In this document: one piece after another, positions 1-64,000 of the stretch | How the letters are laid out: each line of letters begins with the position of its first letter | Position numbering within the stretch: position 1 is the stretch's first letter | DNA from: an uncultured Alphaproteobacteria bacterium | GTDB lineage: Bacteria > Pseudomonadota > Alphaproteobacteria > UBA11222 | Direction of reading: 5' to 3' | Length of the DNA: 64,000 nucleotides | Assembly: GCA_947085465.1 (NCBI GenBank) | Contig: CAMTWQ010000047.1 | Coordinates: 3,408 to 67,407 of the forward strand | Made by a program: the position numbers and the translations under genes | The notes under the pieces: model-generated | Seen by the model: the letters and a program-made list of their open reading frames with translations, nothing else | Told to the model about the DNA's origin: nothing | Databases searched by the model: none

Positions 1-53
1 CCGCAGGTCCAGCCATATATTCCTGAAAAATCAGCTATTCTGTTGGCAGCAGG

Positions 54-116
54 CTAGAGCAATCTGCATTAAGTTCGACCCATGAGGCTCGAACTTAATA
101 AAGAAAATTGCTCTAG
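54..116. repeat. 63-bp MITE-like element with perfect 10-bp terminal inverted repeats CTAGAGCAAT...ATTGCTCTAG and an internal palindrome ttaagttcga(g/c)cc.atgaggctcgaacttaa
   Basis: Read directly. The same element recurs in inverted orientation at 3741-3802. Confidence 0.7.
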
Positions 117-134
117 GCTACCCCTTGTATCACG

Positions 135-1208
135 CTACGGCCATATTTCATAAAGCGAGATAAAATCATTACAAGCCGGAGATTTAACTACTCTGGAAAA
201 GCCTGCTTCCTGGCTGAGTTGTCGCACCATTTTTTCCGGCATGCCGCAGGTGCCCAGCCCCTCGCCGCCCTGGGCGAGCGAGGTGGTCATGCAATAATGC
301 AGGCTCATGCCATATTTCATCGCCGCCATTGGGCCAACATTATCATGCAGTTCGTCCTCAGAGGTGATTTCCTGCAATACATAGACGCCGCCGGGGTTTA
401 GATGCGCACGGATATTGCGCATCGCCTCGCGCGGGCGCGGGCTGTCGTGAATGACATCAAAGGTGAATATTATATCATATTTGGCGAGCAGCTTTTCCGC
501 TCCATCGCCGACCGAAAACGTTAACCTGCTGGACAGGCCGGCTTCCTCGGCGCGGGCATTGGCCCCCTCGACCTGCGGCGCAAAGGCGTCGATGCCGGCA
601 AACGTTGAGTTGGGGAACGCCTCCGCCATGCGCATTAATGCAGCGCCCCTGCCGCAGCCAATATCCACCACGTTAACGCCACGCTCCAGCATCGCCATTA
701 CACCGGGCATGGAAGGCAGCCATTGTTGCAGCAGCAGATTCTTATAGCGCACGCCGCTTGAGCGGCTCATGCCGTGATACAGGTTGGGATGAAAATGCGC
801 CTGCGCAACGCCGCCGCCGTTTTTGAAGGCGTCCACCAATTGCTCGAATGGGGTCTGGGCATGCGCCAGCAATTCCAGAATGCCGCCCTGAAACAGCGGG
901 CTGTCCTCATCCGCCAGCGGCTTGGTGTGCTCGGGGGGCAATGTATATGACTTGCTCGCGCCATCTACTTCCAGATATCCCGCCGCCGTCAGCCCTTGCA
1001 GCCATTCGCGCGCATAGCGTTCATTAATGCCTGCGCGATCCGCCAGTTGGGCGCTGGTCGCCGGGCCATGCTCAGCCAGCGCCTTGAACAGGCCAAGCCG
1101 GTCGCCAATCGCACACATGCGCGTCGACATCGCCGACGCTAAATCCTGTTGAAACCGGGCCAGGAATGCCTTCGCTTTGGCCTTATCAAGGGGCGCCTGA
1201 GTCGCCAT
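135..1208 (-). CDS. class I SAM-dependent methyltransferase with an N-terminal winged-helix domain
   Basis: Translation contains the SAM-binding motif VVDIGCGRGAALMRMAE and an N-terminal HTH-like region (SAQLADRAGINERYAREWL). The start is set at the internal ATG at 1208 (MATQAP), which is preceded by a gggaga RBS; the ORF track extends it to 1265. Confidence 0.75.
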   Translation of the reverse strand: MATQAPLDKAKAKAFLARFQQDLASAMSTRMCAIGDRLGLFKALAEHGPATSAQLADRAGINERYAREWLQGLTAAGYLEVDGASKSYTLPPEHTKPLADEDSPLFQGGILELLAHAQTPFEQLVDAFKNGGGVAQAHFHPNLYHGMSRSSGVRYKNLLLQQWLPSMPGVMAMLERGVNVVDIGCGRGAALMRMAEAFPNSTFAGIDAFAPQVEGANARAEEAGLSSRLTFSVGDGAEKLLAKYDIIFTFDVIHDSPRPREAMRNIRAHLNPGGVYVLQEITSEDELHDNVGPMAAMKYGMSLHYCMTTSLAQGGEGLGTCGMPEKMVRQLSQEAGFSRVVKSPACNDFISLYEIWP

Positions 1209-1401
1209 TTCTTTGTCTCCCATATCACCGCCCGCTTCTGCTGGGCTGACTAATTTCAAACCCACTCAGCATTATTCCAAATACATCATCAATCGGGTAA
1301 TCCAGATCCGCAACAGGAATCCCGAATTCTTCCGCAATGGTTTGACGCTACGCCACATAAGCATAGGTCAGCGCCGTCATCAGCGCCAGCGACCCCTTCG
1401 T

Positions 1402-1836
1402 TCACCCCTTCGCTGGCGCGAGCGGCCCGAAGCGATCCTTGATTTTTGCCAGCAGGCGGTCACGCACCTGGCGATAGGCGTCCAGCATTTGATCGCGGCT
1501 ACCTGCGGCTGCCGTCGGATCAGGGGTTGGCCAATATTCCACGTCAATCGCCATGGTGCGGGTCATTTCCAGGGCCCGGTGCTGGGCTTCTGGGGTCAGG
1601 GTGATCACCAGATCGAAAGAAGTGTCTTCCAGATCGTCAAAGGTTTTTGGCTTATGCTTGGCGATATCGATGCCGATTTCATCCAGCACCTCAATAACAA
1701 ACGGATCCAGCGCCTGTTTGCGTACGCCTGCCGAATCCACATAGACAATATGGCCATACAGATATTTCATCAGCGCCTCGGCCATGGGAGAGCGAACGGC
1801 ATTGAAGTTGCATGAAAACAGCACGGCCGATGGCAT
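1402..1836 (-). CDS. low-molecular-weight protein-tyrosine phosphatase / ArsC-type arsenate reductase family protein
   Basis: The CNFNAVRSPMAEA P-loop motif (CX5R(S/T)) matches the LMW-PTP family. Start chosen at the ATG at 1836, immediately before the motif. Confidence 0.8.
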   Translation of the reverse strand: MPSAVLFSCNFNAVRSPMAEALMKYLYGHIVYVDSAGVRKQALDPFVIEVLDEIGIDIAKHKPKTFDDLEDTSFDLVITLTPEAQHRALEMTRTMAIDVEYWPTPDPTAAAGSRDQMLDAYRQVRDRLLAKIKDRFGPLAPAKG

Positions 1837-1892
1837 CTGCTCCGGCGCGGGTGAGTTGGGCGCAAGGTGAGAAGGCGCGCCGTTCATCCGCG

Positions 1893-2381
1893 TTAGGCCC
1901 GAATATGCAGTACACAGATTAACGTAAACAGCCGCCGTGACGTGTTGATGTCGATTTCTATTTTCCCGGCAAGCCGTTCGCGCAACAACTCCGCCCCATC
2001 ATTGTGCAGACCTCTGCGGCCCATATCAATGGCTTCGATTTGTGATGGCGGCGCACGTTTGATGGCGTCGAAATAACTGTCACAGATAGCGAAATAATCT
2101 TTAACTATGCGACGGAACGGCGATAGGGCAAGCATAACCTTGCCAAGCGCGCTGTCATCCTCACGGCGCACATCGAACACCAGGCGATTGTCAGCGATTT
2201 GTAAATGCAGCCGATATGGCCCATGCGGGCTTCCAACCGGTTCGAAATAATTATCTTCCAGAAGATCAAAAATCGCCACGCGGCGTTCATGTTCAATGTC
2301 CGGGTTAAGGCGGACGATATTCGTTTCATCCAATATGATGTCGAGCATGTGATGATCTGGAACGGGTCGCGGCGTATTCAT
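1893..2381 (-). CDS. UPF0262 family protein
   Basis: A ~160-aa protein whose stop overlaps the hisD start by 4 nt. A UPF0262 gene directly downstream of hisD is typical alphaproteobacterial synteny (family recalled, not searched). Confidence 0.7.
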   Translation of the reverse strand: MNTPRPVPDHHMLDIILDETNIVRLNPDIEHERRVAIFDLLEDNYFEPVGSPHGPYRLHLQIADNRLVFDVRREDDSALGKVMLALSPFRRIVKDYFAICDSYFDAIKRAPPSQIEAIDMGRRGLHNDGAELLRERLAGKIEIDINTSRRLFTLICVLHIRA

Positions 2382-3682
2382 TTGCCGCCGCGCTGGTTTA
2401 GACGGATGGTGATGGATCGGGCGTGCGCATGTAGCCCTTCACTCTGGGCAAGCGTCACAGCGGTCGGGCCAATGGCCGCAAGGGCGCCGGGCGTGCAGCT
2501 TGTAATCGAGCTGCGTTTAAGAAAATCCAGCACCGAAAGCCCAGAAGCATAGCGCGAGGCGCGCGCCGTCGGCAGCACATGGTTGGGGCCGGCAACATAA
2601 TCGCCTATGGCTTCGGGCGTATGCCGGCCAAGAAAAATCGCCCCGGCATTGCGCACCTTCTCCATCAGGGCGTCGGGATTATCCACCGCCAATTGCAGAT
2701 GTTCGGGCGCAATACGGTCAATCAGAGCAGGCGCGTCATCCATATTCCGTACAAGGATGATTGCGCCGTTGGTGTCCCAGCTTTGCGCGGCAATGGCGGC
2801 GCGCGGCAGGGTTTGCAGATGCGTGGCAATGGCCGCCACCACCGCATCGGCAAAGGCGGCGTCATCGGTCAGCAATATGGATTGCGCGGATATATCATGT
2901 TCGGCCTGCGACAGCAGGTCCGCCGCAATCCAGGCCGGATCATTGGCGCCGCAAGCCACCACCAGAATTTCAGACGGGCCAGCGATCATGTCGATCCCCA
3001 CCGCGCCAAATATCTGGCGTTTCGCCGCCGCCACATAGGCGTTGCCAGGACCAATGATTTTATCAACTGGCGCGATGCTTGCGGTGCCATAGGCAAGGGC
3101 CGCCACGGCTTGCGCGCCGCCCACACGGTAAATTTCATGGACGCCGCCAAGCTTTGCCGCCGCCAGTGTCAGCGGATTGACGACGCCATCCGGTGTTGGC
3201 GTCACCATGACTCGGCGTGGAACGCCGGCGATTTTGGCGGGTATCGCATTCATTAACACCGAGCTTGGATAGGATGCGGTGCCGCCCGGAACATACATGC
3301 CAACGGCGCCGATGGCGGTCCAGCGATGGCCTAGCTCAACGCCATCCACATCGGTAAAGCGGTCATCACGCGGCAGTTGCCGGCGGTGATAGGCCTCAAT
3401 GCGCGCTGCTGCGCGCGCCAGCGCATCCAGCGTTATTTTATCACATGCCGAAATGGCGGCGGAAATTTCCTGCTCTGTGAACGCGATGTTTTCCGCGCTA
3501 AGCGTCAGGCGATCAAATCGTGCGGTGAAATCGAACAATGCCGCGTCGCCGTGCGCCGCGATTTCCGCCACAATAGCGGCAACTTCGCCGTTTACGTCCT
3601 GCGCCGCCTCGCGCCTGGCCGCAAGCAGGCGTGTAAACCCGGTTTCGAATTCCGGTGTTTGGTTATTCAGTCGGAACGTCAT
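2378..3682 (-). CDS. hisD: histidinol dehydrogenase
   Basis: 434 aa, with hallmark HisD segments (GGAQAVAALAYGT, SQAEHD...) and typical length. Confidence 0.93.
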   Translation of the reverse strand: MTFRLNNQTPEFETGFTRLLAARREAAQDVNGEVAAIVAEIAAHGDAALFDFTARFDRLTLSAENIAFTEQEISAAISACDKITLDALARAAARIEAYHRRQLPRDDRFTDVDGVELGHRWTAIGAVGMYVPGGTASYPSSVLMNAIPAKIAGVPRRVMVTPTPDGVVNPLTLAAAKLGGVHEIYRVGGAQAVAALAYGTASIAPVDKIIGPGNAYVAAAKRQIFGAVGIDMIAGPSEILVVACGANDPAWIAADLLSQAEHDISAQSILLTDDAAFADAVVAAIATHLQTLPRAAIAAQSWDTNGAIILVRNMDDAPALIDRIAPEHLQLAVDNPDALMEKVRNAGAIFLGRHTPEAIGDYVAGPNHVLPTARASRYASGLSVLDFLKRSSITSCTPGALAAIGPTAVTLAQSEGLHAHARSITIRLNQRGGK

Positions 3683-3706
3683 AAATGTATCCGGTCAATC
3701 GTCGCT

Positions 3707-3802
3707 TTAATCGCGGAAAGCTGCTCTAACACATTAAAATCTAGAGCAATTTTCTTTATTAAGTTCGAGCCTCATGGCTCGAACTTAATGCAGATTGCTC
3801 TA
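3707..3802. repeat. compound repeat: a ttaatcgcggaaagctgctcta unit fused to an inverted copy of the 63-bp CTAGAGCAAT MITE
   Basis: 3741-3802 is the reverse complement of 54-116, with one end degenerate (ctaa). 3707-3740 matches the right end of the 7172-7257 element. Confidence 0.7.
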
Positions 3803-4249
3803 ATGCACGGGCCGGCGTATGGCTGGCCAAGGCTCGCTCATATCCTCGACATAGCAGTCGATGCATTCAGCATCCAGCAGGATTTCCGCGCCGCCCGCAA
3901 ACAGCAGCCGTATATCTGCTGCTGCGCCCGCTTTTTGTGTTACAGCGATGCTCAGCAGATTGAGCAATTGCTCCGGGTTGGATTGCAGGACGCCAAGCGT
4001 CCGCACAGCGAGTATCCCGTTGAAATGCGCCGCACAGCGCACCCGCTGAGGCCGCCGCCGCCCCAGGGGGCTGTTTTGCCCCGCGTCAATTTCATTTTCC
4101 CAGCGGAACCGGTTGAACATGGCCGCGAACTGGCGCCGCTTGGGCAAATATGCGGTATCGCCAATGCGCCCCACAGCGTCTTGCAGTAACGCGGAAACAA
4201 CCTGTAAATCCTCGGCGTCAAGGGCGGTAAGTTTCAAAATTTTAGGCAA
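3800..4249 (-). CDS. DUF2948 family protein
   Basis: 149 aa (MPKILKLTALDAEDLQVVSALLQDAV...). Sits between murA and hisD as in the Rhizobiales/Rhodobacterales order; family assignment from memory. Confidence 0.65.
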   Translation of the reverse strand: MPKILKLTALDAEDLQVVSALLQDAVGRIGDTAYLPKRRQFAAMFNRFRWENEIDAGQNSPLGRRRPQRVRCAAHFNGILAVRTLGVLQSNPEQLLNLLSIAVTQKAGAAADIRLLFAGGAEILLDAECIDCYVEDMSEPWPAIRRPVH

Positions 4250-4269
4250 AATTTTCCTGCCATCCCGCT

Positions 4270-5544
4270 TTAATCGCGAATGCGGCGTATGTCGGCGCCA
4301 CAGGCGCTGAGTTTAGTCTCAATGCGTTCATATCCCCGGTCAAGATGATACACCCGATTGACCGTGGTTTCACCCTGCGCTGTGAGCCCGGCAATAATCA
4401 GGCTTACAGAGGCGCGCAGATCGGTCGCCATTACCGGCGCGCCCTTAAGCATATCGACGCCGCGCACCAGAGCCGTTCCGCCATGCAGATTGATATTGGC
4501 GCCCATCCGCATCAGTTCCGGCACGTGCATAAAGCGGTTCTCAAAAATCGTCTCGCTGATCATCGATGCGCCGCCAGCGGTAATCATGCAGGCCATGAAT
4601 TGGGCTTGAAGATCGGTCGGGAAGCCAGGGAAGGGCTGGGTCATGGCGTCAACGCCTTGAAGGCGGCGGGCCGGGTCGCGCCGGATGCGCAAACTATCCC
4701 CGGTATGACTGACCTCAGCGCCTGCCTGACCCAGTAATTCTATCAGCGCGCCAAGGGTTTCCGGGCGCGTATGGGTAAGCAGCACATCGCCGCCCGCAGC
4801 GGCAGCGGCCAGCGCATAGGTGCCCGCCTCTATACGGTCGGGCAGCACCCTATGCTCCGCCGCATGCAGTTTGGCTACCCCCTTAATGCGGATTGTCTCG
4901 GTCCCCGCGCCCTCGATACGTGCACCCATGGCGGTCAAACAACGGGCCAGATCGCCAATTTCGGGTTCCCGCGCCGCGTTATCAAGCACGGTCTCTCCCT
5001 CGGCAAGGCAGGCGGCCATCAGCAGGTTTTCAGTTGCGCCAACAGATACCGCCGTGAAACGGATTTCCGCGCCTTTCAGGCCATGTAGCGCGGTTGCGTT
5101 GATATATCCCTGATCGAGTTCGATCTTCGCGCCCATTGCCTCCAGGCCCTTCAGGTGCAGATCGACCGGCCGCGTGCCGATGGCGCAACCGCCAGGCAAT
5201 GACACCCGGGCCTCGCCGTGACGCGCCAGCAGCGGCCCCAGAACCAGAATGCTCGCGCGCATTTTTCGCACCAGATCATAGGGCGCTATACTGCTGGTGA
5301 TGCGCGGCGTGCACAGGCTCAAAATACGATTGCCGCTGTTCTTGCGCAGCGTAATCTCTGCGCCATGCTCGCTCAGCACCTCGTTCATGGTCGTGATGTC
5401 CGCCAGATCCGGCATATTGGTCAGGGTCAGGGGTTCTGCCGTAAGCAGGGTGGCGGCCATAATCGGCAGCGCTGCATTCTTTGCGCCGCTGATCGGGATT
5501 TCGCCATGTAGCGGAACGCCGCCACGCATTACCAGCCTATCCAT
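4270..5544 (-). CDS. murA: UDP-N-acetylglucosamine 1-carboxyvinyltransferase
   Basis: 424 aa. N-terminus [31 protein letters not shown] and the catalytic-Cys region [15 protein letters not shown] are typical MurA. Confidence 0.93.
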
Positions 5545-5683
5545 GGGAATCCTTTGTTGGAGTGGGCTTTTCGATGGCGTATTTGCGCACAGGGGCCTTG
5601 CGCCGTTTCAGATTGGCGCGCAGCGCCTTGGCCTGCCGGGCCTCGCGTTCATTTTTAGTGGTTTTGGCGCTGCTTTTAGACAT
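5537..5683 (-). CDS. small Lys/Arg-rich protein (DUF4169-like), stop overlaps the murA start
   Basis: [48 protein letters not shown] from the ATG at 5683. Start and family are uncertain. Confidence 0.35.
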
Positions 5684-5849
5684 ATCACAACCAATAAGAG
5701 TATAGCGTGTCGGAACTGTGGCGGCAGGGGACGATTCAGTCAAGCTGTTGGCAAGCTGCTGGCTAGCTGCTGGCAAGCTGACATGCCTTCTACATGGATG
5801 CTTGCGCCCCCAAAGCCACTATGGCAGGTTGCGCGCCACTTCGAAGATT

Positions 5850-5925
5850 TGCTGCGGTAGCTCAGTGGTAGAGCACCCCCTTGGTAAGGGGGAGGCCGAG
5901 AGTTCAATCCTCTCCCGCAGCACCA
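5850..5925 (+). tRNA. tRNA-Thr (anticodon GGU)
   Basis: Cloverleaf read by hand: acceptor GCUGCGG/CCGCAGC, D-arm GCUC-AGUGGUA-GAGC, anticodon stem CCCCC/GGGGG with loop UUGGUAA, T-arm GAGAG-UUCAAUC-CUCUC, encoded CCA. Confidence 0.88.
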
Positions 5926-5968
5926 CCCACCCGCGCAAGCTACGGAGTGACAAGGGCTACGGCCCGAA

Positions 5969-6045
5969 TGGTACCACCGCCTGGGGTCGAACCAGGGACC
6001 TCTTGATCCACAATCAAGCGCTCTAACCAGCTGAGCTACGGCGGC
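5969..6045 (-). tRNA. tRNA-His (anticodon GUG), alphaproteobacterial type lacking G-1, with G1·U72 and A73
   Basis: Reverse complement folds as acceptor GCCGCCG/CGGUGGU (two G·U pairs), D-arm GCUC-AGCUGGUUA-GAGC, anticodon stem CUUGA/UCAAG with loop UUGUGGA, T-arm CCUGG-UUCGACC-CCAGG, discriminator A, CCA. The -1 position is T, not G. Confidence 0.82.
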
Positions 6046-6311
6046 ATGCTTCCAGTGAAGGTGTCGCGGGGGCAACCTAATGCCGGCGAGCGCCGATTTC
6101 AAGTGTGCTCGGGATCGGCAAGTTCGGCGGTGCTGGTAAATCCAAAGCAGCCGCTTTCACAACCGCGCCGCAACTCGGAAGCGCGCAATGCGCCCACCCG
6201 CTTCAATAATTTTCCATTTTCCCTGGACATGGTTTCAGGGTGCCCCAGCTAGCCAAGACCGGATATGATCTGGATCAACATTATACCATGTATGGCCTGC
6301 TGGAGGTAAAT

Positions 6312-7175
6312 ATGGAAACCCCGGTTACTGAATTTGTCACCGCTAACGGGCTTCGCTTTGAGGTGGACATGTGCGGCGGCGGCAATAAGCTGGCGTTATG
6401 TCTGCACGGGTTTCCCGAACATTCCTATTCATGGCGCCATCAGTTGCCGGTGCTGGCGGAAATGGGCTATCGCACCTGGGCGCCGAATTTGCGCGGCTAT
6501 GGCAACAGTTCGCGGCCCATTGGGGTTGCCAATTACGCCATGCCGCACTTGCTCGCTGATATTGCCGGGCTGATTGACGCGGCGGCGGCGGAGGAGGTGG
6601 TTCTGATCGCCCATGACTGGGGCGGCGTCATCGCCTGGGAGTTTGCGCTGCGCCGTATCCGGCCACTGAAAAAGCTGGTGGTGATGAATATTCCACATCC
6701 CAAATTGTTTCAGCAGGGCGTGCGGCGCTGGGCGCAACTGAAACGCTCCTGGTATATTTTTTTCTTTCAGCTTCCGTGGCTGCCGGAATGGGCGCTGGGC
6801 CGTGATGGCGCGCGCGCCATTGGCAGGGCGTTCAGCGGCATGGCGGTGGATAAATCGCGCTTTGGGCCCGAGGTGCTGGAGGTTTTTCAGCGCAACGCGG
6901 CGCAGCCCGGCGCGTTGACTGCCATGATCAATTATTACCGCGCGGCGTTGCGCGGCCCGTCGCCAAAACAGGCGCGGGTTCCCGGCATGCTGCAAACGCC
7001 AACCCTGATGATTTGGGGCGAGGAGGACACAGCCCTTGGCAAGGAGCTGACCTTCGGCACAGGGAAACTGGTCAGTGATTTTACCGTCCGTTATCTGCCT
7101 GGCGTTTCCCATTGGGTGCAGCAGGAAGCGCCGGAGCAGGTCAACGCGATCCTGAAAGAGTGGCTAAGCCGCTAG
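6312..7175 (+). CDS. alpha/beta hydrolase fold protein (epoxide hydrolase / haloalkane dehalogenase-like)
   Basis: HGFPEHSYSWRHQ ... LIAHDWGGVIAWEFA nucleophile-elbow region. Start set at the ATG at 6312, which has a ggagg RBS; the ORF track starts at a GTG at 6240. The stop TAG at 7173-7175 lies inside the MITE. Confidence 0.8.
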   Translation: METPVTEFVTANGLRFEVDMCGGGNKLALCLHGFPEHSYSWRHQLPVLAEMGYRTWAPNLRGYGNSSRPIGVANYAMPHLLADIAGLIDAAAAEEVVLIAHDWGGVIAWEFALRRIRPLKKLVVMNIPHPKLFQQGVRRWAQLKRSWYIFFFQLPWLPEWALGRDGARAIGRAFSGMAVDKSRFGPEVLEVFQRNAAQPGALTAMINYYRAALRGPSPKQARVPGMLQTPTLMIWGEEDTALGKELTFGTGKLVSDFTVRYLPGVSHWVQQEAPEQVNAILKEWLSR

Positions 7176-7257
7176 AGCAGCCCGCGATTAAGTGGAGTAA
7201 CGAAGTGCCCCCGCTTAATCGCGGAAAGCTGCTCTAACACATTAAAATCTAGAGCAA
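7172..7257. repeat. MITE-like element ctagagcagcccgcgattaag...cttaatcgcggaaagctgctctaa...ctagagcaa
   Basis: Terminal CTAGAGCA motifs and an internal inverted repeat (cgcgattaag/cttaatcgcg). It shares units with 3707-3750 and 56285-56302. Confidence 0.65.
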
Positions 7258-7261
7258 CATG

Positions 7262-7340
7262 CGCTCATATTGAGCAGGAACGGGGCATTCGCGTTCATCC
7301 GGCAACGGTTGGCCGTTTGATCCGCAGGATGGGCTGGCGC
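7262..7340 (+). pseudogene. possible remnant of a transposase N-terminal HTH (IS630/Tc1-like pattern GIRVHPATVGRLIRRMGWRFA*)
   Basis: This frame reads ...HIEQERGIRVHPATVGRLIRRMGWRFA and then stops. The pattern G-I-x-V-H-P-x-T-V-x-R-x-I-R-R-x-G-W-R-F resembles the IS630-family HTH_Tnp signature (from memory). It lies immediately beside the repeat. Confidence 0.25.
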
Positions 7341-7461
7341 TTTGCTTGAAACCGGTGCGGGCTGGTGCTAGGCTCAGCGGAATCACTTCAGGCAATTTGC
7401 GGGGGTCCCCCAGTCCACATGCGCACACTGTCCCAGCGATATTGGCCGCAGCGGTACTGAA

Positions 7462-8814
7462 TTGCCAAAACAACTGTACATCAAGACCTATGGCTGCCAG
7501 ATGAACGTCTACGATTCAGATCGTATGGCGGACGTGCTGGCGCCGCACGGCTATGCGCTGACGCCAACCCCCGAGACCGCCGATCTGGTCATTCTCAACA
7601 CCTGCCATATCCGCGAAAAGGCGGCGGAAAAAGTCTATTCCGATCTTGGCCGGATGCGGGATCTAAAGCTGGCCCGAGGCGCTTCAGGCGAGCACATGCT
7701 GATTGCCGTTGGCGGCTGTGTCGCGCAGGCCGAGGGCGATGAGATTTTACGCCGCGCGCCATCGGTCAGCATGGTGTTTGGGCCGCAAACCACGCACCGG
7801 CTGCCAGAAATGGTGGCCCGCGCCCTGCAATTCAACAAATCCGGCGGCCGGGCAAAAATAATCGATACGGATTTTGCGGCGGCGGAAAAATTCGACTCGC
7901 TGCCTGAATCTGCGCAACCAACGGGCGTTGCGGCGTTTCTCAGCGTTCAGGAGGGGTGTGATAAATTTTGCACCTATTGTGTCGTGCCCTATACGCGCGG
8001 CGCTGAATATTCCCGGCCGGTGGCGCAGGTGTTGGCCGAGGCAAAACGGCTGGTTGCGAGGGGGGTGCGCGAAATCACCCTGCTCGGGCAAAATGTGAAC
8101 GCCTATCATGGAGCGGCCAGAAGCGGCCAAACCTATACGCTTGGCAAGCTGATCCGTGAGTTGGCGCAGATCGATGGGCTGGCGCGCATCCGCTACACCA
8201 CCTCGTATCCCGGTGAAATGGATGATGATCTTATCACCGCCCATGCGGAAGTGCCGGAACTGATGCCGTATCTGCATCTTCCGGTGCAATCTGGATCGGA
8301 TAGAATTCTCAGCGCCATGAATCGCAACCATGACCGCGCGTTTTATCTGCGGCTGATCGCGCGCATCCGTAACTCGCGCCCGGACATTGCCCTGTCATCT
8401 GATTTTATCGTGGGCTTTCCCGGTGAAAGCGATGCGGATTTTGAAGCAACTTTGTCGCTGGTGCGCGAAGTGGAATTCGCCGGCGCGTTTTCGTTCAAAT
8501 TCAGCGCCCGGCCAGGAACGCCTGCCGCCAGCATGGATGAGCAAGTGCCTGAACCCGTCAAGGCGGAGCGGCTTGCGCGGCTGCAAACCCTGCTGGTTAC
8601 GCAGCAAGAAGTGTTTAAGGCCGCCTGCATCGGGCGCACCTTGCCGGTGCTGTATGAGAAGCCGGGCCGTCATGCGGGCCAGATTATCGGCCGCAGCCCA
8701 TATCTGCAATCAGTGGTCAGTGACGGCGATGCCGCGCTGATCGGCCAAATCATGCCCGCCCGGATTACCGGCGGCGGCGCCAACAGCTTACAGGGAATAA
8801 TTATAACTCACTAA
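7462..8814 (+). CDS. miaB: tRNA-2-methylthio-N6-dimethylallyladenosine synthase
   Basis: N-terminus [22 protein letters not shown], the radical-SAM [11 protein letters not shown] motif and a TRAM-like C-terminus. TTG start. Confidence 0.9.
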
Positions 8815-8847
8815 TGGAGAGACGCTCATGATGAAGGAATTGCCACG

Positions 8848-9924
8848 TTGAGTGTGAGTACGGGGAATGTAAACACCGGCTTCAACCCCCGCATGAGTAG
8901 CATTCAGGAGATTGCCGCCAGTGGCGCGCCAGACGAGCAGGGGCGCAACCCAGACCCCCTGGTGCTGGAATTTGGCAATAACCGGATGCTGGGTGAACTG
9001 GTTGGCGAAAATGACCGGCACCTGGGCGTGATTGAAGACCGGCTTGGCGTTGCCTGTGTCGGGCGCGGCAACAAAATATTGATTAACGGGCCGGTTAAAC
9101 AGCGTCATACTGCCGCCCGGGTATTGCGTGATCTTTATGTGCGGGTGCAGCGAGGCCAAACCGTGAGCAAAGCCGAAGTAGAAGCGGCAATCCGCATGGC
9201 CAGCAGCGGCAGCGGCGGCGAACCGGAATTTTCGCTTGCCGATGAAAGTCTGCATGTGAATCTGCGCCGCCGGCGGATCGCGCCGCGAACGCCTGCGCAG
9301 GCAAAATACATCGAGGCGCTAAAACGCGATGAACTGGTGTTTGGCATGGGGCCGGCCGGCACCGGCAAGACCTATCTCGCAGTGGCGGTGGCGGCGTCGA
9401 TGCTGATCGAAGGCAAGGTGGACCGCCTGATCCTGTCGCGCCCCGCAGTCGAGGCCGGCGAGCGGCTGGGTTTTTTACCCGGCGATATGCGCGATAAGGT
9501 AGACCCGTATCTGCGCCCGCTTTACGACGCGCTAAACGATATGTTCACCACCGATCAAATCGCCCGTAAACTGGAAGCCGGTGAGATCGAAGTGGCGCCG
9601 CTAGCCTTTATGCGCGGGCGCACTTTAAGCAATGCCTTTGTTATCCTGGATGAGGCGCAGAACTGCACCCAGGTGCAAATGAAAATGTTTCTGACCCGGC
9701 TGGGTGAAGGTTCCCGCATGGCGATTACCGGTGATCCAAGCCAAACCGATTTACCTGGTTTCCAGGTTTCGGGCCTTCGTGATGCGGTGGAAATTCTTGG
9801 CGATGTAGAGGGGGTGTCGATCATACGATTTAGCGATGCCGATGTGGTTCGGCATCCGCTGGTTGGGCGAATTGTGCGCGCCTATGATGCGCGCGCCAAA
9901 CTACAGCAAGCAAACAATGAGTGA
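8848..9924 (+). CDS. ybeZ: PhoH-like ATPase (YbeZ)
   Basis: Walker A GPAGTGKTYLAVAVAA and the PhoH motif ILSRPAVEAGERLGFLPGD. First gene of the ybeZ-ybeY-corC-lnt order. Start uncertain (TTG at 8848 or ATG at 8893). Confidence 0.88.
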   Translation: MSVSTGNVNTGFNPRMSSIQEIAASGAPDEQGRNPDPLVLEFGNNRMLGELVGENDRHLGVIEDRLGVACVGRGNKILINGPVKQRHTAARVLRDLYVRVQRGQTVSKAEVEAAIRMASSGSGGEPEFSLADESLHVNLRRRRIAPRTPAQAKYIEALKRDELVFGMGPAGTGKTYLAVAVAASMLIEGKVDRLILSRPAVEAGERLGFLPGDMRDKVDPYLRPLYDALNDMFTTDQIARKLEAGEIEVAPLAFMRGRTLSNAFVILDEAQNCTQVQMKMFLTRLGEGSRMAITGDPSQTDLPGFQVSGLRDAVEILGDVEGVSIIRFSDADVVRHPLVGRIVRAYDARAKLQQANNE

Positions 9925-10426
9925 GATTGACGTCTCCATCAAAAGCAAGAAATGGAATCAGGTGTGCGCCAATGCGGAACAGCTTTCGCTCCGCGCCGCG
10001 AACGCCGTGCTGAATGATATTGCCGGACGCGCCAGGGGCGCCCCGGCCAACAACGAAGTGAGCATAGTGCTGGCGGACGATGCGATGGTGCGCACACTTA
10101 ACAGTGACTATCGCGGCATCAACAAGCCAACCAATGTATTGTCCTTTCCCGCAGAAGATGAAACCGGCGCGCCCACGCCGCCGGTAGCGGCCCCAAGGTT
10201 GTTGGGCGACGTTGTCCTGGCTTGTGAGACGATTAGCGCGGAAGCGTCGGCTGGCGGCATAACAATTGCCGATCATTTGTCGCATCTAGTTGTGCATGGC
10301 GTGCTGCATTTGCTTGGCTTTGATCATGAAACGGATGCCGAAGCAGCGCAGATGGAAGCCCGCGAAACGGAAATTCTAGCGCGGCTGGGCATTGAATGCC
10401 CCTATACAAGGGGGGCGCAAGACTGA
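9917..10426 (+). CDS. ybeY: rRNA maturation endoribonuclease YbeY
   Basis: HGVLHLLGFDHETD zinc-binding motif. Start at the ATG at 9917 (MSEIDV), overlapping the ybeZ stop. Confidence 0.9.
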   Translation: MSEIDVSIKSKKWNQVCANAEQLSLRAANAVLNDIAGRARGAPANNEVSIVLADDAMVRTLNSDYRGINKPTNVLSFPAEDETGAPTPPVAAPRLLGDVVLACETISAEASAGGITIADHLSHLVVHGVLHLLGFDHETDAEAAQMEARETEILARLGIECPYTRGAQD

Positions 10427-11349
10427 TGGCGGATAACGCCAGTGGCAATGGCGGTGCGAATTGGGCCACGCGGATTCTGCGGGCTGGCAAGAACCGCGGG
10501 CCGGGCAAACTGCTGTCACGTTTCCGCCCGCGCCAGGAAAGTCTTCGCGAAACCATCGAGGATGCGATTGAGGAACATCTGGCCCATACGCCGGATTTCA
10601 CTCCCCTTGAGCGGTTGATGCTGGAAAATATAATGAGCGTTGGCCGTTTGCGGGTTGACGATGTCATGGTGCCCCGCGCCGATATCGTGGCGGTCGAGCT
10701 TGGCATTTCCCTGTCTGATCTTGTGAAGGTGTTTAATGAGGCGTCTCACTCGCGCCTGCCCATCTATCGCGAAACGCTGGATGAACCAACCGGCATGGTG
10801 CACATCAAGGATCTGATGCGCCGGTGGTTTGATGCGGATGCGCAGTCGCGCGCTGGCTTTTCGGCAGGCGCCATCCGCCGTGACGTTTTGTTCGTGCCCC
10901 CGTCGATGCGCGTGGTTGATCTTCTGCTAAAAATGCGGGTCACTCGCATTCACATGGCGTTGGTCATTGATGAATATGGCGGCACCGACGGGCTGGTCAC
11001 CATCGAGGATCTGGTTGAGGAAGTGGTGGGTGAAATTCGTGATGAACATGACGCCGAGGGGCCGCGCCTGGCGCCGCGCGCCGATGGCGGCTATGACGCG
11101 GATGCGCGTGTTGAGGTGAGCGAACTTGAAAAACTTACCGGCCTCGCATTGGTGCCGGATGATTTGATAGAATACGCCGACACGCTGGGCGGCCTGGTGT
11201 CGGCGCTGCTAGGCCGCGTGCCGCAGCGCGGTGAGTTGATAGCGCATCCCGCCGGTCTTGAATTCGAGGTGGTTGAGGCGGATGCGCGCAGCGTCAAGCG
11301 TCTGCGGGTGCGCCGGCGTGCTGCTTCCGCAATGAAGGCCGCAGTGTGA
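10426..11349 (+). CDS. corC: CBS-domain CorC/HlyC-family (TlyC-like) protein
   Basis: Pair of CBS domains plus a C-terminal CorC_HlyC-like region. ATG at 10426 overlaps the ybeY stop as TGATG. Conserved ybeX position. Confidence 0.8.
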
Positions 11350-12956
11350 AGCAAGCGGTAGCGGTTATGCGCGGGCCGTTTGCAGGGGCAGCCGCGTGGC
11401 TTGGTTCAGGCGGGCGCGGGCGGCGTTTTTCCAGTGCTTTCCTGACTGGGGCGTGCGCAAGCCTGGCGCTGGCGCCGGTTCATTTTCTTCCCATTTTGCT
11501 GATCTGTTTCACTGTGCCGGTTTGGCTGCTTGATTATGCGGAAAACTGGCGCGCTGCTGCTGTTATTGGCTGGTGGTTCGGGTTTGGTTTTTTTCTTAGC
11601 GGATTATATTGGGTTGGTATTGCTCTGCTGGTCGATGCGGAAAATTTTGCGCATTTCTTACCCGTTGCCGTCTTGGTGCTGCCGGGTGGTCTGGCGCTGT
11701 TTAGCGCCGGCGCTTTTGCTTTGGCGAAATTGTTCTGGCGTGTGGATGCATCCTGGCGATTGCTGGCGTTTGCGCTGGCCTGGTCGGTGTTTGAGTGGTT
11801 GCGCGGGCATCTGTTTACCGGCTTTCCATGGAATTTGATTGGCTATGCATGGAGCGCTGGGGACGGCTGGATGCTCAGTGTACTGCAATCTGCCTCGGTG
11901 ATTGGCGTTTATGGATTGGGCTTGCTCACTGTGCCGTTAGCAGCCCTGCCTGCCCTGTTGGCCAATGGTGATTGGAGAGGCAGGCAATTTATCATCGCGG
12001 CGCTATTGGGCGGCCTGGCGCTGTCCGCGTCATGGTCCTATGGCGCTGTGCGCTTGTCGCGCCCGGCAGGAGAAGAAATAGCAGGCGCTTATCTGCGCAT
12101 CGTGCAGCCGAACATTGCGCAAACCGCCAAATGGAATCCGGAACAGCAGGCCGCCATCTTCCGGCAATTACTGCGGCTTTCAGGCGCGCCCGCGAGCCAG
12201 CCCATCACCCATGTCATCTGGCCAGAATCGGCGATCCCGTTCTTTGTGGAGAAATCAGAGGCCGCACGCGCCATGATGGCGGAACTGGTTGTCCCCACAG
12301 GCGCAGTAATCACCGGCGCGCTGCGTCAGGCTGATCCAAACAACAGTGATGCCGGGATTTATAATAGTGTCCTGGTCATTGACGGAGATGGCCGGATAGT
12401 TACCCATTATGATAAATCTCACCTGGTGCCGTTTGGTGAATATCTTCCGTTCCCCAGGCTTCTTGCCGCCATAGGTCTGAAAAAACTAACCGTTGATCTT
12501 GGCGCATTCAGCGATGGTGCTGGAATACAAACGCTTATGGCGCCAGGCATGCCAAAGTTCAGCGCACTAATCTGTTATGAGGCGATTTTCCCTAGCCATG
12601 TTGCCGATGATGCAGACCGCCCGCAATGGCTGCTAAACGTCACCAACGACGCCTGGTTTGGTGACACCAGCGGCCCTGCGCAACATCTTGCTCAGGCAAG
12701 GGTGCGCGCCATTGAAGAGGGCCTGCCATTGCTGCGTGCTGCGAATACGGGAATTTCCGCGGTCATTGATGCGCATGGGCGAATTCGGGCAGCTTTGCCA
12801 TTAAACCAGGAAGGGGTGATCGAGACCGGTTTACCTCCAGCCCTGCCGCCAACCATTTATGCGCGCCTGGGGGATCAAATCTATTTTGGACTTTTACTAC
12901 TTATAGGTGTATTTTTCTCTATTGCTGGCTGGTTACAGCGGCGCTTTAACGCTTAA
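11346..12956 (+). CDS. lnt: apolipoprotein N-acyltransferase
   Basis: 536 aa. N-terminal polytopic membrane region followed by a C-N hydrolase domain (VIWPESAIPFF...LICYEAIFP). GTG start overlaps the corC stop. Confidence 0.88.
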   Translation: MKQAVAVMRGPFAGAAAWLGSGGRGRRFSSAFLTGACASLALAPVHFLPILLICFTVPVWLLDYAENWRAAAVIGWWFGFGFFLSGLYWVGIALLVDAENFAHFLPVAVLVLPGGLALFSAGAFALAKLFWRVDASWRLLAFALAWSVFEWLRGHLFTGFPWNLIGYAWSAGDGWMLSVLQSASVIGVYGLGLLTVPLAALPALLANGDWRGRQFIIAALLGGLALSASWSYGAVRLSRPAGEEIAGAYLRIVQPNIAQTAKWNPEQQAAIFRQLLRLSGAPASQPITHVIWPESAIPFFVEKSEAARAMMAELVVPTGAVITGALRQADPNNSDAGIYNSVLVIDGDGRIVTHYDKSHLVPFGEYLPFPRLLAAIGLKKLTVDLGAFSDGAGIQTLMAPGMPKFSALICYEAIFPSHVADDADRPQWLLNVTNDAWFGDTSGPAQHLAQARVRAIEEGLPLLRAANTGISAVIDAHGRIRAALPLNQEGVIETGLPPALPPTIYARLGDQIYFGLLLLIGVFFSIAGWLQRRFNA

Positions 12957-13062
12957 AGAAAGTGACAGAGCGCAACTGATCTTTGCACGCGGCCGCATGC
13001 ACCCTCTGCATGAAATAAATATCAACATATTTTCAGTATTTCAGACTAAACAGGATGACGCC

Positions 13063-13506
13063 ATGATCAAAAACGCCCCCGAACCAGTAGATGTGCATGT
13101 GGGCAGCCGCGTCCGCCTGCGGCGGATGCTGATTGGCATGAGCCAGGAAAAACTGGGAAACGCGCTAAATCTTACCTTTCAGCAAGTGCAGAAATATGAA
13201 AAGGGCGCTAACCGCATTGGCGCCAGCCGCCTGCACCGTATCTCACAGTTACTGGGCGTTTCCGTACAGTTTTTTTTCGACGATCTGCCCGCCGCTTATA
13301 CAGAGCAAATGAGCGGCTTCGCTGAAAACCAAGCCCAGCCTCTGCTGATGAATTTCGTCCACACACCAGAAGGTGTGCATCTCAATCGTGCATTTTCTGA
13401 CATCAAGAACGCCAACGTGCGAAAACGGCTGGTCGATCTGGTCAAGGCGATAGCTGCGTCGGAAGCTGGTTCTGGGACAAGTCCAGATACGAACGGCGAT
13501 CAATAA
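13063..13506 (+). CDS. XRE-family helix-turn-helix transcriptional regulator
   Basis: HTH region VGSRVRLRRMLIGMSQEKLGNALNLTFQQVQKYEKGANRIGASRL. Internal ATG start at 13063 (MIKNAPEP); the upstream extension lacks coding character. Confidence 0.7.
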   Translation: MIKNAPEPVDVHVGSRVRLRRMLIGMSQEKLGNALNLTFQQVQKYEKGANRIGASRLHRISQLLGVSVQFFFDDLPAAYTEQMSGFAENQAQPLLMNFVHTPEGVHLNRAFSDIKNANVRKRLVDLVKAIAASEAGSGTSPDTNGDQ

Positions 13507-13513
13507 TTCACTA

Positions 13514-13545
13514 CTAGAGCCTTTCCCGGTCAGGAAATGGTCTAG
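13514..13545. repeat. 32-bp collapsed repeat ctagagcctttcccggtcagg|aaatggtctag
   Basis: Joins the left end of the 37691-37776 element (tagagcctttc...ccggtcagg) to the right end of the 37631-37679 palindrome (aaatggtcta). Confidence 0.55.
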
Positions 13546-13605
13546 CAAAAAACCACCAATATGCTATTTCAGGGTGCTTTATTTCCATACTGAGGGGGGA
13601 CTGCC

Positions 13606-14769
13606 GTGCCAAGGGGTGATTATCTGTTTACCAGTGAAAGTGTGTCTGAAGGCCATCCGGACAAGATCTGCGACATGATCTCGGACGCCGTGGTCGATGA
13701 ATTTCTGGCCAGCCATCCCGACGCCCGTGTTGCCTGCGAAACCCTGACCACGACTAATCTGATCGTGCTGGCGGGCGAAGTGCGCGGCAATGTCTCCGCT
13801 GCGCGGATCGAAGAACTTGTCCGCCAGACGGTCAAAAAAATTGGCTATGAGCAGGAAGGCTTTCATCACGCCAAGGCCGAAGTCATGATCCGCCTGCATG
13901 CGCAATCCGCCGACATCGCGCAGGGCGTAGACGCCAGCGGCAACAAAGATATTGGCGCCGGCGATCAGGGCATCATGTTCGGTTACGCCTGCAACGAAAC
14001 GCCCGAATTAATGCCTGCGCCAATTCAGTTCGCGCATCAAATTCTCAAGAACATGGCGCTGGCGCGTCATGCAGGCAAGGAAAAGGGCCTTGGCCCGGAC
14101 GCCAAAAGCCAGGTGACGCTGCGCTATCAGGGCGGCAAGCCGGTAGCCGCGGCGTCTGTTGTCGTTTCCACCCAGCATGTCGAAGGCCTGTCGCAGGCGG
14201 ATGTGCGTAAAATCGTCCGGCCCTATGTGGAACAGGTGCTACCCAAGGGCTGGATGTGCCCGGAGGCCGAGTTTTACGTCAATCCGACCGGCAAGTTCGT
14301 GATCGGTGGCCCGGATGGCGATGCAGGACTGACTGGGCGCAAGATTATCGTTGACACCTATGGCGGCGCCGCACCGCATGGCGGCGGGGCGTTTTCCGGC
14401 AAGGATCCAACCAAGGTTGACCGTTCGGCCGCCTATGCCGCCCGTCATATGGCGAAGAATATCGTCGCGGCCGGTATAGCTGATCGCTGCACCATTCAGC
14501 TTTCCTACGCCATTGGCGTCTCCAAGCCGCTCTCTATCTATGTCGATCTGCACGGCGCCGGAAAGGTGGACGAGGCGAAACTGGAACACGTTATAGCCGA
14601 GGTGGCGGATTTCAGCCCGCGCGGCATTCGAGACCGGCTTGGGCTATACCGCCCGATCTATGCGCGCACCGCCGCCTATGGGCATTTTGGCCGCGCCCCC
14701 GAAGCCGATGGCGGTTTTTCGTGGGAAAAGACTGATCTGGTGGAGGCGCTGAAATCAGCTCTGAGCTGA
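13606..14769 (+). CDS. metK: S-adenosylmethionine synthase
   Basis: [24 protein letters not shown] ... [26 protein letters not shown] start with a gagggggga RBS. Confidence 0.95.
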
Positions 14770-14816
14770 AAGCCCCCCAACGCCCGAGGCTGTATGGGCG
14801 CAGACGCGGCCATAAA

Positions 14817-15488
14817 TTGCGGCCCCAGGCCGTCCGGCTGCTGGCCGGGATGTTGCCGCAACTTTCTGTGCCGCCGGGCGAGGGACCACTTGATCCAGCA
14901 GCGCTTTTTTCTGGTGACTGCCAAGAAATCTGGCTGGAGATCGGGTTTGGCGATGGCGGCCATTTGGCCTGCCAGGCGTTGGCCAATCCGCTCGCCGGCA
15001 TCATTGGCTGCGAGGTTTATGAAAACGGCGTCACCAACCTGCTTACCAGGATCGCGGCCACAGAACTCAGCAACATCCGTATTTGCTATGGCGATGCGCG
15101 CTTATTATTGCCGCGACTGCCGGAGCAATGCCTGATGCGGGTGTTTGTGCTGTTTCCCGATCCATGGCCAAAGAAACGCCATCAAAAGCGCCGTTTTATC
15201 TCCCCGGCAACGTTGGATGCGCTGGCGCGGGTGATGCGGCCCGGCGCGGTGCTGCGCTTTGCCAGTGATAGCGCCGATTATTGCCGCTGGACCGAAGCTT
15301 TATTTTCCGCGCATCCCTGGTTTGACGGGCCCGTGGATGCGGGCGGCGGGCTTATCCGTCCCGATGCAAGTCATAGCTTTTGGCCACGCACAAAATATGA
15401 GGATAAAGCTGTAGCGGCTGGCCGCAGCCCGTTATACTTATGCTACACGCGCCGAAATTGCCCGAAACCGCTTGAAACGAAGCTATGA
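14817..15488 (+). CDS. trmB: tRNA (guanine46-N7)-methyltransferase
   Basis: EIGFGDGGHL ... VLFPDPWPKKRHQKRR motifs. TTG start per the ORF track. Confidence 0.85.
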   Translation: MRPQAVRLLAGMLPQLSVPPGEGPLDPAALFSGDCQEIWLEIGFGDGGHLACQALANPLAGIIGCEVYENGVTNLLTRIAATELSNIRICYGDARLLLPRLPEQCLMRVFVLFPDPWPKKRHQKRRFISPATLDALARVMRPGAVLRFASDSADYCRWTEALFSAHPWFDGPVDAGGGLIRPDASHSFWPRTKYEDKAVAAGRSPLYLCYTRRNCPKPLETKL

Positions 15489-15567
15489 AATACGCTAGAA
15501 TTCTCGATAGAGGGATTGATGAGGAGTGGGCTGCGGGCCCACTTTTTTGTTCGGGCGCTGTTTGAAT

Positions 15568-16113
15568 ATGGATACAGGGGATACGGATGCGAGGTTACAC
15601 CAGGCCTCGGGTCTGCTGGCGCGCATTGAGGCCGCTGTCTGCCCGGCCCTGGAGGCAATGGGATTTGAACTTGTGCGCGTGCGATTAACAGGGACCAAGC
15701 GGCCAACCCTGCAAATTATGGCGGAACGGGAAAACGGCGAAATGAGCATCTCGGACTGCGCCCAGGTGAGCCGCGCCATATCCGCGCTGCTTGATGTGGA
15801 AGACCCTGTCAAAGATGAATATACGCTGGAGGTGTCGTCCCCCGGACTTGAACGTCCTTTGACCCGGCTAAAGGATTTCAACCACTATGCCGGGAACCTG
15901 GCGAAAATCGAATTGGCCAAGCCCCTTAACGGGCGGCGGCGGTTTCGCGGCGTACTTGACGGCGTAACTGATGCGCAGGTGCGTTTGCTGCTTGATGACG
16001 GGGCCATGATCGCGTTGCCATTTGATGGCATTGACGAGGCCCAACTCGTGCTTACCGATGAGATGATCCGCAAAAGCCTGAAACGCACTCCGCACTCCAC
16101 CGGGCCGGAATAA
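15568..16113 (+). CDS. rimP: ribosome maturation factor RimP
   Basis: EAMGFELVRVRL ... LEVSSPGLERPL motifs, upstream of nusA. Start set at the ATG at 15568 (MDTGDT); the ORF track GTG at 15526 is an alternative. Confidence 0.85.
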   Translation: MDTGDTDARLHQASGLLARIEAAVCPALEAMGFELVRVRLTGTKRPTLQIMAERENGEMSISDCAQVSRAISALLDVEDPVKDEYTLEVSSPGLERPLTRLKDFNHYAGNLAKIELAKPLNGRRRFRGVLDGVTDAQVRLLLDDGAMIALPFDGIDEAQLVLTDEMIRKSLKRTPHSTGPE

Positions 16114-16135
16114 AGCTAACTAGGGAACACAAATC

Positions 16136-17692
16136 ATGGCAAATACCGCCGTCAGCGCCAACCGGCTTGAATTATTGCAGATCGCCGACGCGGTCGCGCG
16201 CGAGAAGGTGATCGATCACGAAGTCGTGCTGGGGGCGATGGAGGAAGCCATTCAAAAGGCCGCCAAATCGCGTTACGGGGCAGAGAACGAAATCCGCGTG
16301 GAGATCGACCGTAAGACAGGCGACATTCGCTTGAACCGGCTGCTTGAGGTTGTGGAAACCGTAGAAGTTTCGGCCCGCGAAATCTCGTTTGCCGATGCCC
16401 GCCGCCGTAATCCGGGGGCCGAAATCGGCGACTATATCGCCGAAGAATTGCCGCCAATGGAGTTTGGCCGCATCGCAGCCCAAACCGCAAAACAAGTCAT
16501 AGTACAAAAAGTGCGTGATGCCGAACGCGAACGCCAATACATCGAATACAAGGACAAAGTCGGCGAAATCATCAATGGCGTTGTCAAGCGCGTTGAATAC
16601 GGCAATGTCATTGTTGATCTTGGCCGCGCCGAAGCCATCGCCAGACGCGACGAGCTTCTGCCCCGGGAAAGCTTCCGCAATGGCGACCGCATCCGCGCCT
16701 ATATCTACGACGTGCGCAACGAGCCAAAGGGGCCGCAGATATTCCTCTCGCGCACCCATCCGCGCTTTATGGCGCTGCTGTTTGGGCAGGAAGTGCCGGA
16801 AATCTATGACAATGTTATAGAAATTAAGGCCGTGGCCCGCGACCCGGGCAGCCGCGCCAAGATCGCGGTGTTATCCAATGACAGCTCCATCGATCCGGTC
16901 GGCGCCTGCGTTGGCATGCGCGGCTCGCGCGTGCAGGCGGTGGTCAACGAATTACAGGGCGAGAAGATCGACATCATCCAATGGAACCCCGATAACGCAA
17001 CCTTCATCGTCAATGCCCTGGCGCCCGCCGAAGTGATGAAGGTGGTGATGGATGAGGACGTGAAGCGCATCGAGGTCGTGGTTCCCGACGATCAGCTTAG
17101 CCTTGCCATTGGCCGGCGTGGACAGAATGTGCGGCTGGCCTCACAGCTTACTGGATGGGAGATCGATATTCTCACCGAGTCGGGAGAATCGGAGCGGCGG
17201 CAGAAGGAATTTACCGAGCGCACGGAACTGTTCATCAGCGGTCTTGATGTGGATGAAGTGGTTGGGCAGTTGCTCGCCACGGAGGGTTTTACCAGCCTTG
17301 AGGAAGTGGCCTTTGTGCCGGTGGAAGATTTGATCAGCATCGAGGGCTTTGATCCAGAAATGGCGGAGGAACTGCAAAGCCGCGCCCGCGATTATCTTGA
17401 GGCCCAGCAGATCATGGCCGAAGAAGAACGCAAGGCTTTGGGCGTTAGTGATGAAATTGCGGCGCTGCCGCTGTTGACGCCCGCCATGCTTGTGGCGCTG
17501 GGAAAGGCGGGCGTCAAGTCGCTTGATGATCTTGCCGATCTGTCATCGGATGAATTGATCGGCTGGGTTGAGGCGGGCGAAGGCGGCAAAATCCGCAAGC
17601 CAGGGATATTGGACAGTTTTGAGTTACCCCAGGACGATGCGAATGAAATCATCATGGCCGCACGGGCGCATTGGTTTGCGGATGAAAAATAA
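16136..17692 (+). CDS. nusA: transcription termination/antitermination factor NusA
   Basis: 518 aa with an S1 domain, two KH domains and C-terminal acidic repeats. rimP-nusA-infB order. Confidence 0.95.
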   Translation: MANTAVSANRLELLQIADAVAREKVIDHEVVLGAMEEAIQKAAKSRYGAENEIRVEIDRKTGDIRLNRLLEVVETVEVSAREISFADARRRNPGAEIGDYIAEELPPMEFGRIAAQTAKQVIVQKVRDAERERQYIEYKDKVGEIINGVVKRVEYGNVIVDLGRAEAIARRDELLPRESFRNGDRIRAYIYDVRNEPKGPQIFLSRTHPRFMALLFGQEVPEIYDNVIEIKAVARDPGSRAKIAVLSNDSSIDPVGACVGMRGSRVQAVVNELQGEKIDIIQWNPDNATFIVNALAPAEVMKVVMDEDVKRIEVVVPDDQLSLAIGRRGQNVRLASQLTGWEIDILTESGESERRQKEFTERTELFISGLDVDEVVGQLLATEGFTSLEEVAFVPVEDLISIEGFDPEMAEELQSRARDYLEAQQIMAEEERKALGVSDEIAALPLLTPAMLVALGKAGVKSLDDLADLSSDELIGWVEAGEGGKIRKPGILDSFELPQDDANEIIMAARAHWFADEK

Positions 17693-17824
17693 AATAATTT
17701 CTAGGATAACAGGAGACGCCACGCACTGATCGGCGCGCATATCACAAAATCCGACCTGCCCATTAAACCGGTACGGGCCAGCCGCGCTGTTCTGCAACCG
17801 GAGCGCCGCTGTATCGCTAGTGGC

Positions 17825-18370
17825 ATGAGCCTGCCCACGGCGCAGATGATACGGTTTGTCATTGGCCCGGATAATTGCCTGGTGGCGGATCTGGCCGAAT
17901 CGTTGCCTGGGCGCGGCCTATGGCTTCAGGCAAACCGGGCCGCGCTGCGAACGGCCCTGAAAAAACAAGCGTTTTCCCGCGCCGCCCGCAGCAAGGTTGT
18001 GGTGGCTGATATGGATGGTTTTGAGCAGCAACTCTGTGAACTGCTGGGGCGGCGCACCCTTCAAATGCTTGGGTTTGCCAGAAAAGCAGGTGAGGCGGTT
18101 TGTGGAAACGCCAAGGTGGAGGCGCTGGCGCGGGCCGGGAAAATCGGCGTCCTGATTGCAGCCAGTGATGGCGCCGCAGATGGCAAAGGCAAGCTGGAGC
18201 GCCTGGTGCGCGCTGCCGCGCCGCTAGCTGCATATGTGAGTTGCCTTAGCGCCGTGGAATTGGGTTTGGCATTCGGGCGCGAACATGTGATACATGCTGC
18301 GATTACGCCAGGACGATTGGCCGGTCGGTTCCTGCGCGAGGCAAATCGTTTGTCCGGGTTTCGTGCTTAA
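17825..18370 (+). CDS. YlxR (DUF448) RNA-binding protein fused to an L7Ae-like domain
   Basis: IRFVIGPDNCLVADLAESLPGRGLWL (YlxR-like) plus a C-terminal L7Ae-like region, located between nusA and infB. Confidence 0.75.
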   Translation: MSLPTAQMIRFVIGPDNCLVADLAESLPGRGLWLQANRAALRTALKKQAFSRAARSKVVVADMDGFEQQLCELLGRRTLQMLGFARKAGEAVCGNAKVEALARAGKIGVLIAASDGAADGKGKLERLVRAAAPLAAYVSCLSAVELGLAFGREHVIHAAITPGRLAGRFLREANRLSGFRA

Positions 18371-18456
18371 CCTGCCTGATTTGCATACAGGCGGGATTGG
18401 TGCATTGGCTGAGGGGCTGAAGTATAACTTCCGGGTACAGTATTTGAAGGGTTGGT

Positions 18457-21171
18457 ATGAGCGAGTCCAAGGATGCCGATGATATGAAGCTTGGCGCGGC
18501 AAAGCGTCCGCTAGGCCTGAAAAAAACCGCTGGCGCTGGTCAGGTGCGGCAAAGCTTTTCGCATGGGCGCTCCAAAACTGTTGTCGTCGAGCTCAAGGTC
18601 AAACGCAAGCTGCCGCTTGCAACGCCTGCCAGCGCGCCAATAGCCGCAGCGCCCAAGGCTGAAATTAAGGCGCCAGCAACGGCTGCCACCCCCGCGATAA
18701 CGGCGCCAATTATTGCAACGCCCGCCGCCCCGCCAGTGACAGTTGTGCCTGAGGTTGTTGCAGAGCAGCCCGTAAAAAAGGCCGCTGCCGCAGTTGTTAA
18801 AATTGCGCCCCGGCCAAACGCCCAGCCTGCTCCTATTACGGAAACCACGGAAAGAAAAGCGCGGCCACGTGTTGAAAAAGGCCGTCAGGTGCTGCGCACA
18901 CTGACCGTGGAAGAACATGCGGCGCGCGAAAAGGCGCTCACCGAAGCGCGGGCCATGGCGCTTGAGCAAGCCCGCAAGTCAGAAATTGAAGCACGCAGGC
19001 TAGCGGAGATTGAAGCGCTGAAGCCGCCCGCGCCAGAAGTTGAAACAGAAGAAACGCCATCTGTAAGCAAGCCTATCGAACCTGACCTGGGCATTATTGT
19101 GCTGAGCGAGGAAGAGCTTGCCGAACGCGCGCGCGCAGCCGAACGGCGCAAAAAAGAAACCCCCAAAATAGAGGTCGTCGAGGAGGAAGAGGAAGCGGAC
19201 GACGATGTCAAAGGCGCGCGCGCCAAACGCAAACTTAGCGTTGCAAAAGCCCCGCCACGCGCCCGCGATGAGCCGCGCCGGCGCGCCGGCCGGCTGACCA
19301 TCCAGGTGGCGCTTGACGATGATCTTGGCGAACGGCAACGCTCGCTCGCATCGATCCGCCGCGCCCGCGAACGCGAACGTTATGCCGCCAAGGCTGGTTC
19401 GCGCGGCGCCATGATTGTGCGCGAAGTCATCATCCCCGAAGCGATTACCGTTACCGATCTCGCCAATCGCATGGCCGTTCGCGTTAATGAAGTTATCCGC
19501 ATTCTGCGCGCCATGGATGAACCCGCACTGCCAGAAACCATGCTGGACCCTGCGACTGCGCAGATTGTTGTTGAGGAATTGGGCCACACCGCCAAGCTGG
19601 TGGCCGAATCCGACGTTGAGATTGGCCTCGATTTCGGCGCCGACGCATCGCATGAATTGCAACCGCGCCCGCCTGTGGTCACCGTGATGGGCCATGTGGA
19701 TCATGGCAAAACTTCACTGCTTGACGCATTGCGCAAAACCGATGTGGTCGCCGGCGAAAAGGGCGGCATCACACAGCATATCGGCGCCTATCAGGTGGAA
19801 ACCGCCAGCGGGCAAAAAATAACATTCATCGATACGCCTGGCCACGAAGCGTTTACCGCGATGCGCGCGCGCGGCGCTGGCGTTACCGATATTGTAGTGC
19901 TGGTGGTGGCGGCCGATGACGGCGTAAAACCGCAGACAGTGGAGGCCATCCATCACGCCAAAGCGGCTGGCGCGCCGGTCATTGTGGCGATTAACAAAAT
20001 GGACAAACCGCAAGCCGACCCAACCCGGGTGCGCCAGGAATTGCTGCAACATGAAATATTTGTCGAAGAAATGGGCGGTGATGTGCTGACAGTCGAAGTG
20101 TCAGCGGTCAAGGGCACAAATCTCGATAAACTGATTGACGCTATTTTGCTGCAGGCGGAATTGATGGATTTGCGCGCCAATCCAAACCGGCCAGCCAATG
20201 GCATCGTCATCGAAGCCAGGCTGGACAAGGGCCGCGGCCCAGTGGCCACCATGCTGATCAAGGGCGGCACGTTAAGGCGCGGCGATATCGTCGTCGCGGG
20301 CGCGGAATCCGGCCGTGTGCGGGCGCTTACCGATGAACGCGGCGGCAGCCTGAATGAAGCGGGCCCCTCAACGCCTGTCGAGGTTTTGGGTCTGCAATCA
20401 GTGCCACAGGCGGGCGAAGATGTGATCGTTGTCAGCAGCGAAGCGCGGGCGCGCGAGGTAAGCGAATTCCGTCAGCGCAGACAAACCGCAGAGCGCACAA
20501 CATCCGCACCCGCCGGTTCGCTCGAAGACATGTTCGCGCAGTTGAAACGCAACGAAATCAAAGAGCTGCCTGTTGTTCTGAAGGCCGACGTGCAGGGTTC
20601 GCTTGAGGCGATCCAGGCGTCGCTCGAAAAACTCTCAACCAGCGAGGTGCGCGTGCGCATTCTGCTTGGCGGCGTTGGCGCGATTACTGAATCGGATGTG
20701 AGTCTGGCGCAAGCGTCGCGCGCTCCGGTGTTTGGATTTAATGTGCGCGCCAATCCGCAGGCTAAGCTTGAGGCGGAAAAGGCGCGAGTCGAAATTCGTT
20801 ATTACGGCATTATTTACGATCTGATCGACGATATTAAACGCACCATGTCGGGAATGCTGGCGCCTGAGCGGCGCGAAACCATGCTTGGCAACGCACGGGT
20901 GCTTGAGGTGTTCAAAGTGTCGAAGATGGGCAAGGCGGCGGGCGGCCTGGTCACCGACGGCGTTGTGCGGCGCGGCGCGGGCGTGCGCGTCATTCGCGAC
21001 AATGTGGTGCTGCATGACGGGTCGCTGTCCAGCCTTCGCCGCTTCAAGGACGAAGTGCGCGAAGTTCAGGCCGGCACGGAATGCGGCATGGCGTTTGAGA
21101 ATTTCCAGGACCTTCGCGTTGGCGATATCATCGAATGCTTCGAGGTTGAGCATATCGCGCGTACGCTGTAG
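18457..21171 (+). CDS. infB: translation initiation factor IF-2
   Basis: 904 aa. G-domain [17 protein letters not shown] ... DTPGHEAF ... NKMD; N-terminal Ala/Pro/Glu-rich region. Confidence 0.95.
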
Positions 21172-21198
21172 CAGGGTGCGTTTAATTGCAGAATTGAA

Positions 21199-21468
21199 CT
21201 AACCGAAAAGATCAGAATGCGATCCCGTCCGGTATAGGCGGATTTCAGTTTCGGTCACATCGTAAATCAAAAGCCAATCAGACTCGATATGGCATTCCCA
21301 AAGCCCCGCATAGTTGCCAGAAAGCTTGTGCGGCCTGCACCGCAGGGGTAACGGCTTGTCTTCTAAAAGAAGGTCAAGAATAGTCTGAAATTTCTTCATC
21401 GCCTTGTCGCGTTTCGCTGCGCGCTTAAAATCCCTGCGAAATGAGTTGGCGGCGAAGGCTGTTTTCAC
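21199..21468 (-). CDS. yafQ: type II toxin YafQ (RelE/ParE superfamily mRNA interferase)
   Basis: HIESDWLLIYDVTETEIRLYRTGSHSDLFG closely parallels the E. coli YafQ C-terminus. Overlaps the dinJ stop by 4 nt. Confidence 0.8.
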   Translation of the reverse strand: MKTAFAANSFRRDFKRAAKRDKAMKKFQTILDLLLEDKPLPLRCRPHKLSGNYAGLWECHIESDWLLIYDVTETEIRLYRTGSHSDLFG

Positions 21469-21719
21469 TTCAGCAAATCGTCCATCAGATGCTGCGATGT
21501 CTTATATCGCTTGCCTTTGCCTTCCTTGACCTCTTTAATCGCGCGGCGCGTGGCCTTGTTGGGCATGCGCACATCAAACGGTAGGCCCTTGTTCAAAACC
21601 ACCTGACTTAAAAAAATCGATATCGCATCCGTGGTATTCATGCCGAGAGTGCGAAATATTTTTTCGGCGGTGGCCTTTAGTGCCGGTTCAACGCGGACGT
21701 TGACGACTTTTGTCTTCAT
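21465..21719 (-). CDS. dinJ: antitoxin DinJ (RelB/DinJ family)
   Basis: MKTKVVNVRVEPALKATAEKIFRTLGMNTTDAISIFLSQVVLNKGLPFDVRMPN resembles DinJ. Start at the internal ATG at 21719. Confidence 0.8.
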   Translation of the reverse strand: MKTKVVNVRVEPALKATAEKIFRTLGMNTTDAISIFLSQVVLNKGLPFDVRMPNKATRRAIKEVKEGKGKRYKTSQHLMDDLLK

Positions 21720-21911
21720 GGGGATTGGTTCTTTCGGCTTCACGTATTACGATAGATACACATTGTAACACAACAGAAAGCTAAAATCAACCGGTTGCTT
21801 AAGGGCCACTTGCCAATATCGCCCCAGACGGCGTATCTAACCGCCACGCTCTGGTTGCCAGGCGAAGCAAGTTCCGCCGTAACCCAAATCAACATCTGGT
21901 AGCATTGCATT

Positions 21912-22355
21912 ATGCCGACATCACGTAAATCAGGCCCGTCCGGTCGCGGCGCGCATCGCGGGCCTTCGCAACGTCAATTGCGGGTGGGCGAGGTGATCCG
22001 CCATTCACTGAGCGATATTCTGGCGCGTGGCGATGTGCAGGATCCGGGGCTCACCGGCCGCTCAATCACCATCACCGAGGCGCAAATCACAGGCGATCTC
22101 AAACATGGCGTAATTTACGTGACGCCACTGGCGACGAGTGCGGCGGAGTCAAAATTAGTGGTCGAAGCGCTTAACCGGTGTGCGCCGTATTTGCGCGGCC
22201 AACTCAGCCATATGATCGAAATTCGCCACACACCGATGCTGAAATTTGTTCTCGACGAGCGTTTCGATGCGGCCGATGCGCTGGACAGACTGTTGCGCGA
22301 TCCGCGCGTGGCCCAGGATTTGGCGCCAACCAAACAACGCGACGGGAATGTGTAA
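21912..22355 (+). CDS. rbfA: ribosome-binding factor A
   Basis: RVGEVIRHSLSDILARGDVQDPGL ... VTPLATSAAESKLVVEALN. Its stop overlaps the truB start as TAATG. Confidence 0.9.
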   Translation: MPTSRKSGPSGRGAHRGPSQRQLRVGEVIRHSLSDILARGDVQDPGLTGRSITITEAQITGDLKHGVIYVTPLATSAAESKLVVEALNRCAPYLRGQLSHMIEIRHTPMLKFVLDERFDAADALDRLLRDPRVAQDLAPTKQRDGNV

Positions 22356-23302
22356 TGGCCCGGCGCGGTAAATCGGGCAAGCCCATCAATGGCTGGGTCT
22401 GTATCGATAAGCCTGTAGGCGTTACGTCAACCCAGGTCGTGGGCAAGGTCAGATACGCCTTCGATGCGCAAAAAGCCGGCCATGCGGGAACCCTTGATCC
22501 GCTGGCCAGCGGCATCCTGGCGATAGCGCTGGGCGAGGCGACCAAGACCATTCCCTATGCGGTCGATTCGAAGAAAACCTATCGATTTGCAGTTCGCTGG
22601 GGCGAGCAGCGCAATACCGATGATGATGAGGGCGTGGCTATTGCAACCAGCGATGTGCGCCCGGATGCGACCGCCATCCGCGCCGCGCTGCCAGGCTTTA
22701 CCGGCGTCATTCAACAAACGCCGCCGCAATTTTCCGCCATTAAGCTTAACGGCGCCCGCGCCTATGATCTGGCCCGCCAGGGCGAGACCCTGGTCATTGC
22801 AGCACGCCCGGTAGAAATCATGCAGTTAAGCCTACTGGACGCCTCTGACCCGGATTGCGCCATTTTCGAGATGGTCTGCGGTAAAGGGGCCTATGTGCGC
22901 GCCATCGCCAGGGATTTGGGGCTGCGGCTTGGAAGCTATGGCTTCGCCAGGAATATCCGCCGCCTGAGCGCTGGCCCGTTTAACGAGGCCAACGCGATTT
23001 CACTGGATAAACTGCTGCAACTGGTTCATAACCCGTCACTGTCGGAGCACCTGCTTCCGGTTGAGACCCCGCTGGACGACATCCCGGCGATGGCCATTTC
23101 CGGAGCCGATGCAGCCCGCCTAAGACGCGGACAGTCCATATTGGCCCTAAATCCGCCAATATGCGCGGCCCAAGCCGTCATCTGCGCCAAGTCCGGTGGA
23201 AAGCCCATCGCCCTTGGCCATGTGGAGGCGGGGGAATTCCGGGCAGTACGTATCTTCAACATGCCAATGGGAGTAACAAAAGCCGATGTCGATTTCGCCT
23301 GA
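22355..23302 (+). CDS. truB: tRNA pseudouridine(55) synthase
   Basis: [17 protein letters not shown]...[13 protein letters not shown] motif with the catalytic Asp. Internal ATG start at 22355; the ORF track extension back to 22178 overlaps rbfA in another frame and is rejected. Confidence 0.9.
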
Positions 23303-23555
23303 ACGTAAACAGGAAGTAATCAAGCAATTCGCCCGCTCCGGCGCCGATACGGGTTCGCCGGAGATTCAGGTGGCGGTGCTGACCGAACGGATCAACAATC
23401 TGACCGGGCACTTTAAGGACCATAAGCACGATAATCACTCGCGCCGCGGCCTGATCAAGATGGTGAGCCTGCGCCGGAAATTGCTCGACTATATGAAGAG
23501 CAAGAATCACGCAAAGTATGCGGCTTTGATCCAGCAACTGGGTATCCGCCGGTAA
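23286..23555 (+). CDS. rpsO: 30S ribosomal protein S15
   Basis: 89 aa; [57 protein letters not shown]. Confidence 0.95.
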
Positions 23556-23577
23556 TATGCTATCCCGTAAAAATAAA

Positions 23578-23611
23578 CAGCGCCAGTTTCAGGATGTATC
23601 CTGCTGGCGCT
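23578..23611 (+). terminator. stable stem-loop in the rpsO-pnp intergenic region (candidate rpsO terminator / RNase III-processed pnp leader hairpin)
   Basis: cagcgccag-tttcaggat-gt-atcctg-ctggcgct forms a near-perfect extended hairpin with no U-run. By analogy with the E. coli rpsO-pnp leader (established knowledge). Confidence 0.35.
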
Positions 23612-23698
23612 ATGAGTGCTGGTTAAATCCTGCGGCATAATGCCGCTCACGCGCCTGCCAGGGGGTGGGCCGCGTTACGCTGACGATGAGGATGAAAA

Positions 23699-25873
23699 AT
23701 GTTCGAAATTCACCGTAAAGAAATCATGTGGGGCGGGCGTCCGCTCAGCTTTGAGACCGGCAGAATGGCGCGCCAGGCCGATGGCGCGGTGCTCGTGCAA
23801 TATGAACAAACCACCGTGCTGGCCACTGTGGTCGCCGCGCGCCAGCCGCGCGCCGGCATTGATTTCTTTCCACTGACTGTTGACTATGTGGAGCGCACCT
23901 ATGCGGCGGGCAAAATTCCCGGCGGCTTTTTCAAGCGCGAAGGACGCCCGAACGAAAAAGAAATTCTAACTTCACGGCTGATCGACCGGCCCATCCGGCC
24001 GCTGTTCGTGGATGGGTTCCGCAATGAAACCCAGGTCATCTGCACAGTGCTTAGCCATGACCTTGAAAATGATCCTGACATTGTGGCGCTGATCGCTGCG
24101 AGTGCGGCGCTCACGCTTTCCGGCATCCCGTTCATGGGGCCGATTGGCGCCTGCTGCGTCGGCTATAAGGATGGCGGCTATGTGCTCAACCCGCTGATTG
24201 AAACCATCAAGGAAAGCGGTCTTGATCTTGTGGTGGCAGGCACCAAAGACGCCGTTCTGATGGTGGAATCCGAAGCCAAGGAATTGTCCGAGGATGTCAT
24301 GCTTGGCGCAGTGATGTTCGGCCATCGCGAAATGCAGACGGTGATTGACGCCATCATCGGCCTGGCGGAAAAATGCGCCAAGGAACCGTGGAATATTCAA
24401 CGGCCGGATCACAGCAGCATCGGTGCCAAGGTGCGCGAGCTGGGCGAAGACCTGCTGCGTGGCGCATATGGCGAAATGATCAAGCTGATCCGTCAGGAAA
24501 AGGTCCAGACGGTGAAGAAAAAGATCATGGCTGGGTTGGAGGAAATTGGCCTGCATCTTGATCCGGGCGCGGGTGAGATGTTTAAGGAGCTGGAAAAAAA
24601 CATCGTCCGCAATAACATCCTTGATACGCACAAGCGCATCGATGCGCGCGGACTTGCCGATGTGCGCCCGATTGTGGCCGAGGTCGGCGTATTGCCGCGC
24701 ACCCATGGCGCGGCGCTGTTCACGCGCGGCGAAACCCAGGCGCTGGTTATTGCCACCCTTGGCACCGGCGAGGATGAGCAATGGATCGACGCCCTACAAG
24801 GCTCATACAAGGAGCGGTTCCTGCTGCATTATAACTTTCCGCCCTATTCGGTGGGCGAAACCGGTCGCTTTGGCTTTACCGGGCGGCGCGAAACCGGCCA
24901 TGGCAAGCTGGCGTGGCGCGCCATCCGCGCCGTGCTGCCCAAATATGAGGATTTTCCCTACACCATCCGCGTCGTGTCCGAGATCACCGAATCCAATGGC
25001 TCGTCGTCCATGGCCACCGTATGCGGCGCGTCACTGTCATTGATGGATGCGGGCGTGCCGATTACGCGCCCGGTGGCGGGCATCGCCATGGGGCTTATCA
25101 AGGAAGGCGATCGCTTTGCGGTGCTCTCCGACATTCTTGGCGATGAAGACCATCTGGGCGATATGGACTTCAAGGTCGCCGGCACCAGTGTGGGCGTCAC
25201 CTCTTTGCAGATGGACATCAAGATCACCGGCATCACCGAAGAAATCATGCGCGTCGCGCTGGATCAGGCCAAGGGCGGGCGCATGCACATTCTGGGTGAG
25301 ATGGCGAAGGCGCTGACCCAGTCACGCGGCAATCTGAACGCCAACGCGCCGCGCATCACCACCATCACCATTCCGGTGGAAAAAATCCGCGAAGTGATCG
25401 GTTCCGGCGGCAAGGTGATCCAGGGCATCGTTGCTGAATCCGGCGCCAAAGTCGACATCAACGATGAAGGCATTATCAAGATCGCTTCGCCCGATGAGGA
25501 AAGCGTGAAAAAGGCGCTGGCGTTGATTAATGAAATTGTCGCCGAAGCCGAGCCGGGCGGGATTTACCAGGGCAGCGTCGTCAAGGTCGTCGATTTTGGC
25601 GCGTTCGTCAATTTCATCGGCAAAAAGGACGGGCTGGTGCATGTATCGGAAATGGCCGAAGAACGGGTGGAAAAAGTTTCCGACAAGGTCAAGGAAGGCG
25701 ACACTGTCTGGGTAAAATACCTGGGTTCAGACGAGCGTGGCAAAACGCGGCTTTCCATGCGCTACGTCAACCAGGAAACCGGCGAGGAAATTCCGGGCGT
25801 CGTGGCGCGTGAGCGCACCGGCGGCGGCGGTGGCGGCGGTGGCAGAGACCGCCGTCCGCCCAGACGCAATTAG
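23699..25873 (+). CDS. pnp: polyribonucleotide nucleotidyltransferase (PNPase)
   Basis: 724 aa: two RNase PH domains plus KH and S1 domains, with a C-terminal Gly-rich tail. Confidence 0.95.
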
Positions 25874-25874
25874 A

Positions 25875-25913
25875 GCGTGGGGCGATTAGCTAGAATCGCC
25901 CCACGCATTTTGT
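25875..25913 (+). terminator. Rho-independent terminator after pnp (convergent with clpB)
   Basis: GCGTGGGGCGATT-agctag-AATCGCCCCACGC hairpin followed by ATTTTGT. Confidence 0.6.
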
Positions 25914-25938
25914 CACCGGGTTTGTCCTCGCGCCGGTA

Positions 25939-28533
25939 TTACGCCGCCGCCTGCATCTCCTGGCCATTGATGATCAGGCCGTTTTCGCCAACGCCGATGC
26001 GCACCACTTCACCATCATTAATGGCGCCCGCCAGTAATTGCTCCGCCAGCGGATTGGCAAGCGCGCGCTGGATCACCCGCTTCAGGGGCCTGGCGCCATA
26101 CACCGGATCATAGCCCGCATCGGCAAGCCAGGTGCGCGCCGCGTCATCAAGCTCTAGAGTGATTTTGCGCGCCTCCAGCAGGCCCAGCAGGCTGCGCATT
26201 TGAATCTCGACGATGCCATCCATCTGCGCCCGGGTCAGACGATTAAACAGGATGATTTCGTCAAGCCGGTTGAGGAACTCGGGCCGGAAATTTTCCCGCA
26301 CCACGCTCATCACCTGCGCCCGCGCGCTTTCCGCCGGCTCGCCGTCTTTCAGCGCCGCCAGATATTCCGATCCCATATTCGAGGTCAGAATAATGATGGT
26401 GTTTTTGAAATCCACCGTGCGGCCCTGGCCATCGGTCAGGCGGCCATCGTCCAGCACCTGTAACAGAATGTTAAACACATCGGGATGCGCCTTCTCCACC
26501 TCGTCGAACAGCAGCACCTGATAGGGCCGCCGCCGCACCGCTTCGGTCAGCGCGCCGCCCTCATCATAGCCAACATAGCCGGGAGGCGCGCCGATCATCC
26601 GCGCCACCGAATGCTTTTCCATATATTCCGACATATCCAGGCGCAGGATTGCGTTTTCATCATCAAACAGAAATTGCGCCAGGGTCTTTGTCAGCTCGGT
26701 TTTGCCCACACCGGTTGGGCCAAGGAACAGAAACGAGCCAATCGGCCGGCGCGGATCTTGCAACCCGGCGCGCGCGCGCCGCACCGCGTTCGCCACCGCG
26801 CGCAGCGCCTCATCCTGGCCCAACACCCGCTCGCGCAATTTGGTTTCCATCGCCAGCAGCTTGCCGCGTTCACCCGCCAGCATCTTGTCAACCGGGATTC
26901 CGGTCCAGCGTGACACGATGCCCGCAATATGCGCCTCGGTCACCGCTTCTTCCAGCGCGTGCCGCTCGCCCGCCTCTTCGGCGGCTTTCAGTTTGCTTTC
27001 CAGGCCGGGAATAACGCCGTATGCAATCTCGCCGGCGCGCGCCAGATTGCCTGTGCGCTGCGCCTGGGCGAGGTCGCTGCGCGCCTGTTCGAGCTGTTCC
27101 TTTAGTTTTTGCGCGCCTGCAAGCTGATCTTTTTCAGATTGCCATTGCGCGGTCAGCTCCGCCGATTGCTGTTCAAGTTCCGATAATTCTTTTTCCAGCT
27201 TGCCAAGCCGGTCGATGGAGGCCGCGTCGGTTTCCTTGCGCAGCGCTTCGCGTTCGATCTTCAATTGCAGAATGCGCCGGTCAAGTTCATCCAGCGCCTC
27301 GGGCTTGGAATCAATTTCCATGCGCAAGCGGCTGGCCGCTTCATCGACCAAATCAATCGCTTTGTCGGGCAGAAACCGGTCAGAAATATACCGGTTCGAT
27401 AATGCAGCCGCCGACACAATCGCCGCATCACTGATGCGCACGCCGTGATGCAGTTCGTATTTTTCCTTTAAGCCGCGCAGGATCGACACCGTATCTTCAA
27501 CTGTCGGTTCGCTGACAAACACCGGCTGAAAACGCCGCGCCAGGGCCGCATCTTTTTCCACATGCTTGCGGTATTCATTCAAGGTCGTGGCGCCGATACA
27601 ATGCAGTTCACCACGCGCCAAGGCGGGCTTAAGCAGGTTCGATGCGTCCATCGAGCCTTCCGCCGCACCGGCGCCAACAATCGTGTGCATCTCATCAATG
27701 AACAGAATCACTTCGCCATTTGCCGCCGTTACTTCCTGCAACACCGCCTTCAGCCGCTCTTCGAACTCGCCGCGATATTTAGCGCCCGCGATCAGCGCAC
27801 CCATATCAAGCGCCATCAGCGCCTTGTTTTTCAAACTTTCCGGCACATCGCCATTAATGATGCGCAGCGCCAATCCCTCGGCAATGGCGGTTTTGCCCAC
27901 GCCCGGTTCGCCAATCAGAACGGGGTTGTTTTTGGTGCGGCGCGACAGAACCTGAATCGTTCTGCGGATTTCTTCATCCCGGCCGATCACCGGATCAAGC
28001 TTGCCCTCACGCGCCGCCGCCGTCAGGTCACGGGCGTATTTTTTCAGCGCGTCAAAGGTTTCCTCGGCCGTCGCCGTATCGGCGGTGCGGCCTTTGCGCA
28101 ATTCATTAATCACGCGATTGAGGTTCTCGGGCGTGACGCCGGCAAGTTCCAGAACCCGCGCCGCCTCGCTTCCCTTAGCGAGCGCTACGGCAAGCAACAG
28201 CCGCTCAGCCGTAACAAAGGCGTCGCCCGCTTTTTTGGATAAATCTTCGGCTTGCTCAAATAGCTTTACCAGTGGCTGGCTAAGATGCAGTTGGCCCGCG
28301 CCCGGCCCGCTTGCCGACGCCATTTTCGCCAGCGCCTGTTCAACGCCGCGTTTCGCCTGATCTGGATCGCCGCCAGCTTTGCGAATTAAATTCGCCGCCA
28401 GCCCGTCCCCGTCATCAAGCAGCACTTTCAGAATATGTTCAGGGGTATATTGCCCGTGGCCGCTACGGCTGGCCAGGGTTTGGCCCGCTTGAATCAAACT
28501 GCGCGAGCGTTCGGTATATTTCTCAAATTGCAT
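25939..28533 (-). CDS. clpB: ATP-dependent chaperone ClpB
   Basis: Two AAA+ modules (GEPGVGKT; [12 protein letters not shown]) separated by a long coiled-coil middle domain. Start at the ATG at 28533 ([10 protein letters not shown]) with a ggaggtg RBS. Confidence 0.95.
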
Positions 28534-28584
28534 CTGACACCTCCCAAGCGCGTCCACCGCCTGCTAGTCCACGCAGACAAAGGC

Positions 28585-28625
28585 AGCACATATGCGCCTG
28601 CCCAGAACGCCTTATTTCAACAACG
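28585..28625 (-). promoter_or_regulatory. candidate sigma-32 (RpoH) heat-shock promoter upstream of clpB
   Basis: Minus strand reads TTGAAA-N20-GCGCATATGT, resembling the alphaproteobacterial RpoH consensus CTTG-N17-CYTATNT. Spacing is imperfect. Confidence 0.25.
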
Positions 28626-28843
28626 GTGTTGCAGCCTTCATAAGAAGCACTGCAACGGTCAGGAAATTATGTGGGAGCGGCGCAACGCCTATGCAAGAGG
28701 GGAACTCGAATAAGCGCCATTTCAGCCATAGCCCGGCACATATATGAGCCAGACCATATTGGGATCACACGCAGCGCCAGAGGCCATGCAGCCTGATCCG
28801 TAAAACAGGGTCTATTTAATAATTTAGCGCCCCGCCGGTCAGA

Positions 28844-29296
28844 TTAGAATTCGGACAACTCGCCAGCACCCTGACCGGCTGCTCTCTCGGACATTTCAAC
28901 TGCGCCCTCTTGGTTCTGATTCGAGGCGGTTTCGTCAAACTGACCGTTAGCATGCCTGGTCCCATTGACGGCGTCCCGGGCGGCCTGCTGTAGCGCATTG
29001 GCGGCCAGAACACGGAAATAATGCTCCGCGTGTTGAAGATAGTTTTCGGCGCCAACATAGTCACCCGAAGACAACGCGTCGCGCGCCAGGTTCTGGTATT
29101 TCTCATAAATATGCGACACGGTGCCACGAATTTTTATATCTGGGCCGTTACTATCGAGGGTGCGGTTGGGATTGCCGCCGCCATTACGGCCGCCGCCCAA
29201 TCCGCTACTCATGCCGCCGCCAAGACCACCCCCGCCGCTATGCGGCTTACGGCCGCGACCGCGTGAGCGCTTTGGATTGTTCTGTACTGGTCTCAT
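28844..29296 (-). CDS. DUF4167 domain protein (Gly/Arg-rich N-terminus)
   Basis: RSRGRGRKPHSGGGG...GTVSHIYEKYQNLARDALSSGDYVGAENYLQHAEHYFR pattern; family assigned from memory. Confidence 0.6.
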   Translation of the reverse strand: MRPVQNNPKRSRGRGRKPHSGGGGLGGGMSSGLGGGRNGGGNPNRTLDSNGPDIKIRGTVSHIYEKYQNLARDALSSGDYVGAENYLQHAEHYFRVLAANALQQAARDAVNGTRHANGQFDETASNQNQEGAVEMSERAAGQGAGELSEF

Positions 29297-29643
29297 GAGC
29301 CACTAATCCCCCGCCGTAAGTGCAACATATATTCATGCATCAACAAGCACCTCCCCGGCCCAAAGCCGGTCAAATGGATTTTCAAACAGGTCAGCTTCTA
29401 ATTCAGCACCATTTCCTCAGATGAAACGATCACCGAAGATGCAGACATAGTACACAGCGCCTGCATACCGCCTCATGCCCGCCAAGCTCATTTTCAGTTC
29501 GCCCCGGCGCGGCGATACCGGCTCAGCACTAGCAATGGGTGACCGCGAGAGCATTTGAATCTCAATCGCTGAAGCGACACTAGCTGATTCCATCCGGTTT
29601 TCCAACTGTTTTTTGAGGCCCCGCACCATATTACCGGGCCATA

Positions 29644-30510
29644 TTACCAGGGCGCCAGTCCAATTACCGCCCGCTCAACGCCGCCCAAATCGCAGTATGG
29701 CGGCAATACCGCCAGGCCCTGGGAAAATAACAGCGAAGCTATCTGCGCCGACTGGCCTTGCCCCACTTCAAAAACCACATGGCCGCCACCGGCCAGGAGA
29801 TATTCCATGGAAATGGTTATCAACCGGTAAAAGTCAAGCCCATCGGCGCCGCCCGCCAGCGCCACCCGGGGTTCATGCTGCGCTACTTCCGGCGCCAGAG
29901 CGGTAAAGTCATACTCCGCAAGATAGGGCGGATTGGCAATGAGCAAATCAAACGGGCCGCCGCACTTGGAGCGCCAATCTACGGCGCGCAAATCGCAATG
30001 AATGAATTGCGCGCGCGCGGCAAAGCCAAGCCTGTCCGCATTGGCGTTTGCCGCAAAAAGCGCGCCCATAGAAACATCTGCGCCAACGCCTGTTGCATTG
30101 GGGAATTCCGATAATAACGCCAGCAGCAAACATCCGCTACCCGTGCCGATATCCAGAATTCGTAATGCCCGGTTACGGTCCTTGATCAGATCAAGCGTGG
30201 CGGTGATCAGCGTTTCACTATCGGCGCGCGGATCAAGGGTGTCTCGATTAATCTCGAACTCAAGACTCCAAAATTCACGCCGCCCGGTAATGCGCGACAC
30301 CGGCTCCCGCGCGGCGCGGCGCGCCAGCAGCCCGTTATAAAACGTTTCTTCAGAACGGGTAAGCTGCCGCCCTTCATCACGCAATATTTCCTCAACTGTT
30401 GCGCCCAGCGCATGGGCAAGCAGCAGTCGCGCATCCAGGCCTGGTGAATCGGCGCCCGCACCGCGCAAACTGGCAATCCCCGCGCGTAATGATTCAGAAA
30501 TCGCGGGCAT
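29644..30510 (-). CDS. prmC: release factor glutamine N5-methyltransferase
   Basis: ILDIGTGSGCLLLAL ... LLIANPPYL (the NPPY motif). Lies immediately downstream of prfA with overlapping stop/start. Confidence 0.9.
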   Translation of the reverse strand: MPAISESLRAGIASLRGAGADSPGLDARLLLAHALGATVEEILRDEGRQLTRSEETFYNGLLARRAAREPVSRITGRREFWSLEFEINRDTLDPRADSETLITATLDLIKDRNRALRILDIGTGSGCLLLALLSEFPNATGVGADVSMGALFAANANADRLGFAARAQFIHCDLRAVDWRSKCGGPFDLLIANPPYLAEYDFTALAPEVAQHEPRVALAGGADGLDFYRLITISMEYLLAGGGHVVFEVGQGQSAQIASLLFSQGLAVLPPYCDLGGVERAVIGLAPW

Positions 30511-31592
30511 TAAGCTTCCTCGCCCATCGCCGCCAGCCGCGCCGCCTGATCGTACGCAATCAAGGGGTCTATCAATTCGTCCAAATCCTCGCCGGAGATC
30601 ACGCGGTCAAGCTTATACAACGTCAAATTGATGCGGTGATCGCTGACCCTTCCCTGCGGAAAATTATAGGTGCGGATGCGTTCGGACCTGTCACCGCTGC
30701 CGATCTGGCCCTTACGGTCGGCAGCGCGCTCGGAATCCCGCTGCTGGCGTTCGTTTTCATACAGGCGGGCGCGCAACATGGTCATCGCCTTGGCGCGGTT
30801 TTTATGCTGTGATTTTTCATCCTGACATTGCACGACCGTGCCGGTTGGCACATGGGTGATGCGAATCGCGCTATCGGTGGTGTTCACATGCTGGCCGCCT
30901 GCGCCTTGCGAGCGATAGGTGTCAACGCGCAAATCCTTGTCATCAATATGAATGTCAACTTCTTCGGCCTCGGGCAACACAGCGACAGTCGCCGCCGAAG
31001 TGTGAATGCGCCCCTGGGCTTCTGTTGCGGGAATCCGCTGCACCCGGTGCACGCCGGATTCAAATTTCAGCCGGGCAAAGACATTCTGGCCAGAAATGCT
31101 GGCAATGATTTCCTTATAACCGCCAACATCGCTTTCCGATGCGGACAGGATTTCCAGCTTCCAGCCATGAGCGGCCGCATAGTTCTGATACATGCGGAAC
31201 AGGTCGCCCGCGAACAGCGCCGCCTCGTCGCCGCCGGTGCCCGCCCGCACCTCCAATATCGCGTTCTTGCGGTCCGCCTCATCCTTGGGCGCCAGCAAGA
31301 TCATCAATGCGGTTTCCAGTTCCTCAAGCCTGGCTTGCAATACGCCACGCTCATCCTGCGCCAGGTTGCGCATATCGGCGTCTGTTTCGGGATCATTGAG
31401 CAGCCCTTCAAGCCCTGAGAGCTCATCGCACCCCGCGCGCCAGGCCAGCACACCGGCAGCAACCGGTGACAGTTCCGCATACTCACGCGATAGCGCCACG
31501 AAAGTTTCCGGCGGCAATTGGCCAGCCAGTCGCGCCTCCAATTCTTGGTGGCGCGTGACGACCTCATTCAGTTTCGCTTCGGGGATCAACAC
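30510..31592 (-). CDS. prfA: peptide chain release factor 1
   Basis: [20 protein letters not shown] (the GGQ motif); 360 aa. Confidence 0.95.
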
Positions 31593-31607
31593 TTTTATTT
31601 GCCGGAG

Positions 31608-32729
31608 TTAATGTGCAATTGTTCCGGTGGCCTGCATGGTTGCCGCCTTCGCCTCGACCAACTCAACAATATGGTCAACCAGCCGCGCATTTTCCATTTT
31701 ATGATCGGGGACGCCCGCCACATAGACCATGCCGGATCCGGCGCCGCCGCCGGTAAATCCAATATCGGTTTCGCGCGCCTCACCGGGGCCATTCACCACA
31801 CAGCCCATGATCGACAACGTGACCGGCTGTGAAATATGCGCCAGCCGCTGCTCAAGCGCGGCAACCGTCTTAATCACATCAAAGCCTTGCCGGGCGCAGG
31901 AAGGGCAGGCGATGATGTTAACGCCGCGATGGCGCAAGCCAAGCGCTTTCAGCATTTCAAAGCCAACTTTAATTTCCTCAACCGGGTCCGCAGACAGCGA
32001 CACCCGGATGGTGTCGCCGATCCCCGCCCACAGCAGCATACCCATGCCGATCGAGCTTTTAACCGAGCCCGTCATCAGCCCGCCCGCCTCGGTGATGCCG
32101 AGATGCAGTGGAAAATCACCGGCCTCTGCTAGCGCCTGATACGCAGCCACGGCAAGAAACACATCAGACGCCTTGACGCTGATTTTATATTCGCGGAAAT
32201 CATGCTCTTCTAAAATATTCGCGTGGTACAGGGCGCTTTCCACCATCGCGGCGGGGCAAGGCTCGCCATACTTTTCCAGCAGGTTGCGTTCGAGCGATCC
32301 AGCATTTACGCCAATGCGGATCGAACAGCCATGATCGCGCGCAGCCTGAATAACCTCGCGCACCCGGTCTTTGCTGCCGATATTGCCAGGGTTAATGCGC
32401 AGGCACGCCGCGCCCGCCTCCGCCGCCTCGATAGCGCGGCGGTAGTGAAAATGAATATCCGCGACAATCGGCACATTGGCCTCACGCACAATCGTCTTCA
32501 GCGCATGGGTGGCGTCCGCATCCGGGCATGACACCCGGACAATGTCAGCGCCCGCCAATTCCAAGGCGCGAATTTGCGCCAGCGTCGCCGTTGCGTCACC
32601 GGTAATCGTGTTAGTCATTGATTGCACGCTAATCGGCGCATCGCCGCCCACAGGCACCTTGCCGACAAACACCTGGCGGGATTTGCGGCGCTGAATATCG
32701 CGGTATGGCCTCAAGCTCATGTAATTCAT
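31608..32729 (-). CDS. ispG: 4-hydroxy-3-methylbut-2-en-1-yl diphosphate synthase (flavodoxin)
   Basis: [29 protein letters not shown]-terminus and C-terminal CxxC...C cluster motifs ([20 protein letters not shown]). Confidence 0.9.
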
Positions 32730-32781
32730 CTCAGGCGGCAGGAATGCATACCCGCTATATAGCAGTGAACTAGAAAGACTG

Positions 32782-33879
32782 CTAGCGGCTGCCGGTTGCG
32801 ATCAGGCTTTCTGGATCCAGCGGTAAGGCGCGCACAATTGCGCCGCGCGGCCCAATCGACGGCATGGCTTGACCATTCACATACACTTCAAGCGCACCGG
32901 CATTTCCTGTCATCAAGCTCAGGCCGGGTTCATTTGGTGGAATATATTCCTCACCCGCATGTAATACCCGCGATATCAGCACGGCCCCATTGGCGCGTGA
33001 AACCTGAATCCAGGAATCAGCACGCGCGCGCAGCATGATGCTAGAGGGCTGAATCGCCGATGGCGGCATAAGAGATGGCTGCGATGGCGCCAAAGGCTCT
33101 GGCGCAATAGCTGACTCAGGTGATGCGCCGGAGGATTCTGGCAACGGCGCACGAACGGGTTTAGGACGCGGCATAAGGCTGATTTCGGCGGGGTCCGTTC
33201 CGTCCAGGTTATTTTCCTCTGTTTGAGGAAGCGCCGCCTGGGAATCCACCTCCGGCGCCGAATCAGCGCCGCCAAACTCAAGTTCAACGGGCGCAGGCGT
33301 GGTGTCCGGGGACACCGCTTCATCCGCCGCATCCGTGGCTGGCGCTATATCCGTATCAAGCGGGGTTGGCGGGGCTAGCGGGGTTAGCGGGACAGGCGCC
33401 GCCACATCACTGGCAGGCGCCTCACTTAGTGCAACGGGCGGCGCCTCGCCGGCAGGGGCCATCTCAACCGTGCGGCTAGAAAGCGAGTTAACATACCAGA
33501 TTCCATACACAACCACAGCCATCAGCAGCGCAGCCCAAAGTAGCGCTCTGCTGGGGCTCCGCTCATCGCCAGGAGGCTGGGGAAATATCAACCCCCTTGA
33601 ACTGTCTATATCGGCTAATTCCAGCTTGAGGCGGCGCACAACCTCACCGCTATCCAGTTCCAGGTAATCCGCATAGGCCCGAACAAAACCGATAGCGTAA
33701 GCCGGCGCAGGGAGATCACTAAATCGCCCTTCCTCAATCGCCTGCAAATTATGTTCTGCAATTCGGAGCTCGACCGATATCTCATTAATCAACCGGCCGG
33801 ATTTCTCCCGCGCCGAACGCAAAACTTGACCGGCCCCATAAGTGGCGCTCGCAGGCGTCGTTGAATCGCTAATGCTCAC
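32782..33879 (-). CDS. rodZ: RodZ-like cytoskeleton protein (N-terminal HTH, TM, Pro-rich linker, DUF4115-like C-terminus)
   Basis: N-terminal XRE-type HTH, a single TM ([19 protein letters not shown]) and a Pro/Ala/Glu-rich linker. Conserved rodZ-ispG adjacency. Confidence 0.65.
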
Positions 33880-34039
33880 CCCGTGTCACGTCCTTAAAAA
33901 CGGCGTCACCAAGCCATAAACCCCGTGCTGCAGGTCACCCGATGCTTTTTGACAATGCTGCGCCGCTGCAACCTAAACCAGTCATAACACGCATACAGCG
34001 TCACAGATAAATCATGAAGGGGGAATAGTTAATATGCGC

Positions 34040-36310
34040 CTAAATCGGAATTTCATGGCGCCCGGCAAATTCAAGCAACCTGCCCCTCACATCATCACGG
34101 CTAGAAACCAGAGCCTCATCCAGCAGTTCCGTCACTGCCCCTACATGTAGATGCATCAACATGAGTTTTACCGGACCGATGGACATTGGGGACATGGAGA
34201 GGTTGCGAAATCCTAATCCTATCAATGCCATAGCTTCTATCGGCCGACTGGCGAGCTCACCGCATACGCCCGCCGGCACCCCGTGCGTATCACATTCGCG
34301 CACAATCTGGCGCAACAGCCGTAGCGCCGCCAGACTCAGTTGGTCATAGCGCCCTGCCAATTTTGGATTTGACCGGTCATAGGCAAAGAAAAATTGCAGC
34401 AGATCATTGGAGCCAACCGAGATAAAATCAACAACCGGCAGCAAACGATCCAGTTGCCACACCAGCGAGGGCACTTCCAGCATCGCGCCAATGCGCAGTT
34501 TTATTGGCGGCTGCCGGCCAAGCCGGGTTATGCGTACAAGTTCAAGCTCCACCAATTCGCGCGCCTGCAGAAACTCCGAGACTTCGCTGATCATTGGAAA
34601 CATCAGGTTCAGCTCACGCCCGGCGCCCGCAGCCAGTAGTGCGCGCAATTGATAGCGCAGCAAGCTGGGCCGCTCCATGGCAAGCCGCGTGCCGCGCCAG
34701 CCCAGCGCTGGATTTTCCTCGCCCCGCTGCCGCAAATAGGGAAGTTTCTTGTCCGCGCCCACATCAAGCGTACGAAACAGCACCGGCCGCGCACCAGCCG
34801 TATCCAATACGCGCGCATAGACGGCGCGCTGCGCCTCAAAGCGTGGAAACGCCGAGGAAATCAAAAATTGCAACTCGGTGCGGAACAAGCCAATGCCGTC
34901 GGCGCCGGTGTCGGCAAGATGCGGCAGATCGACAACCAGCCCGGAATTAATATTAAGATATATTCGCACCGCGTCTTTTGTCACCGCTGGCTTGCCGACC
35001 AGCGCATCGAACTGCGCCTGTTTGCGCGCGCGAATGGCAATCCGCTCCTCATACGCTGCCACCACGTCCTCAGGCGGATGTATATAAACCGCGCCTGAAT
35101 CCCCATCGACAAGGATCGTGTCATTTGCCTCGACCCAATCCAGAACATCAGAGGCGCCGCCAACCATGGGTATTTCCAGCGCCCGTGCGACTATCACCAC
35201 ATGAGCGGTGTGCGAGCCTTCTTCCAGCACAATGCCGGCCAGTTTTCCGCGATCATAGTCCAGCAGTTCCGCTGGCCCCATGCTGCGCGCAATAATAACC
35301 GCCTTATCCGGCAACTGATCCGCAGACGGAACATGCATCTGACCCGTCAGATGCCGCAGCAGCCGGTTGGCCAGATCATCAAGGTCCAGCAATCGCTCGC
35401 GCAAATAAGGGTCGCTGACGCGCTGCATGCGGGCGCGATTTTCCATTTGCACCCGCTCGGCCGCCGCCGCAGCGGTAAGGCCCGAAGCAACCGCTTCATG
35501 CAAGCGCGTTGTCCAGCCGCGGTCACGGGCGAACATTTGATAGGCTTCGAGCACTTCGCGATGTTCGCCAGCGCGTGCGATTCCTTCGCCCGACAACATC
35601 TCATCAACCGAGTTTTGCAAAGCCGCGAGCGCCTCATCAAGACGCTGCCGTTCGGCTTCTGGATCCATCGCAATGATCTGCGACATATCGACACGCGGGT
35701 CATGCAATACGGCCTTGCCTAACACGATCCCCTCGGCCAGGCCGGTCCCATGCGCCCTGTGTGTGCGAGGTCCAGATAGGGGCAAACCAGGCGCCGACGC
35801 CTTGGCGTCGCTCAACACACCGCTCGCCACCACCTCCGCCAGCACCATGGCGACTGTTTGCATGGTTTCGATTTCTTCTTCCTCGTACTGGCGCATGGTG
35901 CGGTTTTGCACCACCAGAACGCCAATCACGCGACCGCCGCGCAACATCGGAACGCCCATCAAGGACTTATAAATTTCTTCGCCGGTTTCAGGCCGGTAGG
36001 CGAATTTCGGGTGCGATTGCGCATCAGGCAGCGCGATATACTCGGCTGTCTCGGCGATCAGGCCGACCAGGCCTTCGCCAATATTCAGATGTGTCTGGTG
36101 AACGGCTTGCGGGTTAAGGCCCTCGGTGGCGAATAGTTCCAGTATATTTCCCGGGCGCGGCAGATAGAGCGAACACACCTCGGCGACCATATTGGCGGCA
36201 ATGGCGCGCACGACTTCGTTTAGCCGTGTCTGTGTGTCCCGCGGCTCCGCCATAATCTCGCGCAGACGCCGGAGCAGCACACGCGGACCACCTATGGAGC
36301 CCTGCGCCAC
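34040..36310 (-). CDS. ptsP: phosphoenolpyruvate-protein phosphotransferase PtsP (EI-Ntr), GAF-PEP-utilizing
   Basis: 756 aa: N-terminal GAF domain plus EI domains (GGRTSHAAI-like GSHTAHVVIVARALEIPMV; NDLLQF). Confidence 0.9.
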   Translation of the reverse strand: MAQGSIGGPRVLLRRLREIMAEPRDTQTRLNEVVRAIAANMVAEVCSLYLPRPGNILELFATEGLNPQAVHQTHLNIGEGLVGLIAETAEYIALPDAQSHPKFAYRPETGEEIYKSLMGVPMLRGGRVIGVLVVQNRTMRQYEEEEIETMQTVAMVLAEVVASGVLSDAKASAPGLPLSGPRTHRAHGTGLAEGIVLGKAVLHDPRVDMSQIIAMDPEAERQRLDEALAALQNSVDEMLSGEGIARAGEHREVLEAYQMFARDRGWTTRLHEAVASGLTAAAAAERVQMENRARMQRVSDPYLRERLLDLDDLANRLLRHLTGQMHVPSADQLPDKAVIIARSMGPAELLDYDRGKLAGIVLEEGSHTAHVVIVARALEIPMVGGASDVLDWVEANDTILVDGDSGAVYIHPPEDVVAAYEERIAIRARKQAQFDALVGKPAVTKDAVRIYLNINSGLVVDLPHLADTGADGIGLFRTELQFLISSAFPRFEAQRAVYARVLDTAGARPVLFRTLDVGADKKLPYLRQRGEENPALGWRGTRLAMERPSLLRYQLRALLAAGAGRELNLMFPMISEVSEFLQARELVELELVRITRLGRQPPIKLRIGAMLEVPSLVWQLDRLLPVVDFISVGSNDLLQFFFAYDRSNPKLAGRYDQLSLAALRLLRQIVRECDTHGVPAGVCGELASRPIEAMALIGLGFRNLSMSPMSIGPVKLMLMHLHVGAVTELLDEALVSSRDDVRGRLLEFAGRHEIPI

Positions 36311-36354
36311 TAACCCGTTTCCCGGAGAATATGCCGCGTCACTTGCAACATGGA

Positions 36355-37581
36355 TTAGGCCGCATCAAGATCAAACGCAGAATGCAACGCGCGCACCGCC
36401 AATTCGGCATACTCCAAAGCAATCAGTACGCTGACTTTAATCTCAGAGGTTGAGATAACCTGAATATTGATGCCTTTTTCCGCCAGCGCCCTGAACATCC
36501 GCGTGGCGACCCCCGCATGGCTGCGCATGCCAACGCCAATGACCGAAACCTTCACCACATTGGGATCCCTCAACAACCGCGCAAAGCCAAGCTGGGCCTG
36601 CAAGCCGCTGATTAAACTGGCGGCGCGCTCAAGATCGGCGCGCCCAACCGTAAACGTCATGTCGGTGGATTTTCCGTCCTCCGACACGTTTTGGACGATC
36701 ATATCGACATTGACATTGGCGTCAGCGAGCGGGCCAAAAATACTGGCGGCCACGCCCGGCCGGTCGGCAACCCGGATCAATGTAATCTTCGCCTCGTCCT
36801 TGGAGTAAGCGATGCCGCTGACGACTTCCTGTTCCACGATTTCTCCTTCCTCGCATACAAGCGTGCCGGGCTTGTCCTCGAAACTGGACAACACCTGCAC
36901 CCGCACATTATGCACCATTGCCAATTCAACCGAGCGGGTCTGTAAAACTTTAGCCCCAAGCGAAGCCATTTCCAGCATCTCTTCATAGGTAATTTTATCG
37001 AGCTTGCGCGCTTTGGAGACGATCCGCGGATCGGCGGTGAACACCCCCTCAACATCGGTGAAAATATCGCAGCGTTCCGCGCCAAGCGCCGCCGCCAGCG
37101 CCACGGCGCTGGTGTCGGAACCGCCGCGCCCAAGCGTGCTGATCCGTTGATCCGGCCCAACGCCCTGAAAACCGCACACTACCGCAACTTGCCGCTGCAC
37201 CAAGCTCGCCGCCAGCTGCGATGAGTCGATTTCCAGTATCCTGGCCGAACCATGCACTGCCGAGGTGCGGATCGGCACCTGCCAGCCAAGCCACGAACGC
37301 GACTGCAAGCCAAGGGTTTGCAGAGCCAGCGCCAGCAACCCAGCGGTGACCTGTTCACCAGTGGCCACAATCTGGTCATACTCGCGCATGTCAGGCAGCG
37401 TTGCGGCCTCATTCGCCCAGGCAACCAGTTGATTGGTGACGCCAGACATGGCCGAGACCACCACCGTCACCTCATAACCGGCATCCACCTCGCGTTTGAC
37501 ACGGGCGGCCACCGCGCGAATGCGCACCATATCTGCGACCGAGGTGCCACCGAATTTCATGACCAGACGGGCCATCTGCAA
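36355..37581 (-). CDS. lysC: aspartate kinase
   Basis: KFGGTSVAD ... VVVSAMSGVTNQLV plus C-terminal ACT domains; 408 aa. Confidence 0.9.
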   Translation of the reverse strand: MQMARLVMKFGGTSVADMVRIRAVAARVKREVDAGYEVTVVVSAMSGVTNQLVAWANEAATLPDMREYDQIVATGEQVTAGLLALALQTLGLQSRSWLGWQVPIRTSAVHGSARILEIDSSQLAASLVQRQVAVVCGFQGVGPDQRISTLGRGGSDTSAVALAAALGAERCDIFTDVEGVFTADPRIVSKARKLDKITYEEMLEMASLGAKVLQTRSVELAMVHNVRVQVLSSFEDKPGTLVCEEGEIVEQEVVSGIAYSKDEAKITLIRVADRPGVAASIFGPLADANVNVDMIVQNVSEDGKSTDMTFTVGRADLERAASLISGLQAQLGFARLLRDPNVVKVSVIGVGMRSHAGVATRMFRALAEKGINIQVISTSEIKVSVLIALEYAELAVRALHSAFDLDAA

Positions 37582-37630
37582 ACTTCTCGCTATAACATAG
37601 GCTGCTCGCTTTACGGCCGCTTAGCCACAC

Positions 37631-37776
37631 TAGACCATTTCCTGATCGGATTGATTCAATCCGATCAGGAAATGGTCTAATACATTCACTTAGAGCCTTT
37701 CTTGTCCGGCCAGGTTGGTCTCGCCACGGCGAAGCCGTAGGCGTAGCCGGGTCAACCTGACCGGGAAAGGCTCTAG
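37631..37776. repeat. compound palindromic repeat: a 49-bp perfect palindrome (tagaccatttcctgatcggattg|attcaatccgatcaggaaatggtcta) followed by an 86-bp hairpin element with tagagcctttc termini
   Basis: Read directly. Sits in the divergent lysC-ubiG intergenic region and is related to 13514-13545. Confidence 0.65.
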
Positions 37777-37920
37777 CCAAAATAATGCAAAAGCCGCGCC
37801 AGCGGCGTGACTTATGGCATTACCAGCATGACGCAACTTGCCGCGCGAACGGGAGCTATCCATACTGAATTGATTGGCATGGTACAATACGATGAAATAT
37901 GAATATTAGGTTAGTGATTC

Positions 37921-38694
37921 ATGACCCGCTCACCCCCTGCAACCGCCTTGAACACGAGCATTGACCCGGATGAAGTGGCGCGCTTTTCGGCACTGGCCGG
38001 GCAATGGTGGGATCCGAATGGGGCTTTTCGGCCCCTGCACAAATTCAATCCGGCCAGGCTAGGCTATATTCACAGCCAGGTATGCGGGCATTTTGGCCGT
38101 GACGGAACTGGTTCCATGCCGTTTCTAGGCCTGCGGGTGCTTGACATTGGTTGCGGCGGCGGCCTGGTGAGCGAGCCTATGGCGCGGCTTGGCGCCGATG
38201 TCCTGGGCGCGGACGCCTCGGCCCAGAACATCGGAGCGGCTAGCGCCCACGCCAGCGCTCAGGGGCTGCCCATCGATTACCGGCAGACCAGCGCCGAGCA
38301 ATTGGCGCAGCAAAATGAGAGTTTCGAGGTCATTCTCAACCTTGAGGTCATCGAGCATGTGCTCAACCCAGCGCTGTTTATCGCCGATTGCGCCAGGCTG
38401 CTGCGGCCCGGCGGGCTGATGATCATCGCCACCCTTAACCGTACACTGAAATCCTATGCGCTAGCGGTGATCGGGGCTGAGTACGTGTTGGGATGGGTGC
38501 CGCGCGGCACCCATGATTGGAGCAAATTCATTACCCCCGTGGAAATGCGTGCGCTCCTCGTCAAGGCGAGGCTGGAAGTTACCGGCGCTACGGGGGTTAG
38601 CTATCATCCGCTTTCTGGGCGCTGGTCACTCAATAGCGATCTTGAGGTGAATTACATGATGAGCGCGGCCATGCCTGCGCAATCAGGGCCCTAA
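37921..38694 (+). CDS. ubiG: bifunctional 3-demethylubiquinone / 2-polyprenyl-6-hydroxyphenol O-methyltransferase
   Basis: VLDIGCGGGLVSEPMARLGADV SAM motif. UbiG-typical length, with the alphaproteobacterial lysC-ubiG neighbourhood. Confidence 0.88.
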   Translation: MTRSPPATALNTSIDPDEVARFSALAGQWWDPNGAFRPLHKFNPARLGYIHSQVCGHFGRDGTGSMPFLGLRVLDIGCGGGLVSEPMARLGADVLGADASAQNIGAASAHASAQGLPIDYRQTSAEQLAQQNESFEVILNLEVIEHVLNPALFIADCARLLRPGGLMIIATLNRTLKSYALAVIGAEYVLGWVPRGTHDWSKFITPVEMRALLVKARLEVTGATGVSYHPLSGRWSLNSDLEVNYMMSAAMPAQSGP

Positions 38695-39116
38695 TTCTCA
38701 AGATCGGCCCAGGGCAAAGCGGCAATCTCGATGCCCTCTTCACGCAAAGCGGTGACTTGCGCGGGCGTGGCGTCACCATGGATATTGCGCTCATCGGTTT
38801 CGCCATAGTGGATTTTGCGCGCTTCTTCAGTAAATTTTTCACCGACATGTTCGGAGTTTTGCTCTACATGCCGGCGCACCTGTTGCAGGAATTTGCGCAT
38901 TTCCAACTGTCCCCGCGCCGCCATCACCGCGCTGTTTTCCTTGCGGTTGCTTTTATGGCCAATATTGGGCGCCATGATCCCCTTGCTGACCTTTGCCGAG
39001 CCGCACACGGGACACGCAAGCTCCCCCTTTGCCGACTGGGTGTCAAACGCCGCCATGTTAGGGAACCACCCTTCAAACACATGTTCTTTATTGCAGGTCA
39101 GATCGTAACGGATCAT
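38691..39116 (-). CDS. DUF1178 zinc-ribbon protein
   Basis: MIRYDLTCNKEHVFEGWF...CPVCGS pattern. Confidence 0.65.
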   Translation of the reverse strand: MIRYDLTCNKEHVFEGWFPNMAAFDTQSAKGELACPVCGSAKVSKGIMAPNIGHKSNRKENSAVMAARGQLEMRKFLQQVRRHVEQNSEHVGEKFTEEARKIHYGETDERNIHGDATPAQVTALREEGIEIAALPWADLEN

Positions 39117-39139
39117 TCGGGGCCCATATTGCTTGAATT

Positions 39140-40246
39140 TTACACAGCCTTGCGAGGCTGTATATTACCCGCACTAAGTTTGCCGCGCCAATGATCAAGT
39201 GTGGCAGTGGCGCGTTCCCCGGTCAATGTGTCAAACAGGCTGCATATCGTTTGCAGGCGGGCGGCCGGAACCGCCTTGCCCGTGCGGCCGCGCTCCAGCA
39301 GCAACATTGCCGTGGCGAACTGGCTCCGGTCCGCCCCGATGGCCCGGCAAAGCACCGCCAGGCCTTGCCCTTCGCTCTCAAAGGAGAGATTAGCCACCGT
39401 ATTTGTTTCAAGGCCGGTAAGCGCCGCCATGCCCTCAAGGAATAAATTCAGCCGCTTTTCGCGCAAAAATGCAATGACGCGCGTGACGCTCAATTCACCG
39501 CTTGCGTGCATCTTGGCGATTAACGCCTGCGCCTTGTTATTTGTCGCCGCAGCGGCAGGCGCCTCAGAGGGAGGCGTTTGAAAATCGCCAAGGGCGCCAT
39601 CTATGGATGCGGGATCGATCTCGAATCTTGAGAGTATTTCTTTTTTCAGCGCCGCCGAAACGAATGACAACATTTTTTGGGCCAGCTTTTCAGGAATATC
39701 CGCGCGCTCAACCAACGGCCCGCGCAGCTCTTTCAGGGACTCGCTTTCTGCAACCATATACGCCATCGCCGTCTCGGCAATTTCCGCACTCTGGTTCTTG
39801 GCCAGCGCCACCAGCACATCTGGCTCCCCGGTATTAACCAGCACAGTGGTCACCGCCGCGGTAATCCCCGAACGCATTGCGGTGCGCATACGGTGCTCAC
39901 GGGTTTTCCCGTTTATGATCGCAATCAAATCCTGCTCGTCCAGCAGCGGGCTATGCGCGATAACCGGTGACGCCACCAATATTTCATCGAGCATCAGCGC
40001 CTGAATCAGCTCTTTCGGGGCAAGCGGGCTATGCGCCAGCCGCTCAGCCAGGCGGCCCCTGACTTCTACTTCAAACGAGCGCGTTAGCCGGATGAGAATA
40101 TGCCCGGCAATTTCTTTTTCTTCCGGTTTAAGTGTGTGATTTGGCGTGAGGCAAAGATCAATAAGCTCATCTGACAATGCTTCCCGTGACTGCTGACTTA
40201 CATCGGCGGCAAGCGCGACGAGTCTCTGAATCCCCGCGTCACTCAT
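39140..40246 (-). CDS. DUF2336 domain protein (paralog 1)
   Basis: All-helical 368-aa protein, paralogous to the adjacent gene, with shared blocks EKEIAGHILIRL, DEILVASPVIAHSPLL-EQDLI and ASGELSVTRVIAFLRE. Confidence 0.65.
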   Translation of the reverse strand: MSDAGIQRLVALAADVSQQSREALSDELIDLCLTPNHTLKPEEKEIAGHILIRLTRSFEVEVRGRLAERLAHSPLAPKELIQALMLDEILVASPVIAHSPLLDEQDLIAIINGKTREHRMRTAMRSGITAAVTTVLVNTGEPDVLVALAKNQSAEIAETAMAYMVAESESLKELRGPLVERADIPEKLAQKMLSFVSAALKKEILSRFEIDPASIDGALGDFQTPPSEAPAAAATNNKAQALIAKMHASGELSVTRVIAFLREKRLNLFLEGMAALTGLETNTVANLSFESEGQGLAVLCRAIGADRSQFATAMLLLERGRTGKAVPAARLQTICSLFDTLTGERATATLDHWRGKLSAGNIQPRKAV

Positions 40247-40252
40247 AAACTA

Positions 40253-41377
40253 TCACGCTGCGTTACTTGCAGGCTGGGCCCCGCCCGTCTTGGTGCGCCA
40301 ATGCTCAAGCACCGCATGCGCGCGGTCCTCGGTGAGTGAATCAAACAGCCGGCAAACATATTGCAGATGGCTGGCTGGCGCCGGATCGCCGCCTTGCGCC
40401 TGTTTCAGCAGCAGGGCAGCCGAAATGAATTGGCCGCGATCAGCGCCCGCCGCACGGCAAATTACGGCAAGCCCCTTGTCCTCGCTTTCAGATGCAAAAT
40501 GGGTAAGGTTTTGGACATCGCATCTGACAAGGACAGCCATGCCTTCATAGAATAGCTGTAAATGCCTTTCGCGCAAAAATGCGATCACCCGGGCGACATT
40601 CAATTCACCGCTGGCGTGCAATTTGTCAATGAGCGTGGCGGCCTTATTACTGGAGTCTTTCAATCGCGCCGCGCCCGTGAGCGCCTGCTCCTGATTTACC
40701 TGACCAAGCGCACGATCGATAGTTTCAGGCTCAACGTCAAAATTGAGTAGAATATGCCGCCTTAATTCAGCGGATACGAATGCGAGCATTTTCTGCGCCA
40801 GTTGCGGCGGCAAATCAGCGCGCGCAATGATCGCTTCTTGCAAACTTGCGCGCGACCTGCTCTCCTCAACCATATACGCCATCGCAGCCAATGCAATTTC
40901 CGCAGTCGCGTTATTGATCAGTACACTTATCACATCAGGCTCGCGCTCAAACACAAGAGCGTCACTTACAGCGGCGGAAATCCCGGGACGCCCCGCAACA
41001 ATCAGGCGGTGCGCGCGGGTTTTATTTTTTATTACGTCAATGAGATCCTGCTCATTAAGCAGCGGGCTTTGCGCAATTACTGGCGCTGCTACGATAATTT
41101 CATCCATTGCCAAAGCGTAAATCAATTGTTTGGGCGCGATACCGGACACCGCAAGCTTTTCAGCAAGCTGGGCGCGCATATCAATTTCAAACTCACGCAG
41201 CAGACGGATAAGTATCTCGCCGGCCAGTTGATTTTCCTCAGGGCTGAGTTGATACTTGCCTTCATTGCCGGTAAGGCATAGTTCGCAAACGCGCTCGGAT
41301 AACGCACGCCTTGCCCGGGCGCTGTTATCCCGCGCCAGCGAAATAAGCTCAGTGATCACGGAATTATCCATGCCCAT
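40253..41377 (-). CDS. DUF2336 domain protein (paralog 2)
   Basis: 374 aa, roughly 35-40% identical to paralog 1 in a tandem arrangement, with shared blocks ENQLAGEILIRL, DEIIVAAPVIAQSPLLNEQDLI and ASGELNVARVIAFLRE. Confidence 0.65.
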   Translation of the reverse strand: MGMDNSVITELISLARDNSARARRALSERVCELCLTGNEGKYQLSPEENQLAGEILIRLLREFEIDMRAQLAEKLAVSGIAPKQLIYALAMDEIIVAAPVIAQSPLLNEQDLIDVIKNKTRAHRLIVAGRPGISAAVSDALVFEREPDVISVLINNATAEIALAAMAYMVEESRSRASLQEAIIARADLPPQLAQKMLAFVSAELRRHILLNFDVEPETIDRALGQVNQEQALTGAARLKDSSNKAATLIDKLHASGELNVARVIAFLRERHLQLFYEGMAVLVRCDVQNLTHFASESEDKGLAVICRAAGADRGQFISAALLLKQAQGGDPAPASHLQYVCRLFDSLTEDRAHAVLEHWRTKTGGAQPASNAA

Positions 41378-41417
41378 AGCTTAGCCGCCAATGCTTACTG
41401 CGTGGTAAAGACGGCGC

Positions 41418-42254
41418 TTAACCGCTGGTTATGGTAAACGCCGTGTCATGACTGAGGGCGGGCACGCGCCCGCGCGCCTCCGCCACCAGGTTTGGGTCGA
41501 TTTCGGCAATAATCACGCCTGTTTCCTCGCCCCCATCGGCAAGCACCTCGCCCCAGGGGGCGATCATCAAACTATGCCCATATGTCTTGCGCCCATCGCC
41601 AGAATGGGTGCCGGTTTGCGCCGGAGCAAAAATAAAGCATCCGGTCTCGATGGCGCGGGCGCGCAACAAAATATGCCAGTGCGCCTCGCCCGTGGTTTTG
41701 GTAAACGCTGCGGGAACGGTAAGAAAATCCGCCCCGGCCTTAGCAAGCGCCCGGTACAAATGCCCAAACCGTAAATCATAACAAATGCTAAGACCCAGCC
41801 GTCCCCAGGGAAGATCAGCCGTGACCGCTTCACAACCTGGCTTGAAACTTTTTGATTCCCGGTAACTTTCGCCGCCCGGAAGATCGACATCGAACATATG
41901 AATTTTGTCATAGGTAGTCTTGATTGCGCCGCTGGGATCAAACAGAAAACAGCGGTTGGCCGCTTGCCCTTCGGTCACCCGGATCGGCATTGAACCGATG
42001 AGCAGCCAAACGCCCAATTCACGCGCCAGCTTTGCAAATGCCGCCACCGCCGGATCTTCGGCTTGGGAAAAGGTGCTGGATTCAATCACAGAGGCCTTCA
42101 TGCGGGTGACCAGGGTGGTGATTTCCGGCGTCATAATCAAGGATGCGCCGCGCGCCCGCGCTTCACGCGCCAGCCGCTCGACGGTTGCGATATTTTCCGA
42201 AACAACGCCCGTTGAATTGAGTTGCAGACACGCCGCCTTAAAGATTTCACCCAT
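41418..42254 (-). CDS. carbon-nitrogen hydrolase family protein (nitrilase superfamily amidohydrolase)
   Basis: Catalytic triad context (E..., K in KIHMFD, C in LSICYDLRF); 278 aa. Confidence 0.85.
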   Translation of the reverse strand: MGEIFKAACLQLNSTGVVSENIATVERLAREARARGASLIMTPEITTLVTRMKASVIESSTFSQAEDPAVAAFAKLARELGVWLLIGSMPIRVTEGQAANRCFLFDPSGAIKTTYDKIHMFDVDLPGGESYRESKSFKPGCEAVTADLPWGRLGLSICYDLRFGHLYRALAKAGADFLTVPAAFTKTTGEAHWHILLRARAIETGCFIFAPAQTGTHSGDGRKTYGHSLMIAPWGEVLADGGEETGVIIAEIDPNLVAEARGRVPALSHDTAFTITSG

Positions 42255-42278
42255 TCCCGTCCCCCTTCAAGCAGATGC

Positions 42279-42554
42279 TTAAGAAGCCAATAATTGGTCG
42301 AGTTTGCCAGCTTCTTCCAGCGCATACAATTCATCACAGCCGCCGACATGGGTTTCGCCTATGAATATTTGCGGAACCGTCTGGCCACCATGGGCGCGCC
42401 TGGCCATTTCCGCCCGCAGGGTGGGTGCGCCGTCAACTTCAATTTCCTCAAACGCCACCCCTTTGCGGCTCAATAATTGTTTGGCCCGATGGCAATAGGG
42501 GCACCACATGGAGCTGTAGACCGTCACCGGGCGCTTTTGGGACTTATTCTGCAT
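42279..42554 (-). CDS. grxC: glutaredoxin 3
   Basis: VTVYSSMWCPYCHRAKQLL (CPYC active site) ... TVPQIFIGETHVGGCDEL. Confidence 0.9.
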   Translation of the reverse strand: MQNKSQKRPVTVYSSMWCPYCHRAKQLLSRKGVAFEEIEVDGAPTLRAEMARRAHGGQTVPQIFIGETHVGGCDELYALEEAGKLDQLLAS

Positions 42555-42602
42555 ACGCGGGCCTTTCAAACTAGCGGCAATGGATGAATCGGTTATCGGC
42601 TG

Positions 42603-43385
42603 TTATATGGTCCCGGCGCTACCGCGTACAACCCGTGCGATGGTCAGGATATCCACACGCGCTGCGCCCGCTGATTTTGCCGCCCCGGCGCAGGCCTGGG
42701 CAGTGGCGCCGCTGGTCAGCACATCATCGACCAGTAAAAGTTTACAATCTGCCAATTGGGCCGCATTTTTTGGATTAACTTTTATAGCGCCCTGCAAATT
42801 CCGGCGGCGCTCACCGGCGTTCATGTTTATCATTGCCGGGGTGTTGCGCACCCGTGCGAGCAGGCCCGCAGCCACAGGAATGCCAGATAACCGGCCAAGC
42901 GCCTGCGCTAGCACCGCCGCCTGATTATAGCGCCGCCACCATAACCGGTAGGGATGCAGCGGGACAGGCGCGATTAACTGGGCGTCACACAGCAAGTCCG
43001 CCCCGGCGCGCGCCATCCATGCGGCAAAGCTGCCCGCCCCCTCCATCCGGTCGGCGTGTTTGAAGGCGAGTATCATCCCCCGGCTCGCGTCATTATATTG
43101 AAACACCCCCCGCGCCCGGTCATAAGCGGGCGGTTCAGCGGCGCAAGCACCGCAAACCATCACGCCAGCCGCGCCGCCAACATCAAACGGAAATGGCAGC
43201 CCGCACTGCTCGCACAGAGGCTTTTCAATAAAATTGATGGTCTTCCAGGCGCTGGCGCTCAGTTCACCCGGCCGCGCCACAATCTCGCCGCTGACCAGAC
43301 AGCGCGGCGGCAGAACTGCATCAAGCAGCCTCCCCGCCGCCCATTGCGCACCACTTCCCAGCCGATATAGGTTCTGCGTCCACAT
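42603..43385 (-). CDS. comF: ComF-family phosphoribosyltransferase-domain protein
   Basis: N-terminal double zinc-ribbon (PPRCLVSGE...CEQCG...CGAC) plus a PRTase motif (LLLVDDVLTSGAT). Start at the ATG at 43385. Confidence 0.8.
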   Translation of the reverse strand: MWTQNLYRLGSGAQWAAGRLLDAVLPPRCLVSGEIVARPGELSASAWKTINFIEKPLCEQCGLPFPFDVGGAAGVMVCGACAAEPPAYDRARGVFQYNDASRGMILAFKHADRMEGAGSFAAWMARAGADLLCDAQLIAPVPLHPYRLWWRRYNQAAVLAQALGRLSGIPVAAGLLARVRNTPAMINMNAGERRRNLQGAIKVNPKNAAQLADCKLLLVDDVLTSGATAQACAGAAKSAGAARVDILTIARVVRGSAGTI

Positions 43386-43453
43386 GCCTCTATGCTGAGG
43401 CGTTTTGCAAAATCGCGCAATGCCCGTGATTGCAGATTGCCGCCTGGAGACCA

Positions 43454-44290
43454 ATGCCACAAGACACGACCCCTCGGCCACCCGGGCCAAGCGCCCCGTT
43501 CGACCGGGCGCTGCTGCGCCGTCGCCGCGACAGGGCGGCTGGCAACTTTGCCGCGCACGATTTTCTGGTGCGCGAAGTTGCGGCGCGGCTTATCGAACGA
43601 TTGTGCAGCCTTAAGCGCGGTTTTCCGCTGGCGCTCGATGTTGGCGGCCATAGCGGTCAATTTTCGCGCGCGCTAAGGGATCAGCCCGGTCATGGGGTCG
43701 GTGTACTCGTGCTGTGTGATTTATCGCCCGCGATGAGCGCGACTGCGGCTTGTCTGCGGCTTGCCGCCGATGAAGAGGCATTGCCATTTGCGCCGCAATC
43801 GCTTGATTTGATCGTTAGTGTTTTAAGTTTACACTGGGTCAATGATTTGCCTGGAGCGCTGGCGCAAATCCGCCGCGCCTTGAAACCTGGCGGCGTGTTT
43901 ATGGGTTCCATGCTGGGTGGGCAGACATTGCATGAATTGCGCCATGCTTTGAGCACTGCCGAGATCGAAATCGACGGTGGCCTTAGCCCTCGCGTCTCGC
44001 CTTTCGCGGATGTGCGCGACGCTGGCGCTCTATTGCAACGCGCGGGATTCGCCATGCCCGTCGCCGATAGCGAGCGCATCGATGTGACCTATGCCGATCC
44101 GCTGGCGCTGATGCGTGAATTACGGGGCATGGGCGAAACCAATGCGGCCACGCACCGGCGGCGTAGCTTCCTGCGCCGTTACACGCTTGCCCGCGCCTGT
44201 GAAGTTTATACCGGGAAATTTGGTTTGCCCGATGGCCGTGTGCCCGCAACCTTTGAAGTGATTACATTGACCGGCTGGGCAGAGCTTTAA
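43454..44290 (+). CDS. class I SAM-dependent methyltransferase
   Basis: LDVGGHSGQFSRAL SAM motif and a Methyltransf_11-like core. Divergent from comF. Confidence 0.7.
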   Translation: MPQDTTPRPPGPSAPFDRALLRRRRDRAAGNFAAHDFLVREVAARLIERLCSLKRGFPLALDVGGHSGQFSRALRDQPGHGVGVLVLCDLSPAMSATAACLRLAADEEALPFAPQSLDLIVSVLSLHWVNDLPGALAQIRRALKPGGVFMGSMLGGQTLHELRHALSTAEIEIDGGLSPRVSPFADVRDAGALLQRAGFAMPVADSERIDVTYADPLALMRELRGMGETNAATHRRRSFLRRYTLARACEVYTGKFGLPDGRVPATFEVITLTGWAEL

Positions 44291-44293
44291 CTG

Positions 44294-44455
44294 TTAAAAC
44301 AAGTCAGCCAAACTCGTAAAGAGCGCCAACACCTCCCCGCCAAGCAGGGTCACCGCACCGATAATAACCAGCGCAATACCCCCGGCTATGAGGGCGTATT
44401 CAATCGCCGTTGAGCCCGAGGCGTCGCGTAAGACTCTAGAGCATGTTCGGATCAG
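44294..44455 (-). CDS. flp: Flp/Fap family type IVb pilin (orphan)
   Basis: The ...RVLRDASGSTAIEYALIAGGIALVIIGAV... motif is a Flp prepilin leader plus processing site (G/ST AIEY). Start uncertain: in-frame CTG at 44455, or the ORF-track ATG at 44518, which adds a non-pilin-like extension. Confidence 0.6.
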   Translation of the reverse strand: MIRTCSRVLRDASGSTAIEYALIAGGIALVIIGAVTLLGGEVLALFTSLADLF

Positions 44456-44708
44456 ACGGAATGGCCAGTGGCCATGTGTATCAATCAGATCAGAAATGGC
44501 TCTGGAAAATAAAAACATCGTCGCATCCTCCGGCCTTGTCTCGCCCGCACTCCAGCACCGTTTGCCGGGGTTGAGCGGACAATCCCCATCCAGCTAGGCA
44601 TTCGCGGCCAAGCTTTCAATAACAGGCGTCACAGCCATGCATATTAGCGCAGAAGATTTAACGCTAAATGTACGCCTAAAACCCGTAAAGAAATTATTTA
44701 CCGGCGGC

Positions 44709-45494
44709 CTAATAGGCAGACATGCCACCTTCTGCGGGCACGCTAACGCCATTGATCATGCGCGATTCGTCCGACGCCAGGAACAGCGCGATATTGGCGA
44801 TGTCCTGCGGCTGGCCGATGCCGAACGGATAGCGCTTTGCGTTGATGGCGCCGCCGGGTTGCGGGAGTTCGTTGCCGCCGCCAGCCGGGGCTGCGCCAAA
44901 CCGCGATTTCACCCGATCGGTTAAAATAATGCCGGGGCAGATCGCATTGGCGCGGATATTGTCACGGTAATATTGCCCGGCGAGCGAACGGGTGAACGAG
45001 ATAATCCCGCCCTTGGCCGCCGAATAGACCATCACCCCAAGATTGCCCTTCAATGCGGCCACCGAGGAGACGTTGACGATGGCCCCGCCGCCCGCCTTGA
45101 TCAGATGCGGAATGCCATGCCGGCAGCACAGGAACGGCCCCTTGAGATCGAAATTCATGGTGAAGTCCCAGACGCCGAGATCGACATCGGTGACTTTTTT
45201 ATCCTCAACAATCGAGCCGCCGGCGCAATTGAATAGAATGTTCAGCTTGCCGTATCTGGCCGCCGCGGCGTCAACGCCCACCTTGACGCTAGCGTCATTG
45301 GTGACATCGGTTTGAAAGAATGTGGCGTCGCCGCCGGCGGCGCGAATTTCCGCCTCGCACGCCTTGCCCAAATCTTCCTTCAATTCGAGAATGCCGACCT
45401 TAGCCCCCTCGCGGGCGAAAATATTCGCCGCCGCCCGCGCAATGCCCGAGCCAGCGCCCGTGATGGTCGCCACTTTACCGTCCAGCCTGCCCAT
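44709..45494 (-). CDS. SDR-family oxidoreductase (copy 1)
   Basis: TGAGSGIARAAA Rossmann motif, NCAG, and the S...YxxxK catalytic triad (YSAAK). Confidence 0.9.
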   Translation of the reverse strand: MGRLDGKVATITGAGSGIARAAANIFAREGAKVGILELKEDLGKACEAEIRAAGGDATFFQTDVTNDASVKVGVDAAAARYGKLNILFNCAGGSIVEDKKVTDVDLGVWDFTMNFDLKGPFLCCRHGIPHLIKAGGGAIVNVSSVAALKGNLGVMVYSAAKGGIISFTRSLAGQYYRDNIRANAICPGIILTDRVKSRFGAAPAGGGNELPQPGGAINAKRYPFGIGQPQDIANIALFLASDESRMINGVSVPAEGGMSAY

Positions 45495-45521
45495 GATTTC
45501 CTCCCTTTGTTATATGGTCTC

Positions 45522-46298
45522 CTAATAGGCCGACAAGCCGCCTTCTGCAGGCACGCTGACGCCATTAATCATGCGCGATTCGTCCGACGCCAGGAACAGC
45601 GCGATATTGGCAATGTCCCGCGGCTCGCCAACGCCGAACGGATGCCGCTTCATGCCCATCGCCTTAGCGACCTGGGACCGGTCGGCGTTGACATCGCCGC
45701 CAAAGCGCGACTTCACCCGGTCGGTCAGAATGACTCCGGGGCAAATCGCATTGGCGCGGATATTGTCACGGTAATATTGCCCGGCGAGCGAACGGGTGAA
45801 CGAAATCATCCCGCCTTTGGCCGTCGCATAGACCTGTCCGCCAAAACCGCCTTGTAACGCCGCAGCGGACGAGACGTTGACGATGGCCCCGCCGCCCGCC
45901 TTGATCAGATGCGGAATGCCATGCCGGCAGCACAAGAACGGCCCCTTGAGATCGAAATTCATGGTGAAGTCCCAGACGCCGAGATCGACATCGGTGACTT
46001 TTTTATCCTCGGCAATCGAGCCGCCGGCGCAATTGAACAGAATATTCAGCTTGCCATATTTTGCCGCCGTGGCGTCGATGCCGGCCTTGACGCTCGCGTC
46101 ATTGGTGACATCGGTTTGAAAGAATGTGGCGTCGCCGCCCGCTGCACGGATTTCCGCCTCGCAGGCCTTGCCCAAATCTTCCTTCAATTCGAGAATGCCG
46201 ACCTTGGCCCCTTCGCGGGCGAAAATATTCGCCGCCGCCCGCGCAATGCCCGAGCCAGCGCCCGTGATGGTCGCCACTTTACCGTCCATCCTGCCCAT
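45522..46298 (-). CDS. SDR-family oxidoreductase (copy 2, tandem paralog)
   Basis: N-terminal ~180 aa almost identical to copy 1 at both DNA and protein level; the C-terminal ~80 aa diverge. Start at the ATG at 46298. Confidence 0.9.
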   Translation of the reverse strand: MGRMDGKVATITGAGSGIARAAANIFAREGAKVGILELKEDLGKACEAEIRAAGGDATFFQTDVTNDASVKAGIDATAAKYGKLNILFNCAGGSIAEDKKVTDVDLGVWDFTMNFDLKGPFLCCRHGIPHLIKAGGGAIVNVSSAAALQGGFGGQVYATAKGGMISFTRSLAGQYYRDNIRANAICPGVILTDRVKSRFGGDVNADRSQVAKAMGMKRHPFGVGEPRDIANIALFLASDESRMINGVSVPAEGGLSAY

Positions 46299-46515
46299 GA
46301 TTTCCTCCCCGTTGCCGCCAGTGTTTATTGTCACCAGTATTTTTTGACTGGCCCCATTATGCATAACCAAAAGGCGGCGGCACTGATATTGTCAGCGAAT
46401 TGTCTGATTTCTTCGGCGATGACGTGGAAATGACAGGCTGCTTCGCCCCGATTGTGCATTGCGGGACAAACTGCTAGACCATGCGCCTGAACATTCCCCC
46501 AAACTGGCAGACCCC

Positions 46516-47079
46516 ATGAAAATCAACGGCAATGAAATCCGCATCGGCAACGTTATTCGGCATCAGAACAGCCTGTGGGTGGCGGTCAAGACCAGCCATG
46601 TGAAGCCCGGCAAGGGCGGCGCGTTTGCCCAGGTGGAGCTGAAAAACCTGATCAACGGCTCCAAGCTGAACGAGCGGTTCCGCTCATCGGAAACCGTCGA
46701 GCGGGTGCGGCTGGATCAAAAGGACTATCAGTTTCTCTATGCCGAGGGCGAAAGCCTGACCTTCATGGATCAGGAAAACTTTGAGCAGATACAGATTGAG
46801 GCCGATTTTCTCGGCGAACGCGCAGCGTTTTTGCAAGATGGCATGCAGGTGATGGTTGAATCCTTCGAGGGCCGCCCGATTGGCGTCAAGCTGCCGCAGC
46901 ATGTCACCCTGGAAATCACCGAGACCGAGCCGACCGTAAAGGGGCAAACCGCCGCCTCGTCTTACAAGCCCGCCATGCTGAGCAACGGGGTGCGTTGTAT
47001 GGTGCCGCCATTTTGCGGCGTTGGCGACAAGATCATTGTCGACACCGAAGAAGTGAGCTATCTCCGGCGCGCGGATTAG
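46516..47079 (+). CDS. efp: elongation factor P
   Basis: [45 protein letters not shown] contains the conserved KPGKG loop. Confidence 0.92.
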
Positions 47080-47092
47080 GGCAAGGGAGATC

Positions 47093-47896
47093 ATGGCGCA
47101 TTCGCCAACCCTCAATGTGATGATTGGCGCTGCCCGCAAGGCGGCCCGCGCGCTGGTGCGCGACTTTGGCGAAGTGGAGCAATTACAGGTCTCGATGAAA
47201 GGGCCGGCGGATTTCGTCTCCAACGCCGATCTGAAGGCGGAAAAAACCCTGATCTATGAGTTGCTGCGCGCGCGGCCCGATTATGGCGTGATCGCCGAGG
47301 AAAGCGGCGTCACCCATGGGGCGGATATGCGCCACCATTGGATTATCGATCCGCTCGACGGCACGCTGAACTTTCTGCACGGTCTGCCGCACTTCGCCAT
47401 TTCCATCGGACTGGCGCGCGACGGCGAGGTGATTGCCGGGCTGGTGTATCATCCGGTCAGCGACGAATGCTATGTGGCGGAAAAGGGCCAGGGCGCCTAT
47501 CTGAACAGCCGCCGCCTGCGCGTCTCGGGCCGTAGCGATCTGCGCCAGGCGATGCTGGCCACCGGCATCCCCTATCACGGCCGGCCAGGGCATGAACAAT
47601 TCCTGCGCGAAATGGCGGCGGTAATGCCTGAGGTGGCGGGCGTGCGGCGGCTTGGCGCGGCGGCGCTTGATCTTGCCTATGTCGCGGCCGGGCGCTTTGA
47701 TGGCTTTTGGGAAAGCGATCTGAAGCCATGGGACATTGCGGCGGGAATTTTGCTGGTGCGTGAGGCGGGCGGCTTTGTCAGCGAAATCGGCGGCGGCGAT
47801 AAAATGCTTGAAAGCGGTAGCGTGCTTGCCGCCAACAGCTATCTGTTTGGCGCGATTAGCGGCTTGCTCACACCCATCGCCGCTGCTATGCAGTAA
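47093..47896 (+). CDS. suhB: inositol monophosphatase family protein (SuhB-like)
   Basis: IAEESG ... WIIDPLDGTLNFLHGLPHFAISI ... motifs. Confidence 0.85.
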   Translation: MAHSPTLNVMIGAARKAARALVRDFGEVEQLQVSMKGPADFVSNADLKAEKTLIYELLRARPDYGVIAEESGVTHGADMRHHWIIDPLDGTLNFLHGLPHFAISIGLARDGEVIAGLVYHPVSDECYVAEKGQGAYLNSRRLRVSGRSDLRQAMLATGIPYHGRPGHEQFLREMAAVMPEVAGVRRLGAAALDLAYVAAGRFDGFWESDLKPWDIAAGILLVREAGGFVSEIGGGDKMLESGSVLAANSYLFGAISGLLTPIAAAMQ

Positions 47897-47980
47897 ATGA
47901 GCTGTAGAAACTTGGGTGCAACATTGGGAATGGGTGAGGTGACGAAACGTCTCCTGCAAGCATCCGGAAATCCAGGTGGC

Positions 47981-48832
47981 ATGCGCCGTGCGCTCGTCAT
48001 CGCGGCGCTTGCTTGCGCCAGTGGCGCGGCCAGCGCGCAGGAAACCATTATTATCGGCAATCCAAGGCCGCTGCCCAGCATTGAAGTGAATCTTGACGCG
48101 ATTGGACTGGCTTCGGGGCACGGCTCTCGCGCGCCCTATTCGGCAACCACCCTGCAAAATTCACGCACACCGCGCCTGGACACGCGGCCCGATTTACTGC
48201 CGCGCAATTTGGCGAATATGCCGCAGGCCCGCGCCGCCACATCGCAACAACTACCGCCGCCAATAGCTACAACCGGCACGCCGGTTGCCGTGCAACGGGA
48301 TGCATTTTTGCCGATGTCGCCGCAGCAACCCACATCCCAACCAAGGGCGCTGGAAGCGATGGCGCCGCCACCGCCAATCCCCAGCGTACGCCCGCCGCCC
48401 GGCGCGAAACGGCCAGAGATTTTGAGCGGCGCGCCGCCGCCCGTATCAATAATTGCGGCTACACCTCCCGAAGCATCGCCCGCGCCGCCACAAAGAGTTG
48501 CGGCCATGCCCTCGTCACCTGTGGCGGCGGCTGGGAAATTCCTGTTGTTCGATCCCGGCAGCGCAGACTTGAGCGCCGAGGCCGCAGGGCAGCTCAGTGC
48601 GCTGGTCGCAAGCCTGCGCGAAGGCGGCGCGCGGGTGCAGCTAAAATCCCACGCGAGCGGCAGTGATGATGGCGCGCAAGCGCGACGCATATCGCTGAAA
48701 CGCGCCCTGGCGGCGCGCGCGGTATTGATGGAGCAAGGCATCGACAGCACCCGCATCGACGTGCGCGCGCTCGGCCCCGTCGCGGATGGCGGCCCACCCG
48801 ACCGAATCGAAGTGATATTGCTCTCGCAATGA
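47981..48832 (+). CDS. secreted Pro-rich protein with C-terminal OmpA-like peptidoglycan-binding domain
   Basis: Signal peptide MRRALVIAALACASGAASA|QE, a long Pro/Ala-rich linker, and a C-terminal block (FDPGSADLSAEAAGQLSALV...RRISLKRALAARAVLMEQGI) consistent with an OmpA-like fold. Its stop overlaps the next gene's start (ATGA). Confidence 0.7.
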   Translation: MRRALVIAALACASGAASAQETIIIGNPRPLPSIEVNLDAIGLASGHGSRAPYSATTLQNSRTPRLDTRPDLLPRNLANMPQARAATSQQLPPPIATTGTPVAVQRDAFLPMSPQQPTSQPRALEAMAPPPPIPSVRPPPGAKRPEILSGAPPPVSIIAATPPEASPAPPQRVAAMPSSPVAAAGKFLLFDPGSADLSAEAAGQLSALVASLREGGARVQLKSHASGSDDGAQARRISLKRALAARAVLMEQGIDSTRIDVRALGPVADGGPPDRIEVILLSQ

Positions 48833-50055
48833 GCGCGCCATCGGATCAGGCCCAGCTTGCAGCGCCGCCGCCGGACGGCGCGGTTGCCACGATTCCATTG
48901 GAGACGTTCTCGGGCCAGCGGCGGTTTTTGATCCGCATGGGGGTATTTCTGGCCGCCACCACTGCTGTGGCGGTTGCGCTTACCGGGCCGCTCGGCCATG
49001 CCTTTGCCGTCAACCCGGCGTTAAACGGGCTGATCATCGCAGTGTTGCTGTTTGGCGTATTTTATAATTTCCGGCAGGTGCTGCAATTAGGCCCGGAAAT
49101 CGAATGGATTGAAGCGTTTCAGCGTGACAGTGCAGGCCTGCCCGCAGCGCCGCCTATTTTGCTGGCGCCGATGGCGGTCATGCTGGGCGAACGCCAGGGC
49201 CGTTTGCGGCTCTCGGCGCCGGCCACCCGCGCAATTCTCGATTCAGTTTTCATCCGGCTGGATGAATCGCGCGACAACTCGCGCTATATGATCGGGCTGC
49301 TGATTTTTCTTGGCCTGCTCGGCACCTTTTGGGGGCTGATCGCAACATTGAGTTCAATTGGCGCCACGATCCAGAATCTCTCCGTTGAGGGGGGCGACAT
49401 CACTGCCGTCTTTAATCAGATGAAGGCCGGGCTGCAAACGCCATTAAGCGGCATGGGCACGGCGTTTTCTTCATCGCTTTTTGGCCTAAGCGGATCATTG
49501 GTGCTGGGCTTTCTCGATCTCAACGCCTCGCAGGCGCAGAACCGTTTTTACAATGAATTCGAAGAATGGATTTCCGGCCTGACACGGCTGGGTTCGGGCA
49601 GTGCGCTGAGCGAAGGCGAAACTTCGGTTCCGGTTTATATCACCGCCCTGCTGGAACAAACCGCCGATAGTGTCGAGCGGCTGCAAAATGTGATCGCGCG
49701 CAATGAGGACAGCCGTGCGGCCGGCAATCAGGCGCTCATGTCATTGGCGACGCAACTGGCTACCCTCACCGATTCCATGCAGAACGAACAGAACATGCTG
49801 CGACGGCTGGCCGATAATCAGAGCGAATTGCGGCCTGTTCTGGAGCGCCTGGCGCGTCAGCGTGAAACCGGCGAGGGCGCCCTTGACATCGCCAGCCGTC
49901 AGCATCTGCGTAATATGGATGTGCAGCTATCGCGCCTGGTGCAGGATGTGGCGGATGGCAGGGAACGGGCGTTAAGCGAACTTCGATCAGAAATAAAACT
50001 GCTGACCCGAACCGTTGCTGGATTGGACGGCGAGCGGCGCAAGGATTCCTCCTGA
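48829..50055 (+). CDS. MotA/TolQ/ExbB-family proton-channel protein with ~170-aa C-terminal coiled-coil cytoplasmic tail
   Basis: Four predicted TM helices. The TM3 signature IFLGLLGTFWGLIATL matches the ExbB/TolQ LGLLGTVWGI motif. The C-terminal third is heptad-like and Q/E/R/L-rich. Translationally coupled on both sides. Confidence 0.75.
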   Translation: MSAPSDQAQLAAPPPDGAVATIPLETFSGQRRFLIRMGVFLAATTAVAVALTGPLGHAFAVNPALNGLIIAVLLFGVFYNFRQVLQLGPEIEWIEAFQRDSAGLPAAPPILLAPMAVMLGERQGRLRLSAPATRAILDSVFIRLDESRDNSRYMIGLLIFLGLLGTFWGLIATLSSIGATIQNLSVEGGDITAVFNQMKAGLQTPLSGMGTAFSSSLFGLSGSLVLGFLDLNASQAQNRFYNEFEEWISGLTRLGSGSALSEGETSVPVYITALLEQTADSVERLQNVIARNEDSRAAGNQALMSLATQLATLTDSMQNEQNMLRRLADNQSELRPVLERLARQRETGEGALDIASRQHLRNMDVQLSRLVQDVADGRERALSELRSEIKLLTRTVAGLDGERRKDSS

Positions 50056-51125
50056 TGACGGTGCGCGGCATCCGTGCGCGGCGCGCAGCGTTAGATATTT
50101 GGCCGGGCTTTGTTGATGCGCTGGCCAACCTGCTGCTGGTTGTCACGTTTGTGCTGTCCGTATTTATTCTGGCGCATTTTTATCTTTCGCAAGCATTGTC
50201 TGGACGTGATGACGCCCTGCGCGAACTCAATCGCAAGGCGCGGGATCTGGCGGAATTACTGGCGCTGGAAAAACAGGCGGGCGGCGAAATGCGCAGCGAG
50301 GTGGCGCGGCTTTCCGCCGCATTGCAAAACACCACCCGCGATCTGGATGCGCGCAGCGCCAAAATCGCCGAAACGGATCTAACCATTGCCCGCTTGCGCG
50401 ATCTTGTTCTGCAACGCGAAGGCGGTATCGCGGCCCTGGAAAAAGATATCGGCGCGGCACGCGGGGCGCTTTCCTCAGAAAAAGCAATCTCCAGCGCCGC
50501 CACCGCGCAAATCGTGCTGCTAAACGAACAGATTGCAGAATTGCGCGCACAGCTCTCGCGGGTAGAAGCCTCGCTGGATGCTGCTGAAATCAAGGACACC
50601 AGCAATCAGGTGATTATCGCCGAGCTTGGCGCGCGCCTGAACCAGGCTCTGGCCGCGAAGGTTGAAGAACTGGCGCGCTACAGATCGGATTTTTTTGGCC
50701 GCTTGAGGGACGTGTTGAGCAATACGCCAGGCGTGCGGGTCGAGGGCGACCGTTTTGTATTTCAATCGGAAGTGCTGTTCGCCTCCGGCTCGGCGGATAT
50801 TGGCGAGGCGGGAAAGCTTCAATTGCAAAAAGTTGCGGCAGCCTTGCTCGAAGTCGCGCCGCAAATTCCCGGCGAACTGAAATGGGTGTTGCGCGTTGAT
50901 GGGCATACGGACACGGTGCCGATTGTGACGCAACGCTTTCCGTCCAATTGGGAATTGTCGGCGGGGCGCGCAATTTCGGTAGTGAATTTTTTCATTGCTG
51001 AAGGCGTGCCGTCAAACCGGCTGGCGGCGGCGGGCTTTGGCGAGTTTCAACCGCTTGAGCCTGGCGATAACGAGGCGGCGCGCAACCGCAACCGCCGCAT
51101 CGAGCTAAAACTCACCGAGCGCTGA
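50055..51125 (+). CDS. MotB-like protein: N-terminal TM with conserved Asp, ~190-aa periplasmic coiled coil, C-terminal OmpA/MotB peptidoglycan-binding domain
   Basis: TM WPGFVDALANLLLVVTFVL parallels the MotB WKIAYADFMTAMMAFF proton-relay segment. The OmpA motif is GHTDTVPI...NWELSAGRAISVVNF...NRNRRIELKL. Start overlaps the upstream stop (TGATG). Confidence 0.75.
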   Translation: MTVRGIRARRAALDIWPGFVDALANLLLVVTFVLSVFILAHFYLSQALSGRDDALRELNRKARDLAELLALEKQAGGEMRSEVARLSAALQNTTRDLDARSAKIAETDLTIARLRDLVLQREGGIAALEKDIGAARGALSSEKAISSAATAQIVLLNEQIAELRAQLSRVEASLDAAEIKDTSNQVIIAELGARLNQALAAKVEELARYRSDFFGRLRDVLSNTPGVRVEGDRFVFQSEVLFASGSADIGEAGKLQLQKVAAALLEVAPQIPGELKWVLRVDGHTDTVPIVTQRFPSNWELSAGRAISVVNFFIAEGVPSNRLAAAGFGEFQPLEPGDNEAARNRNRRIELKLTER

Positions 51126-51875
51126 ACCTGTTTGTTTTAGCAGCAGCACGACATATAGCCCAGCGGCAAGCGCCGGACCGAATGGAAATTCAGCCGCCAG
51201 AGCATGATCTGGCTTCCTGCCCACCCGCCAGCCCAGCGCAAACACAATGCCAAAAACTCCTGACAGCATCATGAAGCTGGCAAGGCCGGCGGTCCCGCAC
51301 CAGATTCCCGCCATGGCGAAAAATTTAACATCCCCAAGCCCCAGCGCCTCGCGGCCCTTGAGGCGCGTAAATATGAAGCGCAATCCCAACGCAACGCCTG
51401 CCGCGATTGCCGCGCCGCCTGCCGCATCCATCCACTCAGGAAACCGGTAAGCGCCGCCAAGCAGCGCCAAAGCCATCAGCACTGCGTCGGGAATGATCAT
51501 AAATTCGAGATCAACCGCAATCACCACCAGCAGGCCGGCAGCCAGCAGCGCCAGCAACACCGCATCCAAACCAGGCCCCGCCGCCATGACGGCCAGCATG
51601 CTTGAGGCCGCCGCCGCAAGCTCAATCAGAGGATATCGCCGCCCAATGTTCGCGCCGCATTGCGCGCAACGGCCTCGGTTCCAGAGATAAGATAACAAGG
51701 GAGCCAAATCGCGCGCGCGCAAAGGCTTTGCGCAAGCAGGACAACAAGAGCGGCCAGCAATTACCGGCAAGCCGCGCGGCAGCCGGTAGGCGAGCAGGCT
51801 GGCGAAGCTTCCCATGCACAGACCAAAAAGCGCGGCTATTCCGGTCAGCAGCCAATCCGGCATCTCCGCCAGCAT
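51105..51875 (-). CDS. A24-family prepilin peptidase (PilD/GspO-type with N-terminal zinc-binding domain)
   Basis: CPACAKPL...RCAQCG tetra-Cys motif, catalytic Asp contexts (DLEFMIIPD ... GLGDVKF), polytopic membrane protein. Confidence 0.85.
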   Translation of the reverse strand: MLAEMPDWLLTGIAALFGLCMGSFASLLAYRLPRGLPVIAGRSCCPACAKPLRARDLAPLLSYLWNRGRCAQCGANIGRRYPLIELAAAASSMLAVMAAGPGLDAVLLALLAAGLLVVIAVDLEFMIIPDAVLMALALLGGAYRFPEWMDAAGGAAIAAGVALGLRFIFTRLKGREALGLGDVKFFAMAGIWCGTAGLASFMMLSGVFGIVFALGWRVGRKPDHALAAEFPFGPALAAGLYVVLLLKQTGSALGEF

Positions 51876-51884
51876 CGCGCGCTG

Positions 51885-52895
51885 CTACCGGCGCAATTGG
51901 TTGGTGAGAAGCGATACTTTCTCCGTCAGCCATGGCCGGATGCCGCCCGCGTCATGTTGATCCGCTGCAATATACAGCGCAGCGCCAAGCACTGAGACGC
52001 ATGACACCAACACCATTGTAGTGATCAATGCGGACGCCGGACGCCGCCACCAGCCGACCGGCAACTGATGCGAGCGGCGCAAACTTAATTGCCGGGCTTC
52101 TTTCACCGCCGCGCGCACATGTTTGGGCAGCACTTGCATGGCGCCTTCGGCATAGGCGGCAAGCAAGGACTTGTCTCCCAGAATATTCATCCAGCGCGGA
52201 TTGCCCCTGCCTGCCCGCGCCAGGGCCTCCAGCGCATTATCCGCGAATACTTCCATGGCGGCGTCTGGATTGCGGCTAGCCATCTTTACCCGGTAACGGG
52301 CATAGGCAGTGGCTTCTGAATCGGACAGCGGCTTCAATCCGAACGAAAAATTGATGCGCTGGGCAACCTGGCGCAAATCATGCCGCTGCAAAAGATTGTC
52401 GAGTTCCGGCTGTCCAAATAAAACGATTTGCAGCAACTTGCGTTTTTCGGTTTCTAGATTTGACAGCAGCCGGATCGATTCCAGGCCCGTTTCACCCAGC
52501 GCTTGCGCTTCGTCAACAAGCACCACCGCATTCACGCCGTCGGCGTGTTTTTGAATCAAGAAACGGTTCAGGCAATCATAAATATCCGCCGCTGATCCAA
52601 CATCCAATCCAAATTCGCGGCAAATGGCGCGCGCCACCCACTCGGCGTCATTGCGCGGATTATTCAGATAAGCGATCACAACATCATTGCCAGCCGCACT
52701 CAGCAGCATCCGGCACAGCAGCGTTTTCCCCGTGCCGACCTCGCCCGACACCTTGACGATGCCCTCGCCGCGCAAGATGGCGTAGCGCACTGACTCATAA
52801 ACTTCCTGATGCACCATTCCCGGAAAATACAGCCCCGTGTCAGGCGTCAGGGAAAACGGATGTTCGGCAAGATTAAAATGCGTCAAATAAGGCAT
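51885..52895 (-). CDS. ExeA/GspA/MshM-like AAA+ ATPase with C-terminal TM anchor
   Basis: Walker A GEVGTGKT and Walker B VVLVDEAQ; the typical ExeA-family N-terminus (FNLAEHPFSLTPDTGLYF); C-terminal TM ALITTMVLVSCVSVLGAAL. Confidence 0.8.
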   Translation of the reverse strand: MPYLTHFNLAEHPFSLTPDTGLYFPGMVHQEVYESVRYAILRGEGIVKVSGEVGTGKTLLCRMLLSAAGNDVVIAYLNNPRNDAEWVARAICREFGLDVGSAADIYDCLNRFLIQKHADGVNAVVLVDEAQALGETGLESIRLLSNLETEKRKLLQIVLFGQPELDNLLQRHDLRQVAQRINFSFGLKPLSDSEATAYARYRVKMASRNPDAAMEVFADNALEALARAGRGNPRWMNILGDKSLLAAYAEGAMQVLPKHVRAAVKEARQLSLRRSHQLPVGWWRRPASALITTMVLVSCVSVLGAALYIAADQHDAGGIRPWLTEKVSLLTNQLRR

Positions 52896-52896
52896 A

Positions 52897-54159
52897 TTAT
52901 TTCACCGTTAGAAACGCCATGCGCTGGCGCACGGTTTCTACTGGAATTTGCGCATCCTGTGCGCGGGTGGCGAGATCAAGGCATTGTGCGTAAAACCGCA
53001 ACGCCGTCTCCGGCTGGCCCCATTTGTCGTAAACCACCGCCAGATTGAAAGCATATTTCGCGTTGCGCGGTTCAAGCGCCACAGCGCGTTCCAGATGCCG
53101 CGCGGCGGGCTCATATTCTCCGCGCGCCAGATGCAGCATCCCGACTTGCGCTGGCACCAGCGCATTTTGCGGATTCAGCCTTATCAGGCGCTGCAACTGC
53201 TCCAGCGCTTGCGTGGAGTTTTGCGTGGAGAGCAGCGCAAGTAAATTCGTCAACGCCCACTCGTCGCCGGGATACGCCGCCAGCACCGCCTCAAAGGCGG
53301 CTAGCGCTTGTTGCGTGCGCTGCATTTTTTGCAGCGCCGCCGCCCGGCCGAGCAAGGCAAGCCGGTCATTTGGGTCATCCCGCAAAATTTGCGCGTAAAT
53401 ATGTTCCGCCTGCGCCGGTTCCCCACCCTCAAGCAGGCGCAACGCATTTTCATAGCGCGCCCGTGCCATATCTGTGTCGTTGGTGATTTGCATGCCAGGA
53501 CGCTCCTGCGCCAGCGCCGCAGCATCGCCCTCATGCTTTAGATCGACCGGCGGGCCGAGGGCAGCCATTTCACGCCCGGCCAATTGCGCATCGACGAATT
53601 TTTCCACACCCGCATCGCTGACATGTTTTGGCGCACGCACGGGTGGCGGTTCAGATGGCGCGCTATCCGCGCCAATACGTTGTGGCGGCTGAACAGGCTC
53701 AGGCGGAACGGTATCAGGTTCAGCAGGCGCCACCGGCGCACTTTCTGCACTTTGATCGGGGGAGATGGCTTCACTAGGCGGCAAACTCTCCACGGCCTCC
53801 GGCTGAACTTCCGGCGCAACTGCTTCAGAGGGCGTTGCCGCTGCGGGTTCGGGTAGCTGCGCCAGTTGCGGCGGCAAAGGTTCTAGCGGCGCCTCGGGCA
53901 TCAATAACAGCCCGGCGGATATGATCCCTGTAACCCCTACCAGGGACAGTAATATCCAGCGGCTCATGCGTCCGCCGGGGGCGCTGCTTTTGCTGGAGGA
54001 AAGTGTGTGCGGCGTCATGCGCCCGGCAACAGACGGCGCCGCGCCTGGCGCGGTTACGCTCGCAGCCTGCCCCAGCGCCCCAGATGATTTTAGGGGGGCC
54101 TGAGCGCCCTTTTCGCGCTGCTGCGTCGCCTGGGTAAGCGCCTTGTAAAGCAGGCTCAT
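52897..54159 (-). CDS. TPR-repeat membrane protein (MshN-like)
   Basis: Cytoplasmic N-terminus, one TM (WILLSLVGVTGIISAGLLL), a Pro/Glu-rich periplasmic linker and C-terminal TPR repeats. A 1-nt gap separates it from the ATPase gene. Confidence 0.65.
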   Translation of the reverse strand: MSLLYKALTQATQQREKGAQAPLKSSGALGQAASVTAPGAAPSVAGRMTPHTLSSSKSSAPGGRMSRWILLSLVGVTGIISAGLLLMPEAPLEPLPPQLAQLPEPAAATPSEAVAPEVQPEAVESLPPSEAISPDQSAESAPVAPAEPDTVPPEPVQPPQRIGADSAPSEPPPVRAPKHVSDAGVEKFVDAQLAGREMAALGPPVDLKHEGDAAALAQERPGMQITNDTDMARARYENALRLLEGGEPAQAEHIYAQILRDDPNDRLALLGRAAALQKMQRTQQALAAFEAVLAAYPGDEWALTNLLALLSTQNSTQALEQLQRLIRLNPQNALVPAQVGMLHLARGEYEPAARHLERAVALEPRNAKYAFNLAVVYDKWGQPETALRFYAQCLDLATRAQDAQIPVETVRQRMAFLTVK

Positions 54160-54256
54160 TCCTGATTCCCGCCCGATCCTATGCTTGCGCTTTGCTCAAG
54201 CGCCTGATTCGCGTGCCATTAATACATGAACCGTTCGGCCAGGATGCGCAAGAGCA

Positions 54257-56197
54257 TCAGGCATGCCAACGCTGCTTCCAGGCCTGAAACATCAGCACAT
54301 TCCAGATCAGATAGGGGCTTTCGCTGCCTGCTTGCAGCCGTCGCCAGGCCGTGTGCACCGCCTTGGCGTTAAAGAACCCGTCCGCTTCCAGCGCTTGCGG
54401 CGCCAGCAACGCCTCGGCCCAGCCCCTGAGCGGACCACACAGCCATTGCTGCAAGGGAATGCCAAAACCGGCCTTTGGCCGGGCCATCAAATGGCGCGGC
54501 ACATAAGCGTCGAGTATTTGCCGCAATATCCATTTGCCCTCTCCGCCACGCAATTTCATCGATAATGGCAGCGTCCAGGCAAATTCAATCAACCGGTGAT
54601 CGAGCAACGGCTCGCGCGCCTCCAGGCTCACCGACATGCTCGCCCTGTCCAGCTTGGTCATGATATCGCCTGGCAGATAGGCCAGCATGTCATGAAACTG
54701 CATTTGCGGCACAAAAGGCCCGGTTTGCAGCGCCACCGCCGGTTGTGCGGGCAGGCGCTCATTGGCTTCATGGCCGCCTGCGAAAAGACGGTGCGGGCGG
54801 TCCCCCTGCAACAACAGCAGCTGATACATTTCCATCGGGTTACGCGCACCGAGCGCGCGCGCGAGCTTATGCACCTTGTCGCCCACTTGCCGGGGACGAA
54901 AGGCGGCAGGAACCATTTGCGCCGCCTTGTCCCATACGCCAACCGGAACGCCTCGCAACGCCGCCATCAGCGCACGGCGCATTGGCAAGGGTATCGGGCC
55001 CACCGCGCGCCAGATGCGATCAAACCACACATACCGATTATAGCCCGCGAACAGCTCGTCGCCGCCATCGCCCGATAACGCGACAGTCACATGCTTGCGG
55101 GTGATCGCAGAGACAAGATGGGTAGGCAATTGCGAGGAGTCGGCAAACGGCTCGTCATACATATCCGGCAATTTCGGAACCAGCGCCAGCGCATCGGCTG
55201 CGGCAAAGTAATGCTCGGCATGCTCAGTCCCCAGATGCGCAGCGACTTTGCGCGCATGCGCCGCCTCATCAAAACCATCTTCTGAAAATCCAATGGTAAA
55301 GGTGCGGATGGGGCGTGTGCTTTGCGCCTGCATCAGGGCTGTGACCAGGCTCGAGTCAATGCCGCCGGATAAAAACGCGCCTAGCGGCACATCGGCCACC
55401 ATGCGCCGCTTCACCGCATCCTTAAGCAAGGCCTCTAGCTGCATGATTGCTTCGCGATCATCCATTCTTGCGGCGGCGGCGCCATTGCGCGCCACTTCCG
55501 CCATGGACCAATAAACGCGCTGTGTGATGCGCCCGCCCGCATCCAATGTCAGTATGGTTGCGGGTTCAAGCTTATGCACCGCCTGATAGATGCTGTTAGG
55601 CGCCTGAATATAGGAATAGGCCAGCAGATCGCCAATTGCATCCCGGTCAATTTGCGGACGCCAGCCGTCAAAGGCGTGCAACGCCTTTAACTCCGATCCA
55701 AACAGAAACAAATTATCCGTGTACGTCCAGTATAGCGGCTTAACGCCGATCCGGTCTCGTATCAGGCTGAGCGCATGCTCCTGATTATCCCACACCGCAA
55801 TGGCGAACATGCCAAGCAGCTTGTGCACCATGGCCTCGACGCCCCAGCAGGCAAAGCCTTCGAGGATAACCTCGGTGTCGGAATGGCCGCGAAAAAGCGC
55901 GCCGCGTTTTTCTAATTCCTGCCGCAATTCGGTAAAATTATACACCTCGCCATTATAGGCGATGATGAAGCGCCCATTCGCAGAACGCATGGGCTGCGCG
56001 CCAAGCGGCGAAAGATCAATGATCGACAGCCGCCGATGCCCGATGCCCACGCCCTGGCTGGCGTCGGCCCACACGCCGCCATCATCCGGCCCGCGATGCA
56101 ACAGACGGTCAGCCATGCGGCGCGCCTGATCCTGGAGCTGATCAAACCCTGCGCTGCGGCCCCGGCGGCGGTCAACAAAACCGGCTAGTCCGCACAT
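54257..56197 (-). CDS. asnB: asparagine synthase (glutamine-hydrolysing) family amidotransferase
   Basis: Start MCGLAGF (Cys2 nucleophile after Met removal) and a synthetase-domain SGGIDSS PP-loop; 646 aa. Start set at the ATG at 56197. Confidence 0.88.
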   Translation of the reverse strand: MCGLAGFVDRRRGRSAGFDQLQDQARRMADRLLHRGPDDGGVWADASQGVGIGHRRLSIIDLSPLGAQPMRSANGRFIIAYNGEVYNFTELRQELEKRGALFRGHSDTEVILEGFACWGVEAMVHKLLGMFAIAVWDNQEHALSLIRDRIGVKPLYWTYTDNLFLFGSELKALHAFDGWRPQIDRDAIGDLLAYSYIQAPNSIYQAVHKLEPATILTLDAGGRITQRVYWSMAEVARNGAAAARMDDREAIMQLEALLKDAVKRRMVADVPLGAFLSGGIDSSLVTALMQAQSTRPIRTFTIGFSEDGFDEAAHARKVAAHLGTEHAEHYFAAADALALVPKLPDMYDEPFADSSQLPTHLVSAITRKHVTVALSGDGGDELFAGYNRYVWFDRIWRAVGPIPLPMRRALMAALRGVPVGVWDKAAQMVPAAFRPRQVGDKVHKLARALGARNPMEMYQLLLLQGDRPHRLFAGGHEANERLPAQPAVALQTGPFVPQMQFHDMLAYLPGDIMTKLDRASMSVSLEAREPLLDHRLIEFAWTLPLSMKLRGGEGKWILRQILDAYVPRHLMARPKAGFGIPLQQWLCGPLRGWAEALLAPQALEADGFFNAKAVHTAWRRLQAGSESPYLIWNVLMFQAWKQRWHA

Positions 56198-56284
56198 TTT
56201 ATCTTGTGCATGTAAGTTCCAATTGATTCCGCGCGTGAGAGTAGGCCAACCAGTGGCCAACCGCTATAGTAGCAACTAGAGCAG

Positions 56285-56420
56285 CCTGCGATTGGCTTGC
56301 GAGAATTAAATAGGGTCAGACTCGATTTAGGATAATGCCAGATATGACAGCAAGTTAAGAAATTAAATCGAGTCTGACCCTATTTAATTCTTGACCCTAT
56401 TTAATTCTCAAGGTGCACCT
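56285..56420. repeat. AT-rich palindromic MITE-like element (left copy)
   Basis: A ctagagcagcctgcgatt head, then a perfect 22-bp inverted repeat aaatagggtcagactcgattta / taaatcgagtctgaccctattt around a 32-nt loop, then an aattcttgaccctatttaatt tail. Confidence 0.7.
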
Positions 56421-57542
56421 GTGACAGGCTCTAAACCGGATGAAAGCCAGCAGAACGGCGTTACCCCTCAATTCTGGGCGGGGAAGCGGGTGCTGCTGAC
56501 CGGGCATACGGGATTTAAGGGAAGCTGGCTGTCGATCTGGCTCGCCAAAATGGGGGCGGAGATATTTGGCTATGCCCTTGCCCCCGAGCATCCCGAAGAT
56601 ATGTTTGCAGCCCTTGATCTTCCGGCGCTGCTGCCGCAATTGCGTCATCGCATCGGCGATGTGCGCGATCTGGGCGCTTTGACAGAGCTTGTGCGCGAAG
56701 CGCGGCCAGAAATAATCATTCACATGGCGGCGCAGCCATTGGTGCGGCGCTCCTACCGGCTGCCCATAGAGACCTTTGCAGTGAACGCCATGGGCACGGC
56801 GCATGTGCTGGAGGCAGCCCGCACTTTTGACGGTGTCAGCGCCATTGTCATCGTCACCACTGACAAAGTGTATGAAAATCTTGGCCATGACCTGGCCTAT
56901 GGCGAGGGCGACCGGCTGGGCGGGCATGACCCCTACAGCGCCAGCAAGGCGATGGCCGAGATGGTCACCAGCGCCTACCGCCGCTCGTTTTTCAGCACCG
57001 GCGTCCCAGGGGGCCTTCCGGCCACGGCCACGGCGCGCGCCGGCAATGTGATCGGCGGCGGCGACTGGAGCGAGGATAGGCTGATCCCCGACGCCATGCG
57101 CGCCTGGCGCAAAGGCGGGGAATTGATCCTGCGCAATCCCCATGCGAACCGGCCTTGGCAGCATGTGATCGATCCATTGCGCGGTTATCTGATGCTGGCG
57201 CAAGCGCTGGTTAAAGATGGCCCGCGCTATGCCCAGGCATGGAATTTTGGCCCTGAAATGCGCGCCGTTTACGAGGTGCAGGAAGTCATCACCCGCCTGG
57301 CGGACGTCATGCGCGCGCGCGGCCTGGATGCGCAATGGCGCGTTGAGGCGCAACCCGGCCAGCCACACGAAGCCATGCTGCTGCAACTGGATTGCCGCAA
57401 GGCGCGCGAGGAATTGCAGTGGCGCTCAATGCTTGATCTTGATGCAGCCCTTTCACACACCGCCGCGTGGTATCACGCGCAAATCAGCGGCGCCTCTGCG
57501 CAGGCGCTGTGCGAGCTCACGCTCCAGCAAATTGAGAATTAA
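56421..57542 (+). CDS. rfbG: CDP-glucose 4,6-dehydratase-like NAD-dependent epimerase/dehydratase
   Basis: VLLTGHTGFKGSWLSIWL Rossmann/RfbG-type N-terminus, TDKVYEN and YSASK catalytic motifs. Probable GTG start at 56421; the ORF-track TTG at 56391 lies inside the repeat. The stop TAA lies inside the right repeat copy. Confidence 0.8.
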   Translation: MTGSKPDESQQNGVTPQFWAGKRVLLTGHTGFKGSWLSIWLAKMGAEIFGYALAPEHPEDMFAALDLPALLPQLRHRIGDVRDLGALTELVREARPEIIIHMAAQPLVRRSYRLPIETFAVNAMGTAHVLEAARTFDGVSAIVIVTTDKVYENLGHDLAYGEGDRLGGHDPYSASKAMAEMVTSAYRRSFFSTGVPGGLPATATARAGNVIGGGDWSEDRLIPDAMRAWRKGGELILRNPHANRPWQHVIDPLRGYLMLAQALVKDGPRYAQAWNFGPEMRAVYEVQEVITRLADVMRARGLDAQWRVEAQPGQPHEAMLLQLDCRKAREELQWRSMLDLDAALSHTAAWYHAQISGASAQALCELTLQQIEN

Positions 57543-57636
57543 ATAGGGTCAAGAATTAAATAGGGTCAGACTCGATTTAGGATAATGCCAGATATGACAG
57601 CAAGTTAAGAAATTAAATCGAGTCTGACCCTATTTC
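57534..57636. repeat. AT-rich palindromic MITE-like element (right copy, direct repeat of the 56313-56394 core)
   Basis: Same core hairpin and loop as the left copy; the tail is relocated to the 5' side. Confidence 0.7.
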
Positions 57637-57683
57637 TTTCTATGCTTAATCTTTTCCTCGCCGCCCAAAGCAATTTCCTGCAA

Positions 57684-58064
57684 TCACGCGGCTTTCTTGC
57701 CGCGCGTGGGGCGAATGAGAATTTCGGCTGGCAGACCAAGTTCTTCATGCAATCGGCGAATCATGGCGATAGACAGGTTGCGTTTGCGGTTCAGAACCTC
57801 TGTTACGCGCGCGCGCGTACCAATGATAGGCTCCAGATCCTTGCGGGTCAGGCCCAGTTGCTCCATGCGGAATTTGATGGCGTCGATGGGGTCGGGCGGG
57901 TCCATCGGGTAATGTTCCGCCTCATAGACATCGACCAATGTCGCCAATATGTCGAGACGATCTCCCGCCGCAGTTCCGCTTTTTGCGCCCCAAAGCTTCT
58001 TGAGGCTAGTTAATGCCCGTTTATAGTCCGCCTCCGAGCGGATCGGTTTTAGTTCAGCCGTCAT
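57684..58064 (-). CDS. higA: HigA-family antitoxin / XRE-type HTH protein
   Basis: C-terminal HTH (LGLTRKDLEPIIGTRARVTEVLNRKRNLSIAMIRRLHEELGL). Overlaps the upstream toxin gene by 11 nt. Confidence 0.72.
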   Translation of the reverse strand: MTAELKPIRSEADYKRALTSLKKLWGAKSGTAAGDRLDILATLVDVYEAEHYPMDPPDPIDAIKFRMEQLGLTRKDLEPIIGTRARVTEVLNRKRNLSIAMIRRLHEELGLPAEILIRPTRGKKAA

Positions 58065-58377
58065 ATTCCACCTTTGTTACGTCAATCCGGTCATAGGACT
58101 TGTGCGAGCCAATCCATTTTATCCAGACGATGCGTTTCTCAAAATCAACAGCCACCACCAGCCGGTAGGCGTTGCCTTTAATGTTGAATACAATCCGCCC
58201 GGCATTTATAACGCTTGCCGTTGCATAAAGGCGCTTGACCTCGGACATATTCTCCCAGTTCGCTTTTTTCACTTCATCGAACCAGGCATCCAGCGCGGCC
58301 TTGACCGCCGGACGATCTTTATGCCCGGTCAGCGATTTGATAAAATCCTGTAAAGTCCGCCGGGCAATAATCCGCAT
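58054..58377 (-). CDS. higB: HigB-family (RelE/ParE superfamily) toxin
   Basis: RIVFNIKGNAYRLVVAVDFEKRIVWIKWIGSHKSYDRID matches the HigB-toxin fold signature (from memory). The toxin precedes the antitoxin, as in higBA. Start at the ATG at 58377. Confidence 0.72.
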   Translation of the reverse strand: MRIIARRTLQDFIKSLTGHKDRPAVKAALDAWFDEVKKANWENMSEVKRLYATASVINAGRIVFNIKGNAYRLVVAVDFEKRIVWIKWIGSHKSYDRIDVTKVEYDG

Positions 58378-58527
58378 CGGACAAATATAGCTTGCACCCA
58401 TTTTGGGCGCAAGGGAAATAAGGTTCCGCCAGAATGAATTTGCGGGTATTCGCCAGCCCCCTACGTTTGCTGCGCAAGCTTCGGAGGACGCTCAGTTTTG
58501 CAACGGTTAAAGGGGGGGTTAAAGGGT

Positions 58528-58570
58528 CTGAGCCCTTTTCATGACAAATTTCTTCGAGAAAAAGGGCTCA
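58528..58570. repeat. 12-bp perfect inverted repeat hairpin (ctgagccctttt...aaaagggctcag) with a 19-nt loop
   Basis: Read directly. Lies between the stop of the acyl-CoA dehydrogenase operon and the higBA promoter region. Confidence 0.5.
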
Positions 58571-58602
58571 GGTCTTGACATGACAGTTTAATCCCTTCCC
58601 CC

Positions 58603-59808
58603 TCACCGCCCGCTTGGCAGCTCATTAAATGGCAACTCGCTGTCTACACGGATTTCGCCCGGCAGTTTTAGCACCCGCTCGGCGATGATGTTTTTGAGAA
58701 TCTCGTCGGTGCCGCCGGCAATCCGGATACCCGGCGAGGACAGCCAGTCTTCTTCAAAGGAGGCGCGATAGGGCGATATCGTCCGGTCACGGATGATGCC
58801 GCCCATATCCATCATCTCGATGGCGAAGGCGGACAGATCCTGGCGGCGCGGCGCGCTCACCGCCTTGGCGATGGAGTTTTCCGGGCCAGGTGTTTGCCCC
58901 TTGCTCAGCGCCGTCAGCGAACGGAAGCGGGTGTATTTCAGCCCCTGGCTTTGCACATGCCAGTCGGCGATTTTTTCGCGCACCGCCATATTGTTGATGG
59001 CCGCGCCGTCAATCAGTTCGGTGTCGCGGGCGAGCTGGATCAATTCATCAATGCCAACGCCAGCACCCATATTGCCGACGGCGGAACGCTCGTTCATCAG
59101 CACTGTCAGCGCCACCTTCCAGCCATCGCCCACCGCGCCGATGCGGTTGCTATCTGGAATGCGTACATTTTCCAGGAACACTTCGTTGAAATGACTTTGG
59201 CCTGAAATCTGCCGGATGCGTTCCACCTTAACGCCCGGCGATTTCATATCCACAATGAAAAACGACAGGCCCTTATGCTTGGCGACGGTTGGATCGCTGC
59301 GCACTACAAGAATGGCGAGATCGCAATAATGCGCGCCTGATGTCCAGATTTTCTGGCCGTTGATGATCCAGTCATCGCCGTCTTTTTCGGCGCGGCTGCG
59401 AATGCCGGCCAGATCGGAACCCGCACCCGGTTCGGAAAATAACTGGCACCAGACTTCATCGCCATACAGTGCGGGCTTGATGTAACGCTGTTTTTGCTCC
59501 GGTGTGCCATGCACCATCATCATCGGCATCGCCATGCCAAGGCCAATCAAAAACACATTGCCCGGAAGGTTATATTGCGACTCTTCCTGGCCATAGATGA
59601 CGTTCTGCATGCTGGTGCCGCCCATGCCGCCATATTCCTTTGGCCAGGTGATCGCGGCATAACCAGCCGCGGCTTTCACTTTTTGCCACGCCTTGGATTC
59701 TGTGACGCCAACCCGCGAGCCCTTCTGAACCTCCATCACATTTTGTTTCAGCCAGCCTCGCACCTGGGCGCGAAAGGCGGCCTCTTCCGGCGTATCTTCG
59801 AAGTCCAT
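58603..59808 (-). CDS. acyl-CoA dehydrogenase family protein (paralog A)
   Basis: 401 aa, MDFEDTPEEAAFRAQV N-terminus, ACAD middle and C-terminal domains. Its start overlaps the stop of the next paralog. Confidence 0.88.
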   Translation of the reverse strand: MDFEDTPEEAAFRAQVRGWLKQNVMEVQKGSRVGVTESKAWQKVKAAAGYAAITWPKEYGGMGGTSMQNVIYGQEESQYNLPGNVFLIGLGMAMPMMMVHGTPEQKQRYIKPALYGDEVWCQLFSEPGAGSDLAGIRSRAEKDGDDWIINGQKIWTSGAHYCDLAILVVRSDPTVAKHKGLSFFIVDMKSPGVKVERIRQISGQSHFNEVFLENVRIPDSNRIGAVGDGWKVALTVLMNERSAVGNMGAGVGIDELIQLARDTELIDGAAINNMAVREKIADWHVQSQGLKYTRFRSLTALSKGQTPGPENSIAKAVSAPRRQDLSAFAIEMMDMGGIIRDRTISPYRASFEEDWLSSPGIRIAGGTDEILKNIIAERVLKLPGEIRVDSELPFNELPSGR

Positions 59809-61040
59809 TACTTCACCCCAGGCGATTGATTGTAGGGAATGTCCTTGTCGACACGGATTTCGCCGGGCAGGCCCAGCACCCGTTCGGCAATGATGTTCTT
59901 GAGGATTTCATCGGTGCCGCCGGCAATGCGCATGGCGGGCGCAAACAGCCAGCCATTCTGGAACCCCGCATGCATCGGAGCAATGTCCTGATCATAAATA
60001 ATGCCGCCCATATCCATCATCTCCATGGCGAAGGCGGTGTATTCCTGGCCGCGCTGCGCGCTGACGGCTTTGCCGATGGAGTTTTCAGGCCCCGGCGTCT
60101 GGCCCTTGCTGAGCGCCGTCAGGCTGCGAAAGCGCGTGTATTTCAGGCCCTGGCCCTGCACATACCAATCGGCTAGCCGTTCGCGCACGGCGCTGTTCTT
60201 GATTGCTGGTTGCCCATCGGGAAAGGTGATCGATTTCGCCAGTTCAATCAGTTCGTTGGTGCCCAGCGCGCCACCGCCGCCGCCAATCGCCAGGCGCTCA
60301 TTCATCAGCGTGGTGAGCGACACCTTCCAGCCATCGCCAACCGCGCCGAGCCGTTGTGAATCCGGTATTCGCACATTGCTGAAGAACACTTCGTTGAAAT
60401 TGGCGCCGCCGGAAAGCTGCTTGATCGGTTTCACTTCAACGCCGGGGGATTTCATGTCGAGGAAGAAAAAAGTCAGGCCCTTATGCTTTGGCACGGTCGG
60501 ATCAGAACGGGTGACGAGAATGCCAAAATCACAATAATGCGCGCCCGAGGTCCAGATTTTTTGCCCATTGATAATCCAGTCATCGCCGTCGCGCTCCGCG
60601 CGGGTGCGGATGCCGGCCAGATCAGAACCCGCCGCCGGTTCGGAAAACAACTGGCACCAGATTTCTTCCCCGTACAGCGCCGGTTTGACATAGCGCGCCA
60701 GATGCTCCGGCTTGCCATGCGCCATGACGGTTGGAATGCACATGCCAAGGCCGATATCAAAGAAACCGCCGGGTAAAGAAAGTTTTGCTTCTTCCTGGGA
60801 ATAGATGACATTTTGAATCCCCGTGCCGCCCATGCCGCCAAACTCTTTCGGCCAGGTAATTTTGGCGTAGCCGGCGGCGGCTTTTTTCGCCTGCCAGGCT
60901 TTGGCGATTTTAAGCGACTCTTTCTCGTTCAGTTCGGCGCGAAACATGCCTTGGCCGGCGTCTTTTGGCGCGTTCGCTTTCAACCAGGTCGCCACTTGTT
61001 TACGAAACGCGGCTTCTTCCGGTGTGTCTTCAAAATCCAT
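59808..61040 (-). CDS. acyl-CoA dehydrogenase family protein (paralog B)
   Basis: Starts MDFEDTPEEAAFRKQV at the ATG at 61040 and is ~55-60% identical to paralog A. The ORF-track extension to 61256 is rejected. Confidence 0.88.
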   Translation of the reverse strand: MDFEDTPEEAAFRKQVATWLKANAPKDAGQGMFRAELNEKESLKIAKAWQAKKAAAGYAKITWPKEFGGMGGTGIQNVIYSQEEAKLSLPGGFFDIGLGMCIPTVMAHGKPEHLARYVKPALYGEEIWCQLFSEPAAGSDLAGIRTRAERDGDDWIINGQKIWTSGAHYCDFGILVTRSDPTVPKHKGLTFFFLDMKSPGVEVKPIKQLSGGANFNEVFFSNVRIPDSQRLGAVGDGWKVSLTTLMNERLAIGGGGGALGTNELIELAKSITFPDGQPAIKNSAVRERLADWYVQGQGLKYTRFRSLTALSKGQTPGPENSIGKAVSAQRGQEYTAFAMEMMDMGGIIYDQDIAPMHAGFQNGWLFAPAMRIAGGTDEILKNIIAERVLGLPGEIRVDKDIPYNQSPGVK

Positions 61041-61065
61041 GATCCTTGTCTCCTGTCCGGAATGA

Positions 61066-62193
61066 TTAAGCGGCGTTACGCTTTTCAAGTTCACTGACCA
61101 ATTTGTCCTTCCAGGACAAATGGCTGCCCAGGCACAGGCTGAGCCATTTGGCGCGCCTATAGAAAAGATGACAATCAAACTCCCAGGTAAAGCCCATGCC
61201 GCCATGGGTTTGGATATTTTCCTTGGCGGCGTAATTGAAGGCTTCGGTGGCGGCAATGCGTGAACCGGCGGCGGCGGCGGGCAGGTCCGGCGCGTTGGTG
61301 GATAGCGCCCAGGCGCCGTAATAGCTGTTGGAGCGCGCCAGTTCGTTCTTGATATACATGTCGGCTAGCTTGTGTTTAATCGCCTGGAACGAGGCGATCG
61401 GGCGGCCAAACGCATAGCGGTTCAGCGCATATTCCCGCGCTGTCGCCAGCACCGCGTCGGCGCCGCCAATTTGTTCGAACGCCACCAGAACCGCCGCACG
61501 ATCCAGCACTTGCTGCACCACCGCCCAGCCGCCGCCCTGCTTGCCAAGCAATTCGGCAGGCGCGCCGTCAAAGCTGACCTTGGAAAGATTGCGGGTGGGG
61601 TCGAGCGTCTTTAATGGCGCGCGCGAAACGCCGCCGCCAGTCAGATCAACGATGGCTAGCGAGATGGATTTTTCATCCGTGCCGCTGCCGGTTTTCACCA
61701 CCACAATGGCGAAGTCAGCAACATCGCCGTCGGGAACCGGCATTTTGGTTCCCTTTAGCTTGCCGCCCTCGAAACTGACCTTCATGGTCTTTGGCGTGGC
61801 TGCCTGGGTGCCTTCTGACAAGGCCAGGGTGCCGATCTTTTCGCCAGCCGCGAGACCAGGCAGATATTTTTGCTTTTGCTCCTCGCTGCCTGCGATCAGC
61901 AGGGCTTCGGTCGCCAGATAAACGGAAGACGAGAACGGCACAGGGGCCAATGAACGGCCCAATTCCTCGGCGATCATGCATAATTCCAGATGGCCAAGGC
62001 CGATGCCGCCATAGGCTTCCGGGATCGTGGTGCCAGTCCAGCCCATCTCGACAATGCCCTTCCATACTTCTTTGGCATAGGTCTCGTCAGTATCGAGAAT
62101 GCGGCGCACCACTTTCAGGCTGGATTTATCCGTAAGGAATTTACGCGCCTGGTCCTTGAGCAGTTTCTGATCGTCAGAGAAATCGAAGTTCAT
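61066..62193 (-). CDS. acyl-CoA dehydrogenase family protein (third member)
   Basis: 375 aa from the ATG at 62193 (MNFDFSDDQKLLKDQARKF) with an aagggtgg RBS. ACAD fold. Confidence 0.85.
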   Translation of the reverse strand: MNFDFSDDQKLLKDQARKFLTDKSSLKVVRRILDTDETYAKEVWKGIVEMGWTGTTIPEAYGGIGLGHLELCMIAEELGRSLAPVPFSSSVYLATEALLIAGSEEQKQKYLPGLAAGEKIGTLALSEGTQAATPKTMKVSFEGGKLKGTKMPVPDGDVADFAIVVVKTGSGTDEKSISLAIVDLTGGGVSRAPLKTLDPTRNLSKVSFDGAPAELLGKQGGGWAVVQQVLDRAAVLVAFEQIGGADAVLATAREYALNRYAFGRPIASFQAIKHKLADMYIKNELARSNSYYGAWALSTNAPDLPAAAAGSRIAATEAFNYAAKENIQTHGGMGFTWEFDCHLFYRRAKWLSLCLGSHLSWKDKLVSELEKRNAA

Positions 62194-62303
62194 GCCGGAG
62201 TCCACCCTTTAAGAGATAATGCTGGTGCGGCAAGCGCCGCTCTCATGGCGGATAGAAAACATCCCCGCCCCTTACTGACAAGATTTTTCTTTAGCGGCGC
62301 CTG

Positions 62304-62807
62304 TTATTTCAGTGCTGATGCAGGAAAAGCTCCAGCGGCCGACCGGATCGCGGCGTCACCCTGTAGCATATTTCCCTTGAGCTTTTGAAGCAGGCTTTGA
62401 AGTTCAAGCAGTTCTGCTTCACTGACAGCACGATAGACAATCTCGAATTGCCGCATGGCCAATTGGCGCAGAGTGTCAAAAAACTGCCCCTGTTCCCCGC
62501 CGGTGAGATAGACGCGCCTGACACGGCGATCAGATGGGTCCGGGCGGCGTTCGATAATCTTTTGCTCTTCCAGCCGGTCCAGCAGGCGGCCAAGCGGGGC
62601 GGGAGCAATTTCGGCCTCCTCGGCCAAATGGCTTTGGGTTTGGCCGTCCGCGCGGGCAATTTGCACCAGGACCCGCCACTGCTGGGGGGTAATGCCCACT
62701 TCTCGCACCTGTCTCTCGACCGAGCGCATGAGCATGCGGGAGACATCATAAACCAGCCAGCCAACATCCCGTTGCAGTTCAAACCGGTCGGCAGAGAGGT
62801 GTGACAT
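62304..62807 (-). CDS. MarR-family transcriptional regulator
   Basis: Winged-helix region GITPQQWRVLVQIARADGQTQSHLAEEAEIAPAPLGRLLDRLEEQKIIERRPDPSDRRVRRVYLT. Confidence 0.85.
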   Translation of the reverse strand: MSHLSADRFELQRDVGWLVYDVSRMLMRSVERQVREVGITPQQWRVLVQIARADGQTQSHLAEEAEIAPAPLGRLLDRLEEQKIIERRPDPSDRRVRRVYLTGGEQGQFFDTLRQLAMRQFEIVYRAVSEAELLELQSLLQKLKGNMLQGDAAIRSAAGAFPASALK

Positions 62808-62962
62808 AGGACGCCAATTGGTTTTATTTTAGATAGAAACAGTTGGTATTATATAATTATATATTATATATAAGTATACTAATTATTAAGGCAAGCATGG
62901 AATTCTACTGTTTCGCTATCCGCGGGTTCCCCGTGGCGGGATAACTGTGATAAGAGATTGCG
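62808..62962. promoter_or_regulatory. AT-rich divergent intergenic region with palindromes (candidate MarR operator and promoters)
   Basis: ggtattatataattatatattatatataagtatactaattatt contains the 14-bp perfect palindrome TATATAATTATATA. AT content far exceeds the ~62% GC background. Confidence 0.45.
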
Positions 62963-63454
62963 ATGTTTGATGATATACCAATTTCCTGGGCCGAATTCCG
63001 CCGCCGTTCCGGGCGCGCGCCGGGCGGTGATGTCGGCATTATGGGTGAATTGGGCGTTATGATCGAACGCCTTGACTCAGAAGGGGTGCTTGTGCGGCTG
63101 CCGCACCAGCCTGACACTATCGGCGACACACAGTGGAATGTTGTGCATTCCGGTGTGTTGATGTTGTTGCTCGACACCATATGCGGCTTTGCCGTCATGC
63201 AGAAAATGGTTACGCCGGTCGCCATCGCGACGCTGGATTTACGGGTTGATTATCTGCGGGCGGTTCCGGCGGGCGAAGATATTTTCGCCACAGGGAGCTG
63301 TTACAGATATGGACGCAATGTGGGGTTTTCCAAAGGGATTGTCTTTACCCATGACCCCGATGACCCGGCAGCTATTGGCAATGGTTCATTTATGCTAGGT
63401 ACTGCGGGCGACCCACCGCCCATGGCCGCAGCAATGAGGGGGCGTGCCAGATGA
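62963..63454 (+). CDS. PaaI/4HBT-family hotdog thioesterase (subunit 1)
   Basis: Hotdog-fold signature (VHSGVLMLLLDTICGFA...TLDLRVDYLRAV...GRNVGFSKGIVF). Confidence 0.72.
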   Translation: MFDDIPISWAEFRRRSGRAPGGDVGIMGELGVMIERLDSEGVLVRLPHQPDTIGDTQWNVVHSGVLMLLLDTICGFAVMQKMVTPVAIATLDLRVDYLRAVPAGEDIFATGSCYRYGRNVGFSKGIVFTHDPDDPAAIGNGSFMLGTAGDPPPMAAAMRGRAR

Positions 63455-63918
63455 GCGTGCAAACCTTTGGCGGCCTGGATACGCAAGATGGTGATATAGC
63501 CCGGTTATTCGAGGCCATACCGTTTGCGCACAAGCTTGGCATTTCGGCTAGGCTGGAAGCAGAGGGTGTGGTTTGCCGGATGGCTTTTTCCAGTATGCTG
63601 ATTGGCAATCCCATGCTGCCGGCGCTGCATGGCGGTGTCGTGGCGGCGTTTCTGGAAGCGGTTGGATTGGCGGCGGTGGTGCATGCGCAGCGTAATCCGG
63701 CGGCGGTCTGCGGCAAGGACATCCCCCGCGTGATCAGCACCACGGTGGATTATTTACGGCCCGCCGGACCCAAAGATACGTTCGGCCGGGGCGAGATTGT
63801 CCGGCTTGGCAGCAGGCTGGCCACAGTTGTTACGACTGCCTGGCAGGAAGACCCAGCGCGACCGGTGGCGCGCGCCAATTGTCATTTTCTGGTTGCCTCA
63901 GAGGTAAAATCATCATGA
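63451..63918 (+). CDS. PaaI/4HBT-family hotdog thioesterase (subunit 2)
   Basis: LHGGVVAAFLEAVGLAAV...TVDYLRPAG...GRGEIVRLGSRLATV. ATG overlaps the upstream stop (ATGA), suggesting a co-translated heteromeric pair. Confidence 0.72.
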   Translation: MSVQTFGGLDTQDGDIARLFEAIPFAHKLGISARLEAEGVVCRMAFSSMLIGNPMLPALHGGVVAAFLEAVGLAAVVHAQRNPAAVCGKDIPRVISTTVDYLRPAGPKDTFGRGEIVRLGSRLATVVTTAWQEDPARPVARANCHFLVASEVKSS

Positions 63919-64000
63919 AACATGCAAATATTCCGCCGATGCTGGATAATTTTAGAGAGGGTTTAATGCATAGATTTATCGTTCCCGGTCTGGTGCTGCT

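What the first reader, a model, noticed from the sequence alone, without database searches (positions are those of the whole stretch)
21199..21719. dinJ-yafQ toxin-antitoxin pair inserted convergently between infB and rbfA of the conserved nusA-infB-rbfA-truB-rpsO-pnp operon
In most bacteria infB is followed directly by rbfA. Here a minus-strand DinJ/YafQ module occupies the 740-bp gap: the YafQ C-terminus HIESDWLLIYD...RTGSHSDLFG is unmistakable, and the two genes overlap by 4 nt. Convergent transcription into infB could affect rbfA-truB-rpsO-pnp expression. The insertion also marks a recent acquisition into a core operon.
Basis: partly seen in the sequence, partly recalled or inferred. Interest (0 to 1): 0.55.

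Follow-up and report, generated by a model that had tools for sequence, protein, structure and literature searches.

The report
DinJ-YafQ toxin-antitoxin cassette between infB and rbfA
An intact DinJ-YafQ toxin-antitoxin gene pair does sit backwards between the translation genes infB and rbfA of an uncultured alphaproteobacterium, but it is an old, dispensable occupant of a spot where relatives carry nothing, the same pair, a different pair, or both, which makes it an ordinary element in an informative place.

Summary
yafQ lies at 21199-21468 (-) and dinJ at 21465-21719 (-). They overlap by GTGA and fill most of the 740-nt gap between infB and rbfA. The toxin matches Pfam YafQ_toxin (1e-31). 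Its model superposes on E. coli YafQ (TM 0.93), and the equivalents of H50, H63, D67, H87 and F91 are all present.

"Recent acquisition" is only partly right. The site is empty (infB stop, 13 nt, rbfA ATG) in four relatives, one of them 97.7% identical to the window. However, orthologous cassettes occupy exactly this site in three other lineages that are about 75-80% identical in DNA. Their synonymous divergence (about 0.5-1.9) is similar to that of rbfA, dN/dS is 0.03-0.10, and GC3 is close to the host's.

Another relative carries an unrelated RHH/ParE-type pair at this site, next to a 23-nt remnant of the yafQ 3' end. A further relative carries both pairs in tandem, separated by a decayed duplicate of the infB 3' end. 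One empty allele is a recombinant mosaic.

The locus is therefore a toxin-antitoxin hotspot whose alleles appear to be exchanged through flank homology. This phenomenon is already described for relA-mazEF-mazG. It is a new member of a known kind and of modest interest.

The parts
18457..21171 (+). infB (IF-2, 904 aa), the upstream core gene. Its stop codon TAG (21169-21171) is the left border of the insertion.
   Evidence: Pfam IF-2, GTP_EFTU and IF2_N. Alignment with empty-site relatives.
21172..21900 (.). The whole inserted block (about 729 nt): spacer, yafQ, dinJ and a 180-nt upstream control region. It is absent from the empty-site alleles.
   Evidence: Alignments A1 and A4 against the empty sites L016, L023, L028 and L029. 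G+C 0.493. No terminal direct or inverted repeats.
21172..21198 (.). 27-nt spacer between the convergent stop codons of infB and yafQ (7 nt in L009, L010 and L034). It contains no terminator.
   Evidence: fold z-scores -0.8 and +0.95.
21199..21468 (-). yafQ: an 89-aa YafQ-family RelE-fold toxin with a GTG start. By homology it is a ribosome-dependent mRNA endonuclease. H47, H60, D64, H84 and F88 correspond to E. coli H50, H63, D67, H87 and F91.
   Evidence: Pfam PF15738 1.2e-31. PDB 4ML2 2e-16. Residue map. Invariant columns in 37 homologs. AF2 pLDDT 93.5. TM 0.93 to 4MMJ. dN/dS 0.035-0.10.
21465..21719 (-). dinJ: an 84-aa RelB/DinJ-family antitoxin. It is upstream of yafQ and overlaps it by GTGA.
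   Evidence: Pfam RelB 7.5e-15. NCBIfam RelB_DinJ 3.6e-22. PDB 9LEW_A 2.7e-10 and 4ML0_A 6e-8. ATG start conserved in relatives. dN/dS 0.03-0.09.
21762..21790 (-). Promoter-like site for dinJ-yafQ: -35 TTGATT (21790-21785), 17 nt, TG-extended -10 TACAAT (21767-21762).
   Evidence: Consensus scan. The hexamers are conserved in L009 and L010 (A5). Function is inferred.
21744..21771 (.). Imperfect inverted repeat GTATTAC-N14-GTAACAC overlapping the -10 box. It is a candidate DinJ operator.
   Evidence: Coordinates. The equivalent 12-nt arms in L009 are 92% complementary. The repeat is degenerate in the window and in L010, so this is inferred.
21809..21839 (+). Candidate outward-facing promoter toward rbfA inside the insert: CTTGCC, 18 nt, TATCTA.
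   Evidence: The block CTTGC..ACGGCGTATC is conserved in the window, L009 and L034 but not in L010 (A6). It was not picked up by the strict sigma-70 scan. Inferred only.
21892..21900 (.). Right end of the insert (ACATCTGGT). It is shared by the occupied alleles, including the ParE-type one, and is absent from the empty alleles.
   Evidence: A4.
21901..22355 (+). The ancestral 11-nt spacer (AGCATTGCATT, also present in empty sites) plus rbfA (21912-22355, 147 aa).
   Evidence: Pfam RBFA 2.3e-24 and NCBIfam RbfA 4e-43. A4.

Best explanation
The block 21172-21900 is a self-contained type II toxin-antitoxin (TA) cassette with no mobility genes. It consists of a promoter and operator, then dinJ, then yafQ.

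By homology it works as follows. DinJ binds and neutralises YafQ, and probably represses the cassette's own promoter through the inverted repeat over the -10 box. When DinJ is lost, free YafQ enters the ribosomal A site and cuts mRNA, which stops translation.

The cassette lies antisense in the infB-rbfA intercistronic spacer of the rimP-nusA-ylxR-infB-rbfA-truB-rpsO-pnp cluster of an uncultured alphaproteobacterium. In this small clade the spacer is a TA hotspot with at least four allelic states: empty, DinJ-YafQ, an unrelated RHH/ParE-type pair, and both pairs in tandem.

The DinJ-YafQ cassette entered the site once, before the sampled lineages diverged, and it has stayed functional. Since then the alleles have been swapped by recombination that uses the conserved infB 3' end and the rbfA 5' region as homology arms. 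The result is that even strains 97.7% identical differ in whether they carry it.

Shown here: family, fold and catalytic residues; shared junctions; empty sites; the yafQ remnant; the tandem allele; the mosaic allele; and purifying selection. Inferred: toxin activity and codon specificity, autoregulation, which strain gained or lost the cassette, and any effect on rbfA expression.
For: Identity and integrity:
- Pfam and NCBIfam matches and solved YafQ and DinJ structures as the best hits.
- AF2 model with pLDDT 93.5 and TM 0.93, rmsd 1.5 A to E. coli YafQ.
- H47, H60, D64 and H84 are invariant and F88 nearly invariant in 37 homologs. They map to the residues shown experimentally to be needed for E. 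coli YafQ toxicity and cleavage (PMC4652777).
- dN/dS is 0.03-0.10 for both genes.

Same cassette, same junctions:
- L009 has YafQ 92%, DinJ 92% and RbfA about 80-82% identity to the window.
- L010 and L011 have 82%, 88% and about 75%.
- L034 has 84% and 88%.
- L022 is identical in DNA over its 1070 nt (window 21453-22522).
- Synonymous divergence of the cassette (0.5-1.9) is comparable with that of rbfA (0.86-0.93).

Empty sites with a 13-nt spacer:
- L029 and L031, which are 96-97.7% identical in DNA to the window's flanks.
- L023 and L024, whose RbfA is 93% identical to that of L009.
- L016, whose RbfA is about 85% identical to that of L010.
- L028.

Replacement: L025-L027 carry a ParE_toxin plus RHH pair that is unrelated in sequence to DinJ-YafQ. 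They retain the 7-nt spacer, 20 of 23 nt of the yafQ 3' end, and the right-end motif.

Tandem allele: L034 reads infB end, remnant, ParE, RHH, a decayed second copy of the last ~48 nt of infB with its stop codon and spacer, intact yafQ, dinJ, rbfA.

Mosaic: the empty junction of L029 is an ~80-nt tract that resembles L028, set inside flanks that resemble the window.

Outgroups: 11 distant loci have 11-123 nt gaps. L035-L039 have no TA pair.

Horizontal movement of the module: YafQ homologs at 74-75% identity sit in unrelated neighbourhoods.

Precedent: TA pairs in intercistronic regions of operons, with loci that accept different TA pairs, are described in PMC7167474, section 16.
Against: - All relatives are short metagenome contigs (1-2.7 kb). 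The host phylogeny therefore rests on rbfA and fragments of infB and truB, which are themselves recombinant (L028 infB is 91.5% identical to the window but its rbfA-truB only 78%).
- With three or four cassette sequences, agreement between the cassette tree and the host tree is weak evidence.
- Synonymous divergence near 1 is saturated, so "as old as the lineages" is approximate.
- Total G+C of the insert remains an outlier. That would also fit a cassette circulating in a separate gene pool.
- The NCBIfam YafQ-specific model TIGR00053 scores 67.4, below its cutoff of 87.25.
- The operator repeat is degenerate in the window (8 of 12, read from the sequence; not detected).
- No expression or activity data exist.
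Confidence: 0.72

Rival explanations
1. The pair arrived recently from an unrelated donor by horizontal transfer into this strain's core operon.
For: A strain 96-97.7% identical in the flanks lacks the insert. Total G+C is 0.49 against 0.58. YafQ homologs at 74-76% identity occur in unrelated contexts, and one is named Bdellovibrionales.
Against: The closest homologs (92%, 84% and 82%) all sit at the same infB-rbfA junctions in diverged relatives. Synonymous divergence between them is about 0.5-1.9. GC3 is close to the host's and follows the host in L010. A yafQ remnant exists in the L025 lineage. A recent re-import from a related TA-bearing lineage by allele exchange is not excluded, but that would not be a new arrival in the clade.
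Confidence: 0.12
2. The same cassette inserted independently and site-specifically into this spacer in each lineage, because the spacer is a target recognised by an unknown integration system.
For: The pattern is patchy: three sister pairs each consist of one occupied and one empty allele. Two different TA families are found at one site. The literature notes that TA insertion is not random (PMC7167474).
Against: No integrase or transposase, terminal repeats or target duplication was found. The occupied alleles share non-coding ends: the 7-nt spacer CAGAYTG is shared by L010, L025 and L034 (L009 has CCGGCGT and the window a 27-nt spacer), and the right-end motif ACATC(T/A)GG is shared by the window, L009 and L025. 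This is expected from one event. The ParE-type allele sits inside remnants of the older insert. The mosaic and tandem alleles show homology-based exchange.
Confidence: 0.08
3. The pair has been domesticated as a regulator of the translation-factor operon. For example, it could supply the rbfA promoter, or couple antisense read-through from infB to toxin expression.
For: No terminator lies between infB and yafQ, and the gap is only 7-27 nt, so the transcripts must overlap. A promoter-like block facing rbfA is conserved in three occupied alleles. The cassette is under strong purifying selection.
Against: The closest relatives do well with an empty site and a 13-nt infB-rbfA junction. An unrelated TA pair can take its place. 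L010 lacks the conserved block. Purifying selection is also what an addictive selfish module would show. The review reaches the same negative conclusion for mazEF and yafNO.
Confidence: 0.07
4. The pair is a decaying, non-functional remnant.
For: Chromosomal TA pairs often decay (PMC7167474). The operator repeat is degenerate in the window. A gene caller truncated yafQ to 72 aa in L034.
Against: Both ORFs are intact in all four lineages. The L034 ORF is full length from the conserved GTG. The catalytic residues are invariant. dN/dS is 0.03-0.10.
Confidence: 0.04

Closest known systems
E. coli DinJ-YafQ type II toxin-antitoxin system (PDB 4ML0, 4Q2U, 4MMJ)
   Same: The gene order is antitoxin then toxin, with overlapping stop and start codons. 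The protein sizes are similar (84 and 89 aa here, 86 and 92 aa in E. coli). The toxin has the same RelE/YafQ fold (TM 0.93, rmsd 1.5 A). The equivalents of H50, H63, D67, H87 and F91 are all conserved. The antitoxin belongs to the RelB/DinJ family.
   Different: Toxin identity to E. coli YafQ is only about 37% (33 of 89). The toxin scores below the cutoff of the narrow NCBIfam YafQ model. The genomic site is different. Codon specificity (AAA-G/A in E. coli), protease dependence and operator binding are untested.
TA pairs inserted in intercistronic regions of core operons: relA-mazEF-mazG, dinB-yafNOP and folA-ccdO157-apaH (review PMC7167474, section 16)
   Same: The cassette has a promoter but no mobility genes. 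It sits between two conserved co-oriented genes. Strains that lack it have an undisturbed operon. The same locus hosts a different TA family in other lineages, as parDE does at relA-mazG in Salmonella.
   Different: Here the cassette is antisense to the operon, whereas mazEF and yafNO are co-oriented and co-transcribed with theirs. The host operon is nusA-infB-rbfA-pnp. Footprints of the exchange survive at this locus: a toxin remnant, a duplicated infB 3' end and a mosaic empty allele.
RelE/ParE-superfamily toxins YoeB, RelE and HigB
   Same: They share the microbial-RNase-like fold and use of the ribosomal A site. Foldseek hits have TM 0.5-0.75, and Pfam gives secondary hits to ParE_toxin and YoeB_toxin.
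   Different: YafQ structures match clearly better than these do (TM 0.90-0.93 against 0.75 or less). The catalytic triad pattern is the YafQ one.

Membership tests
YafQ toxin family (RelE/ParE superfamily) | Sequence match to the family model above the curated threshold | tested here: met
   Pfam PF15738 YafQ_toxin scores 109.3 bits against a cutoff of 30, E=1.2e-31. NCBIfam RelE_StbE TIGR02385 scores 84.3 against 27.9.
YafQ toxin family (RelE/ParE superfamily) | Match to the narrower NCBIfam YafQ subfamily model TIGR00053 above its cutoff | tested here: not met
   The score is 67.4 bits against a cutoff of 87.25. The protein belongs to the broad YafQ family but to a branch distinct from the enterobacterial one.
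YafQ toxin family (RelE/ParE superfamily) | RelE/YafQ microbial-RNase fold | tested here: met
   The AF2 model has pLDDT 93.5 and pTM 0.82. The top Foldseek hits are E. coli YafQ 4MMJ, 4MMG, 4Q2U and 4ML0, with TM 0.90-0.93 and rmsd 1.5-1.8 A.
YafQ toxin family (RelE/ParE superfamily) | Catalytic and positioning residues H50, H63, D67, H87 and F91 (E. coli numbering; PMC4652777) | tested here: met
   They map to H47, H60, D64, H84 and F88. The four catalytic residues are invariant and F88 is at least 90% conserved in 37 homologs.
YafQ toxin family (RelE/ParE superfamily) | Ribosome-dependent cleavage of in-frame AAA codons; growth arrest on expression | not testable with these tools
   This needs expression and in vitro cleavage assays.
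RelB/DinJ antitoxin family | Family model match, and a position directly upstream of the toxin and translationally overlapping it | tested here: met
   Pfam RelB scores 55 bits against 22.4. NCBIfam RelB_DinJ scores 78.4 against 45.65. PDB DinJ 9LEW_A matches at 2.7e-10 and 4ML0_A at 6e-8. The overlap is GTGA.
RelB/DinJ antitoxin family | Autorepression through a palindromic operator in its own promoter | tested here: inconclusive
   A promoter-like site is conserved in three lineages. An inverted repeat with 12-nt arms over the -10 box is found in L009 (92% complementary), but it matches only about 8 of 12 in the window. Binding was not tested.
Transposon, IS, integron cassette or integrative element | Terminal inverted or direct repeats, target-site duplication, attC or att site, or an adjacent transposase or integrase | tested here: not met
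   No meaningful terminal repeats were found and no tandem repeats. The only ORFs with family matches in the insert are dinJ and yafQ. No Rfam match was found.
Intercistronic chromosomal TA islet at a plastic locus (as relA-mazEF-mazG) | Relatives without the TA pair have an undisturbed adjacent gene pair, and the locus can host other TA families | tested here: met
   Empty 13-nt junctions occur in L016, L023, L028, L029 and L031. An RHH/ParE pair occurs in L025-L027 and a tandem arrangement in L034.
Known anti-phage defence systems (PADLOC) | Match to a defence-system protein model | tested here: not met
   No PADLOC model matched either pair at E<=1e-3.

The most novel reading that the evidence does not exclude
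The infB-rbfA spacer of this groundwater-type alphaproteobacterial clade is a long-lived TA exchange site. Cassettes that carry only a promoter, and have no mobility genes, would be gained, replaced and lost there by recombination anchored in the flanking core genes. Three footprints would record this: the duplicated, decaying infB 3' end in L034, the yafQ stump beside the ParE-type pair, and the 80-nt mosaic empty allele. The cassette would also bring its own outward promoter, so that rbfA-truB-rpsO-pnp stays expressed. If this is right, the locus gives a concrete, testable model of how chromosomal TA pairs integrate. A 2020 review calls that step unelucidated (PMC7167474).
Probability: 0.3. 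Interest if true: 0.55.

Novelty: new member of a known kind. Interest (0 to 1): 0.3.

Why it matters
The toxin-antitoxin pair itself is a routine DinJ-YafQ family member. Its value lies in the locus. A single 13-nt intercistronic junction in a core translation operon shows four allelic states across a handful of related uncultured lineages, and sequence scars record how one state was converted into another. That makes it a compact natural system for asking how TA cassettes without mobility genes spread and persist, and whether an antisense insertion into the nusA-infB-rbfA-pnp operon is neutral. It is also a caution for annotation-based inference: a G+C dip and an empty site in a near-identical strain do not by themselves show a recent arrival.

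Tried and rejected
- The longer dinJ ORF from GTG 21743 (92 aa) was rejected, because that start and the extra 8 codons are not conserved in L009 or L010.
- The minus-strand ORF 21740-21910 (56 aa) has no family match and lies in the promoter region, so it was treated as spurious.
- No terminator or structured RNA lies between infB and yafQ or upstream of rbfA. Fold z-scores are -0.8, +0.95 and -0.74. The terminator-like hits inside the coding sequence are weak and at the chance level. Rfam gave no match at E<=1 over 21100-22000.
- The search for terminal repeats or a target duplication found only short chance-level repeats.
- No PADLOC defence model matched.
- The plasmid search found 755 records with YafQ-family toxins, but none is close. 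The best hits are 58-68% identical over the C-terminal half, so no plasmid donor was identified.
- The scans of reference genomes and JGI metagenomes with RbfA returned mostly distant relatives (44-52%). The close ones came from exact-protein look-ups.
- The 148-nt infB-rbfA spacer of L035-L039 was checked for cassette remnants. None was found; it holds a 16-nt tandem repeat and a hairpin.
- The direction of the recent event in the window's own species (gain in the window or loss in L029) could not be resolved, because both readings place a crossover at rbfA codon ~17.
- The literature search for a TA pair between infB and rbfA found nothing specific.
Full report
**Observation**

The region holds two minus-strand ORFs. 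One runs 21199-21468 (89 aa, GTG start). The other runs 21465-21743. They overlap by 4 nt, GTGA on the coding strand.

Pfam confirms the neighbours: rimP, nusA, ylxR and infB upstream, and rbfA, truB, rpsO and pnp downstream.

The downstream ORF is a YafQ-family toxin. Its Pfam YafQ_toxin match has E=1.2e-31, and its NCBIfam RelE/StbE match 6.5e-24. The upstream ORF is a RelB/DinJ antitoxin, with Pfam RelB at 7.5e-15 and NCBIfam RelB_DinJ at 3.6e-22.

This start and the sequence MKTK... are conserved in relatives, whereas the GTG at 21743 is not.

**What the proteins are**

The best solved relatives are E. coli YafQ (4ML2, E=2e-16, full length) and the DinJ proteins of Vibrio cholerae (9LEW_A) and E. 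coli (4ML0_A).

An AlphaFold model built on 37 homologs has pLDDT 93.5. It superposes on E. coli YafQ with TM 0.93 and rmsd 1.5 A, ahead of YoeB, RelE and HigB.

E. coli YafQ residues H50, H63, D67, H87 and F91 are needed for toxicity and mRNA cleavage (PMC4652777). They map to H47, H60, D64, H84 and F88 here. The four catalytic residues are invariant and F88 is nearly invariant across the 37 homologs.

One caveat applies. The narrow NCBIfam YafQ model TIGR00053 scores below its cutoff (67.4 against 87.25), and identity to E. coli YafQ is only 37%. This is a distinct branch of the family.

**Control region**

A promoter-like site lies upstream of dinJ on the minus strand: -35 TTGATT, 17 nt, and a TG-extended -10 TACAAT (21790-21762). 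Both hexamers are conserved in L009 and L010.

An inverted repeat overlaps the -10 box. In L009 it has 12-nt arms that are 92% complementary. In the window it is degenerate (21744-21771). This is the usual layout for autorepression by an RHH antitoxin, but that role is inferred.

No terminator or stable structure separates the convergent infB and yafQ. The gap is 27 nt here and 7 nt in relatives.

**Synteny: the key result**

The organism is an uncultured alphaproteobacterium. Its PNPase is identical to a protein on an 80-kb NCBI contig, and the relatives at 83-88% identity are named only as Alphaproteobacteria or Pseudomonadota MAGs. RbfA relatives of 69% identity or more are few and come only from short metagenome contigs. 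The next best are 54% or less. At the infB-rbfA junction they fall into four classes.

1. *The same DinJ-YafQ cassette at the same junctions.*
   - L022 is identical in DNA over its 1070 nt, window 21453-22522.
   - L009 has YafQ 92%, DinJ 92% and RbfA about 80-82% identity to the window.
   - L010 and L011 have 82%, 88% and about 75%.
   - L034 has 84% and 88%.
2. *Empty sites, reading infB stop, 13 nt, rbfA ATG.*
   - L029 and L031 are 96-97.7% identical in DNA to the window's flanks.
   - L023 and L024 have RbfA 93% identical to that of L009.
   - L016 has RbfA about 85% identical to that of L010.
   - L028 is also empty.
3. *A different pair.* L025-L027 carry a ParE_toxin protein plus a weakly RHH-like 73-aa protein in the same orientation. 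Neither resembles YafQ or DinJ in sequence.
4. *Both pairs in tandem.* This is L034.

Eleven distant alphaproteobacterial loci have infB-rbfA gaps of 11-123 nt. A further outgroup, L035-L039, has a 148-nt spacer with no TA pair and no remnant.

**Age and selection**

The rbfA comparison gives three sister pairs, and each consists of one occupied and one empty allele:

| Occupied | Empty | rbfA dS |
|---|---|---|
| window | L029 | 0.13 |
| L009 | L023 | 0.32 |
| L010 | L016 | 0.40 |

Between the three occupied lineages, rbfA dS is 0.86-0.93. The cassettes themselves are just as diverged. yafQ dS is 1.0-1.15 and dinJ dS is 0.5-1.9. dN/dS is 0.03-0.10.

The occupied alleles share non-coding ends. 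The 7-nt spacer CAGAYTG after the infB stop is shared by L010, L025 and L034, whereas L009 has CCGGCGT and the window a 27-nt spacer. The motif ACATC(T/A)GG, just before the 11-13 nt that the empty sites keep, is shared by the window, L009 and L025.

GC3 of the cassette (0.57-0.62) is close to that of its neighbours (0.63-0.71). It rises in the more G+C-rich L010 to 0.64-0.66, against 0.78 for the host genes. The low total G+C (0.49) therefore mostly reflects amino-acid composition and is not a sign of recent foreign origin.

Together these results indicate one insertion that predates the sampled lineages, followed by maintenance under selection.

**Footprints of exchange**

- *Remnant.* In L025, between the infB stop and the ParE-type toxin's stop, the 7-nt spacer is followed by 23 nt that match the yafQ 3' end at 20 positions (A2). 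The right-end motif is also kept (A4). The ParE-type pair therefore replaced DinJ-YafQ in place.
- *Tandem allele.* L034 reads infB end, short remnant, ParE, RHH, a second and decayed copy of the last ~48 nt of infB with its TAG and spacer, intact yafQ, dinJ, rbfA. The cassette evidently moved together with infB flank sequence.
- *Mosaic allele.* L029 is 95-100% identical to the window in every 40-nt block of the alignment except an ~80-nt tract that runs from the last codons of infB to rbfA codon ~17. In that tract it matches the distant L028 (31/36 and 29/31) and not the window (28/40 and 21/40). An allele swap therefore occurred recently in this species. Its direction cannot be decided from these data: either the window gained the cassette or L029 lost it.

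No transposase, integrase, terminal repeat or target duplication is present.

**Mechanism**

By homology, DinJ neutralises YafQ and probably represses the cassette's promoter. Free YafQ cleaves ribosome-bound mRNA (PMC4652777). The pair persists as an addictive, dispensable module.

In empty strains rbfA follows infB by 13 nt, which fits co-transcription. In occupied strains 740 nt of antisense genes intervene. A block conserved in the window, L009 and L034 resembles a plus-strand promoter about 70 nt upstream of rbfA: CTTGCC at 21809-21814, 18 nt, then TATCTA at 21834-21839. It may keep the downstream genes expressed. This is inference only. L010 lacks the block, and the strict consensus scan did not report it.

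**Comparison with what is known**

The pair is a member of the DinJ-YafQ family, and the situation has precedent. A review (PMC7167474, section 16) describes TA pairs inserted in the intercistronic regions of operons (relA-mazEF-mazG, dinB-yafNOP). It reports undisturbed operons in strains that lack the pairs, loci that accept different TA families, and an integration mechanism that is still unknown.

Three things are new here: the host operon (nusA-infB-rbfA-pnp), the antisense orientation, and the surviving footprints. No paper linking a TA pair to infB-rbfA was found.

**Verdict**

The module and its position are right. "Recent acquisition" is wrong for the clade and undecidable for the strain.
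- It is a new member of a known kind, with modest interest (0.3).
- The most novel reading that the evidence does not exclude is that the locus records how TA cassettes without mobility genes integrate by flank-anchored recombination (probability about 0.3).

Noticed in passing
window 57684-58401 (-): A second type II toxin-antitoxin pair is present. HigB_toxin lies at 58054-58401 (Pfam 5.5e-29). An HTH_3 antitoxin-like gene lies at 57684-58064 and overlaps it by 11 nt. The pair sits beside one of the lowest-G+C spots of the window (57501-57901, about 0.50).
   Followed up: partly
window 12351-13001: This is another low-G+C spot (about 0.49-0.51). It spans the end of an apolipoprotein N-acyltransferase-like gene (11346-12956) and the start of an HTH_3 protein (12907-13506).
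   Followed up: no
L025 143-631 (also L026, L027) and L034 937-1425: An RHH-like 73-aa protein plus an 87-aa ParE_toxin pair occupies the infB-rbfA site in other lineages. The two versions are 81% (toxin) and 91% (antitoxin) identical to each other. The antitoxin has no family match above threshold.
   Followed up: partly
L021 286-1042: A distant organism has a 726-nt infB-rbfA gap that holds two co-directional ORFs of unknown function. One is a 133-aa coiled-coil protein. So the junction is also interrupted outside this clade, but not by a recognisable TA pair.
   Followed up: partly
L035 2541-2688; L039 1517-1775: In an outgroup lineage (RbfA 47%, PNPase 84%) the infB-rbfA spacer contains three or more tandem copies of ATAACCGGCGCATTGG, followed by a G+C-rich hairpin. 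The copy number appears to differ between samples, but L039 has a run of N at that position.
   Followed up: no
L028 1-576 versus 625-1485: The infB 3' end of L028 is 91.5% identical to the window, but its rbfA-truB is only 78% identical. This indicates an older recombination breakpoint at the same junction, independent of any TA pair.
   Followed up: partly
window 5851-5922 (+) and 5972-6045 (-): Two divergently oriented tRNA genes are the only Rfam gathering-threshold matches in the 64-kb window.
   Followed up: no

Follow-up and report, generated by a model that had tools for sequence, protein, structure and literature searches.

Which kind of envelope machine, if any, is encoded by three overlapping genes for a secreted OmpA-like protein (ORF1), a channel-like protein (ORF2) and a MotB-like protein (ORF3) in a 64,000-nt stretch of DNA from an uncultured alphaproteobacterium (the window)? 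5:2 ion-driven motors have few known physiological outputs: they generate flagellar torque, power gliding and type 9 secretion, transduce force in Tol/Ton systems and signal in Zorya. An earlier note, made from the DNA letters alone, described the trio as one stator-like module, an ion-driven envelope machine distinct from flagellar stators, Tol-Pal and ExbBD-TonB and the best candidate for an undescribed system in the window. The three reading frames are indeed intact and coupled by ATGA and TGATG overlaps, both of which are visible in the sequence (Table 1).

Table 1. Coordinates of the genes and their features in the window.
Feature	Position	Strand	Remarks
ORF1	47981-48832	+	283 aa, counted from the signal-peptide start; mechanical ORF from 47897
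ORF1 parts		+	Signal peptide 1-20, mature-N-terminal box, Pro-rich linker, OmpA-like domain 189-265
ORF1 N-terminal box PSIEVNLDAIG	48074-48106	+	Shortly after the predicted signal-peptidase site
ATGA stop/start overlap ORF1/ORF2	48829-48832	+	Read directly from the sequence
ORF2, A (channel/rotor) subunit	48829-50055	+	408 aa, intact
TM3 motif LGLLGTFWGL	49309-49338	+	Contains T166
Cytoplasmic tail of ORF2, residues 232-408 (~175 aa)	49522-50052	+	Conserved helical modules, heptad periodicity
Tail motif LDIASRQHLRNMDVQLSRLV	49882-49941	+	Family form GLD..SR.HLRN.D..L.RL
TGATG stop/start overlap ORF2/ORF3	50053-50057	+	Read directly from the sequence
ORF3, B (stator/anchor) subunit	50055-51125	+	356 aa, intact
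TM helix of ORF3 WPGFVDALANLLLVVTFVLSVFILAHFY	50100-50183	+	Asp21 at codon 50115-50117
Periplasmic helix/coiled coil of ORF3, residues 44-221	50184-50717	+	AF2, alignment, periodicity
OmpA/MotB-type peptidoglycan-binding domain of ORF3	50733-51122	+	DGHTD and NRNRRIELK; Pfam OmpA E=6.5e-16

All three genes are coupled here, as claimed, but what the family conserves is ORF2 together with ORF3, ORF1 being an optional accessory. The pair gave more than 8000 matches (2768 representative clusters). ORF3 directly follows ORF2 in 79 of 80 related loci, the two being adjacent in all 79 that are long enough to show it, with a spacing of mostly 3-30 nt. An OmpA-like ORF lies upstream of ORF2 in 54 of the 80 loci and is missing in about a third; the -4 overlap between ORF1 and ORF2 is identical in 14 related loci. 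The pair adjoins efp-suhB in the window and at most related loci. The order efp-suhB-(ORF1)-ORF2-ORF3 recurs in Rhodospirillales, Acetobacteraceae, Azospirillum, Kiloniellales and others, and in Sinorhizobium meliloti the pair also adjoins efp-suhB, with no ORF1 found at that locus. A phage collection held no match to the pair, and the only matches in a plasmid collection are chromosome-sized records. ORF2-ORF3 is a class-wide, syntenic alphaproteobacterial family, not one peculiar to the window, and its fixed position beside efp-suhB across orders argues for vertical inheritance rather than a defense island. Parts of the family are already known: the B subunit has an NCBI name and an NCBIfam equivalog model, NF006543, and apparent Komagataeibacter hansenii orthologs, named motA and motB, have been manipulated genetically (PMC6570709). 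The idea of an undescribed system peculiar to this window has to be given up.

ORF2 contains three strongly hydrophobic segments and a fourth, Gly/Ser-rich one, and is predicted to have four TM helices with an N-in/C-in topology. Foldseek searches with its AF2 model returned TolQ, ExbB and ZorA chains (prob ~1) and one PomA chain at rank 48. As judged from the model, the fold class is that of MotA/TolQ/ExbB/ZorA A subunits, which together with the translated LGLLGTFWGL motif upholds the topology first read from the sequence; the modest confidence of the model (pLDDT 69, pTM 0.46) counts against a motor. T166 is invariant in 59/59 sequences and pairs, in a phmmer alignment to 8qyh_A, with ZorA Thr147, the contact residue of the ZorB Asp (PMC11946911). 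S216 and S223 are invariant too, and conservation within ORF2 is highest in TM3 (0.86) and TM4 (0.92). From a reading of the motifs, we take S216 to be the equivalent of the TolQ or ExbB Thr. Polar Thr/Ser residues of the A subunit would, as far as the alignments tell, face the B-subunit Asp. The 30-residue N-terminal extension that the earlier note had listed as a distinguishing trait is not a trait of the family: its mean column conservation is 0.17, its pLDDT is below 50, and homologs mostly begin near residue 27.

The heptad-rich C-terminal tail, by contrast, withstood scrutiny. AF2 places helices at residues 191-255, 269-346 and 354-406; the heptad periodicity observed for 269-346 was reached by none of 2000 shuffles and that for 354-406 by 0.85% of shuffles. 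Tail conservation (0.65-0.76) is distributed over all heptad positions. D353, H359, R361 and N362 of the tail motif are invariant; the motif occurs once in the window's ORF2 and two to three or about seven times in homologs (repeats in P0072, P0091, P0121 and P0159). The distal tail motifs are missing from the ortholog in S. meliloti, indicating that the distal end of the tail is not universal.

ORF3 scores 434.3 bits against NF006543 (PRK09039, 'peptidoglycan-binding protein'; cut-off 305) over residues 7-356. W16, P17, G18, V20 and D21 of its WPGFVD motif are invariant in 35/35 homologs, in agreement with the MotB-type TM helix and Asp noted earlier, and D21 provides the conserved TM carboxylate of a B subunit. 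In the AF2 model, a single helix (residues 20-221) precedes the OmpA-like domain, which PDB MotS, MotB and PomB periplasmic domains match with E=5e-16 to 1e-11. The proposal of a long coiled coil holds for this helix and for residues 44-100, whose heptad periodicity was reached by 0/2000 shuffles, but residues 140-225 taken alone show no significant 3.5-residue periodicity. Both ends of the coil are conserved in the alignment and flank an insert of variable length; B subunits of the family range from 332 to 702 aa. The helix would span ~26 nm, and roughly up to three times as much in homologs, as compared to a gap of ~9 nm between inner membrane and wall in E. coli (PMC11946911). This excess makes a rigid-stator geometry questionable and weighs against a motor.

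ORF1 begins with MRRALVIAALACASGAASAQ and has the parts ascribed to it, a signal peptide, a Pro-rich spacer and an OmpA-like domain: Pro makes up 39 of 283 residues (14%), and Pfam OmpA matches residues 189-265 (E=1e-11). The family form of its N-terminal box is approximately [IV]-x-[IV]-[DN]-L-S-V-[LI], and the corresponding regex matches 21/29 signal-peptide-bearing sequences, the window's own included. Where it is encoded, ORF1 would be a periplasmic wall-binding accessory, whose strand-like N-terminal box probably docks on the motor or another envelope component.

The closest profiles for both subunits are those of Zorya. In PADLOC, ORF2 matches ZorA1 (E=8e-16 over 147-344) and ZorA3 (3e-10 over 153-392), ORF3 matches ZorB3 (3e-24), and the ZorA1 and ZorA3 models match 15/15 family members tested. 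At the level of profiles, the pair thus appears to contain a ZorA/ZorB-like core, and the likeness of the channel tail to ZorA suspected in the earlier note is substantiated. As in ZorAB (PMC11946911, PMC11890865), the A subunit joins a TolQ/ExbB-like membrane core to a helical cytoplasmic tail, the Thr of a GTF(W/Y)GL motif faces the B-subunit Asp, and the B subunit bears an OmpA-type wall-binding domain. NCBIfam ZorA models score ORF2 far below their cut-offs, and BLAST picked up no similarity to ZorA1 or ZorB1 of Klebsiella; an hhalign comparison with one Klebsiella ZorA1 covers TM2-TM3 only (E=0.0018, 15% probability), a point against the motor reading. Best-scoring Zorya profiles and the helical tail could mean that the pair is an orphan or degenerate Zorya-type phage-defense sensor with effectors encoded elsewhere. 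However, PADLOC detected no ZorC, D, E, F or G among nine neighboring proteins, and tblastn with ZorC and ZorD found no match in the window or the 80 related loci, confirming the lack of partner genes first noticed by eye. Zorya is mobile or patchy, whereas the pair, devoid of effector genes, sits in a syntenic housekeeping context that is fixed across orders, and was not found in the phage collection. The architectures differ as well: the ZorA tail comprises ~500 aa (PMC11946911) versus ~175 in ORF2, ZorB has its wall-binding domain fused to the TM helix with no linker (PMC11946911) where ORF3 has a ~175-residue helix, and ZorA has three TM helices versus four in ORF2, which has a predicted extra N-terminal one. 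Together, these differences render a Zorya sensor very improbable.

Flagellar stators share other features with the pair. In MotAB, PomAB and MotPS, too, the A subunit has the four-TM, N-in/C-in arrangement predicted for ORF2, and the B subunit combines an N-terminal TM helix bearing an Asp with a C-terminal OmpA-like domain, the latter matching those of MotB, MotS and PomB in sequence. Homologs carry the annotations 'flagellar motor protein MotA' and 'chemotaxis protein MotB' in the source records, and the K. hansenii genes, which are adjacent and encode shorter proteins (348 and 321 aa), were interpreted as motility genes (Jacek et al., 2019, PMC6570709); overexpression there increased colony spreading. 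We assigned the K. hansenii proteins from primer-encoded peptides of the N terminus, internal sites and the C terminus. MTRPTTY, TLYQAF, AITVVK, QPLDNG and EFRLTDR* correspond to conserved motifs of the family, in the correct order and at the positions expected, and, judged from these peptides, MotA and MotB of K. hansenii very probably belong to the same family. Yet K. hansenii has no flagellum, according to its authors (PMC6570709), and the pair lies in no flagellar cluster among the loci examined. ORF2 is not matched by the NCBIfam MotA equivalog, lacks the torque-generating cytoplasmic domain of MotA, and has a cytoplasmic tail without counterpart there; in ORF3, a long helix replaces the MotB plug and linker. 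A second, specialized flagellar stator, a MotAB paralog, is therefore the reading to which we give least credence. Two further results count against the motor reading: Pfam MotA_ExbB gives ORF2 17.5 bits, under the 22.9 cut-off, and a family profile search found no solved 5:2 motor by sequence.

The K. hansenii work (PMC6570709) is silent on the architecture, on the tail that resembles ZorA, on the long helix of the B subunit and on synteny across the class. Alteration of motA/motB affected cell length, the spreading of colonies and the texture of the cellulose, and GFP fusions formed polar foci (PMC6570709, PMC7347698). These phenotypes stem mostly from overexpression, which counts against the motor reading, and the fusion of GFP to the periplasmic C terminus of MotB is open to technical doubt.

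Similarity to TolQR-Pal and ExbBD-TonB lies in the housekeeping character of these envelope systems and in an OmpA-like wall-binding partner encoded alongside, as is Pal. One could envision a TonB/TolA-style transducer, in which an ORF2/ORF3 motor works on the wall or outer membrane by pulling a periplasm-spanning ORF1. ORF1 is coupled to ORF2, present at most loci, and shares a Pro-rich spacer with TonB and TolA; its strand-like box shortly past the cleavage site recalls, in our view, TonB-box or TolB-box docking, and GLLGTFWGL in TM3 of ORF2 resembles the GTVWGI motif of TolQ/ExbB. TonB and TolA engage ExbB and TolQ via an N-terminal TM anchor, but the ORF1 signal peptide is cleavable and leaves none, and no TM-anchored TolA or TonB analogue is encoded at the locus. 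Loci without ORF1, that of S. meliloti among them, are likewise hard to reconcile with this model. Unlike TolR and ExbD, ORF3 bears its own OmpA-type wall anchor and a long coiled coil, and NCBIfam TolR/ExbD models gave no match; ORF2 has no NCBIfam TolQ or ExbB match at E<=0.1 and differs in its long conserved tail. We consider such a transducer unlikely; the NCBIfam negatives, the gene context and the OmpA-type domain of ORF3 bear out the earlier view that the locus is neither a flagellar stator nor a Tol-Pal or TonB-ExbBD system. A static inner-membrane-to-wall tether that has lost ion conduction would suit the long coiled coil, the wall-binding domain and a B-subunit length too variable to square easily with precise stator geometry. 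The invariant Asp in the ORF3 TM helix, the invariant Thr and Ser of ORF2 and peak conservation in TM3 and TM4 form, in contrast, a pattern to be expected solely under selection on the ion path, and argue that a mere tether is very unlikely.

We favor, as the probable reading, that ORF2-ORF3 belongs to the MotAB/ExbBD/TolQR/ZorAB superfamily of ion-driven motors, as a non-flagellar member with a housekeeping function and a cytoplasmic output tail; given the invariant Asp and Thr, the ion-driven machine of the earlier note is a reasonable interpretation. Gene structure and synteny, the fold class, conservation, the invariant residues of catalytic type and the lack of Zorya partners can be read directly; beyond these, we infer 5:2 stoichiometry, rotation, ion use, a tail partner and a physiological role by analogy with solved members of the superfamily. 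An ORF3 dimer would sit in the center of an ORF2 pentamer, fixed to peptidoglycan via the C-terminal OmpA-like domains at the end of its long periplasmic coiled coil. The permeating ions, protons (or Na+), would pass Asp21 of ORF3 and a Thr166/Ser216 ring of ORF2 and thereby turn the ORF2 ring, tail included, around ORF3. Within the tail, the motifs VPAY..ALLEQTAD and HLRN.D may form an output or interaction element for a putative cytoplasmic partner. An envelope, cell-pole or division-related role is weakly indicated, in preference to motility or phage defense.

More tentatively, the pair may be a class-wide housekeeping sister of ZorAB, a wall-anchored rotary motor that relays the condition of the peptidoglycan or periplasm to a conserved partner in the cytoplasm, bound via the HLRN.D and VPAY motifs, at the poles or division site. 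If so, 5:2 motors would serve a fourth physiological purpose besides motility, Tol/Ton energization and phage defense, and the pair might resemble the ancestral form from which Zorya sensors were recruited. The family is a further candidate output of such motors, vertically inherited across a class with plant symbionts and industrial cellulose producers among its members, and is distinguished by a motif-bearing ZorA-like tail, a long, length-variable periplasmic coiled coil in the B subunit and the absence of effector genes. Should the motor reading be right, the pair would offer a tractable housekeeping model for signal transmission by ZorA-type tails and a way into the biology of the envelope and poles in Alphaproteobacteria. 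Short candidate interaction sites that can be tested are the motifs of the tail and the N-terminal box of ORF1.

A stator-like module of three same-strand ORFs had been described in an earlier note, and the observation was confirmed; the coordinates are collected in the table below. Calling it a three-gene unit was too strong. A one-genome-per-species scan returned at least 600 stretches, and among the best 80 the channel (A) subunit ORF2 is followed by the MotB-like, wall-anchoring (B) subunit ORF3 in 79, usually after a gap of 3–30 nt, whereas an OmpA gene of the type of ORF1, the secreted Pro-rich protein, lies 5' of ORF2 in only 54. In these 80 loci efp-suhB is found immediately upstream wherever the contig reaches far enough; ORF1 is missing from 14 of the 45 loci with suhB immediately upstream, and 8 of those 14 leave no space for it. 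Almost all of the 80 are from Alphaproteobacteria (Rhodospirillales, Acetobacteraceae, Azospirillum, Nitrospirillum, Kiloniellales, Thalassospira, Defluviicoccus and others), and the neighborhood of thiamine-phosphate synthase, efp/suhB, ABC transporter, rpmE and DUF1465 also occurs in an unrelated 5.2-Mb genome. In Sinorhizobium meliloti strain Ak57 the pair (LZK74_31000/30995) likewise adjoins suhB. A search of 50,697 phage records gave no match. Recurrent synteny and absence from these phage records thus identify the ORF2–ORF3 pair as a vertically inherited core unit to which ORF1 is accessory. A word-indexed search with ORF2 yielded at least 8000 matches; when representatives at 50% identity were searched exhaustively, 2768 clusters reached E ≤ 1e-3 and 564 reached E ≤ 1e-30.

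Coordinates of the module and of flanking features in the window
Feature	Position	Strand	Basis or detail
ORF1-ORF2-ORF3	47981-51125	+	ORF calling
ORF1 box PSIEVNLDAIG	48074-48106		
ORF1 stop/ORF2 start overlap ATGA	48829-48832	+	sequence
ORF2 tail motif GLD..SR.HLRN.D..L.RL	49882-49941	+	translation; single copy in window
ORF2 stop/ORF3 start overlap TGATG	50053-50057	+	sequence
ORF3/prepilin peptidase 3'-end overlap, 21 bp	51105-51125		sequence
Prepilin peptidase gene, convergent	51105-51875	-	Pfam A24_N_bact + Peptidase_A24
Tandem DUF2336 paralogs	39140-40246, 40253-41377	-	53% identity
Tandem SDR-family oxidoreductase paralogs	44709-45494, 45522-46370	-	85% protein identity
XrtA/PEP-CTERM-like set, three genes	51885-56260	-	
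NAD-dependent sugar epimerase/dehydratase	56391-57542		
Three successive acyl-CoA dehydrogenase family ORFs	58603-62205	-	

Profile comparisons place the pair in the 5:2 motor superfamily, nearest to ZorAB. ORF2 scores 17.5 bits on Pfam MotA_ExbB, under the threshold of 22.9, and matches none of the NCBIfam TolQ, ExbB and MotA equivalogs, only ZorA subfamily models far under their cut-offs. Its top PADLOC match is ZorA1 (PDLC00597, E=8e-16) over residues 147–344, a span that reaches into the tail, and ZorA3 also matches (E=3e-10, residues 153–392); both models are matched by 15/15 diverse ORF2 family members tested. The top PADLOC match of ORF3 is ZorB3 (3e-24). Foldseek places the predicted ORF2 model in the A-subunit fold, retrieving TolQ, ExbB and ZorA chains and one PomA chain at rank 48. 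When ORF2 is aligned with E. coli ZorA by phmmer, at a single-sequence E of only 0.31, T166 (LGLLGTFWGL) falls on Thr147, which in ZorA contacts the essential ZorB Asp26 (PMC11946911). Alignments by hhalign with one Klebsiella ZorA1 (ORF2 family, TM2–TM3 only, E=0.0018, 15% probability) and one Klebsiella ZorB1 (ORF3 family, E=0.015, 3% probability) are weak; BLAST-level similarity to these proteins is nil in the window and the 80 loci, and the ORF2-family profile against PDB chains returned coiled-coil noise and no motor chain.

The pair nevertheless fails the defining features of every characterized 5:2 family. The Zorya resemblance proposed in the earlier note was right, ZorA1, ZorA3 and ZorB3 being the best PADLOC matches, but ZorA has three TMs and a tail of ~500 aa and ZorB is without a linker (PMC11946911), whereas the ORF2 tail is ~175 aa long and ORF3 has a helix of ~175 residues. 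The reported absence of ZorC and ZorD also held: PADLOC identified no Zorya partners in nine neighboring proteins, and tblastn with Klebsiella ZorC and ZorD gave no match in the window or the 80 related loci. Flagellar stators and Tol/Ton had been correctly set aside as well. Unlike the former, the pair has no MotA model matches, no flagellar context and no plug-and-linker; unlike the latter, it matches no TolQ or ExbB equivalog, its B subunit is OmpA-type, and ORF1 has no TM anchor. These comparisons put the pair within the 5:2 superfamily and outside each of its characterized families.

The hydrophobic segments of ORF2 (408 aa) lie at residues 32–53, 55–82 and 152–181, with a fourth, Gly/Ser-rich, at ~206–230; the charge distribution of the protein would fit a four-TM, N-in/C-in topology. 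The AlphaFold2 model is all-helical (pLDDT 69), with tail helices at 191–255, 269–346 and 354–406. The 3.5-residue, heptad-type periodicity of 269–346 is above all 2000 shuffles, and that of 354–406 is significant (shuffle fraction 0.0085). Conservation is highest in TM3 (0.86) and TM4 (0.92), and in the tail (0.65–0.76) it equals that of TM1 and the periplasmic loop. Residues 1–31 are unconserved in the family (0.17), so the N-terminal extension, previously listed as a distinguishing trait, is a local or start-codon effect. Conserved residues occupy every heptad position of the tail, not the a/d core alone, and the tail motif listed in the table has undergone tandem multiplication, with 2–3 copies in the homologs P0072, P0091 and P0121 and ~7, separated by Pro/Ala linkers, in P0159. 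These two features of the sequences suggest that the tail is no generic coiled coil but a modular surface for specific interactions. P0121 also has a duplicated VPAY..ALLEQTAD helix.

The sole TM of ORF3 (356 aa) carries WPGFVD-ALANLLL..., and W16-P17-G18, V20 and D21 are invariant in the family alignment. The AlphaFold2 model (pLDDT 78) consists of an unbroken helix, residues 20–221, and an OmpA-type domain that matches the periplasmic domains of MotS, MotB and PomB in the PDB (E=5e-16 to 1e-11). Heptad-type periodicity is above all 2000 shuffles for residues 44–100 and significant for the whole coil (0.003); taken alone, residues 140–225 show no significant 3.5-residue periodicity against shuffles. 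The juxtamembrane AQFYL.QALSGRD.AL and the membrane-distal end of the coil, LLN.QIAALR...RLN.ALA.KVEELARYRSEFFGRLR, are nearly invariant, and the middle is an indel hotspot. The possibility that the ORF2 tail and the ORF3 coil are low-complexity artefacts, raised in the earlier note, was rejected since both are conserved and periodic; coiled-coil Pfam matches (Filament, crescentin rod, Cast, others) were treated as composition noise. At 0.15 nm per residue, a straight 177-residue ORF3 helix would measure ~26 nm, and those of homologs roughly 75–77 nm, against an inner membrane-to-wall distance of ~9 nm in E. coli (PMC11946911). The coil must thus run at a tilt or within the periplasmic plane, or else serve as a torsion element or flexible leash; the variation in its length (ORF3 family 332–702 aa, median 440, in the best 80 loci) argues against a fixed ruler. 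One locus present in two assemblies has its long B-subunit gene called as 692 aa (L082, 9226–11304) or as a 442-aa gene together with a spurious ORF in antisense (L083, 9094–9942), and the repetitive coiled-coil region of such genes appears to be mishandled by gene callers.

ORF1, read from the ATG at 47981, starts with a typical N-terminal signal peptide (MRRALVIAALACASGAASAQ), has a proline content of 14% and carries an OmpA-like domain at its C-terminal end (residues 189–265; Pfam, E=1e-11). Just past the predicted signal-peptidase site its orthologs share a short, strand-like box, roughly [IV]x[IV][DN]LSV[LI] (forms include QVTVDLHALDALP and PSVEVDLSVL); of the 29 sequences with a signal peptide that were examined, 21 contain this box, the window's own among them. 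Beyond the box, family members continue with a Pro-rich linker, whose length varies greatly, and then the OmpA-like domain. Box-bearing orthologs occur at the related loci L001, L007, L022, L024, L037, L043, L057, L069 and L076, among others.

The family is already catalogued and experimentally touched, yet mechanistically uncharacterized. ORF3 scores 434 bits over its full length on NCBIfam NF006543 (PRK09039, 'peptidoglycan-binding protein'; cut-off 305). Experimental work comes from Jacek et al. (PMC6570709), whose subject was Komagataeibacter hansenii, by their account a bacterium without a flagellum, and its only 'motA/motB' homologs; compared through the peptides that the primers encode, these genes match family motifs in the right positions.

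Peptides encoded by the K. hansenii motA/motB primers and their family counterparts
Protein	Region	Primer peptide	Family
MotA	N terminus	MTRPTTY	MTRPTRY
MotA	internal	TLYQAF	position ~43
MotA	internal	NVSMVL	position ~70
MotB	N terminus	MARRSR	AARSRR
MotB	internal	AITVVK	AISVVK
MotB	internal	QPLDNG	QPLDPG
MotB	C terminus	EFRLTDR*	ELKLTER*

Overexpression gave longer cells in chains, 3x wider colony spreading and looser cellulose, disruption gave denser cellulose, and GFP fusions were polar or bipolar (PMC6570709, PMC7347698). These data, indirect because they come mainly from overexpression plus a periplasmic GFP fusion, argue for a role outside the flagellum, in cell shape or the envelope. 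Literature searches on PRK09039 and on ZorA-like, ZorAB-like or MotA/MotB-like proteins of Alphaproteobacteria found nothing on the ORF2–ORF3 family, nor does an mBio 2025 stator survey (PMC12505986) cover it. The earlier interpretation stands in its negatives and its Zorya likeness; 'undescribed', like 'three-gene', was an overstatement.

A working model can be proposed in which an ORF3 dimer sits inside an ORF2 pentamer, its dimerized OmpA-like domains holding peptidoglycan. Ion passage via D21 and T166/S216 would rotate ORF2 together with its tail, whose motifs may bind a cytoplasmic partner. ORF1 could be a second wall-binding element that docks by its N-terminal box.

A search for terminator-like sites between ORF3 and the prepilin peptidase gene facing it found none, and no site in the promoter and terminator scan exceeded shuffle expectation. 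A functional tie of the pair to this gene and the XrtA/PEP-CTERM-like genes beyond it was rejected, as other loci have different downstream genes. The latter set resembles exopolysaccharide-locus components, comprising an ATPase (TIGR03015, 207 bits, below cut-off), a TPR protein with a weak PrsT match and an amidotransferase (TIGR03108, 602 bits, below cut-off); this neighborhood, which in the window is followed by a sugar epimerase/dehydratase gene, is not kept beside the pair in other genomes. In the record CP090106.1 (L086, PLSDB; Sinorhizobium meliloti 'plasmid pSymB', 3.72 Mb), the core genes purE, rpmE and suhB accompany the motor pair, and the record looks like a chromosome filed as a plasmid; comparable 'plasmid' records of 3.5–4.6 Mb exist for Sinorhizobium sp. 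and Shinella. Elsewhere in the window, the identity of the tandem SDR paralogs suggests a recent local duplication, and a second tandem pair belongs to DUF2336, an uncharacterized conserved bacterial family. As called mechanically, at 59808–61256 and 61066–62205, two of the acyl-CoA dehydrogenase ORFs overlap; the first of these therefore probably starts further downstream.

Follow-up and report, generated by a model that had tools for sequence, protein, structure and literature searches.

Four consecutive genes lie on the minus strand at positions 51105-56197 of the window, by which is meant the whole 64-kb stretch of alphaproteobacterial DNA analysed here. They are separated by spacers of 9 bp (pilD/ATPase), 1 bp (ATPase/TPR) and 97 bp (TPR/asnB). 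The fourth gene, asnB, begins with an ATG at 56197 within the ORF 54257-56260 and encodes 646 aa with the N-terminus MCGLAGF. A preliminary description of this DNA had given the same four genes and spacers, which match the ORF list, and domain assignments that agree with the profile scans. The features are as follows:

44294-44518, Flp pilin (PF04964, 49.9 bits)
51105-51875, minus strand, A24 prepilin peptidase of PilD/GspO type, 256 aa
51885-52895, minus strand, AAA+ ATPase of the ExeA/GspA/MshM family, 336 aa
52897-54159, minus strand, MshN-like bitopic TPR partner, 420 aa
54160-54256, minus strand, asnB-TPR spacer with a conserved motif, candidate promoter/operator of the trio
54257-56197, minus strand, AsnB-family glutamine-dependent amidotransferase
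56391-57542, plus strand, CDP-glucose 4,6-dehydratase, divergent from asnB

On either side, the block is continuous with housekeeping genes. L094, an independent 1,967-bp contig of a different sample, is collinear with the block at 98.2% identity and extends 28 bp beyond the pilD stop, reaching the convergent gene, which overlaps pilD by 21 bp. The block is therefore no assembly artefact.

Proteins encoded by the trio

The peptidase matches A24_N_bact (PF06750, 91.5 bits) and Peptidase_A24 (PF01478, 47.8 bits), both above gathering. It is predicted to be multi-pass: a hydropathy scan shows about five hydrophobic segments, of which one is long. Cysteines C45, C48, C70 and C73, the catalytic D122 and the motif G181-D182-x-K184 (GLGD182VK) are invariant in seven aligned homologues (the window protein and six relatives). 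With both domains, two catalytic Asp residues, one of them in GxGDxK, and four N-terminal Cys, the protein is a PilD/GspO-type A24 peptidase with the tetra-Cys domain that had been ascribed to it. It is 31-69% identical to the products of PilD genes that follow the ATPase gene in the related loci L085, L001, L088, L089 and L007.

The ATPase matches AAA_22 (PF13401, 90.6 bits) and has the Walker A motif GEVGTGKT and the Walker B motif VLVDEAQ. Residues 1-270 form the cytoplasmic ATPase domain; a single membrane helix near the C-terminus (285-313) leaves ~25 aa as a periplasmic tail. The peptidoglycan-binding domain PF01471 was not found in it by Pfam scan, and with ~25 residues after the helix it is not an archetypal GspA/ExeA. 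Thousands of homologues are found at E < 1e-10, under the source names ExeA or MshM. Its identity is 44% with MshM from a Vibrio MshL-MshM-MshN-MshE locus and 39-48% with 70 or more secretin-adjacent homologues. Of 80 genome loci retrieved for this family, 71 have a secretin match within the flanks, mostly adjoining the ATPase gene, and most of these secretin-bearing loci also have an MshE-type ATPase. Homology, both Walker motifs and a membrane partner encoded alongside place the protein in the MshM/ExeA family; NCBIfam holds no curated MshM model, and hence no cut-off, for MshM membership.

The TPR protein, which matches many TPR Pfam families, begins in the cytoplasm (MSLLYKAL...) and crosses the membrane through one helix (67-89); a Pro/Ala-rich linker then leads to TPRs in the periplasm (~225-400). 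Its close homologues number ~28 among 5.8 billion proteins and all belong to its own clade, in which M1, S2 and L4-L8 are invariant. BLAST alone showed no similarity between this protein and gammaproteobacterial MshN. In hhalign, the clade aligns with gammaproteobacterial MshN over 182 columns with a probability of 97.8% (E 8.8e-13), and the alignment stays collinear as far as the C-termini; the repeats could inflate this match. The N-terminal motif MS[VL][IL]xxxL is common to the clade and to alpha- and gammaproteobacterial MshN. With this motif, the TPR profile match, the MshM identity and the secretin-adjacent family of the ATPase, the likeness first suggested for the pair is supported, to MshM for the ATPase and, more tentatively, to MshN for the TPR protein.

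All trio genes are intact. In the ATPase gene, the strain-level contigs L093 and L094 share one set of codon differences from the window, 10 of them synonymous and 3 non-synonymous, and the TPR gene has 20 synonymous and 11 non-synonymous differences from the 98%-identical strains. The differences are mostly synonymous or balanced, far short of the ~3:1 non-synonymous excess that neutrality would give, and show purifying selection.

Neighbourhoods in relatives and known systems

Where a relative's ATPase is 70-79% identical, the order TPR-ATPase-PilD continues into one or two PilT/PilU genes (TIGR01420 scores of 466.9 and 405.4 vs. a cut-off of 319.1), and PilT stands directly 3' of PilD in L001, L085, L088 and L089. 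L007, a Rhodospirillaceae MAG with a 51% identical ATPase, has the order TPR-ATPase-PilD-secretin-unknown-N_methyl pilin-unknown-MshE(MshEN)-GspF, in which the three genes form the head of a complete MSH-like operon. Limimonas halophila carries a secretin, pilins, PilD, TPR protein, ATPase and PilT-like ATPase in a single locus. Because the block runs into PilT/PilU genes in relatives, it is, as judged from gene order, related to type IVa pili and not to T2SS or polysaccharide export. MSHA pili use PilT, and the PilT link of the relatives' block fits this.

The MshM-MshN pair of MSHA pili (Vibrio, Aeromonas, Shewanella) likewise consists of an ExeA-like ATPase adjoining a bitopic TPR protein, and shares with the window pair the level of ATPase identity given above, the N-terminal motif and a collinear C-terminal TPR domain. 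The window pair differs in its reverse gene order (TPR first), in the extra C-terminal membrane helix of the ATPase, and in its detachment from secretin, MshE and MshG genes, which in MSH nearly always share one locus with the pair. PilD directly follows the window ATPase, whereas surveyed MSH loci are without a peptidase (PMC6668835 and our own data), and the host belongs to the Alphaproteobacteria, a class absent from the MSH-bearing classes listed in that survey (PMC6668835). Of the genes in the MacSyFinder definition of the MSH pilus (PMC6668835), the window holds the mshM-like one only, with a prepilin peptidase gene adjoining; L007 holds all five gene kinds of this definition, plus PilD.

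That the three genes form a T2SS accessory set (GspA-GspB-GspO), unrelated to pili, is quite improbable. It would account for the membership of the ATPase in the ExeA/GspA family and for the label 'ExeA family protein' given to relatives. GspO and PilD are one enzyme family. As in GspA-GspB (ExeA-ExeB), a single membrane helix follows the ATPase domain, and the bitopic partner has a linker and a periplasmic domain. Forms of GspA that lack the periplasmic region and pair with a longer partner have been described (PMC9239104). The window ATPase, however, is without PF01471, its partner has TPRs instead of the GspB HR domain, and a T2SS-B Pfam match was not found in the partner. The genomic partners comprise PilT/PilU and MshE-type genes rather than gspC-M: the retraction ATPases PilT/PilU continue the block in relatives, MshE of L007 carries the MshEN domain, and the closest ATPase homologues outside the clade are MshM proteins of MSH-type loci.

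The earlier comparison with XrtA/PEP-CTERM loci did not survive the profile scans. A degenerate exopolysaccharide module of this type, with relatives of TIGR03015, PrsT and TIGR03108, is largely refuted and highly improbable. All three proteins do share distant homology with such modules, XrtA-associated models being the best NCBIfam matches of the ATPase (TIGR03015, its sole match) and of the amidotransferase (TIGR03108), and PrsT the weak second-best match of the TPR protein. The scores are nevertheless far under the curated cut-offs (206.6 vs. 324.5, 602.6 vs. 816.9 and 49.3 vs. 312.2 for TIGR03015, TIGR03108 and PrsT, respectively), and the three assignments were rejected. Exosortase (EpsH/XrtA) and EPS genes, among them chain-length determinant and sugar transferase, were not found among the scanned window ORFs (including all those > 93 aa), and in relatives the accompanying genes are those of PilD, PilT, secretin, MshE and GspF. 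For annotation this means that a best match to an XrtA/PEP-CTERM model below its cut-off, as given by ExeA-like ATPases and AsnB paralogues, is not to be taken as a sign of an exosortase system.

The asnB gene and its spacer

The amidotransferase matches Asn_synthase (373.5 bits) and GATase_7 (147.6 bits), scores 493.4 with TIGR01536 (cut-off 267.1), and has the nucleophile Cys in MCG and the PP-loop SGGIDS (FLSGGIDSS), and thus belongs to the AsnB family. The divergent gene encodes a CDP-glucose 4,6-dehydratase (TIGR02622, 439 vs. a cut-off of 278.45). This divergent pair is kept in L001, L088 and L089 at 67-70% identity, and the whole arrangement, asnB-TPR-ATPase-PilD plus dehydratase, is the same in the window, L001/L002, L088 and L089. 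In L085/L086, the closest multi-gene relatives (78% ATPase identity in L085), a TPP enzyme takes the position of asnB, so that asnB stands beside the trio in four of the five sampled lineages. In Magnetospirillum and Azospirillum, asnB homologues with 55-56% identity lie among glycosyltransferases, epimerases and an ABC exporter, without pilus genes.

The spacer 5' of the TPR gene contains the motif TCATGTATTAA at 54219-54229, ~60 bp before the TPR gene begins. The window has a single copy of the motif, where chance would give 0.04, and the motif is exact in L001, L088 and L089; L085 has an imperfect but recognisable form, TGATGCATTAG, despite its different upstream gene. Conservation of this candidate promoter/operator suggests that the trio may have a promoter of its own. 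Given this motif, the gene swap in L085 and the homologues in polysaccharide clusters, asnB is probably a neighbour serving glycan biosynthesis, separate from the pilus trio, and the single four-gene operon of the preliminary description becomes doubtful. Co-transcription or a functional link of asnB and the trio is still conceivable, since four of five lineages keep the adjacency and a terminator-like site was not found in the 97-bp spacer.

AsnB-like WbpS is required for the amidated uronic sugar of a protein-linked glycan (PMC6025236). The window protein shares with WbpS the AsnB family, the intact Cys nucleophile and PP-loop, homologues in glycosyltransferase/epimerase clusters and a neighbouring sugar-nucleotide dehydratase. 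It differs in adjoining just one sugar gene, and the likeness is one of family rather than of direct sequence comparison. The precedent bears on the proposal that the four genes and the dehydratase are one functional unit, in which an amidated or deoxy sugar would glycosylate the pilin on which PilD and the MshM/N-like pair act. This is unlikely. The conserved order and the lack of a terminator-like site in the spacer would suit it, as would L007, where a GT41 glycosyltransferase gene lies directly 5' of the TPR gene. The TPP enzyme of L085/L086, the pilus-free clusters of asnB homologues and the putative separate promoter nevertheless argue against one unit. The clade sampled is also narrow, so that synteny may be inherited rather than selected, and an oligosaccharyltransferase or glycosyltransferase was not found in the window block.

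A putative detached accessory unit

Secretin, T2SSE ATPase and exosortase were not found in the 64-kb window by tblastn and by Pfam/NCBIfam scans, the latter covering almost every called ORF of 80 aa or more and all those > 93 aa. Nor were an N-methyl pilin (regex for the class III signal motif), PilT (the TIGR01420 retraction module, by tblastn) or a platform protein found in the same 64 kb. In the closest relatives, secretin, pilin, assembly ATPase and platform genes were not found within 10 kb of the block. These results bear out the earlier statement that secretin, pilin, GspE and exosortase are lacking from the window as regards secretin, N-methyl pilin, assembly ATPase and exosortase, and with it the view of the module as partial or non-canonical. 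The Flp pilin noted nearby is real; this orphan is a Tad-type substrate and would not be expected as a substrate for a PilD carrying the N-terminal domain.

The region 51105-54159 is probably a detached three-gene accessory unit of an alphaproteobacterial MSH-like type IVa pilus, beside a separate glycan unit. At the inner membrane, PilD would cleave prepilins and probably N-methylate them. The MshM/ExeA-like ATPase, itself anchored in the membrane, would bind the MshN-like protein at its conserved cytoplasmic N-terminus, and the periplasmic TPR domain of the MshN-like protein may reach the outer-membrane secretin or the surrounding wall and promote secretin assembly or stability. This helper role is modelled on the GspA-GspB and TadD/PilF precedents, and MshN has been reported as a TadD homologue (PMC6668835). 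V. cholerae mutants lacking mshM or mshN have undiminished surface MSHA piliation (PMC4624765), and a part in secretin assembly, which is no established function of MshM/MshN, is therefore proposed for the window pair by analogy only. Secretin, assembly ATPase, platform, pilins and PilT would be encoded elsewhere in the genome, and asnB with the divergent dehydratase would form a small glycan-modification unit that is merely syntenic in the clade. Given the absence of core genes from the 64 kb, and from within 10 kb in the closest relatives, a pilus in these genomes is putative.

A decaying remnant, without present function since PilT and the pilus core were lost, is distinctly unlikely. It would explain why PilT follows PilD in L001, L085, L088 and L089 but not in the window, where the convergent gene abuts pilD, and why a core pilus gene was not found in 64 kb. 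Against decay speak the intact ORFs, the conserved catalytic residues and the synonymous/non-synonymous counts of the ATPase and TPR genes. Type IVa pilus genes, moreover, are usually spread over several loci (PMC6668835).

More speculatively, and rather against the odds, the detached accessory unit could mark a distinct MSH-like type IVa branch in Rhodospirillales-like Alphaproteobacteria, in which the MshN-MshM pair is hard-wired to a prepilin peptidase and often PilT; in the window's clade, the trio would be autonomous beside an amidotransferase/dehydratase pair that supplies a pilin glycan. Such a branch would break the reported rule of peptidase-free, single-locus MSH and would link MshM/MshN testably to pilin maturation and retraction, beyond secretin assembly.

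The locus is a modest variant of a known pilus system, not a new one, and apart from its comparative and annotation value it is ordinary scattered pilus genetics. The comparative value lies in extending MSH-like systems to Alphaproteobacteria. MshM and MshN are mandatory markers of the MSH pilus, and a lineage in which the pair is tightly tied to PilD/PilT and can stand apart from the secretin gives a way to approach their role by comparison.

The asnB–TPR–ATPase–pilD block

The block comprises four consecutive minus-strand genes, the first three listed here (51105–54159) being referred to as the trio; domains are those matched in Pfam and NCBIfam.

51105–51875 (-): pilD, PilD/GspO-type peptidase, 256 aa; A24_N_bact and Peptidase_A24
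51885–52895 (-): ATPase, 336 aa; AAA_22
52897–54159 (-): TPR protein, 420 aa; many TPR families
54257–56197 (-): AsnB, 646 aa; GATase and Asn_synthase

The ORF list places spacers of 9, 1 and 97 bp between them, so the arrangement given in the preliminary description is accurate, and both databases agree with its domain assignments. A longer asnB ORF starting from TTG at 56260 is possible; the ATG at 56197 yields the N-terminus MCGLAGF, with the Cys nucleophile of class II amidotransferases, and the PP-loop is SGGIDS. PADLOC gave no match to the four genes.

The Walker motifs of the ATPase are GEVGTGKT (A) and VLVDEAQ (B). The protein has one hydrophobic helix (residues 285–313) with only ~25 residues beyond it; it is therefore anchored in the membrane, and the peptidoglycan-binding domain that archetypal ExeA/GspA carry in the periplasm is missing. 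In the TPR protein, a strictly conserved N-terminus (MSLLYKAL) precedes one helix (67–89), a Pro/Ala-rich linker of varying length and TPRs at ~225–400. In pilD, residues C45, C48, C70, C73, D122 and GLGD182VK are invariant in 7/7 aligned homologues, D122 and D182 forming the catalytic Asp pair. Relative to 98%-identical strains, the ATPase gene differs by 10 synonymous and 3 non-synonymous codons, the TPR gene by 20 and 11, and pilD by 9 and 8, which suggests purifying selection on the trio.

Sequence searches of the PDB returned no match for pilD and a single match for the ATPase (51885–52895), the phage Mu transposition ATPase MuB (8xvb, E 0.001); no solved ExeA/MshM-family ATPase domain structure was detectable by this search. 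The MuB match hints at a distant ATPase link to MuB/TniB-type AAA+ proteins.

Probable relationship to MSH-type pili

The trio is rather likely to be a detached accessory set of a pilus like the MSHA-type type IVa pilus (MSH), the core genes having been sought in the window only; the block does not represent a novel type of system. The ATPase and the MshM of a Vibrio MSH locus share 44% identity, in keeping with the MshM-like reading first made of it. The TPR clade aligns with gammaproteobacterial MshN collinearly to the C-termini (hhalign probability 97.8%, E 8.8e-13) and shares with it the start MS[VL][IL]xxxL; because TPRs can inflate such profile scores, MshN membership is likely, not proven. 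The locus resembles MshM/MshN plus PilD, and its ATPase/TPR pair lacks both the PG-binding and the HR domains of archetypal GspA/GspB. It departs from the MSH definition in having an adjacent prepilin peptidase, in the detachment of the pair from mshL, mshE, mshG and mshA, and in its alphaproteobacterial host (PMC6668835).

ATPase homologues number in the thousands, and those 69–79% identical, about 20, occur in metagenome-assembled alphaproteobacteria. In the retrieved neighbourhoods of such relatives the order is a divergent CDP-glucose 4,6-dehydratase, AsnB, TPR, ATPase, PilD and then one or two ATPases, which pass the PilT/PilU model TIGR01420 (466.9 and 405.4; cut-off 319.1). In the closest multi-gene relative (L085/L086, ATPase 78% identical) PilT likewise follows PilD, and a TPP-dependent enzyme replaces AsnB. 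PilT is present after PilD in all other members seen; the window is therefore the only one whose block is without it. A Rhodospirillaceae locus assembled from a metagenome (L007, 51% identical) encodes, in this order, TPR, ATPase, PilD, secretin, an unknown protein, an N-methyl pilin, a second unknown protein, MshE (MshEN) and GspF, a complete MSH-like pilus operon. In Limimonas halophila a single locus encodes secretin, pilins, PilD, the TPR protein, the ATPase and a PilT-family ATPase.

Among 80 genome loci retrieved with the ATPase family (L005–L084), a secretin match lies within the flanks in 71, as a rule immediately next to the ATPase gene. The majority of the 71 encode an MshE-type ATPase as well, arranged in either the classical MshL-MshM-MshN-MshE or the beta-type order. 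In a search of the 80 with the PilD HMM, only the alphaproteobacterial L005, L006 and L007 had an A24 prepilin peptidase no further than 10 kb from the ATPase; none was found in the gamma- and betaproteobacterial MSH-type loci, which agrees with PMC6668835.

The preliminary description had also seen a resemblance to the ATPase and amidotransferase markers of XrtA/PEP-CTERM exopolysaccharide loci. The NCBIfam scores fall below the cut-offs for the ATPase (TIGR03015, 206.6 against 324.5), the amidotransferase (TIGR03108, 602.6 against 816.9) and PrsT on the TPR protein (49 against 312), and membership is rejected on this ground: the block is not an exosortase-type module. ORF scans of the 64-kb window revealed none of exosortase, secretin, T2SSE ATPase and GspF, tblastn of the window with the relatives' secretin, T2SSE and pilin sequences had no match, and a prepilin-motif regex over it was empty, as expected from the original statement that secretin, pilin, GspE and exosortase are missing there. 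What stands of the first interpretation is a partial pilus-related module with an MshM-like ATPase and PilD.

GspA-GspB serves secretin insertion or assembly through peptidoglycan, and in variants where GspA is without the periplasmic region its partner is longer (PMC9239104). MshN is homologous to TadD, a protein required for assembly of the Tad secretin (PMC6668835). By contrast, surface pili stay at wild-type levels when mshM or mshN is mutated in V. cholerae (PMC4624765). Weighing these precedents with the mutants, we infer a model in which the ATPase would bind the N-terminus of the TPR protein, the TPR domain would act on the secretin or its surroundings, and PilD would mature pilins; published work supports parts of this model and does not prove it.

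AsnB and the asnB–TPR spacer

AsnB passes the generic asparagine-synthase model (493.4; cut-off 267.1), and its divergent neighbour that of CDP-glucose 4,6-dehydratase (439; cut-off 278). Magnetospirillum molischianum and Azospirillum soli encode AsnB homologues of 55–56% identity, surrounded by genes for glycosyltransferases, NAD-dependent epimerases/dehydratases and an ABC exporter; WbpS-type amidotransferases, the makers of uronamide sugars, occur in the same genomic setting (PMC6025236). AsnB beside the trio is probably a glycan amidotransferase. In L007, the TPR-ATPase-PilD-secretin operon is immediately preceded by a gene for a TPR-containing GT41 (O-GlcNAc-transferase-like) glycosyltransferase (6445–8535, +), making this the second such pilus module with a glycan enzyme beside it.

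The asnB–TPR spacer contains the motif TCATGTATTAA (54219–54229, -), ~60 bp before the start of the TPR gene. Three relatives have an exact copy ahead of the TPR gene, and L085, which is without asnB and has another upstream gene, has an imperfect one, TGATGCATTAG; this suggests a candidate promoter or operator of the trio's own. No terminator was seen in this spacer, the promoter/terminator scan being at background level, so read-through from asnB into the trio may occur.

Flanking genes and the rest of the window

pilD converges, with a 21-bp overlap, on a stator-like MotA/MotB pair, which has no tie to the block in other genomes. The features on this side are:

47897–51125 (+): three-gene cluster of an OmpA-like protein (311 aa), a MotA/ExbB-like protein (408 aa) and a MotB-like protein
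44294–44518 (-): orphan Flp/Fap pilin (PF04964, 49.9 bits)

The 408-aa membrane protein has a long coiled-coil tail, no Pfam match and a weak ZorA match (55.9 bits); the MotB-like peptidoglycan-binding protein matches NF006543 (434 bits; cut-off 305) and ZorB3 (83.8 bits). The pair has no ZorC/D partners. Across the pilD/stator junction the window is collinear, at 98.2% identity, with an independent contig of a different sample. Exact-sequence look-up of the ATPase found nothing; look-ups of a 100%-identical TPR protein and a 99%-identical ATPase led only to contigs of 1.5–3 kb, which confirmed the pilD junction.

The Flp pilin, correctly noted at the outset 7 kb from the block, has the Tad-type processing motif G/STAIEY. 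The 64-kb window is devoid of Tad/Cpa genes, and the pilin is presumably a substrate of a TadV/CpaA-type peptidase, not of the block's PilD.

Pfam/NCBIfam scans of the ORFs show the rest of the window to be core chromosome, with hisD, murA-like, miaB, phoH, lnt, metK, rimP-nusA-infB-truB-pnp, clpB, prfA-prmC, ispG, ptsP, lysC, grx, efp, suhB and acyl-CoA dehydrogenases. Two type II toxin-antitoxin pairs are present: YafQ/RelB (21199–21743, -), inserted between infB and truB, and HigB with an HTH antitoxin (57684–58401, -), adjoining the CDP-glucose dehydratase gene where synteny with the relatives breaks. Tandem DUF2336 paralogues of 368 and 374 aa (39140–41377, -) are weak matches to SpbR (122 and 146 bits; cut-off 400). 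Two divergent tRNA genes 50 bp apart (5851–5922, +; 5972–6045, -) are the window's only Rfam matches.
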